A stretch of DNA of 64,000 bases from Amphiscolops sp. MND2022 (GCA_964187785.1 OZ076409.1:55430001-55494000); one strand, 5' to 3'; shown: positions 1-64,000, counted from the stretch's first letter. Made by a program: numbers and translations. Notes: a model not told the origin generated them from the letters alone.

Positions 1-1480
1 AGAATGGTTTCCCTGATTCCGCAGAGTGGGGAATTAAGAGAAAGCAGCTAGCCAGTTGTCCCAGGCTGCCACCAGTGATTTCATTTTATTTTATGTTTGA
101 TTGCCTGTATATTCAATTTAGTGAAGGTTGCCGCGTTTCCAACCAATCAGAGAGCGCCTTACATAATTGCAGTATTATTCTGAGTGCTCTGAATTAGTGC
201 TTTCAATTAATGGACACCATGGCCATATATCGCTTGATGGACGGACACTGAGTCCGAATTTAGAATTTAAGTGCTGTTAAATTTCATTCAAAGGCCATTC
301 ACAGCTGTCCACCTAAATAAGTCTCTCACTTATGGCTAGTGGACAAGTAGTTCCAAAATTAAGTTTGGCATATAATTGAAATCAAGTGGGGTATTAAAAT
401 TGGACAAATTGTCCTTCCCCCCTTTTTGGTATCGCCTTAAAGGTGAAATGACCAATTTTTAGTGTAAAATTGTTCTTTGTTACGGCATATACGAATACAT
501 ATTGTGCGCTTATGGCTCAGTGTTATGATGATACATGAAAAGTGCATGTATTGTTTCATTATCTAGAATTACATGTATTCACGGTACGGTTAATAATATT
601 ACGTTGATGTAGACCATGAGGCTGTGTAAACATTTTGTGCCCACAAGGTTTTGATGCTACTATCAGGATAACGAATTACGTCAACAGATTTTTGTAGTGA
701 GACGTTGTACCATTCATTACTTTTTTTAGATATTGTGTTTTAAAAATAGTTTCATGATTTTCCATATTTTGTATGTCATGCATATTTTAGAATAAACAAT
801 CGGGACTCCTAGTCCCAGGGACACAATTTGATTTGTAACTCCATTACTCAGACTGATTGTGAAACTCACTATATTTTACCATAGAAGAAGTTATTGACTT
901 CTTTCCACACGAATACTTTCTTCAACAAGAAGACAAAAGACTGAACAAAACATTCTAGAGAAATGGACATGAGGTCCAATGATAACAACATGGACATGAT
1001 GCTTGGTGGAAACAATTCAGATTGCATAGAAAGGAAATTCGAGATTATATTCAATCATTCTCTCGGCCATGGTGACACCGAGGCCATTCTTACCTTCAAA
1101 ATTCCTTCACAGCAAACTGAGACTAGAAACATAGGCTGTAGAATTGAGACCACTAGGTCAAATAGACCCTTAGATTCTATGGAAATGTTATCAGAGGAAT
1201 TGAATCTCAGGTTATCCCAAGTGCGGGATTCACTCATGAACATCCTACAAGTCAGATAACTAGAGTGACCAATTCTGCCATCAATGATAGAGTGATCCCA
1301 GCGATTCGAAATGCTACGGGTAGGCTGTCTTCAGGACAGGACAGAGGGACACCGAGTCCGGTTCGTCACCAAATAATCAGGAAGATAAAGAAGGATCAAA
1401 TGGGCTTAAAACTAAATTTATAAAAAAGGACTTAAGGTCCGACTTTGATTTAAGACACACAGAGGACCTTAGTCCTTACA
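1..1480 (+). mobile_element. 3' part of a Gypsy-type LTR (solo or 3' LTR) containing a decayed gag N-terminus
   Basis: AATAAA at 791; decayed gag-like reading frame ~963-1479 (ends ...DLRHTEDLSPY) that stops at ...CCTTACA (1480), an LTR-type CA end; same layout as the 44328-46523 LTR. Confidence 0.6.
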
Positions 1481-2572
1481 CCAGTCTAGACTTTTTTACA
1501 ATTAGTACCTGCCTGAATCTATACTGCAGTGACACTCATTATGATGCTAACTTTTGTTGTGTACGCAACGCTTAACTCTTAGTTGTCATGACCCTTTGAC
1601 ATTGTTACAACTTTTCACTTGAGTCTTATTACTTCTATTCTTTTTGCGAGTCTATAACAGTAACATTTAAACTTTCGAACTACTTTCCTCAATTGTGGTA
1701 CCCCCTGAGTGTAAAACTTCTTCATTGATGCTCTTGCGTTCATTTGTAGAACCGAATTTGGCATTTCCTAACGTAATTGTATTGAAACAATGCAATATTT
1801 CTGCAATTCGTGAATATTTAACACAATATAATCTTGGTATTTTGTGTTTACCAAATTCTTGAATATATACTGTTGATTGAAAAGTTCTTCGGACAAAAGG
1901 TGTAATCATAATTTAGTGTCTCAAACTTTAGCTGAATTACGGCTAGTATTTCATTTCTTAAATTCACTTGAGTGATATGGATAATTTATCGCTCATAAAA
2001 AGATAAATGAATTCAGAAACATGCAGTGTGGTGCATTTACATTTTAAAAACAATTTTCAAAAAAAAAATTTTTTTGTTTGTAAAGGATCATTTAAATTAT
2101 TACATAGTCAGATCGAAACTATTTCAGATCAAAATTGCAATCCTCAAAGAGTTTACCTTTCTCGTCAAAAGTCGCGGCTGTCGTTCTTCACACATAAATC
2201 AAACTTCGAATGGAAGCATTGAATGGATTATATACACTAAACTATTCAATGCATCAATCCGAAATTGTTCATCTTATCTGGATTCTGAATAATACCTACT
2301 AAAATTTCCCAAAAAAACAGATCGAGTTGGCGTAGATGGTAAATATTATATTCTACGCTCCCAGCTTTATCGCCGAGATTCATTCACTGAGAGTACAGTT
2401 TAATTATATTTAAACTATTACTTTTCATTGAAATGATTATTCCTTTAATTGAATCTCTTTAAAAAGTTTTAAAAGGTTGGAAAATTTACACGATCGTTCA
2501 AATGATCCTTTATATTATCCTTGAATTGTACAACACTGGAAATATGTCAAAGAGAATAATGGTGGAACTCAC

Positions 2573-2596
2573 CCAGTTGCATATGTCTCAACATGT
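2573..2596 (-). CDS. Gene A exon 9, 24-nt microexon
   Basis: TTTCAG/ACATGTTGAGACATATGCAACTGG/GTGAGT, phase 2-2, in frame (HVETYATG). Confidence 0.65.
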
Positions 2597-5500
2597 CTGA
2601 AACATTGAAAATTATAGCAGGTAAATATTTCGCCTTAGGAAAATAATTTCAGTTGAGTTGAATTTCCTAGAAATATTGACAGGATAACCTTCCTAAACAT
2701 TCTTGATATGCTTAAATAAAATGCTTTTTAGTGAAACGCTTTCGAACATTGGCCTCAAGTCAAAAATTTTGATGAGTTAATAGATTCATTCGATTATGTT
2801 GCAAACAGCATCTGACTTTGAAACATGCAAGACAAATTCAAGGAGCAACAGACTTTTTTTCATTGATGTACATCAAAACGTGTTAAATAATCACTCACGT
2901 TCTGACGTAACTGATTTCGACATGATCAAGTTGAAGTAATTGCGCTCCGATAGCCTCGCAGTACTTCTGGGCGTTGGTATGAGTGAGTTTGAGCTCTTGA
3001 GGATAAAATACACAGAACTCCTTTTCGGCTCCCTCGGATTTACCTGGCATGTCCCAGCCTTCAGGACATTTGGGTTTGTAAATAGCTGCAAAAAAGAATG
3101 TTGTGTCCCGTACACAAGTTTCCCAGATAAACAAGTGAAATCTAACATTTTCATACCATTCATTTTCTCAAAAAATTTTTAAATACCTTTTGTTGATTAT
3201 ATTTGTTTCAAGCGAAATTCTTTATTTTTATTCTGTTCGTAATTAAGGCAAGTTTTCATGCCAGTATTTTTTAAATGCTCCTCTAAATAAAATGCTTTTC
3301 CAGCAGTCTTTCACAGTCTTTCATGTGATTTTCAAAAGTAACACACAACGAACAGGAAGCAACGTAAACCTGTGCCTCGCTTGGGGCCAAAAAATATAAA
3401 GAGGGACGTGCTATCAGTCGTTGGTATACTGATCGTATAGAACTATAAATGGAGGAAAACCAAAAGTGGTAACAATAGGTTTTCCCGATTGACCATGGTT
3501 GCATACATAATCTCTTCACAACACTTTATGTTCAATTAGTTGACAAAATATTTAGGTTTATCATTCTTTGCGACTTCTGGTAATTTAAAGAATGTTCACA
3601 CAGTTAAAATTTCCACAACTTTCCTTTTCATTTAAACTTTCCATTCATTTAAAGAATGTTCACACCTTTAAAATTTCCACAACTTTCCTCAAATTGTTTT
3701 AAAGTAACTGCGTCAGGACTTGCAATTCGATGAAAGCGATAAACTAACGATATTGGCATAAGTAGCATTTGTCTTCCATGCACATGTCTAAGTTCAAGTC
3801 GCCAGAGGGATACTTCATGTACACACAGCTTCCGTAAGGGGGCACATGGGGGCTTCGATCAATCCTGTACTTTTCTGGTCTTCCACTCACCAAATTCAGA
3901 TCATGACTAATACCAAGTAGAGATATTGAAATTAATGACCATAATCAACAAGTATACCTTCGAAGCAAACCTACCTGATATTCCAATGGTTTCCACGCAT
4001 GTTAATCGGATTTTTCCACCAATTATTTGATTAATTAATATTTGATTAAGTGAAAATCCAAGGAGCAGTTTCTGTAGGATGAAAATAACTTCTCAATTGA
4101 CGTCTAATCGATGGTCCATCAAGGAAACGATCAAATAATTTTATCTTCGTCATTTTCATGCAACTACAGCGCAAGCCTGTGAAAGTTTAAACTTTCTATT
4201 TTTTAAACTTTCTCTCAGTTTAAACACAACTTTCCAAGTTGAAATTAGAACTACTTTCTAATTAGAAACTTTCTACTTTCTAATTAGAACTACAAAACTT
4301 ACAAAAAACTACAAAATCTTCAATTTACAATTGCAAATGATACTATTCAACATCCCTGTTGCCAAGACCGTTGAAACCGACCCAGGCGTCTTGCATGAGG
4401 TCTTGGAAGGTTGCAGAGTTGGAAATGACGGTCATCTCTTCCTGGGTGGCTGCATCAGCCAACCATCCCCCTTTGTCGTAGCAACTAGTCACGGCATCGC
4501 AGTAGGACTCTCCTCCCCCGGCACACACTTCTTCCAGACAATATTCTTTGCCATTAACCGTGTACACTTCGCCGTCAGAACAGTTTCGTTTTTCTAGAGC
4601 AGAAAAACTTGGTTTATTGAATAATTGGTAAAAAGAGTGTAGCGATAAATACCTTAGTCTAGACTGCTGGAACATTTTAAATGCTGCAGTTCAGCATGTA
4701 GGATAATTTTCAAAGAAGTTTTTGGACGATGAATTATCAAGTATTCTTTGTCTTTAGTAAAAATCCGGATATTCTTCAGTCACGTTCAAAACGAAGCACG
4801 CTCATGTTCACACAACATGAGACGAAAACTTTCGGATTTGAGTTTGTTAGATTTCTATCCCTTCCCGACCATGAAGCATATCATTAGCGGAATGGAACAT
4901 AAGGTTTCATGCAGACAACTCCTAGGGGCGCGAATAACGTCTAAGGAATAACGTCTAAAAGTGTTTCGGGAATAACGTCTGAAGGATTAACGTCTAAAAT
5001 CCAATGTATTAAGATTGGGAATAAGCATGGCTGAGCATGACTTGGCTTTAGACGTTATTCCTTAGACATTATTCCTGCTCCCCGACAATTCCAAGTAGTT
5101 ACATGTATGCATGGAAAATGCATGACTCACCGAAGTTCTAATTGTATTGTAAAAATTGTATTGTGAAACACGTGTTTTATGATGAGGAGCTAACCTTGTC
5201 TGCACTCGTCTCCAACTTTTTCGAAACCTTCGAGACATTTGCACTCGTGTTGTCGCAACTCAGTCTCGGATCCCGCGTAGTCGATGCAAATTGAGTCGTC
5301 AGGGCAGAAGTTGGAGTGGTAAGAGCATCCCCTGGTTTCACAAATCCTGTAGGGCACAAAAAGTACTTGGTCACGTCCTTCCAAGTGACATTCTACAATT
5401 TTGTTTTTCACAACTTCTTGTTCCCCGGCACTGCACTCTACTCCATGTTCCTGTGCAAACAAAAAATGAGCAGTAATATTTTATAATCGGTTTATGATCA

Positions 5501-8500
5501 GTTGATAATCATATAAGGTTTCACATTTTTATTGAAACTCTTGCTTCACGTTTTAGCATCCTATGTTTTATTATACTTTCATAAACGAAAAAGAGAAATA
5601 TATATATTGTTTACATTGGCAAGAATGGTCAAATTTTCGAATCATCATTATATACTCGATGAATAAAGTTGATAATTTCAATTTTGTTCTAACAATGAGC
5701 ATTAAATCTGTCTGAATTTCCTGTTAGAACCAAATCAAACAATTGTGAGATAAATTTCACAGCTTTAGAAATTCGCTAATTTTCATGTCTTTGCTTGAAA
5801 ATTACAAATTTGCTTTTCAAATGGGGTGATGAATGCGACGCAACCCATCTCAAATCGATAAATTCAAATTCATGTCCAATAAATAAAAGGTTCATTAAAC
5901 AGAGACAGTTTTCCATCAGTGTTCATACAGACTGAGATTTTAGAATTGTAGAATGGTCATCTTTTGTCACAGTATATAATCGTATATTTACACTTCTACT
6001 GAAAGAAAGGCTAAGCTTCCAATTTCTGTTGTTTTTGCTTCCAATTGTCAATCAGTCAAGTAAAAAAAGTCTTCCCCTCGCCTAGCTTGCCAACAAAAAA
6101 CTTGCCGGTTAATCACCCAATTGCTACTGTTACGCAAACGTTGATTTTTAAAAGCACACCTTGATTTTCTAAGAAGCAAAAAGGTCCTTTTCTTTTGTAA
6201 TTCGAATCACAGAACAAAAAGACCTTATTACTTTTCAAAATTTTATATAATTGCTTTAAATATAATTAATCAATATATGGAATTGTAACATACAAAAATC
6301 CACGAAAAAGGAAGTTAAATAACTTCCGCACTTTCTATTCAATTTCCAGGAGTACAACCTTGTTAGAAATGTGATGCAAATCAAAACTTTTCGCCCAGAG
6401 ACGCTCTGGTTAAAAGCATTTCCAGAAAGTCATCTACTTCGCTTTCAATGTTTCCAGCCGTGATCCCAGCTGTCTTGAGTGTTTTGGTACTGCAGTGCTT
6501 TCTTAGTTGACCGAATTTACTGTCTACAAATGTGTGATATTTGAAATACATTCTCGATGTTCTTTATATACTTGATAGTGAGACCGTCAAATCCCTTCTT
6601 TGGTAGTACGAATATTTTTATGCTGCTTCCTTGCATGCAACACGCGGATGATTCCATGAGCCTGCTTCGCAAAACTTTGAAGGATTCCAATGCAACTTCC
6701 ACCTTTTCAATTAAAATTGATAATGATTCCACTTTTCCACCCTTTTAACCTCGACAGTACACCGAGAAGTCGAAAAATTGACAAAATTTTGGCAAATTTT
6801 TTTCAAAGCTTCATTTCTCCACAAATAATAGCCGCAGCTCCAATCGGTTTTTTGTTCCTGAAAGCCCTTTACCTAAGCTTTCAAATGCGCACTAGTTAGG
6901 TCGCGAGTTGGCGCCACTTGTTGGGGTGAGCGCCACACCGGCGGCGCGGGCCCGCCTCCGCCGGGCCTTTCAAATATCACAACTGAAGCTTCATTGAAAA
7001 AACTTCTATATGCGTTTTCAATGGTGGCAAACTGTGTTACTAGCGTGGGACAGTAACTTATCAAACAGTTGCTCAGTTATTGAGAAAAAAAACGAATTTT
7101 GTGAAATATACTTTTTTGCAAATTTTGAAACTTTTCCAGTTACTTTTTGCCTGTGGCTCGGAAAAAAATCGATATTGACACAAATAACAATTCACACCAG
7201 ATAGTCCAATAGACTGTCAATAAGAAAGACAATTTTTCGTTTTCCTCTATGTTTTTTGCGTGTCGTAATTTATTTTTGATTGCGAAAAAATGGTTGTCCT
7301 CATTTGTGGACGAAATCACTGTCGAGGTTAATCACTTTATTTTGACACTTCAATTTCCTAAATCTTAAACTTATGTAATTAATCTCGTTCAAATTGCACG
7401 CTGCCTAAGATGCTACTTTGAAATCAATCGGGTGACCGAAGTTGATTCGCATCGAAATGGCAGTAGAATTACAGTAGTGATAATATTAGAAGCAAAAAAG
7501 CGAATCTCTAACCAAATATCTCAAAAACGGCTAGGAGTTTTGAAAAATAGTAGGTTTTTCAAATTTAACAACTTAAAACAAGCTCATAGTAACACAATTT
7601 ACAAAAGTTTCGAGAAAAGTTTTATTGACAGATTCGAAATGTTCGGAAAATTTTTTCTGTCAAAATTATTTTTAAGGAAAAGTAAGTGGCACAAAAATTT
7701 AAAAAAAACTTTAAAAAATTATGTTTTGGAAGTATCTCTCGACCAATAAAATGAGCGCCTGAGACCTTAATTAGCCAATGAGACTTTCTTGCTCTTTTTC
7801 CGTGTGTGTTTTGTTAAAATAATATCACTACTTTGTACAGTCTCAGCTTCATTTAATAATAAAAATATCGTATAATAAAATATGTAAAACTTCATGGACA
7901 TTTCCCGCCATGTTTAGGATGCATCTTTTAAAGAGCCTGAAAATTTTGAATTGAATTAGTGAAGTTTTGATGCATAGAAGTATCCTTGAGTGCTCTATGA
8001 AATATGGTTAATTATCTTGGTAACCTGCAAAAACTTGTACAAAAATCAAGCAGTTTCATCTAGGGCCCGTTCAGACTTATACAAATGCAAACTGAAGAGC
8101 GAATTGTAATTTTGATCAGCTCCAATGGTTCTCAAAAATATCACTCGGTTGCCACGAATGGTTTCTATCAACATTGTAAGAAAACTTCAATGAAAACGGC
8201 CTGATAGAAGTATTTGCAGATAAAACATTTTAGGTATTGAATTACAAATAGTGCCAGAGTCTGATTTTCTGATTCTTCATAAAATTTTGTTTTTGCCAAC
8301 CATTTTGAACCATCTCAGAACAAATAATAGTTATTATTCTCCCTGCATTAATCGTGGATACATATGGGATTTCTAAAATCAATAAACGTTATGTCAAAGC
8401 TAAATCCAATTCAAAAGAACGATCAAAAATGTTTCAACCATTTTTCAGACATATTGGAGCTGAATGGTAGTTTTGAACACATCTGTTGCATTGTCCAGAA

Positions 8501-11500
8501 AGCCTTTAAGCTTGGAAATAAAGAATTAAATTTCTTTATTACTCCCGTTTTTGTCAGCGCTATTTTTCGATAGAGTGTCAAAGGCTTCATTTTTAGACGG
8601 CGTTTTTGAAGATGTTAGGCAATAAATAACAACTAAAATGCTCTCACGCCGTTTTAAAAACTACAGTTAGGGATTTTGTGTATGTGCAAAACTTTTTTCA
8701 GAAAATTTCTTTATTTCGCTGAAGGGTCTCTTTTAAGTTTTCTGCTATTTGCAGTTAACTCAGGCTATAAATCTTTACTAGCCCGTGAGCTTTCTGAAGA
8801 CGAAGATTTTGCGCTTTTCTCAGCGGGGCACAGACTTGGCCCGTTCCTGTTTCGTTTGAATTCGAGAAATTAGTGAAAAGCGTTGACAAAGTCTAAACGA
8901 TCCCGCTTTCAGAGTTTCTTGACATTAGGAGATTCTACAGAAAAAGACGCTCTTTGGCTTTTTTTAAAAGTTTATCTTTTTGAGCCTCACCCTTGTTGAA
9001 CATGCTTGAACTTTTTAGATGTTCTTTAAAGTTGCCAGCAACTTTTATTATCATCTTTCGAAACTCTTACGTCATCTTCAGCGTCCCATTTGGGAAGCGG
9101 TGATTAAATCAGATGAGTATTTGAGAAACCAATGTGTGAATACAACGTGATCGTGTCCGTAAAGAAGGGTGAAATATTTTCAAATTCACTTGCAGTAGTA
9201 GAAAATGCAGTGTGATTCTACAAGATTTACCACCGGAACCTTACTGAATTTTCTAGGTTTTATGAAAAATTATCCTGCGTGCAGGCCTGAAGCATCTGAA
9301 AAGTTCCAGTAGTCTCAACTAGGGTAGGCGTTAAGCAAAAGACAACGTGGGCCGTTTCTAGTTTGTCTTGCTGCAACTATCGCAACATAGGCCACATGTT
9401 TCAGTCTTGAATTTCTGTGAAAAATTTCAAGTCATAATTTGTCACAAACACTCTAAAAGCCTAACAAGTACCCGGCTTATTTGAATGTACTATGACATTT
9501 TTGGCACATTCTAATAAAGAAAACATCCGGCGAGTGACTGACTTCTTTTCCGATTGAAAATCAGTTAACAAGTTAGTTTTAAGCAGAAATGTTAGATGAA
9601 AAACCCAATGATATACCGGGTATAAAATTGAGCTCTTGGATCTCTTGTACATGTGATGAACGCGGTGATTTTTCTAGAACAAAAAATGGTTGAATGGTTA
9701 AACTTCTGCTACGATTACATTTTGGGAATACTCCGCAATACACCAAAAAAGGCTTAAATAAATAGTTTTTGTGCAAAAGTTTTCAAAAATTGAAATGTGA
9801 AGTTTTATGGGCATGAAACTCGTACCAAAAAGTCCTCGAAAAAAGTGAGTTTCTCGATTTTTCTCACATTCTGATTTGAATTGTTTGGTCACTAAAAGTT
9901 TTGCAGTAAATTTCCCTCGCAGACTTGCCAATTTGTAAGCTGTAAGCTTTCAAAGCTATGTTAAAAGACTCCCAATAGTGTCAAGACATTTTTCGATTCC
10001 AATACATTTGTTGTCATTTTTGAGTTATCTCAAAAACCTGAAACTTGATAACATTCAATTCGAAACAATTTTTTATTTTATACCTTAAAATTGAGAACGA
10101 AATGGACTCTTTATAAACGTGTTCATCATGAGAAGCTTTTAAACGATGTTTTAGAGAATTTTGGTTAAAAAAGCAGATTTTCCAAAACTTTGTTAAAAAA
10201 ATTACTGGATAAATTCCAGTTGTTTCCTGACGAAGACAGGGAAATTTGAGATCAAAAAAGTGACGTGTTCGTCTTCAAGGACACCAACCAAAGGAACAGA
10301 AAAAAAAGAAAAACTTTCTCCGACTCTCAGAACTTTAAATAGCTTCGAATACTACTGCAGTTTTGGTTGTCAATTGACTTTTTTTCCTAAAAATAACTTT
10401 GTAACAAAAAAACTGAGAGCAAAACCACAGGTAAATACACATAGACTTTTTCTGGATCTTCTTGTGTAGTTGAAATAGTATCAAATCTCCTCGTCAAAAG
10501 TAGAAAAGCTAAACTAAAGGAGATTTTGATGCGTAACCGTTGAAGTTACATTTGTATTGTTACGTAATATGAGATCAATTTCGATTAACAGAAAAAATGG
10601 AAACTTCTATTGGCTTGTTTACAAATAACACTTTTAAATATTTAACAACTCAGTTGAATAGTTTCTGTTCCGTTCTTGGATTCAATTAGAAGTACCCTTC
10701 AGTGAAAAACTTTGTAGAAGCTGATTTGTGACGTGAAAATGACTTAATTACAATGACTGGTGAATGAAAAAAGCACTTTACAGTGTTTATGTGTATACGC
10801 ATAAACACTGTAAAGTGCTTTTTTATAAAGTTTACTTACATCAACCGAAGGCTCGAAACAAGAGCAGTCAGACATGACACAACCATTTATGTCCAGTCGG
10901 TAGCCGTAGTTGGGACAATGGGCACCCACTCGGTCACATTCCTCTGGGTACCACAGGCACCAGCCCTGGTCTGGGTCTAAAGCAACGTCATGGGGTTTTC
11001 TCACAATGGGGCTGAGAGTAAATGATTCAAAAAACGTTGCCGTTGTTTGGTAAAATAATTTACTCAAAACTCTCAAATGACCTTTGATTTCCCACAGTTT
11101 GAACGTGTGCTCTTGGACTTCTGCTATTAAAAGCGTTTTTTTTTCTGTTTTATAAATTTTATTTGTTATCATCATTGTTTGAGGTGCATCTTTCATTAAA
11201 GGTACTGATTGTATCTAAAAATTGATTTAACTGGATAATCTGATGGATTAAGATCAGTTGACTTGGACAACTTGGATTCAAGTATGAATGAAGAACTTGT
11301 TGTTGGTATGTTGACTTACTAGCGCCATTAATAGTTCGCAATTGGCACTCGAGTTCCGTGAAGAATCTGTTGGCGTTGCCCCCGTAGCCTTTGTAGCCGA
11401 ATGACTCACACTTGCCACTGGATGAGTCATAGTACCATCTGGTGAGCGTGGGACCATCATCCTGTGTACATCCAGAGTCTGGACCAGCTTTGGGAACCAG

Positions 11501-12790
11501 TTGCATGATCTCATCTAAGAAAAAACAACTTGAATTGGTTGGTTGAGGGCTCCAACGTGACGTCGTTAGAAAAAAATAGAGGCGTTTATTAAAGTAAACA
11601 TAATTACAAGGTATTGAAATCAATATTTTAAAAAAGACTTCCCAGTCTGAGTTGGTGAATGAAAACTTGTTCGATTTATTTTTCGGACGACTGATAAACA
11701 AAAAATCTTCACCGCAAATTCTTGAACTTACACCAAATTCATTAGGCTTTCCTTTGAAAATTGATCACAATTACTCGTATACTCTAGAAGCAACATTTTA
11801 CTGGAGTTAATTTCACTATGAAAGTGTGTTCTATCCAATGTTGATGAGTATCTTGATGATCCAATGATGGTCCTATACTGGAGTTATTTTTTTTTCGTGA
11901 CTATCGAGTTGTTTGTTTTGTTTTATCAATGTTGTTGTTTGTTTTATCAATGTTTCGTTTTGGAGCAAACGCGACATTTCGTCTCTATAGAATACGCTGA
12001 TTTTTACTCTCAATATACACAGGTTCATAGTTATAGAGGTAAAATTTATTGACATTGATGAAGGAATCATGACACTGCAGAAGCAATGAAGTTTTCAATA
12101 TAATTTCAAAGCGCAAACTAAACTCACCCATGCATGCATTCTCACAGGCCACTTCGTACGGACTGCCCTTGTGTGACATGGAAGAGATGACTGACACCTT
12201 TTTGCACACCCCTGTGTTCATGTAAAAGTACCTGTCTACACTCTCACCCGAGTTGCCCGAAGCCAAGATGCTAGAGTCGTATCTCGGACATGTGTCTCCA
12301 TATATGGCAGTCGTCACTGAAACAGAAATCAATTTAATGTACGTAGACGGGCTTTCGGACAGTAAGTAGAGGCTCTGTGGATAGTGAAACGTCATTATCA
12401 GTTCCGTATCTTATGTCTCTACTTAGAAATTTCAACATGAGGTTGTAAAAGCTATATGGTATTTATTATAAAAAATATTAAAAACAAACTAAATGCAAAT
12501 CGTATGAAACTATGAAAAGTTACAATTTCTACATCAAATTTTGAAATATTACAAAAATATTACAAGGTTATCAAAAAAAGCAAAAATGTTTCAATAATTT
12601 CATAGTTGGATTAAAGTATTATCACAAATCTCTGAGCTTTGGTGAAAAGTTATTCAAATGAAGAAATTTACTGATAATCCAGAGTTGTCATAAAAACGAA
12701 AATTAACTTACGGACGGAAAGGTGCCAGGCGAGGACGAACAGGATTCCAGTTTTACTGGGTTGGCCCCAACCAAGGAGGCTGTTTTTCAT
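2573..12790 (-). CDS. Gene A (3'-incomplete): secreted Kunitz-like/Kunitz/antistasin/EGF/C-type lectin x2 protein
   Basis: Nine exons joined by GT-AG introns with matching phases: 12790-12712, 12316-12128, 11514-11320, 10976-10840, 5450-5195, 4593-4344, 3906-3749, 3085-2899, 2596-2573. Confidence 0.85.
2899..3085 (-). CDS. Gene A exon 8, C-type lectin domain 2, N-part
   Basis: CPEGW...FCVF...AQKYCEAIGAQL; TTTTGCAG acceptor, GTGAGT donor. Confidence 0.9.
3584..3689. repeat. Short tandem duplication in an intron
   Basis: ATTTAAAGAATGTTCACAC...AAAATTTCCACAACTTTCCT occurs twice. Confidence 0.85.
3749..3906 (-). CDS. Gene A exon 7, C-type lectin domain 1, C-half
   Basis: GSCVYMKYPSGDLNLDMCMEDKCYLCQY; phase-2 acceptor matches exon 6; GTTAGT donor; not in the supplied ORF track. 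Confidence 0.85.
4344..4593 (-). CDS. Gene A exon 6, C-type lectin domain 1, N-half
   Basis: YCDAVTSCYDKGGWLA...AWVGFNG; CTCTAG acceptor, GTATCA donor in phase 2. Confidence 0.85.
4925..5083. mobile_element. MITE with subrepeated terminal inverted repeats
   Basis: GGGGCGCGAATAACGTCTAAGGAATAACGTCTAA ... TTAGACGTTATTCCTTAGACATTATTCCTGCTCCCC; related fragments near 14107-14127 and 15265-15785. Confidence 0.8.
5195..5450 (-). CDS. Gene A exon 5, Cys-rich segment plus EGF-like domain
   Basis: Phase-0 GCACAG acceptor matches exon 4; CSYHSNFCPDDSICI...CKCLEGFEKVGDEC; GTTAG donor. Confidence 0.85.
6749..7327. mobile_element. Non-autonomous TTAA-targeting (piggyBac-like) element
   Basis: TTAA-CCTCGACAGT ... 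ACTGTCGAGG-TTAA: 10-bp TIR with TTAA on both sides. Confidence 0.8.
8989..9325. mobile_element. MITE of a family with ACCCT...AGGGT termini
   Basis: ~30-bp imperfect TIR; related ends near 8065 and 14407 and a related copy at 26941-27491. Confidence 0.6.
10840..10976 (-). CDS. Gene A exon 4, antistasin-like domain
   Basis: C..C..CPNYGYRLDINGCVMSDCSC; TTTAG acceptor, GTAAGT donor; ends in phase 0. Confidence 0.85.
11320..11514 (-). CDS. Gene A exon 3, Kunitz/BPTI domain
   Basis: RWYYDSSSGKCESFGYKGYGGNANRFFTELEC; CTTAG acceptor, GTAAGT donor. Confidence 0.9.
12128..12316 (-). CDS. Gene A exon 2, degenerate Kunitz-like domain
   Basis: TTTCAG acceptor, GTGAGT donor; DTCPRY...RYFYMNTGVCK...ACENACM. 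Confidence 0.8.
12712..12790 (-). CDS. Gene A exon 1, signal peptide
   Basis: MKNSLLGWGQPSKTGILFVLAWHLSV then GTAAGT donor, phase 1. Confidence 0.8.
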
Positions 12791-13906
12791 TGTTGCTGCT
12801 TTGTATCAGCTTATAAATAATTCTCGTCTTTTCTCACAATTTTTGCTTTAAATAATTCGGGATCTTCACCCAAAAATGTTTCTGAGGAAAAATGAAGCTT
12901 GAAACCGGCAACAAAAAGAATGGGAGAAATGTAAACACGAAAAAAATTGAAAAGTCGAAAAGAAGAGTTATTTTTAACATTTGTTACCAAAGAAAAATTT
13001 GCTCCCAGGTTCTAAATCATCATTTGCCAAACATGGATGTAGCATTACTTTATTAAAAAATTTGACGATTCAAATACAAAATATTAAATTTTCATCAAAA
13101 CCAAGCAGAAGCATATTTAGTGAAGTGACCGATCTAAGCTGTGACTCTGTGATTTGGAGTACAAAGAGGAGACTGTCAGTCATCCAATGTTCAAAGGGCC
13201 ATCTTGCAACGTGGAACTTTTTATAGATCTCTTTGACGTCAGCACTTTCATTGCCCTATATTCGGATCGAATTAGAAAAACGAGTTTTTTAAAAGTAATT
13301 GTTTTCGAATTTCACGTATGTTCTTCTTTTCTTCAAACTATTGACCACATGAAGAAGAACTGAGCTTTTTCTTGTATTTTGGAAATGTTTCCAAAGCTTA
13401 ATGTTTTCGAAAGTTTTGTCATTTGTGGTTTTTTTCTGAGATTCGAAATCATGAAGTCATGGTTCCCAAAAAGGATGCACACTCAAGAAGTATCAGCTTC
13501 GAATAGGGTTATTCGAGTTATAACAATATTTTAATGGATTTGCTGATTGCTTGTACCAATGCATTTATAATACCCGAAAGTTTAGAACGGTCACTTTCCC
13601 CCGAGGGACAAAGTTTTCGCTAGCAGCCAAATATCTTTTTCGGTCAACGAGGTCTCTGGGGCAAAATTCAATAGGATTTTCACCTGTATTGAAAAAATCG
13701 TTTTTTTTCTCAGATATCATATTGATTACGTTAGGGACCGTACTGTATTGAAATTCGCTACTCTTCTTTCTTCAGGAAATTACCCGCTTTGTTTCCAGGA
13801 AAAACTGTTCATTAGGAATTTCTGTGAATGGGTCTCATTCAGTTTTTCATATTTGTAAAAGTTAAAAAGAATCTAAGAAGGCCCTTCTGCATCCCTGGCT
13901 AAACTT

Positions 13907-14558
13907 ACCAGTACTGACAACCCATGATAACCCACCACTGGGCATCGGTGGACCACCGATGGCCACCGGTGAGGAAAAATTAGCTTACGTGGAGGCTTTC
14001 CCACACGTGGCCACCGGTGGTCCACAGATGGACCATCAGTAAAAAATTCGAAAATTTCAAAATAAAAATTTCAAGCAACTGAAAAGATTCACTACACAAA
14101 ATACCTTTAGACGTTATTAGCGCCCCTAACGCATCATAGCCAAACAAAATGGGAATTTATCAGGACCGGTTCTGAAGTGTCTGTAAACCCTGTTTGCAGT
14201 TTCAGATCGTGTTCGAAAAACATTTTCCACTGGTTACCCAGTGGGTTTCGACCTTACTCCAGTAATTTTCGGTAATTTTAGATCTTATTCCAGTGGTTTT
14301 TTCAGTGATTCAGATCTTATTCCAGTTGTTTTTTCAGTGATTTTATCGAAAATGATCAGTGCATGCATGCCTGTGCTTGTAAAATGTTCCTGCAGTTTCA
14401 ACTAGGGTAACCAACCTTTGGAGACCTTTCATCGACGGCCCTCCGGTGCCCACCGTAGCCCACTGATAGCCCATCGGTGGCCACCGCAAAAACTGTTACG
14501 GCCACCGATGGAACTGTGGTGGAAAATCGGTGGGTTTCCCTGGGTTGTCAACTCGGGT
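13907..14558. mobile_element. MITE with GC-rich CCACCG/CGGTGG subterminal repeats
   Basis: TGACAACCCATGATAACCCACC at the left end is inverted relative to GGTGGGTTTCCCTGGGTTGTCA at the right end. Confidence 0.65.
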
Positions 14559-14797
14559 AGGATCATAATCTGAATCACACCTTGCACCAAAGTTTTACTC
14601 AAAAAGTGGCACAGTACCAAAAAAATCTAAAAGCGGTACGGTACCCTTTGGTCTTTTACCTTTGTTAACTTGATGGATTAACGTGATTTACCTTTGTCAA
14701 CGGAGGATCAACACCCTATTGCATTGATTTCCAGCACCATTCACAACGTATAAACACGCCCCTCAACTACAAGGCCTAGTGGAAAGTGTTTTTGTTT

Positions 14798-14854
14798 TAA
14801 ATTTCCGCCAGCATCATGTATATAAAGTAAAAATCCGATGCTGGCGGAAATTTA
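14798..14854. repeat. Perfect 18-bp inverted repeat with a 21-nt loop
   Basis: TAAATTTCCGCCAGCATC / GATGCTGGCGGAAATTTA. Confidence 0.9.
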
Positions 14855-15280
14855 TGTTATGGAGTGTATTTGAGAATCTATTCATCGATTTCTGATACAT
14901 GCCAAACATTCTGAGCATTCTCTCGAGCTTTTACTGTCATTCAAAATGATTTGATGCCCTAATGTTATAAAAAGGAGTCCTTAGAAAGACGATTTTTGAA
15001 CCCAGACCAACAGCGCGATGGTCCATCGATGGGAGCTCAGCATGGCCCCATCGAGGGCCCATGGGAAAAATGTCGGCGGCCATGTCAAGGATGCGATGGC
15101 CCATCGATGGCCCATGGACGGGCTGCCCTGGGATATCCCAACCCGACACCGAATACCGAAAAAAAAGAAAATGCCTTGTTAAATAGGTCATGCATGGAGT
15201 CAACATGGACCATGCATGAACCATGTTAATCTAATGCGTGAAATCATCGTGATCGTGCATTCTCGGTGAGCAGGAAAAAC

Positions 15281-15750
15281 GGTTACATGACATTTCGTCC
15301 TATACACTTTCAACCTATGCATTTTCAACCGCTGCCATTTCAACCGCTCACAATTTCAACCTATTGCATTTTCAACCGTCCGCAATTTCGACCTATTAGT
15401 TTTGGCTATTTAGTCTTCATTCGATTGAGCTATTAATTCAGTTCAATTATTACTAATGAATCAACCAGCCTTAATTAATGGTAATTATCCATGAAGAAGC
15501 CAAAAGGTATCAAAATTGCCGTAAAAATTAGCAAATTTCAATTCAGAAATGTATGAAAGTTAAAACCACCAAAATAATTATGATTAGGATCCATTAGCCA
15601 AAATTAGTTTAGGTCGAAATTGCGGACGGTTGAAAATGCAATTGGTTGAAATTGTGAGCGGTTGAAATGGCAACGGTTGAAATTGCATAGTTTGAACTTG
15701 CATATATGAATATATATGAAATTGCCTATAGGATGAAAAGTCCTGACACC
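15281..15750. mobile_element. Mutator-like MITE with 9-bp TSD
   Basis: Long TIRs with TTCAACC subrepeats; AGGAAAAAC duplicated at 15272-15280 and 15751-15759. Confidence 0.85.
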
Positions 15751-16493
15751 AGGAAAAACGTCTAAGAAATAACGTTTAAATCCAAAGTTGGAATAACATT
15801 CGAACTGCTTTTGAATCATATTCCGGTAGTTTCAGATCAGATTTACAGGTTTACGAGCTTATTCAGTAGTCTTCAGATTTCTATGGGAACGGTCCCTGAA
15901 TTTAATCCTTCCTATTAACGTGTAGAGATGAATACCCGCGAAGCAGTATGTTGCTGAAAGATTTTTCTAGCGCTGTTGAAAATGATTGTGAATTGATTTG
16001 TCATCAGAGTTCAAACTGTTGTCTCAGAGAGAATGGCAAGAAGTGTCCCAGTTTCCGGCTACCAAATTTCTCATTTTTTATGCGAAGCAGCTGGAAGGAA
16101 TAAGTCGAGAAAACTATTAGCCTTTGCAGTAGGATACTTCACTTTAAAAACTGCGTGGTAGTTAGGGGGAATTCCACTGGTCTGTACGCATCATCTGGAG
16201 TTCATCGAAAATTTCATTCATTACAGAGAAGTCGAATATGTCTACCGACCGTCAGCAAGTGCTGGTATCAATATCTGACATAGTTGGTAGTGCTGACAGT
16301 AGCGAAGGATGAATCAACCGGCACATAATTCTTGTATGTCAATGCATTCTTTGAAGCGCTACAAAAAATATTTCAATATTTCTTGTGCAAATATTAAAAA
16401 GCAAGCAGTGAAGCTGTTACTTGTCTTTATCGTGGGAAATTGATAGTGAAAGGACAAGACTGTTTGTTAACATTTATATCAGAGGCCAACAAA

Positions 16494-16569
16494 TTATGAC
16501 AATGATTATGACTGTTTATGACTGTTTATGACTGATTATGACAATGATTATGACAACAAATTATGACTG
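16494..16569. repeat. Short tandem repeat
   Basis: Repeated TTATGAC(TG/AATGA) units. Confidence 0.8.
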
Positions 16570-19500
16570 CAGTTTAACTTCACAGAAACACACACTGCAT
16601 ACAACTGATTTTAAAACAAATGCATCTGAATAATTCTAATGGTCTCAGTAATTTTCAGTCAGAAGTGTTTGCACGTAATTACCAAGAACCCACCAAACCC
16701 ATATCGAAATGAAAATATCGAAAACTGCTGGACAAAAAATTTATTTTTTTTAAAATGGTTTTTGACTAAGAGTTTCAAAATTAGACTCGCTTATGTGCAT
16801 CACATTTGTTTTTGTCACCTTTTTGAGATACTTTAATCGCAAGATAGAAAATTTCATTTGTGCTCGAGAGTGTTTGGATCTGATTCAATGCTAATTTGAT
16901 TACATTATTGAGCCAGGGTGCTTTCAAGTTGAAAATTGTAATTACATGAACGAAGTTTTTACTATGCCTATAGGTTTGGCGTTCTGAAACTGTCATGAGG
17001 TAGTCATGATTGAGAGTTTGGAATTTAACGAGGCCGTCAGTCACACAACATCATAGAACAAGACGCCCGCTAAGCACTGGGATATTTTCCGCGACACTCT
17101 TATTGCAAAAAAAGTATGGCGAAGGAGAGGATCGAACCCATGACCTACTGGCTGGGAAACGGAAAAATTTCAAGCACCAGCCCAGGTTCGAAATCACGAC
17201 CTACTGGCTGGGAAAGCAAAAAGTGAAGTGCACTTCACTCGATGGAGTGGAGATAAAGTGGAGTTTTGGCGGAATTTGTAAAAAAAAAACGCGTCACAGA
17301 TCATGATTTTCCTCCCCCATTTATGTGGGCGGAAAATAACAAAGTCGAAAAAACGGCAGCGGAAACAAGGGATAACAGGATAAAATACCAATGATGCTGT
17401 CGACATCACGACGTTACAAAACGCAACTTTAAATACAGACTCAAACAGTTTTCATAAGATTGAAATTCTGATGATTGGCGACTGGCATATCAATCCGTCA
17501 TGCGCAGTTTTCTAGAAAATTTCTCGTATTACTTAAATTCTGATTATCAACGACCGGCCTATCCAGTAGTCATGAGCATTCAGATCCATGTTCATGATTG
17601 AAAGTAGCTAATGTAAGTCATCTCATCACAATAATGATTTTCAGTGTAAGAGTGGAAGTCGTGGAAGAAATTACTTCATGATACATAATTTCATTTCTGC
17701 GCCGTGTATGATCCATATGACGGCGGTGACACACCATCATAACTCAATGCAGCAACGCCACTCATCAATGCAATTGCGTTTGGAAACCTAACATGCTACC
17801 ACCAGTAAAATAGCGCAATACTTATGGGTAAAGTGGTCACGTGACCAACAATGGAAAGAAATTAGCTGGCGCGAGATCGCGCGCATTACCAACTGTTGTA
17901 CTAAGACGTAAAAGTGCTCACCTCACATTTCAGCCGTACTATACTTTCTCATTCTTCAATTCTCAAACATTCAAGCTGCTCATTCCTACGATTCTGTCTC
18001 CGGAAACATTACTAGCAAAATTAACTAACTTCGAACATGAGTAACTGCAGCGATGATGATCAATATAGCCTTCCATATGCTTTTCAAAATCGTTTGAGCG
18101 ATGACATTCATGCAGACTCGTTTCGTTATCAGGAAAGAGATTACATTGATAACCGAGCATAGGTTCTTAGAGATGAACAACCCAATTAGAGAACAACCAT
18201 CGCTAAGGGCAAGGTAATTTCAGTAGAGGGAACTCTGCGAAATATACCCCAGCGTTAAGGAAAGAGAGCGAATGAAACATTGCTACATTAAGCACATTGT
18301 GTGATTCTGACAGAAATTTTCAGTGAGTTTGGAAATTTTCTATTGTACTCATCTGATCATTTGAAAAATTAAACAGACGCCTTCTGAGATTTTGTCAAAA
18401 TAGCTGCAGTAGGAAGGAAAAGAATCGTTTGAGGTTTTGTTTTAGTTTTTAGTGCGAGCCTGGAAAAATTTAAACACTGACAGCGACTACAAACTTTATT
18501 TCCTTTCGAAAAATCGTGCTTCAGTTTCAATTTACAAAACAAAAGGGTTACTATTCACCTGCTCGGTGGTGGTCTGGCCTGTTTTGACTGTTTCTATGGG
18601 TCAGTCAAGATTAAAGAAACTCCGAGGTCCTGGTCTGGTTTTTGAAGGTTCTCGGAAGCACCCATATAAGATTCATTCTAATTGTCTAAGAAATACTAGA
18701 TAAAACAAAACCTTCCGAGGTTCTCGACTTTGAAGAATTTCGGAAATGAACATACGTTCATTTGTTTGTGAAAGTGTGTCTCCGTTTCAATAAATATGAC
18801 TTGGTGAGGTTTTTCATGAACTTGGTTTTGGGAAGGCCGGTCCATGCAAATTCTTTTCATTTGGGTAGTTCATTCCATTTGTTCGAGGTTCTGATCAACG
18901 TTTAGAAGTGCATTTTTCAACCGTGCCAGTTTATGGCAAGCAGCCTACCTAATGACTGATTTCTGTTTCGCGCTGATTGTTTATTTTCTTGCCCATGTTC
19001 CATATGGGAAAGGAAAATATTTAAATCAAACGGTTTTTTACATTTGCCAAGCACCAAATTTATATTCAAAAGGAAAGGTGTCACCTACAGAATTCAACTC
19101 ACATAATTTCAGCTTCGTGCGATATGTATTTGTAGAGATGTTTGGACGTTTTTGGGAATGAGAAAAACGACCCCATAAAGATCCAAAAAAACCCAAAAAG
19201 AACAAAACTTCCATTAGGATGTGTTTAAAACGTTCAACAAGGCAAAAACTTATTGTCCAGTAGACTTTTTGAAAAGATAATTGCGGTGTTCTAATTGAAA
19301 AATATCTCAAACTGACACCGAAAATGACAAAAAATTTGTCACATTTTCGATTTTGAATATTGACAAGATCAACAATGAAAAAGTTTTTTTGTCCAGTAGG
19401 CTTAGTGAAGAGATAAATGCTGTTTTTTTTCAAATGAATAATGTCTCGAATTGACACCGAAAAAAGACAAATTTTCCATAATTTTCTGATTTTCACAATT

Positions 19501-21984
19501 TTTGTCAAATTTTTGATAGATTTCGTACATTATAATGTTGAAACTGTTAAACAATGGAAGAATTCGTTGATTCAGAAGCCTTCTGTTAATTGATAAACAC
19601 AATTTGTGAAAAATGCATCAAACATAACCAAAAAATGACGAAAAGTTCAAAACATTCAAGATTTGTTATTTTTAATGCAATTCCTGTACAATTTCCGAGA
19701 GATATCATAGGCTACAAGTTCAAAATCGTTCCAAATTTGAAGAACAAGCTATGCAGTTCCCTTTTTGACGAAAACGTTGCAGCATTTGCGTCAAAAACAC
19801 TTCAAAATGACTCCGAATGGGTAGAAAACTGTCAGTAGCTTCACGTTTTCATGCAACTTTTGTGGACTTTCTGAATTTTTGTAGTGTCAGAATGATGCAA
19901 AAAATTCAGCAAAGACTTAACTCAAACTCCAGTGGGCTTTTTAGGACGTATTCGCAGACTTCGTTCGGAAAATGGTCCAAAAATGATAGCAAAAAGTCTA
20001 AAAAGCTAAAAGTTTTGCTGATTTCTGACATTTTCATGATATTTTATATAGGATGGAACAATTTGGTGAAATTAAAACCTCAAAAAGCTCCAGATGGTAT
20101 AGTTTGGTCCGCTGCTCGCTTTCCAAAGAAAACTTTCAAATTTTCAGGAAGGAAAGTTTTCTCAGAATGACCCAAAATATGTAAAAACTGGAGTTTTCAA
20201 GTTGTTATCGTTTTTTTGATTTTTTGTGTAATTTTTGAGCATTTTTGTTGCATAATAAGGGTGCGGGTTGTGGTTGTACCCTTTGACCAAATGAAAGTTT
20301 CAGAAAGACGCACAGAGCTCAAAAAAAGCTGAAACGAGGTTTTTTCCACAATCATTCAGAAAACGCTTCAATTGCAGAGGAACAGAAAACAACAAAGCGA
20401 TCACCCTCAGGACTCGGGAAGCATATATCTCTTACAGAAAACCTCCAAAACGTAAAATTGCATATAACATGTCTCAAAAACGAAAAGTGTCGAAAGAACG
20501 AAAAGTGGTCAGCTATGCTAGCAAAACACTGTGGTTTCTGCTGAAAAACGGGAGAGGAAGTTTATGCGAAAATGTACCCTTGCTTCTAACACTACGGGAA
20601 ATCCGCGTTAACCACTAGATCAAGTGGTAGTGAGAAGTTGAAAAGTTGGAAGAACTTTTGGTAGATCATGTGTCATCGAAATAGAAAACTGATGACAAGG
20701 CATGACTATAATCGCTCTTTCCTGACGAAAAGCGCCGAATGATTATTCGGTATTTTAGATACTGGTATTCACATAGTTCAACAACAAAACACTTAGGTAC
20801 TCAACGTGGTTATAATTAGTTGTCTGCTCTAAAAATGGGTTAAGATGAATCCAAACTGTCTTTTCTTTGAACTTCCTTGCCTTTTCATAGTGTATTGGCA
20901 ATTCTTGAGCCTCAAAATTATGTTGTTGAAGAACAGTTTGGGGCGGAAAATATCTCGCTTCTCAGCGGGCGTCTTGTTTTTTTTTCCAATCGATCACTTG
21001 AGCCTATTGTGTTGACTAGTATCTGTGCATAAAAATTGATAAAAACTGCACGTAACTATTTTTATATTATTTGAAGGTTTTACATAATTTTGCGTAAATA
21101 CTGTAATTTCGACTATTTCGAGTTTTATTGATTACTGTTTAAGCTTTCGTTGTTTTACTCTTCGCCGCCAACATGTTTATCACACAGGGGACTCTTGGGA
21201 TGTTTTGTATAATTTGTCAGTTTCTAATTTGAATAAATTCCGACAACTGTTTCTGGTCGCTGACATTGGATAAAACGATAACCGCGATATTAAGCGATCC
21301 ATGTTTCATAAAATGTTTCCCAAAAATAAGTGACAGATTTGTTTCTGAAACCGACTAAAGATGTAGGAAAGCGCTCTAATTCAAACGTATGATAGGAGTC
21401 TGTTCTGTGGCTTTCTTTCGGATTGAAAAAACAGTCTTTCTATGTTCGAGAAAAAGCAGAATAAACTGCATTGAATGTATCAACTGAGGAAAAAATTGAC
21501 TGCCTTGTTAGTCCAGAAGTACATGGTTTTTATCGTCTCAGGATATTCAAGAACAACATCATTGAATTATTCACCTGACTCAAAGAAAATACTATACATT
21601 CGGGAGAAAAATGAGCTTATTAAGTAGCTTTTCTATTTTTTCCTCGGATCAAAGTCGCCTCTTCTGTGGATTCTTTGATAGTGTTGTTCGCAAACTCAAT
21701 AATACGGGGGCTTTGTTCGTGGATTTCGTCATTCGGCCTTCTTCCCAAACTTGTTTGGTATGGTTCGCTAGCGTCTTTGTGCAGCAAAGTTGAAATTTAA
21801 TAAAAAGGATCATTTCAGATTTACTATTTTTAGTCGGCGCCTTTTCCCTTAAGGAAAAAAGCCCGACTCTTACAGTGAGTAGTTTTTTTTGTTTTTTTTT
21901 TAGTTGACAATCTCACTCTGAGTGGTCCACTTTTCTTACAATCTTTGTTCACATTTGTTCACATTTGTTCAACTAATTTTCTGA

Positions 21985-22364
21985 GAAGCAGGAGATCGTG
22001 GGTTCGATTCTCGCACTAAACCATAAATTTTTTAATGCTTCCAAAAGTACAGGTGAGACTAAAGGGTCCCCCCTTTGGGTTTTTTTCGGCACTATGCGAC
22101 TTTTTTCGAAAATTTTCGAATTTTATCAAAGGGTACCCCCTTGCATTTTTTTGAAGTTTTCGGTTTGTAGAAAACGTTGAATGAGCCTGAATGGCCTCTT
22201 TTTGAGTTTTTCGGCATTGTGCGACTTAAAAAATACTTTTTTTGAAAAAAATTGAAAAATAATTTTTTTGAAAAAAAATTTTTTCCCAAATATTTCCAAT
22301 AGTTGTTCCTTGAATATTTTTGAGCCTAAGATATGGCGCCGACTTGGGACGTTCCTGTCTTGTT
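21985..22364 (+). mobile_element. Interspersed repeat with a tRNA-like B-box fragment and a GTCTTGTT end
   Basis: GGTTCGATTC near 22001; internal AGGGTCCCC/TTTTCGGCA..GACTT subrepeats shared with 43893-44327. Confidence 0.6.
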
Positions 22365-23141
22365 TGGTCTAGCCGACACCAACTCTTCAAAAGTTTTGAA
22401 ACTGGCAAACTACGAAAGAGTCATTCTTGCAACATAATGACTTTAATTTCATGACATGCAAAACCTTTTTGCTTGAATGTCAAAGTTTAGATGTAATCAA
22501 ATGGACTCACACTAATCTTGAAAAGGCTTATGCTCATTTTGAATCCACAGTCAACATTTTTAGTCAGCGTTTCATTGAAAATAAAAAGCGCAATTAAGAT
22601 TATCCTAAACCTTTTAAAGCGATAATCTAGTATTCTATAATCTTGAAGTTTTAAAAGTATTCATTACTATTAGGAAAACTTTCATTATGTCAGAACTTTT
22701 TTATGCATCAGGACTTCATTGTTTTATGTTGTTAATTTGAGCTCACTATGAAGTGCTTTTCAAAAGGAAGAAGAAATGAGTTTTTTTGACGGAAAATTTT
22801 CAAACGAAATATATTTAAGACTTTCCAATAAGTCAGTGTTTGTTCATTTTCTGAAATTCAAAGTGTTTCGAAAACAAATGGCCAATATTTCCAATTTCGC
22901 ATCGGCAAAGTTTAATTATCATTCTGAATACTTCATGAGTTGGTAAACTTTAATTACTTGTGGAAATTACTGGATGATAACAATTTAACGGTTTGGGCTA
23001 CTTTCCATACAAAGTTACCAAACCATCAGTCTGTATTACTTGTCAATAATAGTTCCTAAGATTTTCTATTTCTACATCTGCTGGCAAATATCGAAGAGCT
23101 TTCTTGGATTTTACTTTCTTGTAAAATCGTGAGGTATTCAG

Positions 23142-23199
23142 ATGAAAGACGTCAGTCTACTCACCACAGTAGGCTTACTATGCCTGGCTTCTTGTTACA
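23142..23199 (+). CDS. Gene B signal-peptide exon, copy 1
   Basis: MKDVSLLTTVGLLCLASCY then GTAAGT. Confidence 0.7.
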
Positions 23200-26100
23200 G
23201 TAAGTTCCACGATACCTTCTTTATTTCTAACGTTTTCTAAAACTTAAATAGTTAAGTAAGCTTCCAGGGGTAAGTTTTGTAGAATAACAACAGAGTTTTA
23301 ACTAATGAGAAAGAAATTGAAGTTATCTACCGCTTTGTTTTTGTCACGACCACGTTGTTGTCCTTTGACGGACTCAAGCTAATCTTGAAAACGACTGATA
23401 CTCATATTGAATCCACACACGATCATTTTTATTCTAATGTTGTTGGTACTTTTCGAGTAGCGCTTGTTCAACAAACTTGATAAACTCAACTTTCTCCTTC
23501 ATTTTCTGTGCTACTCTGTGAAAATACTCTTTATTCTCTCTTCTATTCCCTCAAGGACCTTCTAATATAACTTCGAAATTGAAATCAACTTCGGTAAGAC
23601 CATTGAAGTTTCTCCATTTTTTGAATTTGAAAGTTTTCTCATTTTTATTGTGAAAACTCTTTCATTGCGGCAGAAAATCGATATGCATCAAAATTTCACT
23701 GGTTCATGTTGCGAATTTAAGCTTGCATTGAAGTGCTCCTCAAGAGGAAGATGAAATTGGGAGATTTGAAAAACCTGAGTTTCCAAAAATATGAATTCAA
23801 AACTTTATGAAGTTTTTGGTTGTTCAATTTCTGAAACTCAAAGTGCTTCGATATTATTATTGCGCTTTTAGCAAGTCCTTCATCGCTAGCTTAGTGGTAT
23901 GGCCCGTGACAAAAAATAACGCATTTGGCGACGACAATCAGAAAGCAACGGTGGGCAGTCAGAATTTGGGATATTGAGCAAGTGGCTTTGAACCACAGCT
24001 TCAAGCCGACCCCTTACTTGACTACTTGGCAGCAATTATGGTGCTACCCCACGTTTTGGCGTCCAACCGTGGGAATTGGGGAAAAACTTTCTTTCATCTT
24101 TCTCAAATGGTCAAAATTTCCGTTTTTGCATCTACTCTAATATTTCATTTTGAATACTTCATGAGTCTGTAAACGTTTATTACCGGTGAAAAAAGCTGGA
24201 TGATTAATATTTGACGATCTGGGCTTTCTTTTCATTCAAAGTTACAAAACAATCCATCCGTTATTTTTCAATAATTTTTCGCTCCAATGTTCTATTTCTG
24301 CATCACCTAACAGTTCTATTTCCAAGCTTTTCAAATGTCGAAAAACGTTTTCGGATTTTAATTTCTTTTAAAATTGTGAGGTAATTAGATGGAAAACGTC
24401 ATTCTGCTTACCACAGTAGGATTTCTATGCCTAGTGGCTTGCTATAGTAAGTTTCACAATAACTTGTTTTGGTTGAAAAACCTCATGATGAAATTCAGAG
24501 GCATTTCATTGTTGTTTTCGTGGTCATTACGATACATCATGTAATATGATATCCCCGCAAGCAAGTTCCCAGATCTAGCGACTTGCATTAATAGCCAATC
24601 ACAGTGAGTTCTTATTTTAAAGACAGTTTTACACTTTTCTCATATTACACCAAGTGATAGTTAGTTACACTGAATGACTCGAATTCACTAATTGACTGGC
24701 TTACCACTTGCTGCACCACTACACTAATGGACTACAGTCTTCGACAAATTTACACCAATTGACTATTTTACCCAAAATCCCTTAGAAGATCCTAGATTTC
24801 ATGCACCTGCTCGACTGTACCTTTGCGAGCGCCGACATTTTTTCAATTTTCTTTCCAGCACCAGCCAAGACTAAAAGCTCAAATTTCCGAAATCCTGATC
24901 CAAGCTTTGAAGAATCTCAAAAGCACACATAAATTCATTTTCTTTTGAAAATTGTTTTCATAATTTGTGCTTGATTGTACGTGGGGCTTTTTAAGGGACA
25001 GTAGCGCTGTCAGTGCCGAATGTATTTCAGTTGGGCAACCAAAACTAGAGATTTTTTATTTTTGCGAAGTCCTGATTTGGATTTTTAAGGACCACAGGAA
25101 GCTATCCGATATCATGTATACATGATACTTTTATTACAGCCTGCAATAGATACTTTCAAGCCGCAAGCATTTGTCGGTTGAATTCTGCTCCAGTATTCGC
25201 CAGGTTGGCCCTAGATTCCCTTGGACTGGTAAGATCTTCTCCAGTACTCCAAAAGATGCTAAGGACTTGTACAGCTAGAACTTGTACGGCTAGAAGTGGC
25301 ACTTGTAAGGAATTGGTCGAGGATTCGATCAGTCCTTGCTTGTCCTTGGCAACCCTTCAGGTCAGGGTTTGTCAGTGCGGGTGAGGTCGTACTCGTTCGC
25401 AGAAATCATTCTGTCAGTCTTGATTTTCAGGTCTATTGTGCTCCAATGGGATCATTATATGTGCCCATTTGAAGTGTGACGGGAATAAATACTGTTCAGA
25501 TGGAGGAGACGAAAAACAGTGCGAGTCACCAAGCAACCACACAAGTCCTGGTTACTTTGCTCACGATATAATGTTGATTAACGTTTCCTTGTTTTTCCTG
25601 ACAAATTTTCTGATAACGTCCTGAATCTATATGGGCAGTTCATTGGAGTATCGCTTTTAATCATTGCACTTTTAGCAAACGTGAAATTTTTGAGTTCATC
25701 CTTCTATATGCTATGCATTGATTTTTGGGACCAAAATTTTGCACGAATTGGTTTCATCAGCTTGTCAAACTACTTAATGTTCTGAAGAAAAACTGATCGA
25801 AAAGCTTTTTTTTTCGTAAAGCACCTTTGATAATATTTGAAAGGATGATATAAAATTGAAGATTATATGATATTTGAATGAATTTTACTGCTTACATGAG
25901 AATTTCAAGATATTGTAGGATTATGATTCACAAGAAGTGCAAATAATGCATGCAATAAATGGAATAAATGACATCGTCTTTTCAAGAAAAGTGTGAATTG
26001 TCCTTGTTTACAAACAAAAAAACAATGTTTTGAATAGAACTTGAATTAAAATTTAATTAGGCAACGTTTGAGTCATGAGCAAGGTAAGAATCATTGCAAT

Positions 26101-29100
26101 TCTAAAGAAAAATTCAATTTGTTTTGAAATTGATGTTCAAATTTCAGATTCGGTTCCTCCACTCCCAGTGGGAGAAGCTCCAATTGCAATTATGAAAGCC
26201 GAGGCAGATCAACCGTATCACACACTACACACGTCTGTAATTGCAAACACATTTGATGGCAACTATTCTACTGACCCACACGACTGCTACATGTCAAACA
26301 TGAGAAACAACGGATGGGCCATATTCCGTACAAACTATGCACACATTCAAAGAGTCTCTGTTCTCAGTAGAAGTGATAAAAGTGAGCTGTTTATTGTGTC
26401 ACTTTGAATCTTCGAATCATCTGGCAACTTGAAACCCCCCCATAACGAAAGAAATTTTAATGCCGAGAAAACCGCTCGAAATGGGAAGCCATTTTCACCA
26501 TCAGATCACAAGAATTAGATCTAAAATCAACTTTTTCCAAAAAATAGGTCTAAACACACCAAAATTACCAGAACCAAATTAACATACAGTGGAACTCCAG
26601 GAAACGTAGTGCCGACAAATGTCCCTAATGCTACCCGAGACATTAAGGTAACCTAAAAACACTGAGAAAAGTAAATCAAAGCGAATAGAATCTATAAAGA
26701 AGTCATCCAAGAGTTTGAATGAGTTTTCGTCAGCGTTTTGTCTACTTTTTTTGAGTATATCAGTTCAGAAATTGCCCCCGATAGTGTTGAAGATGAAAAC
26801 GATCAAAGAGGCTCAGAAGTTTCACCTCTATTCGAATTTTTTCAGAAAGGCAGTTTTTATGTCCATTGATGGGCCGTCGACGGAAAGGTCTTTCTGACCG
26901 TAAAACTTGCCTTAGGGTGGGCCACGGATGGACCATGGAGACCCTGGTTTGAACTGCTTGCACTTTTTACAAGTTTTTGTAGGTTACCAAGCTAATTTTT
27001 GATGATTTAATAAAACTCTCAAGGAAACCTCCATGCTTTAAAACTTCACTGATGCAATTTAAATTTATCAAGCTGCCTATAAGATGCATCCTAAATTTGG
27101 CGGCAATTCTGAGCCGCAAAATTTTGCAGGTTTCATAAAGACGCCATTCTAATTTTAAATGCAGCTGAGACCTTCGTCAATTTAACCGCGGTTTCAATGA
27201 AAATAAATTTCAGACGCATTATAATATTCAAAGTAGCGTCATATTCAGCATGATATTTGACTAACGGTGATTGCATAAGGTACTCACTGAGAAACTTACG
27301 CGTGAAAACAAAGTGCTCGCGGCGGTGAAGAAGTGGAAATGTTTTCAGTTTCAACTCAAATAGTGAAAGCTGCATAGTAATCCTACAAAATGCTTCCATA
27401 CAGGCTCCCGGAATTTTCCACGTTTTGTAAAAAATTAGCCTGCATGTTTTCTTGCAGCATGTAAAAAGTTCAAGCAATCTCGATTGGGGGGACCCTGCAT
27501 GGGAGACTATATGATCTCAGTACAGTTGAACACCCAGGTTGACCATCAAGGGGTATTTTCGGCCTTTTCATCCATTTTCATGACTTTTTCATGGCAATGC
27601 ATCCGAATAATGGCTGATCTTCCACGATGAAAGCTATGATAAGAAACCATGATACATTCATTGATATCCATGACAAAATGGTACATTATTTTTTTAACTA
27701 TTAAGCTTTTAGCAAAGCTGAGATAATTTATGCATTTCAGTAACAATCAATCCAGAGTCTTCGAATGGAACAAGTTTTGTTAACAAGAATGTTTCATGCA
27801 AAAATGTGCAATAACAATAACAAAAAAATGGCACCTTCCAGGAAGTGTTTTGAATTTAACATGTTGAATAGATTCATAACGTTGTAATTATAGCAAACAT
27901 TGTTTGAAAAAGTTTTGTACACTTTGAAATATCGTCGTCACTTTTAGACGTAGAACAACTAATTCCAGTTCACCGATTATCTTTTCCAAACGAACGTGTT
28001 TAATAGCATCACTATTACAAAATAAATCAAAGTTCAAATATTAAATGGTTGAATTCATGGGCTCATTTTTATTCATGATCAGTCATTGCCAATTACAGTG
28101 TATCGTGGCTTATCATTCATGATCATCCATGAGATGATGGTTTTTAAGCCATGATCATCCATGAATCATGGATATCTTTCCATGATAATGGATTGATTCG
28201 GGGCATAGCGTACCAATAGCGAATCATGGATAGAAAGCCATGGCATGGCCTGTAAACCTGGGCAAACATTTAAAAAATGGTACTAAGGACCCAAACACTG
28301 AAGGGAGTTCTGAAACTTATATTTTCCTTTTGCGCTTTTATCGCCTCATGTATGGCACCTCTTCATAGTTGTTTGTTTAATATTTATTTGTCTCCATTTT
28401 ACACTGTCTAGACCTAATAAGATGCAAGATGAATCAAGTGTTTGCTAGTGTTTGTATAGCAGAAAACAACTTTTCGGATCCCTTAAAAATGTAAGGATTC
28501 ATTCAAAATTGAAAAAGTATCAATTCATAACTTTCGGATTTTTGATGAAATTTTGCGTTTTGATGTCTAAAAGAATACAGTTATTCTCAGACACTTTTGT
28601 ATCATCCAGGTTTCACTGCCATTGGTCTTGGTGGAACGGAGGTGAAACTTTGTTTGAACTCTCACACGTGTTTTCTTTGTGGAGTTCTGCCAGAACCTGT
28701 CACGGGTCAATGGGTCAGTCTAACGTGTCAAAACGTTGATCAAAAAAGAACAGTAAACCAAGTACAGCTTAGCAACGCCAGAATGCCTCTCACTTTCTGC
28801 GAAGTGCAAGTGTATGGAACCGAAAATGGTTACGATTTGATTTTTGTCACAGGATTCACCACAAAATGTATTTCCATAATGTGTTTCAATCCATACATGA
28901 AACTATATGATTCCATGTAGGCAAAGTGTCACATATGCCGATATGATTTTATGCATGACGTGGTAGTAATGAGCTCTATGTTAACTGATCATCGACTGGG
29001 ATGAAAATCAAAACATGATGTTTCGCAGCTCAAACTAGAAAACATCATCTTGTCGTACAATCACTTTTGTGTTTTAATATAGACTCGATTGTGGTGCACA

Positions 29101-32100
29101 ATTAGATTTCAAGACATTTCACTTCTGGGGCAAAACCTAATGTGATGTAAACTATGGTAACTGTCGTCAGATATGCGACTTTCGTTGAGCGATTCAACAA
29201 CTACTTGATTGACTCAGTAACCTGAGCTTTGAAGTTGGCTTCGATGTTTCGTTTGAAAGTCCGAGTTGTCATTTCGACACTAATTGAAATTTTTGACAAC
29301 ACACTCAAACAAATTTTGAATAATTTCATACGATTCTTTACATGGAACTATAAGGTTAGTTCAGCAAAGAGAACCATGATAAACCATATGGAACCGAATG
29401 AATCAGTGGATTTTGGGTAGAAAGTCAGCGCCCCGCTTAGTGCTCAAAAAGCAGTGCCTCTTACAATTGCTCAGGCCGATAAAACCCAGAGGTTGCCCCG
29501 TCTAACTTGAAAACGTGAAAAACAGTTTAGTTATATGCGGAATCCGAACGAAGCATCCCCTGCTTCCCCCTAAAGGGGTGTCGATCTTCTGAGAAAAATG
29601 ACAAATCTTGAACACAAAGTCGCACTATGCCCAAAATAACCGTCCATTACAAGTAATTATGTCAGAATATAAAAAAGAGGATCTTTCCAATTCTTTTATG
29701 TAGAATTTTCGTGAATTTTTATGATCACTTCAAAAAGAGTAAAAATCACGACGAAAAGCCAACACAGTCCGACACATCCTAGGTCATATAGGCTAATTGT
29801 TGGGTGTTTGCCGTTAGTTACAAATGGACAGTTGACCTGTCATAGCGCCCATTTGATTGCTAAAAAAACTATGGTGTCTATGCTTTAAATTTCCGGAACT
29901 AACAACTTCATGGATCGACAACTTGTCATTTTGATGCATTGGGCCGAAAGCAACTACGCGTCATGTAACCGCAAGCTATCACCATTGCCGCAGCTCAGCT
30001 ATAGAGATGGAGGAGCACATGGCATAGGTATTTGCCCGGGACAAGAGCCCATGACCATGTGCTCCTCCATCTCTATAGCTGAGCTGCTCACAATTTCAGA
30101 CGTCGATGCTAGGTGATCGTTACATCACCAATATACTTTCTTTAGTCTTTTGTTTCCCACTTGTTTGTTCCTAAAAGCAAATTTCCTTCCTGCAAATTTC
30201 TGTTTTAGATATGGAGAAATGCCTAACCGCTGGAATCACTTGTTCTGAGTTTGCCATTTGCGCCACACGAGATTCCAAACACAAATGCTCTTGTATCAAT
30301 GGTTTTGAAGGAGACGGAACTCAGTGTTCAGGTTTCATTTTCTGCAAAATAATTTCAAATGATTGGTTTGTATGATATGCATGAATTTTCGAAAACTTCA
30401 AAATATTTTTAAATTCAATTCTTATGCGTTTGAAGGAATCATAGAATCGAACGAATGTAATTTCATTGTGAACTTGGACCACCGGGAAGACGTTTGCAGC
30501 TTTTATAATGGTAATGCTTGGGCTATCATGGAATCTCATAGGGCTTTGAAGCGCGTATCAAAGAAAATGGCGCGAAACTCGTAATGCAAATTTCTAATCT
30601 CTTCGTTGGAAGGGCAGTATTTTGCCACTGAATGTCCCAGGCATGTAACTTAACGTTTTGTAGTGATTGAGTTATAGTTGCTCTTTAACACTGCCTACAT
30701 TGCAAAGTTAAGACACGATATACTGTAAAACGAACCTCATTTTTATGTGTTAAAACTTTTTTGTGTTTTTGGATTTTTGAGAAAAAGTCCCCTGGTGACA
30801 ACTAAAAGACAGAGTGACCAAAGGTTCGAAATTGCTTCCTCTGGTGATCACTGGTATACTAGAGGTAAAGTTTACGGTTTAGTGCCAACCTGGATTTACT
30901 CTTCTGTCAACCAAAAATTGTTCCCAGATATTGAAGAGTGTACCCCAAGTGCCCCAGAGTTTATAAACGTTTGTAATACAACGACTGAGATTTGTCAGAA
31001 CACATTTGGGTCATTCGAGTGTCACTGTCGGGAAGGTTATGCGCACACTGACAGCCAACTAAAGTGCAGCAATATCAACGAATGCGAAACTGGCACTCAT
31101 TGTCAGGGAGCTTATGAAGAGTGTGTCGATCTTCAAGGAACATACAGATGCGATTGTGTCACTGGATTTTTTCGGGTTGATCATCAATGCATGGGTACTG
31201 TTTTACTGTTTTCAATTCCATAATTCTTCACTGAATTCGATTTCAGGTTTTTTTGAATTACACTTGACTGGTACACAAAAAAGTCCTAGTTCCATACCCA
31301 AGGATAACAGTGGTTACCTTATAGAGAAGCCTTTTTTGTGAATGGCTGCCCGGGTTTCTCTCCCTATGCAAAACAGGCTGATCATAGTCTGACGTATTGA
31401 AAACTATTCGACTTCAGGCTTATCATATTCTGTAACCATAGAACTATAGGATTCAATGCTGATCGTAGACCTGGCGGATCCATTACAGTTTGCTTCATCG
31501 ATCATCATTGTCATTTCAGTCCATGTGCGCCACTCTGAAACTATTTAATAGGTTTCCCACAACAATTAGGCTGTGTTGTGTTCAACAGTTGATGCACATC
31601 ATTCGGTTCGTCAGGTTTCATGAATGACATAGTAGAATGAAGTAGTCCAGTTAATTTGCTTTCGGCATTTAAAGGGGATTCATCGTCGCTAGGTTTAGAA
31701 AGAAGTATAACTCTGCGTGGTTGAAGGTTGAAGTCTTCCATACCGCTCAAAGGTTCACGAAACTTTGATTGGCAGTGTCTTGTTTGACAAAAAAAATGAC
31801 CCAATTGCCGGATCTACTGTCAGCTTCTAATGATGATGCCTGTTTTTCATCGCAATTGTTTTTATAGAAATCGCAGTTCAGACTCTTCGTAGTATGGGTC
31901 ATCTATCATTTCAGCTTCATCTTGGTAAGATTGAAAAAAGATTTTTGATGATTTATATTGTGCAATAATTGGTGCAGACTTGGTGATCAGTTTGACCTGC
32001 AAACCCGCGTGTACAATCAAGTTATTTAAAATGGGAACTTTTTCATCATTTTTCATCTTTTTCTATTCTTCCCAACTGAGCAGTACTAGAATTCAACATG

Positions 32101-32451
32101 AACCTCCTCTATATGAGAAGTAGATATTCATGCAAGTTTTACTCACATCCAAGAACTGATTTCATTTTTCTCTTTTTTTCATCAAAGACATTGACGAATG
32201 TGAATGGTTTCTGTGCAACGCAGTTGTAGAAAGGTGTTTGAATTCTATTGGATCTTTTGAGTGTGAGTGTATCGAAGGCTATTCCCGGAAACCCCCAGAA
32301 AATACATGTACAAATATCAACGAGTGTGAATCGGGGCTCGTTTGTTTGGGAGACCATGAGACGTGCGAAGATTTTGAAGGGGGATACTCATGCGATTGTG
32401 AACCGGGTTATCAATACACGACTGCCCCCGGCAATCCTATCATGTGTCTTG
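23142..32451 (+). CDS. Gene B (3' end uncertain): secreted LDLa / F-type lectin / EGF x5 protein
   Basis: Exon 23142-23199 or 24389-24446, then 25431-25550, 26148-26381, 28610-28828, 30209-30331, 30928-31194, 32188-32451; all introns phase 1, GT-AG. Confidence 0.85.
24389..24446 (+). CDS. Gene B signal-peptide exon, copy 2
   Basis: MENVILLTTVGFLCLVACY then GTAAGT. Confidence 0.75.
25431..25550 (+). CDS. Gene B exon, LDL-receptor class A-like repeat
   Basis: CSNG...KCDGNKYCSDGGDEKQC; TTTTCAG acceptor. Confidence 0.85.
26148..26381 (+). CDS. Gene B exon, F-type lectin (F5/8-like) domain, N-half
   Basis: FDGN...CYMS...W...IQRVSVLSRSD; TTTCAG acceptor, GTGAG donor. Confidence 0.85.
26941..27491. 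mobile_element. MITE, same family as 8989-9325
   Basis: TIR ...TGCTTGCACTTTTTACA / TGTAAAAAGTTCAAGCA...; left part is the reverse complement of ~7905-8065. Confidence 0.7.
27532..28262. mobile_element. MITE with CCCAGGTT...AACCTGGG termini
   Basis: Short TIR plus CATG-rich subterminal repeats at both ends. Confidence 0.6.
28610..28828 (+). CDS. Gene B exon, F-type lectin domain, C-half
   Basis: LCG...SLTC...LTFCEVQVYG signature. Confidence 0.85.
29990..30087. repeat. Foldback with perfect 33-bp arms
   Basis: GCAGCTCAGCTATAGAGATGGAGGAGCACATGG (29990-30022) and its exact reverse complement (30055-30087). Confidence 0.95.
30209..30331 (+). CDS. Gene B exon, EGF domain
   Basis: CLTAGITCSEFAICATRDSKHKCSCINGFEGDGTQC; not in the supplied ORF track. 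Confidence 0.85.
30928..31194 (+). CDS. Gene B exon, two calcium-binding EGF domains
   Basis: DIEEC...CQNTFGSFECHC; NINEC...CVDLQGTYRCDC. Confidence 0.92.
32188..32451 (+). CDS. Gene B exon, two calcium-binding EGF domains
   Basis: DIDEC...CLNSIGSFECEC; NINEC...CEDFEGGYSCDC; GTGAGT donor. Confidence 0.92.
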
Positions 32452-34273
32452 GTGAGTTCATAAACCTTGGAAACACTATGGTTAACATTTATATCAATAG
32501 GTAGAGATTTTGTTCTAATTTGAGATACTTTCAAGAAAGTTGTCAAACATCAATTGGTTATGGTTTCATGTAACAAAAAGAAGGTTTATTTTCAAGTTTC
32601 AGCTCGGCTGTGTTGTCACACTATTTTGATTCGTTACTGATAAAAACTTGCAAAACTGTGCTGTGATGAAATTGGCCTTTACTCTGGCATTGTCAAACAA
32701 TTTTTGAAAATTCTTATGTCTTCTGATCCGCTACCCACGCCTCAAAGTGCCTTATATCCAGATCATCCATTACACATCGTGGTTGACATTTGCTCTTTTG
32801 ATTGTAAATCAATGGTTGTCTCTTCTGCTGGGCAATTGTTCTGGGCATTGAAACGTGTTATTTCTGATGTTCCTCAAAGGTCTCTATTGAGCAGTTTAAA
32901 ATGCCGATGATTCTCTGGCTCTAACAAATACCATCACCATCTGGAAACACCTCGAGCGCTGTTGCTTCGGTGACACACGTTCACTACCAACACTTCAATA
33001 CTAAATGTCACTCAATGATTCTCTAAAACTGGTATTTTTTCTTTGTTTTTTTCTTTCATTTCAAATACGCAATTACACTTGAATAAGTAACTTTCTATGA
33101 AATTTGCTTTTTCTTTGGTAGTCTTTTCTTTAATCTACGCTTGTTACACTCGCATACTTTTATACTTATTTACATTTCAGATTTTGCAGGTTTGACCTCA
33201 ATTTCCGTCTAAGTTACATTCATTTTTATGAAGTGCATCTTTGAAGAATTATTGACACGGTGAGGCGGACAGAAGCTTTCTCAAAAAATACCTTTAAGCA
33301 TATAAAAAACTCTGCTCTTCTGGAGCTTTAAGCGCAGCGTTGACTTCGACCGGTTAAATTGCGCTTAAGGCAAAAATGTTGTTCTGTCATATATCAGAAA
33401 TTAGGCAGAGAGGCGGAAAATTTTTTTTCATCTTAGAATTTCTTCAAGGAGCTGCGGGGTTCTCTCCTATAGAGATTCTCTGGATAGTGAGAGTTGATGT
33501 TTTGGATAATCAATTAGAGTGTTTCAGGTAGTATGATGTATTTACAAAACATGAGATGAAGTTTACCATAATTCGATGATTGCGTCAAAATAGCGAAAAG
33601 AAACGTCAGCAGTTTGGTTGAACGTTTTTACGATTCGCTATTTATCTCGGTTTTCTTTTGGGGTCCATTTCTAGCGATACAGAGGCTCCCTTATCGTAGG
33701 CGTGTTTATCTGTTATTGCCTGCAACATCTGATAGGTCCACGTCTGTCCTAAGTACATCTGAACAAAAATTTGTACATGATTCTTGAGTCATGACACTAC
33801 CCACAATTGAGGATTGCAGAATGTCACCGTCAGCCACAAATAAGAAATAACCATTAGTACTCGAATAGTCGACACAAAAATCCGGGAAAAGAAATGAGAA
33901 AATTGTAAAAATGTGGAAAAATAGAGTGCCTCAGAATATGAAAAAGAGCCTCCTTATGAATACAATAAACACTAAAAAAAATGGCCTGAAAAAATTCAAA
34001 ATATGCTATAGTGTTCATTCAAAATGGATGCTGTTTTGTTCAAAGAAGGTTTGTTGTTCTAATTTTTGATTAATGGAGGAGTATAAAGTCTTTATGCTTT
34101 GTGATGTTTTATCACTGACGCCGGGAGGCGTGCGGCCCGCACGTGCCTGAAAGTAACTTTGCCTCATAAGTCAGTTTCCTGTGTGAACTAAATGAGCCTA
34201 CTTCTTTTAAGTGATTAGTTTGTTTGTATTGTTCGCTGAGTTCTACCTTCAGGTACTTATGTTTACAAACAAT

Positions 34274-34582
34274 AGTGAGTAGGCGATGAACGTGTCAACA
34301 AAAGTGGGCGTTCAACAAGAGCGAGAAAAGTTATTCGAAATACAAAAAATTATATATCACGAGAGTGGACTTAAGATTGGACAAATACAACAACCAATGA
34401 GCTTGTAAGCAATATAGGCGATGAACAAAAGTGAGTAGGCGATGAACGTGTCAACAAAAGTGGGCGTTCAATAAGAGAGAGAAAAATTATTCGAAATACA
34501 AAAAAAATATATCACGAGAGTGGACTTACGATTGGACAAATACAACAACCAATGAGCTTGTAAGCAATATAGGCGATGAACA
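34274..34582. repeat. 156-bp tandem duplication
   Basis: Two near-identical copies bounded by TAGGCGATGAAC. Confidence 0.9.
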
Positions 34583-35055
34583 TATTCATCAAGAGAAAAA
34601 TGGAGTATGGAGAAAAAGTGTTCCAAATCTGCAATGTTTGAATTTAAAAAAGTACATCTGGATGAGCTGGATGATAAACTTCAAAAGATACAGTCAAGGT
34701 GATTTAGTTACTCTTGTATAGTGGTGCCACGACAAAATGAATAGAAGGTAGCTTTAAATGGGAAAATAGAAGAGAAGCTCTTCTAATCCTAATGAAAGCG
34801 CTGGAGTAAAGTTTCGTTATATGGAGATGCAAATAACAAAGAGGTGTGGCAATGAACGCACTGACAATGATCCCAAAAGGAGGGTTTTGAACTTCTCAGG
34901 GAGTATCTTAGAGGAAAGGAAGCGTTTATTGCAAGTGATTGATGGGTTTGTTTATTTCGTGATAAATATTACTACTTGTAGTAGGAGCTGACGATCTGTA
35001 TATCGTTGTAGTGGGTTGGTGATGCACTTTTCTCATGGCTTCGCTTTTTACGGAA

Positions 35056-36480
35056 CTATCCAGTGGTTATCACTGCCAATGTTAGGGTGCCATTGAGATC
35101 ATCGCCGTGGACAGTTAAATGAGAGCGCAGTTTGGTTTTCCTCTTTCTAACTTTATAATGATGTGGAAAAGAAAGGAGACGTCTTATAGGGTATCGAAAG
35201 TACAAAATTGTAAAGAGAATTTGAAGCGCCATTGATAATGTTAAAAAAGCAGTGCCAATGACTTTCGTTGTTCTGAAGTTCGCAAAGGAATCAAATTTTC
35301 TTGTGTACATATTTTTAATGAGAGTCATTTTGATAGCTACTGGTTTTGTTTTCATGTACGTGTCATCAGCTTTCGAGAGTGCCGATGACATATGTTTTAC
35401 CTCGACTTTGATGGATTTTAGGAGTGCAAGGTTCGCTTGGCTTGTTGTTAAATACAACGGCAATTCATTTATCGAAGGATGAGCTGTGAGAACCTTTGAT
35501 CTACGTTCATTATGGTAGCAAGGATCGTCGAACGTCTTTGTAGACCAGAACGAATTCAGACGTTTGGACCCGAAATCTGCTTCCCACATGTGGAGGTGAC
35601 AACGATGATTCGGCATCCAGGAAAGCTGGATGTTGCAACTGGTGTCGAGGATTTCATGTAAGATTCTGTCAGTATGTAGTCGACGGAAGCTGCTGTTATA
35701 AGCCAGGCACCTAACGTACAGACAAACACTTGTGAAGGACTTGTCTAATGCAGGGTATGCGTATCCGGTCAGTCTTGGGGGTTCTCGCAGCTCTAACGGC
35801 TAAAGAATTAGTCACGAATTGCGAATGTTGCACATTACATGTATGACATTAAGGAAATAAAATTTCCTTGAACATTTTCAGATTTCTCCAGAGTTTTCAA
35901 ATGTGTTTCTTTTCCGGGGCAAGTCTTAAGGAAAGAATACTACCAGTGTCAGTGGCTAGGATAATTGAGCTTTGTGCGAAATTAAACTACACGTGTCAGT
36001 GTGAAGAGATTGGAACCTCAAATACAGGCGAGACATGATATAGTTAGAAAATTTCTGGTAAATAGCTTGTGGGAAAACTAGCGGAGGTGGAGGGGAATGT
36101 ATCTTCTCGTCCGTGTATCACCTCCTAATCGAACGGATGTCTGAAATGAAAATGTCACAAAGACGCAAAAATGGAGAGTATCTTTGTAAACAAGTATGAA
36201 AGTGGTCAGTATGGGTGTTTTCTACAGATCGACATAGCAGTGAATATGTCAAAGCGTCAGTAGCCGTCACGGAGCACGGGGTTAGGAACAAACGGCCAGA
36301 ATAAAGGAAAAGGCTGGAATACCTTTCTGATTGATTTAAAAATGAATGATTTAAACAGTTGCTAGCGAAAGCAACATTTCTTCGAACCAGTATACTGGCA
36401 ATATCAGGATGGAGGGGCTGGGTCAGATTCCGATTCGAAGAGGAGAGTAAGGGCCGAACTGGAGTCTTCATGCTTCAGTG
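35056..36480 (-). pseudogene. Envelope/fusion-glycoprotein-like remnant
   Basis: Broken Cys-rich ectodomain (GCRIIVVTSTCG), then hydrophobic VIGTAFLTLSMALQILFTILYF and a basic tail; lies next to the 3' LTR; boundaries approximate. Confidence 0.5.
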
Positions 36481-39297
36481 CATGCAAGGCGAAAGAAGCC
36501 ATCATGGTGCATTCCATTGTGAACCCCTGTGGGACTATCCTGAAGCTTAGCCTGTGAAAACACAACTGTTGCAGAAAGCAGAAGTGTGTGTATATTGAGG
36601 GGTATATAAGGCATGTAGTGTAATGCCCTTAAAGCAACATGGGGGCACACTCAGGAATGTTGCGACAGCGACGAGGCTGAGAGAGCAGTCGGATGTAGTT
36701 CCACAGCCGTTTGACTACAATAATGTAGCTTAAAAGCATATAAAAATACAAAAAATCAATTAAAATAAGGGCAATCATTCAAAATAGATGTTTACAGGGT
36801 ACACTAAAATGTGCATCGTAGAAAGAAAACCGACATGGTCTTTTGCAACACTTTAGAACAAACAGGTGAAGAGAACTTTGCAAAGAATTGAAAAATTCCA
36901 GGTGCGTGTCAAAAAGTTGACGTACGACAAGATTTGAAAATTTTTGTCTCCGATCTTCGATTTTTTAGCTCAATCGCTTCATTGGGTCACAAAATGTTGA
37001 ATGGCCAACAATCAAAGGTATCCATTGTGAATTGGTGGAGTTAGAGTCTAACAATGACCGTAACCTGAGGTACTTTTCGATGCAAAATTCAGTCGAAATT
37101 TCACCAAGAAAAACTACGCGAGGGTAGAAAGAACAATACAAATGGATTTTTTGGGACTAACAAAGCTAAATGTAAAATTGTGCAGCTCAGATAAGTACAT
37201 GTAGAGAAAACGTGAAAAATGACGAGAAAAGTTGCTCTTTTGGGCCAAAATATTCGAAATTTGCATTAGTGTGGACTATTTTTATCGGGTATTGCTATAC
37301 AATTTGGGTTTTTTGGCTTTCGGCGCAATTGTGTATCACGCTGCGTCCATTTTGAGGGTTTTGGAGAACGTCGATCATAAATCGGCAGTATGATCACAGT
37401 AGGGATGCGTTTTTGAAGTGTCAACTCAGCATTTGGAATCTGGGCTGAGGAGTCACAAATTGGACTTCTAGACGGCGGAACAGAGTGAAACTGTGGAGGT
37501 GCCTCAAATTGAAGGCGGCTATTGTGAAGTGGTGTTCTAGAAGACATTTGGAGGGTCTGGTGGAAATTGCTGGGTCTAGGTAACATAGCACACAGTATAG
37601 GGAAATCGGTCTAGGTGTTCTAGATTGAAAAGAAGGTGGGGGCGTTATCACAGATGGAAAAGGGGCACTCGGTAGGGTGCTCGGATGTGTATAAGTCACG
37701 GTGGTGTGAGTTGAACTACCTTGGGGGTGGCTCTCTTGGCTGAGGGTTCATTGTCTATCCGGCTCGGAAACTTGAAGAATGAATAGAAAACCTGTGTGAC
37801 TTTTTAATTAGAGTTGCACAGGCCAGTATATTGATTCAGACAGTGTATGAAAAGGTAGACATTGTTCATGGTTGCTGAACTCTCTTATGATAGCGATTAC
37901 GCGCACCGTGCTTGACTGGCTAGCACCTGCATACAGGAGGGGCAAAGGAAACCAACCTAGGCTGGGAGTACTTCCCAAGTGGAGCAGGATGTCAGTCTGT
38001 ACTCGGGCGGTGATATGACGGAAGGGAAGGATACACCAAAACCTCACCCAAGGATACGAAGATGCCTTCACGAATGGAGCGACAAAATAAACATTATATG
38101 CGTAAATCTCGGACTCCTGGCAGAGCCGTTAGTGAAGTGTGAGAGTTACTGTTAAATGTCAACTGTAGTCTGTGATGGGCGAAGGTTGCTCAGTGAACGA
38201 CACCCACAACCAAATCTCCCCCAGTCCTGATAACTAGCAGGGACTCTCCAAAAACCTGGCTAGGCTTAAAGTCCTCAAATGAGAATCGGGGTATGATCCC
38301 ATCTCAGCCTTCTCGGAGGTGGCAACACTCTGTTAAAATCACTCTCGAGTCGATTTTAATGCATTCCCAAAGCGGTTGAGTCTTGCCTGATTGGTACTTG
38401 TACTTTTCTTGGTAACAGACGCTGTAACTCGCATGCTGCATTTCAGATCTACTTTCACATTCTGTCTGCTCGGATTAGAGGTCATTGTTAATTCGATGGT
38501 CCTGGACATGCGTAGCGGACTCTATGTGGCTGTAGTGAAGTTCAATACTCGTTAGGATGGTCCTGATTCAGCTGAGCGCAGGACGCGATACCGACTTGAA
38601 TTGAGGCATAAGGGGGTTGGTATTGACTATCTGAAGTGACCTCGGTCATGTAAGACTGTCTCTATCTTCACCTGGACCGAATGTAGTAGCTCATTGGCAT
38701 ATAGAAACCAACTGGGTAAGGGAGTATCTTAGGTAGAAATAGGACAGTAGTGGAAACCCTTCAAACTAAGCTACTGGAGTTCTGCCTACAGATCCGCCCT
38801 ACACTTAACCCAACCGAGTAGTTCTCTCAGGGACCGTTGGCTGTTATTATCGAGAACGCTCAAACCTCATTGAAAAGATAATGGGGGCCTTATTAGGTGT
38901 AACAACCTTAATGAACTGATTTAACAAAAGGCGGTTAAGTTGTATGGTTGCTACCATTAGGATTAGCGAGTATGCGCATCGCATATTGTCACGATTATGA
39001 GCCTAGTGTGTGTGGGGGGGCTCCAGTGTATGTTGAGAACAGTAGGCAGCATACTTAGCCTAATTGTTCGAGGATGCGTGAACACCAATTGAGCAGGAGC
39101 TCTACCCTTACCAGAGATATCGCTGGTAGTAGCTAGATAAGTGTCAATGATGAATGGGTGGACTCAGCACTTCGTGCTCGAGGATGAAACTCAGTAAAGG
39201 CCCATAGCTAAACATCTCCTAACGGAGAACTGAGACACCTTGGGGGTAATGGGAAGATCTATTGAGACAACGATTCGCTCAGGATAAGGTTTGACTA

Positions 39298-39742
39298 TCA
39301 AAACCAAAAAAAGTATTTGATCACTTTAAGTCTGAAGAGGAAAATAATCGGAAAGGTGCTCGAGATCGGGTCGGTGTTTCTAGGTAAAATGCTAAAAGAG
39401 GAGCCACAAAGCGTTGCCTTTGCTAGTGAAACCACAAAAACATCAGCATATTCGGTAGACGACTTATACTGAGCATTAACGTCACCAGCAATGGTGTCTA
39501 AAGCGACAGCATCCAAAGTGAAATGGGGTTTACGGGAAGTTCATTATATCATCGTGCAGTGGTGCCCAATTCAAGGGCAGAGCCTTAGGAGGTTGGATTT
39601 CCAAAGGAGGGGCAACCGGTGCAGTAGGGGGTACTACAAGACGCGGAGTAGGCTGAATAGTTTTAGTTAAATCTCTGAATTCTTCAGAAACTTTTGCAGT
39701 CTCTCGTTCAGAGTGTCGTTAGCAACAAAAACAGCTTGCCAT
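39298..39742 (-). pseudogene. Accessory ORF remnant with N-terminal Cys cluster and PTAP motif
   Basis: MASCFCC*RHSERE...LVVPPTAPVAPP; contains stops and a frameshift. Confidence 0.5.
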
Positions 39743-41249
39743 TCTGACGAAAGTTTGTTATTTGAAGATGGATTTTCTTCATTAAATGTTGTATCAGCTT
39801 AATTTGGGTGCGCCCAATGATCCTTCTGCTGACAGCTTCTGCGCAAAGATACTCGATTGTCGTGTTTTCTGGCTGTGTCATCAAAAATTCTTCTCAATTT
39901 GATGGGCATTGTGGAACTTTCCTCGCACGATTTCACTTTTTTGGCTGAGAAAATGAGTGTTTGCAATTAAGAGCACTGGTCGTTCTGGAATCTCTCATGG
40001 AGTGCGGCTAGGGAGAGATCGTAGTCAGTTCTGGTAGCTTCCGGCGGTTGAATGTTAACGCATCAACCTTAAGGTGCAGATGCAGATATTGATGACGTTC
40101 AATAATGGCAATGTCTGCGATTTGCATGCAGCTTTATTTGAAGTTTTCTTTTTCTGTACCCTCGAACCAATGAAGGGTTGATGATTGACAAAATTTGGAT
40201 TGTGGCATTTTATAATGAGAGGTTTTAATTTGCCGCGTGAGTTTTGCTTTGTTATGTGAAATCTGTAAATTTTTATTCAGTTGAAACGAAATTTCTATTT
40301 TATTCAGCAGCAGAAGTGAAGATACTACCTCTCCATAGTTGGAGGTTTTGTGATTGTAGGTGGAGTACACTTATCGTCAAGAAAGTAGTACTTGGGCATT
40401 GTTGTAGTTATTTAGTGATTGTTTTCTAGAGAGGAGGAGAATGGCCCCTGTCACCATGTCATAGATCTGAAATTAGGCAGAGCTGAGGAGACGTTTTATT
40501 ATTCTTGGTATTTCTTTACCATAATAAGTTTACCATAATTCAATGATTGAGTCCAAATAGCGAAAAGAAACGTCAGCAGTTTGGTTGAACGTTTTTACGG
40601 TTCTGTAGTTATCTCATTTTTCTTTTGGGGTCCATGTCTAGTGCTACAGAGGCTCTCTTATCGTTGGCGTGTTTATCTGTTATTGGCTGCCCTATCTGAT
40701 AGGTCCACGTCTGTCATTGTTCATCCTGTTTTCTTTCTACAGTGACCAACTACAAATTGATTTCAATCAAAAACGGCTCGATAAGCACGACCGCATGAAA
40801 AACACGCTTGTGTGCACATCAAACTGTTCGCTTCAGCACTATGTTCAATCTTCAAAAACACTTTCGCTACTTCGCACCACTTTGATTTTTTCTTACACTG
40901 GTTGAGACTCTCTGAACGTTTTACAAGATGTTAAATGTTACCAAGCAAATTTATCAAGATTTTGCAGAACTCTCGAGAAAACGTCTAAGCATCAAAAGTT
41001 CACTGAATTGCGTGAATTTTAGCAGTCTGTCTGAAAATTACACCCTAAACTTCGCAGCAAATCGGTGCCACGATGTTTTGCAACTTTCAGTATGCAAAAA
41101 TTCTGTTTTCGAATGCAGCTGATAAGCTGAATCTTTGGAAATAACAGATCTCCTAATTACTAAAATTGATCTTTGAAGAAATTTTAGTGACAATCAAACA
41201 TTTATGAAATTTGTGAGGAGGATAGTTATACCGAGATTGTTACATATTT

Positions 41250-43345
41250 GGGATTCGAATAGAACATTATCTTAGATGATCTCAAGTTATGCTGAGGGTT
41301 TGCTGATAAAGAACGTTCAGTTACAACTCACAGAGTAATCTTTGACAATATGACAAATATTTACAGTTACATATGTTCGCTGATGCATCAGAAATGTGAC
41401 TTTGTGTTGTCGTCAACTTGAGGTTTGACAAAGATGACAAAGTCAAAGTTTCCTCTGTTATGGGGAAAACAAGAATGGCTCCTATCAAAACTACAGTTAA
41501 AATACAGGATGGGCATCTTTTCCTGTGTCTCAGCTTTTCAAGCAGCTTTTCATGCGTCAGATAAAAATACTTTTCATTGAACATCATGATTTGACCATAA
41601 ATGAAGATGTTTTTGTTTGGAGCTATTCGTCAACTGTGATACAATGGCTGAAGGCATCTGAAAAGGAGCAGCAAACTTTTGTTGCTATTCGCAACGGAGA
41701 AATTTTTAAAAACACCATACTGGGTCAATGGAATCATATCCCTGGGTCCACGAAATGCGGCAGATCCCGGTACCCGAGGGATGAGAACCAATGAAATTGC
41801 TTTGAAAGTGTGGCTAAACGGGCCGGCATGGCTGAGTGAGAACGAAGCTCATTGGACAAAAACTATTGCTGTGTGCACTTTTGTTGAGGTCAGTTCAGAA
41901 ACCTCTAAAATAGTTACCGTATTATCGAACAAACCACGTGAGTTACAAGGTGAACTATTTAAACCTTGGACTACATTAATTCACACTATTTGCTTCAATT
42001 CACGATGAAAATACTCAATTAAGTTAGAGGAATGATTTAATTGGACGAATACCACTATGGAGAGCGAATCATTTTCAAGATAGTTCAAAAAGAAGCTTTG
42101 ACGACTGAAAGTGATGCAATATTCAACGGCAAAGAATTACCTTCCAAATCATACAAATCACAACTTTGCCCGTTTATCGACAATCAGGGTCTTGTTAGAG
42201 CACGTGGCAGTTTATCAAACGCTGATTTGGAGTTTGATATTATACCCTGCACCAAATCTTTGTATCATCTCCAAAAGACTGTAACACGACTGATGATGCT
42301 GAAATATCATTCGAATAGTTATCATCAGGGGGTTGGAAATATGCGACATAGATTGAAGCAGAGTTTTGGCTTATTGGGACTCAGAGACACCTTGCGGTAC
42401 ATCAAAAATTGCTTCCTTCCATGTTGGAAACACAGCACCGTAGTCCAAGCTCCAATTATAGCTGGAGAAAGTTGAATACCCTTTTACTTATGTTGGCGTT
42501 GAATATTTTGGGTCCCCAGGGTTGAAATTAATGAAAAAACCTTAGAGATGGTTGTGTGCCTTCACCTGCCCGTCCACAAGAGCCATGCATGCATTTTAAG
42601 TTGGTGTTTTCGTTAGATACTCACTCCTCTCTGATTACAATTATGCGATTCATTGTCAGAAAGGCTACCCATCAAAAGTTTAGAGCAATAATGGAGGAAA
42701 CTTTGTTGATGCGAAGAACGAGCTGAAGCAGTTTGCATAAAGGTGGCAAAATAGCAACTTTCAAGAAAAAACTTCGTCATAAGAAGATCTTTTGAAGGTT
42801 CAACCCTGCCGAAGCGCCCCATTTTGGTGGATTTTTGGAGCGAATGGCGAAGACATGCAAACAGGCGATATTACACGTTCTGAATGGTCAAAGGTTTACT
42901 GACGAGCTTTTAGCTACAATTCTTTGTCTCACTGAGCAAATGCTCAAGTCCTTCCTCTCACGCCTAACTCTATTGATCCTTCCAACATAGAGGCTGTGAA
43001 GCCTCATTATTTTTTACTGTTCGGAATATTGCTTTTCCGTTTCTGTCAGATCCGCAATATTACCAAAATCACAGGAAAATGTATCAAACTTGCTCAAGCT
43101 CACATTGACAACATATGGGCAAGATGGCTGAAAGTGTATCTTCCAGCGCATAATGTTATCAAAAATGGTACAAGGAACGTCCACAACTGGAAGAAAATGA
43201 TCTGGTGTGGATTACCGACCCAACAAAATTTTATCAAGCTTGGATGTGTCAAAAAGTGTCGTTCTCGGAATAATGGCAATATTCGATCTTGTGACATCCT
43301 AAACCAGTCTGGAGTTGTTTTTCGACCTGTCGTCAAGTTTTCCCC
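41250..43345 (+). pseudogene. Decayed BEL/Pao pol (RNase H, integrase)
   Basis: LHMFADASE, VMGKTRMAP, WLNGPAWL, GLVRARG, FTCPSTRAMH, APHFGG, RPVVK across frameshifts. Confidence 0.9.
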
Positions 43346-43892
43346 GTGTATTGGGCGACATTGTGTGTGTTCCTCCTCATGAGAATAACAAGGCTTTTTT
43401 GCCAAGCTACTAATCTAGCATAAAAATCTGGAATTCAAAACACTTTTTCTTCAAAAATAGTTTTCGAGCGGGTTTTTGCGACTTTTTGAGCAATGTATCA
43501 CTTTTCTGGAAAGTATTGCCCTCCTTTCCATATTTCACCCACTTTAGCGCCCATATTTGTTCGTGATTGTGTTGTGCCAACAAACTTGAGTTTGTGTGCC
43601 AAGATTAGTTTTTTAGACTACTTGCATAGGCAGAAATCGTCCAAAATATTGTATCACGAAAACAATCACGAAAGTGTAGTTACTTGTAGTGTATCAGCGT
43701 GCATTCTCTCCTACCTCCTAATTTACACTCCAATCATTGCTTCAATAAAGTTGTTTCTATTAGTCATTTTACCTGGGAGGTTGGGTAACCATTTTAGAAC
43801 GGGATATTGACTTCTTCAAAGAATGTTTTGAGTGTTTTTAGTCAGCGCAAAGGGCCGTCTTTCATTTACTCCATTTTCAAGATACAAAAACA

Positions 43893-44327
43893 GACAAGAC
43901 TATAGGTCCCTCCTTGAATCTTTTCGGCATTGTGAGACTTTTTTCGAATTTTTTTCCTCTAAAGCTCCCTCAACTTTCTTCGATGCTTTGCGGCAGAGTG
44001 GTTGTTGAAAAAACCCAAAGGGTCCCCCATTTCAATTTTTGTCAGCACCGTGAGACTTTTTTTAGTGTTTGTTCTCGCCGAAGTGTCCTCCTGTCAAATT
44101 TGTTTGTTATTTTGCAGGAAACTGATGTTTTAAAAAGCCAAAAAAACTTCCCCTTTCAAGTGTTTCGGCACTATAAGACTGTTTCGAAATTCTACCTTTT
44201 TGTTTTTCAATCGAAAACTTTTAAATGTCTCCATAGGATTCAATTCATATTTGGAACAAACAGGATTTCCAAAAAGCTCAAAGGACCCGCTTCAACTGTT
44301 TTTTTTGCGCTTCTTGGATATAGCGCC
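43893..44327 (+). mobile_element. Interspersed repeat (family of 21985-22364) interrupted by the Gypsy insertion
   Basis: Shared subrepeats; breaks after GATATAGCGCC, whereas the copy near 22330 continues GATATGGCGCC-GAC. Confidence 0.65.
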
Positions 44328-46523
44328 TGTCACGACCCGCTCCCGGTTGTAATTTCACCTGCTGTTCTGGGATACCCGGGTACGGAGGAGGACGAGGCAA
44401 CGGCTTTTGCAAGTATTACTAAACTAGTTTAATTTTAACTCAATCAAATGTTTTACAGTACAGCTGAATTTTCCTGTTTAATGTTTTCACGCGTAACGCT
44501 ATTTTCATTTCCTCTATCGTCTTTTGAATTTTGTCTTGCTAATCTAAACATTAAAACAAAAACATTTTCTAATTGGGATCATTCTTCTTCTGTTCCACAC
44601 TAAAATGAAAACATCAAAAAAATATTTAACTCTGAGATCCCAGCGGAGTGCATACGATCTATAATGAAAAACATACAGAATATAGGGGAGTTATTTCTCC
44701 AGTATTAGAGTAGTTGTCAATATTCACTTGAAGCCTCAGTCAAGTGATTTTAAGCAAATGTTTACAACGTTATGACAGCGTCAGTCAAATGAGCTAATAC
44801 TAGTTGTTTCTATATTTACGGACCAATAGCGTCACTCCTCAACTGAACTATTTAGGCTTGCGCGGATAGAATTAAGCTCGGTTGCCCCTAGCAACGCCAA
44901 TTAGCTAAGAGAAAGAGAATGAATTCGCCTACGCGCTCTGCTTTCCTCCGCCGCTCAGCTATAACTAATCATAATACGTACGGAGCGGCTACGGAACGGA
45001 TTGTAAAGTTGTATTCCGCTGGTTAGCTATAACTAATCTTAATACGTACGGCGTGGTTACGGAGCGGATTGTAAAACTGTAGATATGAAGTATTGGTACA
45101 AAAGGAATTATGACAAAGTCTCCTGTTTTGAATCGACGCATTTAAGTGATCTTTGGAATAGGATTTCACATGAAGAAAAATTGTACTGTAAGAATAACCG
45201 AAGTATTAATTTGATGCTGCCAAATGTGAAATACGATTGACTTACGTTGCAATTTACTCATCAACAAAATGGTTTCGATCGAATAGCTTCATTTTATGGA
45301 AGATACCTTGTGGCAATGAAATAGAAAAATGCAGCGTAAGATTAACGCACTTTCCAAATGCCTTCTTATAATTTCCTGTGTTTGTGACACTACCATAGTC
45401 ATGAGTTGCTACCTATTGGATACCAGTCTGTTGTCTGTTTTGATAAGTGGAAACTTTTTACACTATTCTCCTAATTTCTATGGAAATGATGTTTTGTACA
45501 AACGGGTTGTTCCCGTTGTAACCGTTAATGTTTGTGTTTAATCCATACTAGTGCTAAAGGTATGGTGAATGTTTGTTTAAGTTATCAATTGCAATATGCC
45601 GTTTCAGCATCGTTTGTTCCTTTACAGTTTTTAGGTATTTCCCATTTTTAATTTCCTATACTCCGTTTCATTTCTCTCAATATTTTTGAGCGTCATACTT
45701 TTGCTTCGAACATTAATTCCTAACTTGGGAAGTGACTATTTGATCACGCCGGCGTGTCTTCGTCGATGAAAATTTCAGCTAGACCTTTATTTTATCGCAA
45801 TTTTGAGACTTAAACAGGAAATGGAATTGCCTGAACAGAAATGATTTCAACCAGTATTACGGAATAACGACACAACTAGGAATTTTGATACCTAATTTTA
45901 TGACCCGGGCTGAAATAATTTGAATCATAAGCTCATTTTGATGAACAAACCTGATTTTTAAGATACCTAGGAATTTTTAGGTGAGAAACAAATGATGCTG
46001 GAAGGGTATAAATATGTAAGACTTTCATGTAAAGTTAGTTAGTTTTGTGATACCGTACTGCTTAAACTGTTCCGTTAAAACAACGAAAATACCTTCTTCG
46101 AAGAAATTAACATTGTCGAAGGTTTTGAATTTTCAACCTGAAAAATGACAACTAGAAGCCAAAAGAGGAAAGCTGTAGCTGAGCTAGTTTCTGGAGATTT
46201 TGAAACCCCTGTAAACGAGAATATCACGTCTGAGGATTTAATTGCAGGCCCTAGTAAAACTCTCAGGATTGAGCCAGAAAACTTAGACCAAATAAAAACG
46301 TCTTTGAGGAATGAAATCCTATCTGACCTGTCAAAAATATTAGCTGAGAACCAAAAAGAAATGCTTAAGTTGATAGCACTTTCGAGTAAAAAACGCCCCC
46401 TCTGTACTAATGACCAGGAATCTGATTCTGAACCTGAAAACATCTCCGTTGCTAGAACGTCAACACCTGCCAAAACAACAATTGCGACTAGCTGTAGAAC
46501 TACCCCAGTAAGTAGTCGTAACA
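44328..46523 (+). repeat. 5' LTR (about 2.2 kb)
   Basis: Matches 63154-64000; termini TGTCACGAC / GTCGTAACA are an 8/9 inverted repeat; followed directly by TGG. Confidence 0.8.
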
Positions 46524-47559
46524 TGGTGACAGGAGTCCTCAATGACTCCACAAATCAACCCACCAAACGACCGAAACAACAACGTGCATCTAGCGAACAA
46601 TCAAAAGAACGTCCCTCAACATCTAAAATACTGTTCGCACCCCAACCGCAGACACTCCCATCTGCCAATCTACTTCCAATGCCGAAAGCGCTCACTGCTT
46701 CGCTTCCAGTTTTCGATGGTAAGTTCGAAAAGTTTGAACTTTTTGAGGACCTAATCAGAAACAACATCAAATTGTACCCTCATCTCACAGAGATCCAAAA
46801 AAATTACTTTCACTCACTGCTACGAAGAAACGCACTCCAAGCGTACTGTAACCTCGACGACACCAAAAAAGACAATCTGGAAGAAGTCATAACGGCTTTC
46901 AAACGTCGTTTTGGCGATTCCCAATCATCAGCTAAGGCAAGATGCGAGTGGGACGCCCTACATTTCGACCCAACAAAACAAAAACTCCATGAATTTTCAG
47001 ACACATTGCAGAAAACGGCTGAAGAAGCCTTCGGATCTGAGGCACAAAAACTCATTGACAAAGCAATATACGCCAAAATGCCAGACCACGTTAAAAAGAT
47101 CCTCAACAGGGCATACTTAGAAGACAAGCCCTACAACGATATCGTTCTGCACCTTGAACGAGAGATGCGATTAAACGGACTAGGCGCGCCTGAAGAAACG
47201 ACCCTAGTCCCTCTTAACACAGTGGACACCGTAGTGACGGATGACAAGAAAGAACAACAGCAAAGAGGGTATTGTTTCCACTGTGGCAATTATGGCCACT
47301 ACAAAGCACAGTGTCGCCGACTTCGAAAGGGGGCGATACTACGCCAACACAAAATCGAACAATAAACAGTCAAATCAAAATGAACCGCCAAAACCCAAAT
47401 GCGATACGTGTGGAAAGATGCACAAAACTGAAAACTGTTGGGACGGAGCTATTGCGGCAAACGACCCCAGGAAACGCAAACGAGAGTTCACCATCCCAAC
47501 GGACAAGATCAGCGAACGACCCACCCGTACCCAACACGTCGACACAAGCAAAAAACTAA
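46145..47559 (+). pseudogene. gag: Gypsy gag with two zinc knuckles (frameshifted at 3' end)
   Basis: 406-aa ORF with LPVFDG and CFHCGNYGHYKAQC; second knuckle CDTCGKMHKTENC in a shifted frame. Confidence 0.9.
46524..46536 (+). promoter_or_regulatory. Primer-binding site, tRNA-Leu-like
   Basis: TGGTGACAGGAGT directly after the LTR end. Confidence 0.7.
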
Positions 47560-47603
47560 AATAGCCGCGCCTACGCTCTGGGGAAAAAGTAGGCGCGAGG
47601 GCG
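47550..47603 (+). promoter_or_regulatory. Putative -1 ribosomal frameshift signal
   Basis: A AAA AAC before TAA; stem CGCGCCTAC/GTAGGCGCG; loop GCTCT can pair with AGGGC. Confidence 0.65.
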
Positions 47604-48494
47604 CACGCCATCGAAGACCTCCCAAATAGGTACGAAGAGGATTTTTTCACAGAATGCAACGAGGAATCAACCCAGGATTGGCAATGTCGCTGGAACGTAG
47701 GCAAGATACTTAGACACAATGCTAGACACCCAGAAGATCCAACACCACTACCCCGATGGATAACAGAGTCGCCCGATAATTATGCGACACTCAAAAGACC
47801 TCTGACAGAATCAAAAACCGAGCGCATTTACATATATGACAGAGACTATAGATGTGATCCTTGGGACGAACCAACCCTCTATGACACAAATAAACTCTCT
47901 TTCAAAATCCAGGTTCCAAACCCTCAAGCACAATCCACAGAAACTACAAAGTTACCATCACCGCCGTCACCAATTCTGACAAAGGCAACACCGTCCCCGA
48001 CAGAACCCGTCACCGTCACGTTCACACCGATAGATGCAGAGAACTGCAGAGAACATCATCTGCATCGAGGAAAAAACAGTATGGGCACAACAAGAAAGAG
48101 AAAAGCGAGTAAAATCCAACCCTACCGCATCACCTCCAAAAACCGCACCCGCTTCAGCAATGACAAACGAAGACGAAGAAATAACGGAATGTCCTTCAAA
48201 ACTACCCGAAGATCTAGATGTCATCAAAGAATTCATCCAGCACGCACGACAAAGATGATGACTACATTCCGCTAATGCCTGCAATTGCCCTCAAGAAGAA
48301 AAAACGAATGCTCTTTTTACCAGTTGAATTCAACACTGTCAAAATCGACGCTTTAGTCGACTCAGGTGCGTACATTAACGCTATTAGTGAAAGGGACGCC
48401 GAAAAACTTCGACAGAATGCAAGTCAATGCATCGTCAACAGAGCACCCCCACCCCCTTTCAAAGTGCAGGACGCTAACGCCGAATTGGAACAAC
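47565..48494 (+). pseudogene. pol: Gypsy pol 5' part with aspartic protease N-half
   Basis: ALVDSGAYINAI (DSG at 48359-48367); interrupted at 48494. Confidence 0.88.
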
Positions 48495-49513
48495 TGTTGG
48501 CGCCAGTCATCAGAAGGCAAAGAAACTCGATTCAGAACATGCTGGTTGAGATACAAGAACTTAAACTCCTAAAAACTTAGAAGAAATTTTGAAGAAATAT
48601 CAAGTGTGACAAAAATGGAAACCCCCCCAAATGGGTTTTCTCCAAGAATACTAACCCTAGAGCCACGAAACTTGGCACCCGTATGCAGATACATAACACA
48701 AACACACCAGCCAAGTTTCAAGGTCATCCACCCATTATAACCCCCTTTACCCCTCACATGTGTAGTATTCAAGGTCATTGAGACAAAAAGGTAAACTTTG
48801 TTATTTACCTATATGACCACATTAGAATGTAACTCTGTTGATTAATGATATTTACATTGTGTAAACATACTTTCTAACCCACCTGATTAACATGCCAAAA
48901 CCACCACATAGTTTGTTTACTTAGCCAATAACTTCATTTTATGCTTTAAATGTCATTTATTTATACAACATATTTTTACTGATATTTGCTTATATTTACT
49001 GTAGAATTGTAAACGATATGTATACCATTATTAGACAGAAATTTTCTCGACTGAATAGCTATAGTCAAGTTGGGTCTCAGGACCGCGAGACTAATTAATC
49101 AACTTCTCAATCTTCACAACTTTTCGCTAGAGTTAGAGCGACTAAGTAGCTACTCTCATAGTTGGAGAGCCGGAGCGCGTGAATATACTGTGAGGGAAGT
49201 GTGTGCAGGATCACATCGGATCCAAATCAGTGCAAAGAGGAATCGCAGGAGGGATCGCAGCCAAAAGATACAGTCCTTTAAAACAAGAAACTAGGATTTG
49301 TTTAGTAACGGTCCACAGTACTAAGCAACGGATCAGGGCGGCGTAAAGTTTGTCAAGCCTCAGCGCAGGATAAGGGCAAGCAGCCGTTACATTTGGTCCG
49401 CCGACCCGGACAACTCGTTGGTGGACGACCCGGACTAGAAGAAGACGACTCGTTGGTGGACAACTGAGAAGATAGCCCAAGAAGAACAAGTGTCTGGATC
49501 TTGGAGTCTCTGA

Positions 49514-49680
49514 CTACTGTGTCTCTGGGAGATTGGGCTACTGTGTCTCTGGGAGATTGGGTTACTGTGTCTCTGGGAGATTGGGCTACTGTGACTCTGG
49601 GAGTTTGGACTATTGTGACTCTGGGTGTTTGGACTATAGTGACTCTGGAGTTGGGACTATTGTGTACTCTGGGAGTTGGG
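49514..49680. repeat. 24-bp minisatellite in the Pao leader
   Basis: About 7 copies of CTACTGTGTCTCTGGGAGATTGGG. Confidence 0.9.
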
Positions 49681-50296
49681 CTTTAGCGGCACTCTGGAGG
49701 TATTTGTGCATCAACTCTAGTTTTGAGACGAATTGTATTCTTTGGGAACGTATTCCTGATTGAAGCAAAGATCTGGTCTAAGACGTCATTGCAAGTAAAT
49801 CCACCAAGTAAAGCCAAGGGATCAAGTCAGAGAGACAAGATCCACCGAAACAATCAAGTTCGTCAAAGAAGGCAAGTATAATCGACAGTATTGGGTTGAT
49901 TCTTCAAGAATTGGCGATTGACTACCGGATTGAGCTGTTGACACTTTGTATCTGAGAAATTGCAGAGTTGGGAAAAGTGACAAAGCCTACAAGGAACAAT
50001 TGTGAAGTTCGAAAGCCCTCAGTGGAACAAAAGAGTCATATGAACAAATGAAAGCCAAAAAAAAGAAAAGCAAGTGATGCAGCACCCTCGAATGACAAAT
50101 GTGTTTGAAGGAAGAAACACGAAGCAGAGCCAACAACTGATGGAAATCAGACCAAAAGAGTTGGAAAATGTGTCAATTGGTACGCATGGAGCCTCTATTG
50201 GAATACTGGACCCCTACATGTGGAAAAGCTCCATACGTTAGTAAAAGACTTGGATGACAAGCTCGATGAGGAAAGAGCTGTTGTATCCAAAAAAAC

Positions 50297-52516
50297 TTGA
50301 TTGATTGGGTAATTGAATACCGCGAGAGAAGACAGCCATTGCTGTTCTGTGTAGACTTTATGTTGAGTCTTACAAATGAAGAAACGCAAAGAAAGCTCAG
50401 TCGAAGTGTGACTGAATGGGACGAATGCTTTGCGAAACTGGAATCGAGTTGGGGATATTGGTTCCCCGATGTGCAGCAAATGTTGAAGTGTCCAATTGAT
50501 GGGACAAAAAAGTTGAAATTGAGTCAGATGACAAATGGAACATCTGCAGACGCAGCTATGAGATGCCATCGCAAAAGAAAGTTGAGGCAAAGACCTGTCC
50601 ATCAGGCAAAACCTAATTGTGTAAAAGAAACAGCTAGTGAAAAGGAATCACTGACACGGTCAAGAAGGACCAATGACCAAGAAAGTTGCTCTGGTATGAA
50701 AGACAGCATATCTGAAGTGGAAAACTCTATCAACGATGTGACATCACTACTCGAAGAAAACAGTAAGGTGTCTGACGTAACAATCCAGATGGACAACAGA
50801 ACAACAGTTAACACGAAGTGGTCTAATGGAGATCGACTGTTTCCTCTAGCATTAGAGAAAGCGGAAGATCAGAAATCGGATGAAGTCCAAGGCCAAAGAA
50901 GCGAGACTGGACAATTGGAAATAGGGGAACTGGGCAAACATCCACAACTGGTTGAAACCAGAAGCAACAGAAGCTCAGTGATTTCGAAAAGTTCAAGTGC
51001 TAGACGAGTTCTTTATTTGAAAGTAAAAGCTCAGAAAGAGCAAGAAGAACTGCAAACCCGACTCGAGAAACTAAAGCGTGAAGCAATACAAATGGAAATA
51101 GCTGACTTGCATGAACAGCTTGCCCACAAAGCCAGAATAGCTGAAAAGGAAAGAGAAATAGCGGAAGTGTCGAGCAATCAGGGGACTAGCTTCCCAAGTG
51201 TCTCATCAGTCGACAGTTTCACGGAAGACTCAAGATGCATGGATGAGACAGAAACAGTCGAAGACGGGGCTAAGTCCAATATTGCACTATCAGTATATTC
51301 GAAATCAGAGAATGCAGTGAAATTAGTTCACGAAGGAAAGTTCTCCGCGCTTAGGAGAGACTCAAAACCTCCCACAGAAGCCGATGGGCAAGCTGATTGG
51401 AAAGACAGAACCAATGCTGTCAACGGAACATGCAGACAAGGAGCAACAACACAACCAGACGTGAAAGTTGCGAACAACGGAACCTCGAAGTTCCTCACAG
51501 CGGAAGGCATACAGAACTGGTCAAAAACATTCATTGTATACAACAGTCGGCAAGACGTCCGTTCAGAAACACTTCTCATGGATACCAAACAGGCTTTGGA
51601 AGAAAAGGTTCACATGTTCATCAGTGAGCAATCAATAGTGCAAACAGAGGAGATCTTGAAGTACACATTGACGGAAACAAGGAAGGAGCATAGATTCTTA
51701 TCATTCGCATCTAGCAAGCAAACTTTGGGAGAATCGAGTGTCCAACTTGAACTGCTGCAAGAGAGTGCAGAAAATACCGCCGTACAACAGGACATACAAC
51801 AAGGGAAAATATTCGAAGTGACGATGTTTCATGACAGTACTCTACTTCTTGAGGAAGGAAACAAATGTTTTGAATTCGACAAAAGATATGGATTTGTGCA
51901 TGAGCAACAATTTGCACTGCTTGATGATTGTAATGAAGAAGCAATGTATCGAAAGCTATGCCATGTTGCAGCGAAACATGACAAACCCGTTGAATGCAAT
52001 GCCAAAGGTGAAACACGTACCATGATTGTAACCTTTGGAAAGAAATTTGATTTTGACTTCAAAGTAAGCCTTGTAGAAGAAACTATCCCGAGTAATAACG
52101 ATGTGTGGAACCCTCGGATTGGTAATGGAAACTCTGGGATGGACGCGGTGGCACAGGCTAACGGCATGGATAAAACTCAATTGAGCAAAGGCCACCGCAA
52201 GCGACCGAAGAAACAAGCTTGGATGTTTGAACATAGCTCAAACCGATTACATGGAATGGTTGAAAGTGTTCAATTGACAACTGGCATCCTATATGCAAAG
52301 ATTGTGATTGATGAATTTGCAGATGAAATATCGCTAATAGAAACGCGATTGGGTTCTTCAAAAGCCCGAACAACAACAAGCTGTAAAATTGAGCCTTGCA
52401 TAGGGCCGACCGCATCATGGGAAAAGGTGATGATGCAACGTGACTCTTTTGGAAAATGCATCAAAGAAGGAGTTCGACAACTTGAAGTCAACGATTCGGT
52501 TTGGATAGTGGATTAA
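50297..52516 (+). CDS. BEL/Pao-derived ORF (gag-like coiled coil fused to pol remnants)
   Basis: 739 codons without a stop; E/K-rich heptads; ends in a Pao integrase-tail-like sequence. Confidence 0.65.
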   Translation: MIDWVIEYRERRQPLLFCVDFMLSLTNEETQRKLSRSVTEWDECFAKLESSWGYWFPDVQQMLKCPIDGTKKLKLSQMTNGTSADAAMRCHRKRKLRQRPVHQAKPNCVKETASEKESLTRSRRTNDQESCSGMKDSISEVENSINDVTSLLEENSKVSDVTIQMDNRTTVNTKWSNGDRLFPLALEKAEDQKSDEVQGQRSETGQLEIGELGKHPQLVETRSNRSSVISKSSSARRVLYLKVKAQKEQEELQTRLEKLKREAIQMEIADLHEQLAHKARIAEKEREIAEVSSNQGTSFPSVSSVDSFTEDSRCMDETETVEDGAKSNIALSVYSKSENAVKLVHEGKFSALRRDSKPPTEADGQADWKDRTNAVNGTCRQGATTQPDVKVANNGTSKFLTAEGIQNWSKTFIVYNSRQDVRSETLLMDTKQALEEKVHMFISEQSIVQTEEILKYTLTETRKEHRFLSFASSKQTLGESSVQLELLQESAENTAVQQDIQQGKIFEVTMFHDSTLLLEEGNKCFEFDKRYGFVHEQQFALLDDCNEEAMYRKLCHVAAKHDKPVECNAKGETRTMIVTFGKKFDFDFKVSLVEETIPSNNDVWNPRIGNGNSGMDAVAQANGMDKTQLSKGHRKRPKKQAWMFEHSSNRLHGMVESVQLTTGILYAKIVIDEFADEISLIETRLGSSKARTTTSCKIEPCIGPTASWEKVMMQRDSFGKCIKEGVRQLEVNDSVWIVD

Positions 52517-52579
52517 AATGTGAAAAGAGCGCATTACAAGATGGGTAGTGTGTTAGAAGTCTATCATGGAAGCGATGGG

Positions 52580-52998
52580 ACAGTATGGGCACAACAAGAA
52601 AGAGAAAAGCGAGTAAAATCCAACCCTACCGCATCACCTCCAAAAACCGCACCCGCTACAGCAATGACAAACGAAGACGAAGAAATAACGGAATGTCCTT
52701 CAAAACTACCCGAAGATCTAGATGTCATCGAAGAATTCATCCAGCACGCACGACAAAGATGACGACTACATTCCGCTATTGCCTGCAATTGCCCTCAAGA
52801 AGAAAAAACGAATGCTCTTTTTACCAGTTGAATTCAACACTGTCAAAATCGAAGCTTTAGTCGACTCAGGTGCGTACATTAACGCTATTAGTGAAAGGGA
52901 CGCCGAAAAACTTCGACAGAATGCAAGTCAATGCATCGTCAACAGAGCACCCCCACCCCCTTTCAAAGTGCAGGACGCTAACGCCGAATTGGAACAAC
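52580..52998 (+). repeat. Duplicate of host Gypsy segment 48076-48494
   Basis: Near-identical copy including the DSG protease motif; about 5 substitutions by eye. Confidence 0.95.
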
Positions 52999-53903
52999 TG
53001 TTGGCGCCAGTCATCAGAAGGCAAAGAAACTCGATTCAGAACATGCTGGTTGAGATACAAAAACTTAAACTCCTAAAAACTTAGAAGAAATTTTGAAGAA
53101 ATATCAAGTGTGACAAAAATGGAAAACCCCCCCGCAAATGGGGTTTCTCCAAGAATATTAACCCTAGAGCCACGAATCTTTGCACCCATATGCAGATACA
53201 TAACACAAACACACCAGCCAAGTTTCAAGGTCATCCACCCATTATAACCCCCTTTACCCCTCACATGTGTAGTATTCAAGGTCATTGAGACAAAAATGTA
53301 AACTTTGTTATTTACCTATATGACCACATTAGAATGTAACTCTGTTGATTAATGATATTTACATTGTGTAAACATACTTTCTAACCCACCTGATCAACAT
53401 GCCAAAACCACCACATAGTTTGTTTACTTAGCCAATAACTTCATTTTATGCTTTAAATGTCATTTATTTATACAACATATTTTAACTGATATTTGCTTAT
53501 ATTTACTGTAGAATTGTAAACGATATGTATACCATTATTAGACAGAAATTTTCTCGACTGAATAGCTATAGTCAAGTTGGGTCTCAGGACCGCGAGACTA
53601 ATCAATCAACTTCTCAATCTTCACAACTTTTCGCTAGAGTTGGAGCGACTAAGTAGCTACTCTCATAGTTGGAGAGCCGGAGCGCGTGAATATACTGTGA
53701 GGGAAGTGTGTGCAGGATCACATCGGATCCAAATCAGTGCAAAGAGGAATCGCAGGAGGGATCGCAGCCAAAAGATACAGTCCTTTAAAACAAGAAACCA
53801 GGATTTGTTTAGTAATGGTCCACATTACTAAGCAACGGATCAGGGCGGCGTAAAGTTTGTCAAGCCTCAGCGCAGGATAAGGGCAAGCAGCCGTTACAAC
53901 AAC

Positions 53904-56900
53904 CACTCGCCACGTACACCCTACGTTTCAAAATAGGGAACTACACCTTTGAAGAAACGTTCATTGTCATGAACCAAACATCATTCCCCATAAAAAGTTT
54001 AGCGTTCCTCCGAAAACACGCCGCAATCTTAGACACTGCACAAGGGACAATTGACTTCCCGAAGATCCAAATCACGATGGCGCTCACCGACGAAATGCAA
54101 AAGTGCAACCCCAAGCCCATCATGATCAAAACAGACTCAAAACATACGATACCTGCAAATGCCACACGCATCATCTACGCATCAATACCAGTGAGTACCG
54201 AATATCCAATAACCGGAACGATTCAACCCCTACCACAATTTGACGAATGTTCAAAATTAATGATAGCTCCGACAATAACATCTGCCAGAGATAAAAAGGT
54301 GGCAATAAAGATCGCCAATACAACAGATTTTCCTTATACAATAGCTACACACACCAAAGTAGCTGAACTACAAATTCTCAAACCAGAAAACCAAGAAACG
54401 AAGATGATCCGCCCAGTCGAAATTGCCGCTCTCAACCTCCTCACAGAACACGACGATGTAGTAACGTACATCAATGCACTAATGCATGTAGAACGACCGG
54501 AGGATAATGAAGAAAAATGCTGGTTCCCAACCCCAGAAAACCCCGGCAATGAACAAGAACATTCGCCCATACAAAAGCGAATTTTAAAAGAACTACGGGA
54601 ACTCGCCGAACTAGAAAAACTTGATCCAACTGAAAACGACGAATTCCGAAACAAGTTCTTTGCAATGTTCAAATGGACCAACTCACTAATCATGGGAAAA
54701 GACCGTGATAACCTAGAAAACACCATTGTCGAATTCCATGACATCTTCGCCCGTCACAGACTGGATATTGGAATGAATACACAGTGTAAAGTCAGCTTAA
54801 CTCCACAAGACGACAAACCATTATACACACAAAGCCTACCAGTCTCAATCAATCTCAAGGAAGATCTAACGGTAGAACTGGCCCTCATGCATAGAGACGG
54901 CATAATCACAACTCTCCCATTCTCCAAATGTGCCAGCCCCATATTCGCACAACGGAAACCCAACGGCAAGCTGAGACTATTGGTGGATCTGCGAAAAACC
55001 AACGCCCTTATTGCAGATGACTACATCAACAACAACCACCCCGTCAGCACCCTCTCAGATGCGGCACAACATCTAGCGGGAAAAAACTGTTCTGCAAACT
55101 CGACTGCTCCCAGGCGTATCACTGCCTCCAAATGGCAGATCAAAGGTCAGTAGAATTACTTGCTTTTAACTTTGCTAGTAGGACGTTTGCCTATCGTCGC
55201 CTGGCACAAAGACTAAGTAGAACCCTGTAAGCCTTCTCAAGCTTCATGCGGGAGTACCTCGACTCAGTCATCAAAGCAGATCAGTGTGCACAATATGTCG
55301 ACGATATTGGCATAGCCGCAAGTATAACGGAACAACTCATCAAAAATATCAGAGCAGTCTTCAAATGTATACGAAGCGCGGGACTAAAATTGACCATTGA
55401 AAAAATCCATTTTGGTGTCACGCAAGTCGAATTTCTCGGTCGAACCTTCACCCCAGACGAGTAGCCCCGTAAGATCGAAAAGTCAAAAACTTTCTCTCAA
55501 AAGTTCGATTCCCGAAATCTAAAAAACAAGTCCGAAAATACATTGGTCAAATACTACCGAAACTACATACCGCGTCAAAAAGGTCATTGGTATGTACGAA
55601 GTGCTAAAAGTTGACTCCAGAATCTCGGAAGAACTTGTCGACAACTTCAAAGAAATCAACGCCAGCCTAGCGGAAGCCTGCGGTCTTGCACTCAGACAAC
55701 CCATAGCAGGGAAACAGTACGTCCTAATGACGGACGCAAGTTTTCGAGCATCAGGCTACGCCTTAGTGATAGAAGAAATTGACGAAAGAAAACTCCTCTC
55801 CAAAAAACTTTCGCGCCTGTAGCGTTCGGGTCACGTGTTTTCTCACCAGCGCAACTAAAGATGTCTTTCTACTGCAAAGAGTTTTTGGCTATATGCCACG
55901 CATTCCTCGATTATAGTCACATCCTATGGGAAACAACGATACCAACGCTAGTTTTGACAGACAACCGTTCAGTAACAAGTTTTTTCGAGATAAAAACAAC
56001 GCCGCCTGCACCTTGAAATGCCTGCGACTATGTCCCCCAATTTAAATTTCGAATCATGCGCGTAGCAGGCTCCCAGAACACGGCAGCAGACTTCCTCTCA
56101 AGACTCGAACTCACTCCAAAAGAAAAAGTACAACTAAAGTTAAGAGACGACATCTTAACGGCACCAATAGAAGTCAACTTACAATCATCAGATGTCGCAG
56201 ACGAAGAACAACTTTTCTTCCTGCCAGATGACGAAGAAGAGTCCGAACAAAAAATTTTTGCCAGGAAAGCACAAAGTAAACAACGCGCTCAAGAAGGACT
56301 TGAAAAACACTTAGCAACAAAAGTAACTGAAGTCATAAAGATACCTCTCAATTCAGCAGTCTACTCGTTCGGCTCAATCAAGGAAAATGCACGGATCAGA
56401 AACGAGCAAGATGCAGATCGCTTCCTTAAAGCGTTGAAACAACGGATATCACATGAAGAATACGACAAGCATCTCCTTAAAAGTGAACCAAGAGGACGGA
56501 ATCTTTTACGTCACGAAGTAAGAATCATAATGAAAGATGGAGTCCTAATGCGGAAGTACTACGGAGAAGACGTATTCACAGAATTTTTGTCCACACTACA
56601 TGGAAAAACGAACAAACATCCAGGAATAACGAAGATGATACAGGATTGTGGAGCCAAATACTACTTCCCGGGATTAGCAAGAAAAATCAGAGCCTGGGTA
56701 ACAAACTGCCCAGATTGCATCGCCAACAAGAGAATCGACACGAGACAAATACGTCCCAAAATGCTGAGCAACACTGAATTCACAATGGGACAAGAAGACT
56801 GCCTAGAAGTTGACATATTACCAAATTTACCATCATCCAATGGATTTCAACACATAATCACAAAGATGGATGTCTTCTCACTTTACCTTTTCGCATACCC

Positions 56901-58136
56901 AACTCAAGATATGACAGCGAGGACAGTGGCCCGTTGCATAATCGACGTAATGACACGACATTGCTATTTACCAACCGTCAAATTAACAGACAAAGGATCA
57001 CAATTCAGATCAGAAGTGGTCAATCAGATAGCCCAAACTCTAGACATACGCATAAGCCACGCATCGACGAAACATGCACAAACACTAGGCATACTAGAAA
57101 GAACGCATGCATCTCTGAAGACTTCCCTAAAAATATCAACGGGAGAAAGACGTTCAATGTGGCACAAATACGTCCAAATAGCAGTCATGAACAACAAAAC
57201 AAGCTATCATGAGAGCTTGGGCTGCGAACCTAGAACAGTGTTTCACGGACGCATTCCGTACAATAACTTAGACATCAAACTTGGATTAAAACCTGAATGG
57301 AAAAAGAACAACAACGAAGAATTAACGGTAGAACTACAGAAACAAATAGCCGAGATCCATCAAGCCGCCAAAGAGAATCTGAAGCAATCATATCTCAAGT
57401 ACAAACAATACTACGACAAGAAAGCAACTGCTACGCATCTCAAGGTCAACGACTACTGCTACGTTTTAAACCCGAAAGCGGACAACCAGTCAATGAAATT
57501 CGCTTTTAAAGATTGCATCTGGACTGGTCCTTACGTAGTCGTCAAAGTGTTTTCCAACAACAATTATGTCGTACATCGCACGGGTACACGATACACGCAA
57601 ACCCTCCATAGAATTCGCCTCAGGCTATATGCACCCAATCAGCGAGTACCTGATGTACCAGTCAGAAGGGAAGCTTACCTTCCAGATCCTGAGGTCAAAA
57701 CAACCCATAATGATTGGTACGCGCAAGCTTGGGAAACCGAATTCGGAGAAGTTCTGTTCGGTACGCCTACGGAAAATTCAATGGAAGAAGCTACAATCAC
57801 GGAAATCACAGACAGGACAGAAAATGACGCAACTACAATGGAAAATGAAGTGGCTAAAACAGCCACAGTTGAAATTTCTGATGGGGATAAAACATCCTCC
57901 GATAACGTTACGTCATTTAATCTGGACGTCAGTGACAATCCTTACAATTTGACTCCACCGCCTATTCAAAGCGCCCCCCCAAAAAAACTCCTGAACTACC
58001 TTCTATAGTTGTTGGATACAATCCTAGGAAAGTGGGAAGATACAACTTACGACCTAACCCGAAATCCAATGCAAATCCCGACTTCAGTATGCTCGACTCA
58101 CTGACTACAGAAGACTTACGTCAAACTCATAACTAG
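53904..58136 (+). pseudogene. pol: Gypsy pol: protease C-half, RT, RNase H, integrase
   Basis: LRLLVDLR, YVDD at 55294-55305, LMTDASF, HPGITKM...CPDC, TDKGSQF, ILERTH; several stops and frameshifts. Confidence 0.95.
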
Positions 58137-58309
58137 ACAAAAAGCATCAGCATACCAAACCGAACCGGAATGTCTACGCCAAATTTTGTTCAGACTTCCT
58201 GAACTGTATAAATACTACGGATACTAGACGTACCCCAACAAAAAATATATTTATCAAATCATCAAATCAACAGTACAAGACGCTATAATAAGGAGTCAGA
58301 ATTCACAAT

Positions 58310-61300
58310 TTAATTCTTGGCAACTTTCTTCAATTTATGAAATACTTCAGGATCCTTATCTTGAGGTTGAGGCTTTTTCTTTTTCTGGGACGTTTTCGGT
58401 GTTTTTCCTTTCGAGGAACATTCACCTTTTTCAACAGATTTTGAACTCCGCTTTGTACTCGTTGTACTGGCCACTTCATCACTTTCCTTCCCACATGAAC
58501 CAGAAGTACTTCTCACCACGGAACTAGATCATGAACCCTAATCCACACGTGCCAATCGATTGAGCCGGTTATACTCGGCATAATACTCGCCACTCGCACG
58601 TCGTCGCTCTTCCAGGAACTCATCATAAAGACGACAGAACGAGCCAAAAAAGGAATCCACGCCAGGACCACTCAAATCTGCCCACACGTTGAAGTCCGTT
58701 CCAATAAAGTCCTCCTCAGTCCACACCCACTCAAATCCACAGAAAACCAAGGATATTCGCGATGCGGCTCTCCAACAACCAAACAGCACAATTCAAAATT
58801 GCGCAGAACATGGCATCGCGATCGGAATGAGAAATTGTCCAACAAATAACGGCGCACATCCGGAATGTCACTAGCTGAATGTTCCAAGCGACAAGGCTGT
58901 CTCATTTTCTCAATAATGTAGGAATTATACTCATCCTGAGCCGCTTTAACTTCATCACTGGCAACAGATTTGCATCACTCCAACACACGACACAGCTCGG
59001 AGAACAACTCAAACGCAGCATTACCGTCACCTTCTAACATTAGCTCCGGACAAAAACTGTATAAGCCTTTCGATACTACAGGTTTGGCACTGGCACTCTC
59101 CACAATCAGAACAGCAAGACGGTCAATGAACTCTCTGCAACGAGTCCGAAAATTCGCCATCTCACTCGTCTTCACAGACAACAGACTTCTACCGAAATCA
59201 CACTGACCCAGGAAATTCTCCAGAGCTATAGCGGAAAAACCAGAAATCTTGTCGACGTCCATGTAATCCTCCCATTCGTGGATACCAGGTAGTCCGGACA
59301 ATTCTCGTGTCTTCATGAGGAAACAATACACGAAGTTGCACATCTCACCGTAATTGTGAAATGCGTAATCGTTGCGTTTCTCTCTCAGCTTGGGCAGATG
59401 AATATAAACTGAAACATCAAACAATCAATACTAGCCTATATCAAGAAAGGGAGGACACAACTACGTTACAAGAACTACACCTCTCCCAACCATGCCCAAA
59501 CATTATCACAACCATTCTACTTACAAATATCCAGCATCAACTGCAGTATTCCAAAACGGTACGCCACCAATCTGTCGGAAATCAATGTATGGTCCATCCC
59601 CCTCAACTGAAAGACAACACAAGGACGTCACCCCAACGGAACCATTGAACCAGAACCAAAAAACCAACAACACACAAGACAAACACAATAGACAAACTAC
59701 AACTAACACTATCAGGATGACCTTTCACGTGTGGTAGCCCAGTTCAACGGATGTAAGGACGAATTGACGTCCACAAGTCTATCGGGTCAGTCAAAAGCTC
59801 ACGAAGATCTTCAAAGAAAACGAATCCCTGGCGGACACACGTTCGGAGAAGAACTTTTCAGACGAATGACAACATAATCCACTCAGCTGGTTACTTCCAC
59901 CATCCCAAAGACGTCGTGGTGGGCCTGCCTCACACACTGCAAAAAGACTTCCTCTGTAAACTGAAGATGAACAACAACTCGTTTTCCATCATTCCGATTG
60001 TCCTCTATAACCCGAATGAGGATCGGATTTGCACCACCAATGCACAAGGGCAAACGCGCATTTGGCAAACTATGGACAAACTGAACCACAGGAACAAGTT
60101 CAGAGTTTGGCATAGGTTGATCTGAAGGCTCTTCGCCAATGCAGATCCGCTTCAACGAAATGTTTAGCCAGCACATAATGAAACATCGCTCAACATCCGC
60201 ACCCCTCTCATAGCACAGTCCATACTCGTTACTTCAACCCACAGCACTAAAGACAAGCCGTAATACACGTGGAGCAAGCGCTTGGCAAATTATCGCCTGC
60301 AAGTAACAACAACACAGTTATGCGAGTCAGGAAAAAACAGGAAGCAAAATAAAATTCCCCCACCCACAAAAAAAACTTTCATTGGAAATGAAAGAAACGA
60401 GGAATGATGCTTACCACTGTCTCAGTTCGACTCCAACTCATCCTATATTCAGGATCACTCTCTTCCAGAGAAGCACGAAAGGTAGCCCATAATCGGCGCA
60501 ACAGAGCAAAGTCTCCACCACTCCGGAGCCACTCACAGACGCACGAGATTAACGTCATAAAAGTAACTTTTGACCCCACCTGAGAGTGTTTTGGCAGCAA
60601 ATCCTCGGGAAAAGGAAACCCTTCCGCTAGGTCTACAAACGTTCGTGACTTGAAATCAACAATCTGACTAGCTGACAGCTCCATAGGCTCTAGAAGCCTA
60701 TTATACACAGGCAACTCCATGTGCACTCGGTAGCTCACGTCCCTGTACCAGTGACCGTCTGAAGAAAAATGCCTCTTGAACTCACCGGCACCATGGGCTC
60801 TCATCCGCACATCCCGTTGACACACACGACAAAAGAAGAAAGTAGGCTTGCCGCACTTAGAACCACTGACAAAATCGGGATAGATCGGGAGCAAAGCCAA
60901 CATTCGCTTATGAAGATGCTTGTGACTACCATAAGTTCGCACTCGCCGCTGATCACCAATCTTCTCTGAAAGCTGTTAAAAGCCTGCAAACAACACAAAA
61001 AATCTCCAGCCATAAGACAAACGACTTTGAAACTACCCACCCCATACCAACGAACGAAAAACGATCGAACAACGCCCAACGCATGAAACATGAATCAATA
61101 CAAACCTGTTTCAATGCTCTGCACAGTACGACTCTCCACCTCCGCGACAAGTTGACGTCCCAAACGCGCCAAATCACCAGGGCTCAGAGGACTGCCACTA
61201 GAGAAAAGAGGAAGATTATCTTCACAACCTGCAACAATACACAAACCCTTTAACAAATAGCCCAACCAACAGCGGAATGAAAATACACAGCAATATCAAG

Positions 61301-62022
61301 TGACAACAAACTACCGTTCAGCAGAAGATACTAACTGCTTAAGCCCCCTTCCAAAAGATCGTGAAGCGTTGGACTCCCGGTGTCTATCTGACGAACGACT
61401 GGCTCAGTAAATCCAACGGTTGTTGCTCGTGCTCGCCCCGTCTTCTTAGGAGTCACCGGAGTAGCTCCGTCTTCCTCCCCCTCATGATCACCATCTTTTG
61501 AGGAGGGCGGATCAGCCTCGGCTCCCCGAGGCTCAATTCCAACATTTCTTTCAAGTAGGGACTGCTTGCTTTCCTCAATCTGCACAGGAACGGTGACTAC
61601 TGGAGATGAATCCGAGACAGTCTCGGGAAGAACAGAAGATGTACTACATCCAGCCCCAGGAAGAACGGATGCCAGGACAGTACTAATAGTTGCGGCAGGG
61701 AATACCTTGGAAATAGCCGGAAGCCTCGGGCAGTACAGAATTTGTACCAATGTTGAACCCGGGAAGAGTAATGGGTTGAGTTACTGAAAATCAAGATCTG
61801 GTTCAGACGCGTCAAAGAAATCGGGTGAGACTACAAAACCTGATCACCAAAACCGTAGTCCAATCACCCATGAAGGTCAGAAAGATTTTACCAACCCGTA
61901 GTGGGACGAGAAATTTCCACGTCAGAATGAATCACATCATCGTCAGTTAAGTTAAATGACGTCTCATTTCCGCTAACAAATCCCGCAGAAGTACCGGGAG
62001 GAGGAACAGCATCTTCATCCAT
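58310..62022 (-). pseudogene. Seven-exon antisense gene inside the Gypsy element; zinc-finger, hAT-transposase-like protein of about 1030 aa
   Basis: Exons 62022-61896, 61830-61336, 61228-61106, 60983-60415, 60296-59708, 59606-59525, 59408-58310; six GT-AG introns of 65-122 nt with matching phases; scattered stops and frameshifts. Confidence 0.8.
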
Positions 62023-62575
62023 GAATAGAAGAAATTTTCAAGGCAATCTAAAGGAAAAGAAAAATCAAGAAAGAAAAAACTACGCTATGTGAACGCAAAT
62101 ACTCAAAAAAAAATTTACAACGTCACCCCTACGTATTCAGGAAAGATACACATTCTTCAACTTCACTGAAAGGCCTAATGAGGCATTGACGAGAACAAAA
62201 CGTTTCCAGAAAAAACCCTACTGGTGAATAGAAGTTCATCAAGAAGCTCTGAAGAAAACCCTCTTAAAACCATTTTAGAAACTACGTTTCGTGAACGTAA
62301 TCCTTTTGAGGAAATTGATGACGTCATGACGACGCTGATGAAAGAAAACGGAATTAGGATGAGGATTTCCTATTTTGACCAATCACAGAAAAGATTAAAG
62401 TTCGTCGCCTTAGAAGGTCAGCACGGACCGGAACGAAAGCGGAAAAACCGACCAATAAAACTTCGAGGAAAACTACGACAGAAAGAAAATTGAAACGTTC
62501 ACTCGTCGTTCAATTCCACTAATAGCAGGTTGGAAAATAAATCGCAAAAGAAATTCGTCAAACAAAACTACTAAA
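62023..62575. promoter_or_regulatory. Putative bidirectional internal promoter
   Basis: Lies between divergent ATGs; ATGACGTCAT palindrome at 62318-62327; CCAAT at 62379 and 62452. Confidence 0.5.
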
Positions 62576-63263
62576 ATGAGCGGATATTCGTTGGTGATTG
62601 ACATCTCCTCTGATGAAGAAGAAAGGCGACAAAGCACCACTATCAAAGCACTGCCGCTAAATATGGTCAGGGCGCTTAATATAAGCGATTCCTCAGTTGA
62701 AGTGTTGAGGGGAAGCGATGCGGATATGAACTCTGCGTCCGAAACCGAATGAAGACTGGAGTCAGCCCTGAAAAGAACAAAAAGAGAAACGGAAAGGTTA
62801 CGTTTAACCTACCTCCCGCAGTAAAAGACTTGAAGACAGACTCAGATACGGATGAAAACTACGAAGAGCCGGACACCCCACGGAAACAGTCCCCCCAAAG
62901 CCTTCATTTGTGAAAGACGTCTTCCCCATACACAAAACTGCAAAAGATTACCTGAACAACCTAGAAAGGCCTACAGCAGACAAACTAGCGGCAATGTACA
63001 GCTCAGACGACGAGAAGGACGTATACATGTCTGTTGGACGCGGACGTGGCCCGCATATCCTAAGAAACTACTCCGGTCGGCCTGCAGTGAGAGTAACAAA
63101 GGAGATCCCCCACTGCCACGGACTACCTACGTGCCTAGCAACAAGAGGGGCCCTGTCAGGACCCGCTCCCGGTTGTAATTTCACCTGCTGTTCTGGGATA
63201 CCCGGGTACGGAAGGGGACGAGCAACGGCTTTTGCAAGTATTACTAAACTAGTTAAATTTTAA
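62576..63263 (+). pseudogene. Small sense accessory ORF running into the 3' LTR
   Basis: MSGYSLVIDISSDEEERR...; broken by a stop and frameshifts; last piece is ORF 62910-63263. Confidence 0.55.
63140..63150 (+). promoter_or_regulatory. Polypurine tract
   Basis: AACAAGAGGGG, 3 nt before the 3' LTR. Confidence 0.7.
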
Positions 63264-64000
63264 CTCAATCAAATGTTTCACTTACAGTACAGCTGAATTA
63301 TCTGTACATATGTTTCCAAATCAAAATTTAACGCAAGCGTCACGGAATATTTTCAGAAATGATTTAGGACTAGCCAAATATTCCGGTTTAATGTTTTCAC
63401 GCGTAACGCTACTTTCATTTCCGGAATCGTCTTCTGAATTTTGTCATACTAATCTAAATATTAAATCAGAAACATTTTCTAATTGGGATCATTCTTCTTC
63501 TGTTCCACAACAAAATGAAAACATCAAAAAGTTATATTTAACTCCGAGATCCCAACGGAGTGCATACGATCTAAAATGAAAAACATACAGAACATAGGGG
63601 AGTTATTTCTCCAGTATTTGAGTAGTTGTCAATATTCACTTAAAGCCTCAGTCGATTGATTTTAAGCAAATGTTTACAACGTTATGACAGCGTCACTCAA
63701 CTGAGCTAATACTAGATGTTTATATTTTTACGGACCAATAGCGTCAATCCTCAACTGAACTTGCGCCGATAGAATTAAGCTCGGTTGCCCCTAGTAACGC
63801 CAATTAGCTAAGAGAAAGAGAATGAATTCGCCTACGCGCTCCGCTTTCCTCTTCGCCGCTCAGCTATAACTAATCCTAATACGTACGGAGCGGCTACGGA
63901 GCGGATTGTAAGGTTGTATTTCGCTGGTTAGCTATAACTAATCTTAATACGTACGGAGCGGTTACGGAGCGGATTGTAAAACTGTAGATATGAAGTAATG
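63154..64000 (+). repeat. 3' LTR (truncated by the window end)
   Basis: Starts TGTCAGGACCCGCTCCCGG and is colinear with 44328-45090; carries ~80 bp (about 63300-63380) absent from the 5' LTR. Confidence 0.95.

Follow-up and report, generated by a model that had tools for sequence, protein, structure and literature searches.

An intron-containing antisense gene with probable hAT transposase affinity in a clade of Ty3/Gypsy retrotransposons

The origin and function of the extra genes that LTR retrotransposons carry in antisense orientation are open questions, and both are raised by a 64,000-nt stretch of the genome of Amphiscolops sp. MND2022 (hereafter, the window), which is part of a 1.07-Gb eukaryotic assembly. 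A preliminary description, made without comparison to other sequences, reported an LTR retrotransposon in which scattered minus-strand reading frames between the integrase and the 3' LTR could be joined, through six short introns, into a single gene resembling those of hAT transposases. Is this a real gene, where did it come from, and what use would a retrotransposon have for it?

The element in the window is a decayed Ty3/Gypsy LTR retrotransposon (Table 1). Its two LTRs (2196 and 2276 bp) have TG...CA termini, are 95% identical over 2186 aligned columns, and are bounded by a 5-bp target-site duplication (TSD), within the 4–6 bp range, bearing out the initial identification; a primer-binding site (PBS) follows the 5' LTR, and gag precedes pol. 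The pol of the window copy is broken; that of a sister copy is open (1514 aa) and encodes protease, reverse transcriptase, RNase H and integrase, in the order that assigns the element to Ty3/Gypsy. Scans for tRNA genes and bacterial promoters were irrelevant or empty.

Table 1. Features of the retrotransposon and its antisense gene, in window coordinates
Feature	Coordinates	Strand	Remarks
Target-site duplication, 5 bp	44323..44327	+	same 5 bases recur after the 3' LTR, outside the window
5' LTR, 2196 bp	44328..46523	+	TG...CA; followed directly by a TGG PBS-like stretch
gag frame, 407 aa	46142..47362	+	DUF1759, zinc knuckle, weak Retrotrans_gag; start inside the LTR
pol	53816..58008	+	broken in window copy; PR-RT-RH-IN order seen in sister copy
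Integrase, part of pol	56017..58008	+	Integrase_H2C2, rve
Exon 1	61896..62022	-	starts at ATG 62022
Intron 1, 112 nt (corrected)	61784..61895	-	88-94% identity across three subfamilies, unlike other introns
Exon 2	61336..61783	-	acidic, low-complexity, fast-evolving; 11-nt deletion near 61717 in window copy
Intron 2, 107 nt	61229..61335	-	exactly absent from subfamily copy L041
Exon 3, 123 nt	61106..61228	-	
Intron 3, 122 nt	60984..61105	-	
Exon 4, 569 nt	60415..60983	-	C-x2-C-x16-H-x5-H finger at 60831-60751
Intron 4, 118 nt	60297..60414	-	
Exon 5, 589 nt (621 nt in open copies)	59708..60296	-	opposite first two catalytic Asp of hAT transposases
Intron 5, 101 nt	59607..59707	-	
Exon 6, 82 nt	59525..59606	-	same length in deep family L183
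Intron 6, 116 nt	59409..59524	-	exactly absent from L026/L040 subfamily
Exon 7	58310..59408	-	helical core and basic tail; 127-nt deletion at 58709 in window copy
Spacer between the two divergent genes	62023..62575	.	putative bidirectional promoter
ORF3, sense	62576..63263	+	broken here; ~225-240 aa in sister copies; end enters 3' LTR
3' LTR	63154..64000 (to 65429)	+	runs 1429 bp past window end

Exon–intron structure of the antisense gene

A DNA search of the genome, in which 40 of 1283 candidates were scored, returned at least 107 matches at 65–100% identity; 24 sister loci, including 15 young copies (L008–L022), were aligned to the window, and the proposed splice junctions were projected onto them. 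All six GT..AG intervals of the preliminary description exist at the lengths given there, with the donors GTTGGT, GTTAGT, GTTTGT, GTAAGC, GTTAGT and GTAAGT, and the acceptors of the young copies are all AG and the donors all GT except for one GC, with variable intron lengths. The first intron had been drawn too short, at 65 nt. This version was rejected: none of the 15 young copies is open under it (the first stop falls at codon 54 in 14 of them and at codon 18 in the other), and the window copy itself meets a stop by codon 54–59. Moving the acceptor to 61784, for an intron of 112 nt (61895–61784), leaves 10 of the 15 young copies open over 1065–1067 aa, the remaining five being broken or truncated, and none of nine older copies open. 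The coding sequence of the open copies is thus about 3.2 kb, not the 3.08 kb first estimated, with intron phases 1, 1, 1, 0, 0 and 1. The window copy contains several stops and, relative to its sister L008, deletions of 11 nt (exon 2, near 61717), 32 nt (exon 5, near 59852) and 127 nt (exon 7, 58709), which account for both the shorter estimate and its shifted phases; the agreement of phases initially seen at all junctions was in part a chance product of this decay, which, as had been recognized, the cassette shares with pol.

The junctions predicted in this way are supported by copies that lack individual introns. Both L040, with a frame of 1067 aa, and L026 are exactly without intron 6, and L041, open from exon 2 onward, is exactly without intron 2, with the adjoining exons in frame in each case. 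L026 is closer to L040 (74–77% identity) than to L008 (68%), so that the absence of intron 6 counts as a single event, and as a loss because the window copy, L008, L024, L041 and L183 all carry this intron. The deep copy L183, at 38–45% protein identity, shares the three intron positions of the core and the exons of 621 and 82 nt, and has an open core of 865 aa. Splice sites that are kept while intron lengths drift, the open frames, the low dN/dS values (see below) and the exact absence of introns in two subfamilies together indicate that the predicted antisense gene is a real, multi-intron reading frame, beyond what chance would produce.

The A/C-rich bias of the plus strand extends through the introns, as first observed (A 0.45 and C 0.27, against 0.31 and 0.18 in the flank). 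Intron 1, the conservation of which had not been noticed in the preliminary description, is non-coding in every frame, shows no sign of folding (z −0.95 to 0.33) and has no Rfam match. ORF3 had likewise not been noticed there. This sense gene evolves at a dN/dS of 0.14–0.26 and has no Pfam match, and in all five subfamilies examined it begins with an N-terminal hydrophobic-acidic motif that we take to resemble a SUMO-interacting motif. The spacer between the two genes measures 550–585 bp and contains one TGACGTCA and two or more CCAAT boxes in each of the four subfamily copies compared; no repeated binding motif common to the spacers of all subfamilies was found. As the antisense gene and ORF3 lie back to back, this arrangement suggests that they share one bidirectional promoter.

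Linkage, spread and selection

The antisense gene lies tail to tail with the integrase, which was found downstream on the opposite strand at 32 of 34 loci (the exceptions being L022 and L026) and at all five deep loci examined, that is, at 37 of 39 loci chosen among the top-scoring matches; the arrangement persists down to 38–45% protein identity. No terminal inverted repeat (TIR) was recognized around the gene, the longest inverted match between the flanks in the window being 9 nt, in agreement with the preliminary description. Comparison of 1065 codons by the Nei–Gojobori method yielded dN/dS of 0.16–0.22 in five of six pairs of young copies and 0.60 in the sixth, and the window copy compared with L008 gives 0.07 for exon 4 and 0.10 for part of exon 7. 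In comparisons across subfamilies, synonymous divergence has mostly reached saturation and the core exons are 51–78% identical at the amino acid level, exon 2 and the tail being the faster-evolving parts of the cassette. The gene is thus under purifying selection, with dN/dS of about 0.2 or less in most pairs. The sister-copy check proposed at the outset therefore turned out in favor of the gene, with the cassette at the same position, an intact spliced frame in most young copies and dN/dS below 1. Likewise, the linkage to integrase, the open frames, the purifying selection and the lack of a recognizable TIR uphold its reading as long-resident cargo as opposed to a fresh nested insertion.

Searches with three exon-7 queries, with 7500–8000 candidates each, returned 102, 121 and 95 matches, at nearly all distinct places as judged by eye, and 90 of the 102 matches to the first query contain no stop. 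An intact, intron-containing antisense gene is carried by a large clade of this genome's LTR retrotransposons. In public collections, an exon-7 profile retrieved 654 clusters at 50% identity; the 10 exon-7 clusters that were looked up, as well as the exon-4 and exon-5 matches listed, all consist of unnamed ENA proteins. Since two of these proteins have no match in this genome at E 1e-40, the gene family may extend to a second species. Searches for longer homologues of exon 7 found none, which is weak evidence, and no relatives were confirmed in JGI metagenomes.

Affinity of the protein with hAT transposases

The protein of an open sister copy has the acidic N-terminus (D+E 0.16) and basic C-terminal tail (K+R 0.25) first described, the former as an extension of 235 aa, and the C-x2-C-x16-H-x5-H finger begins where it had been placed, its ligands being kept in 93–97% of 121 alignment rows. 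This finger aligns with hAT fingers in hhalign at E 1.7e-4 and a probability of 49%. Pfam searches with the exons and homologues returned no family above cut-off, including Dimer_Tnp_hAT and PF04195, and PDB sequence searches gave no match at E below 0.02. The structural model of exon 7, which is not a closed domain, is all-helical (pLDDT 86), and Foldseek and VIA-align searches with it produced no match above background and listed no transposase; a single-sequence fold with a pLDDT of 39 was discarded. In the Atlas, the clusters nearest to exon 7 were FAM200/GTF2IRD2-like and hAT-dimer proteins (0.86–0.88), which serve as a lead only, and exon 5 was near only unnamed clusters.

Direct comparison was made with reference hAT transposases fetched from metagenomes using the motif of the preliminary description. 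One of these, L079, has a 602-aa frame in which Pfam recognizes Dimer_Tnp_hAT (E 4e-10), and the profile of exons 4–7 aligns with it from end to end, with 104 identities in 552 columns and a z of 9.7 over 30 block shuffles, all such z-scores being those of our own scoring scheme. The whole length scores z 5.8–5.9 against a narrow hAT profile and 4.5 against a wider profile that includes this genome's own L079 relatives, those rows alone giving 3.9; none of 200 shuffles reaches either of the latter values. As controls, pol and two unrelated proteins scored −1.3 to 0.3 and five Ac-type hATs −0.1 to 1.6; L076, which is truly related to L079 but has no finger, scored 0.9. For the core downstream of the motif used for fetching, z was 4.2 against L079, 2.9 against the narrow profile (one shuffle scoring higher) and −0.3 against the wider profile, and exon 7 alone reached 3.0 against L079. 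Local hhalign of the core exons was not significant, and with the full length the narrow profile did no better than shuffles. The gene product and L079 are collinear, presenting in the same order and spacing the finger, an RT[KE]..LAP segment, a hydrophobic strand that precedes the first acid, C..H, L..C..R and a late KLC helix. Many ordinary hAT elements reside in this genome, and its Ac-type members show no similarity to the gene product; searches of the genome with PF14291 and PF25431 gave no match and were uninformative, and the motif pattern found 7 matches against 19 for controls.

The resemblance to hAT transposases originally proposed thus has good support in the finger and the RT[KE]..AII...LAP segment and moderate support in the core, for which the evidence is weak when it is taken alone; overall, the gene product probably derives from a hAT transposase. 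The alignment also supports the suspected loss of the catalytic D-D-E site. Opposite these residues, in homologues, stand E in 90% (79 rows), G in 93% (117 rows) and D in 69% (85 rows, register uncertain), the registers of the first two columns having been set by eye, with no gaps. Because the catalytic columns read E, G and D or nothing, CxxH has become C-x4-H, TRW has become RQG, and ER.FS occurs in none of 108 rows, the protein is not a canonical transposase.

Possible roles in the retrotransposon

These observations suggest the following scenario. In the distant past, a Ty3/Gypsy element would have received a hAT DNA transposon, in reverse orientation, in the interval from pol to the 3' LTR. 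The transposon would have lost its ends, and its transposase gene, if such was its probable origin, became a retrotransposon gene at a fixed position and under selection. Introns antisense to the genomic RNA escape splicing from it; hence those of this gene would remain in the genomic RNA and be copied at each retrotransposition; they do persist across copies. Transcription would start in the internal spacer, in the direction opposite to that of ORF3, as the conserved CCAAT and TGACGTCA boxes suggest. According to the alignment, the protein retains the zinc finger, the transposase scaffold, the acidic disordered N-terminus and the basic tail, and has lost the D-D-E site, a combination that makes a nuclear DNA-binding regulator the likely role: the protein would enter the nucleus, bind the DNA of its own elements, and activate them or shield them from silencing, with ORF3 as a putative SUMO-binding helper. 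Exact intron loss could result from use of the spliced mRNA as a reverse-transcription template or from conversion by cDNA. The whole core of 750 aa is conserved, which is more than a simple DNA-binding activator needs and counts against a regulatory role. Taken as a whole, this chain, from a captured, catalytically dead hAT transposase to a putative nuclear DNA-binding regulator of the element, strikes us as plausible, with belief and doubt about equally balanced.

Two alternatives concern what the gene is. It could have been captured from the host or another source and share with hAT transposases the zinc finger alone, given that the core-only scores are weak or nil, that Foldseek and VIA-align list no transposase for the exon-7 model, which is not a closed domain, and that the homologues found are unnamed. 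The collinearity with L079 from the finger to the KLC helix, the z of 3.0 of exon 7 alone against the same reference and the independent Atlas lead nevertheless render such a capture rather unlikely. That the cassette is a neutral hitchhiker, namely, a nested hAT insertion, or an artefact of chance reading frames stitched together is hardly credible in view of the purifying selection, the open frames, the fixed position at 37 of 39 loci and the exact intron absence in two subfamilies, although the window copy is decayed, ordinary hAT elements are plentiful in the genome, and the choice of loci among top-scoring matches leaves room for free-standing copies.

Other alternatives accept the gene and differ on its role. 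The protein, or convergent antisense transcription as such, might repress or meter the element and thereby make a high copy number tolerable to the host: a SUMO-binding partner could bring in repressors, and about 300 bp separate the end of the convergent transcript from the stop of pol. Control by antisense RNA and double-stranded RNA is discussed for antisense extra genes in the accessible text of one review (PMC7264820). Yet many subfamilies have recently expanded with open cassettes, as judged by the proportion of stop-free exon-7 matches (90 of 102), and a dN/dS of 0.1–0.2 would be needless under control by RNA only; we consider self-limitation unlikely. We hold a role in integration to be just as unlikely. 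Conservation of the entire transposase scaffold and the basic tail would suit a protein that tethers the integration complex to chosen chromatin, aids nuclear entry or, as a transposase oligomer, bridges the cDNA ends, and nuclear-import functions have been suggested for antisense ORFs in the same part of that review (PMC7264820), but the gene is separate and antisense, with no sign of packaging, and the acidic disordered N-terminus would seem better suited to transcriptional roles. Finally, E454 (90% of homologues), D883 (69%), many further acidic columns and the conserved C545 and H550 could form the remodelled site (E...D with conserved Cys and His) of a nuclease that processes or cuts DNA for the element; with G in 93% of homologues at the second Asp column, R-Q-G in place of TRW and no recognizable TIR, such an activity is very improbable.

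As a putative regulator encoded by its own element, the gene has parallels among several known systems. Its position between pol and the 3' LTR is that of the antisense aORF class. In plant Retand elements, an antisense ORF at this position is standard, and in 97% of clusters it has a 'transposase 28' domain, whose function is unknown (PMC11963269, accessible part); the antisense gene of maize Grande is driven by a promoter of its own, and its product is nuclear (PMC7264820, accessible part). Like those of Retand, Grande and RIRE2 (TRP28, PF04195) and of the fungal Boty, as far as the accessible text describes them, the present gene is an antisense pol–3' LTR gene found in most copies, conserved and predicted to bind DNA (PMC11963269, PMC7264820); unlike them, it has no TRP28 match and combines 5–6 introns, about 1065 aa, the whole transposase span and a divergent sense partner. 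With hAT transposases that carry the C-x2-C-x16-H finger and a CGRTK motif (L079 being the one tested), presumably of the ZNF862/FAM200/Buster-like type, it shares finger spacing, motif order and overall length, but it lacks the D-D-E triad, TRW, ER.FS and a TIR, has the acidic N-terminal extension, and sits inside a retrotransposon. According to the available portion of one report, a transposase can activate its own copies, and loss of catalytic residues recurs among regulators that descend from transposases (10.64898/2026.08.24.746577). VANC, TnpA and host-domesticated transposases are similar in the available text in that the accessory protein is element-encoded, TnpA is traced to a transposase, and catalytic residues are lost (10.64898/2026.08.24.746577, PMC13547354). 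They serve DNA transposons or the host, whereas the proposed keeper here is a retrotransposon. HBZ of HTLV-1, which is spliced, and APH-2 of HTLV-2 are short bZIP-type proteins. Both are described, in the parts of the sources available, as antisense regulatory nuclear proteins encoded near the 3' LTR (PMC11963269), from which they are driven (PMC7264820); no homology with them is claimed. Among animal Gypsy elements with captured accessory domains, the accessible text describes, for the giant planarian Burro and for rotifer LTR elements with extra ORFs, accessory ORFs and domains within the polyprotein; a transposase-like antisense gene with several introns is not among them (PMC6431247). The 2020 review states, in its available part, that most antisense ORFs have no similarity to other transposons and are mostly of unknown origin, and urges a search for antisense spliced transcripts (PMC7264820). 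Within the literature covered, which took in few subscription papers and not Repbase, we found no LTR element whose antisense gene has several introns and the length of a transposase. Antisense extra ORFs in plant elements are thus already known, and what would be new here is the multi-intron, transposase-length variant.

A bolder version of the regulatory scenario, which we offer tentatively and regard as doubtful, is that this clade domesticated a transposase and built a two-gene counter-silencing module, consisting of a dead hAT DNA binder and a SUMO-motif protein under one bidirectional promoter, that drove the expansion of many subfamilies, with the antisense mRNA occasionally serving as a reverse-transcription template, which would explain the exact intron losses.

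Structure and selection in the predicted gene are solid; its hAT origin is probable, and its function hypothetical. The case offers a traceable probable origin, from a class II transposase, together with a full exon–intron structure that has survived retrotransposition, selection that is strong, and loci that number in the hundreds. It would carry the domestication of transposases beyond hosts, to a second class of mobile elements, in that one type of element may have turned the enzyme of another into its own regulator, and it makes directly testable whether retrotransposons in organisms other than plants encode sequence-specific regulators of their own. Annotation by the usual ORF-based methods would overlook such a gene, and others may therefore be hidden.

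Conservation of the first cassette intron

The first intron of the antisense, probably hAT-derived cassette has a length of exactly 112 nt and is 88–94% identical across three subfamilies, whereas the remaining cassette introns are only 46–70% identical between subfamilies. The intron showed no coding potential, no folding signal and no match in an Rfam search, and its conservation does not extend to the deep copy, L183. The conservation could reflect either a cis-element or recent exchange among subfamilies. In the subfamily copy L041, intron 1 is represented at the cassette 5' end by its first part only, and a splicing route that would keep the 5' end of this cassette open was not established; either a deletion in that copy or a different first junction would account for the partial intron.

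Features located in the window, in the deep copy L183 and on contig C13 of the same assembly (G000:C13)
Feature	Location	Size
Direct repeats flanking a G-skewed stretch	33385-33748; 40457-40715
gag frame, from its start in the LTR	46142-46523
Internal duplication	48076-49391; 52580-53898	1.3 kb
Frame in foreign stretch	50270-52516	748 aa
Cassette intron 1	61784-61895	112 nt
ORF3 end in 3' LTR	63154-63263
Two LTR repeats	63852-63986	67 nt each
Spacer motif array	L183:946-1263	23-32 nt per motif
Cassette copies	G000:C13:16514985; 16528946; 16542905

Coding sequence and repeats in the LTRs and spacer

Coding sequence is present at both LTR ends of the element: the gag frame starts ~380 bp inside the LTR and crosses the primer site, and the sense gene ORF3 terminates within the first part of the 3' LTR. 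The two LTR repeats are 88% identical, and their motif was also found in the young-subfamily LTRs, of which the remaining sequence is ~70% identical. In L183, a motif with ACGT cores is repeated five or six times, at 50–67-bp spacing, in the spacer directly upstream of the cassette ATG; this is a candidate binding array or, alternatively, a remnant of subterminal repeats. No such array was seen in the window and L040 spacers.

Rearrangement, related copies and other mobile elements

The copies of the internal duplication, 98% identical and taking in the protease start, enclose a 3.2-kb foreign stretch; its frame has no Pfam match, and its end looks BEL/Pao-like. Elsewhere in the window, the direct repeats, ~7 kb apart, are possibly those of another, older LTR element. 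Ordinary hAT transposases with long open frames are also present in the genome, in several families (L042-L046, L175-L182), none of which is a close cassette donor.

The three cassette copies on C13, with equal scores, on one strand and 13.96 kb apart, suggest a tandem array of elements. Within the young group, the ORF3 N-terminus occurs as two types that are 76% identical (L014, L018, L019 and L021 versus the other young copies), despite 97–98% cassette identity, which hints at either recombination or faster turnover of ORF3.
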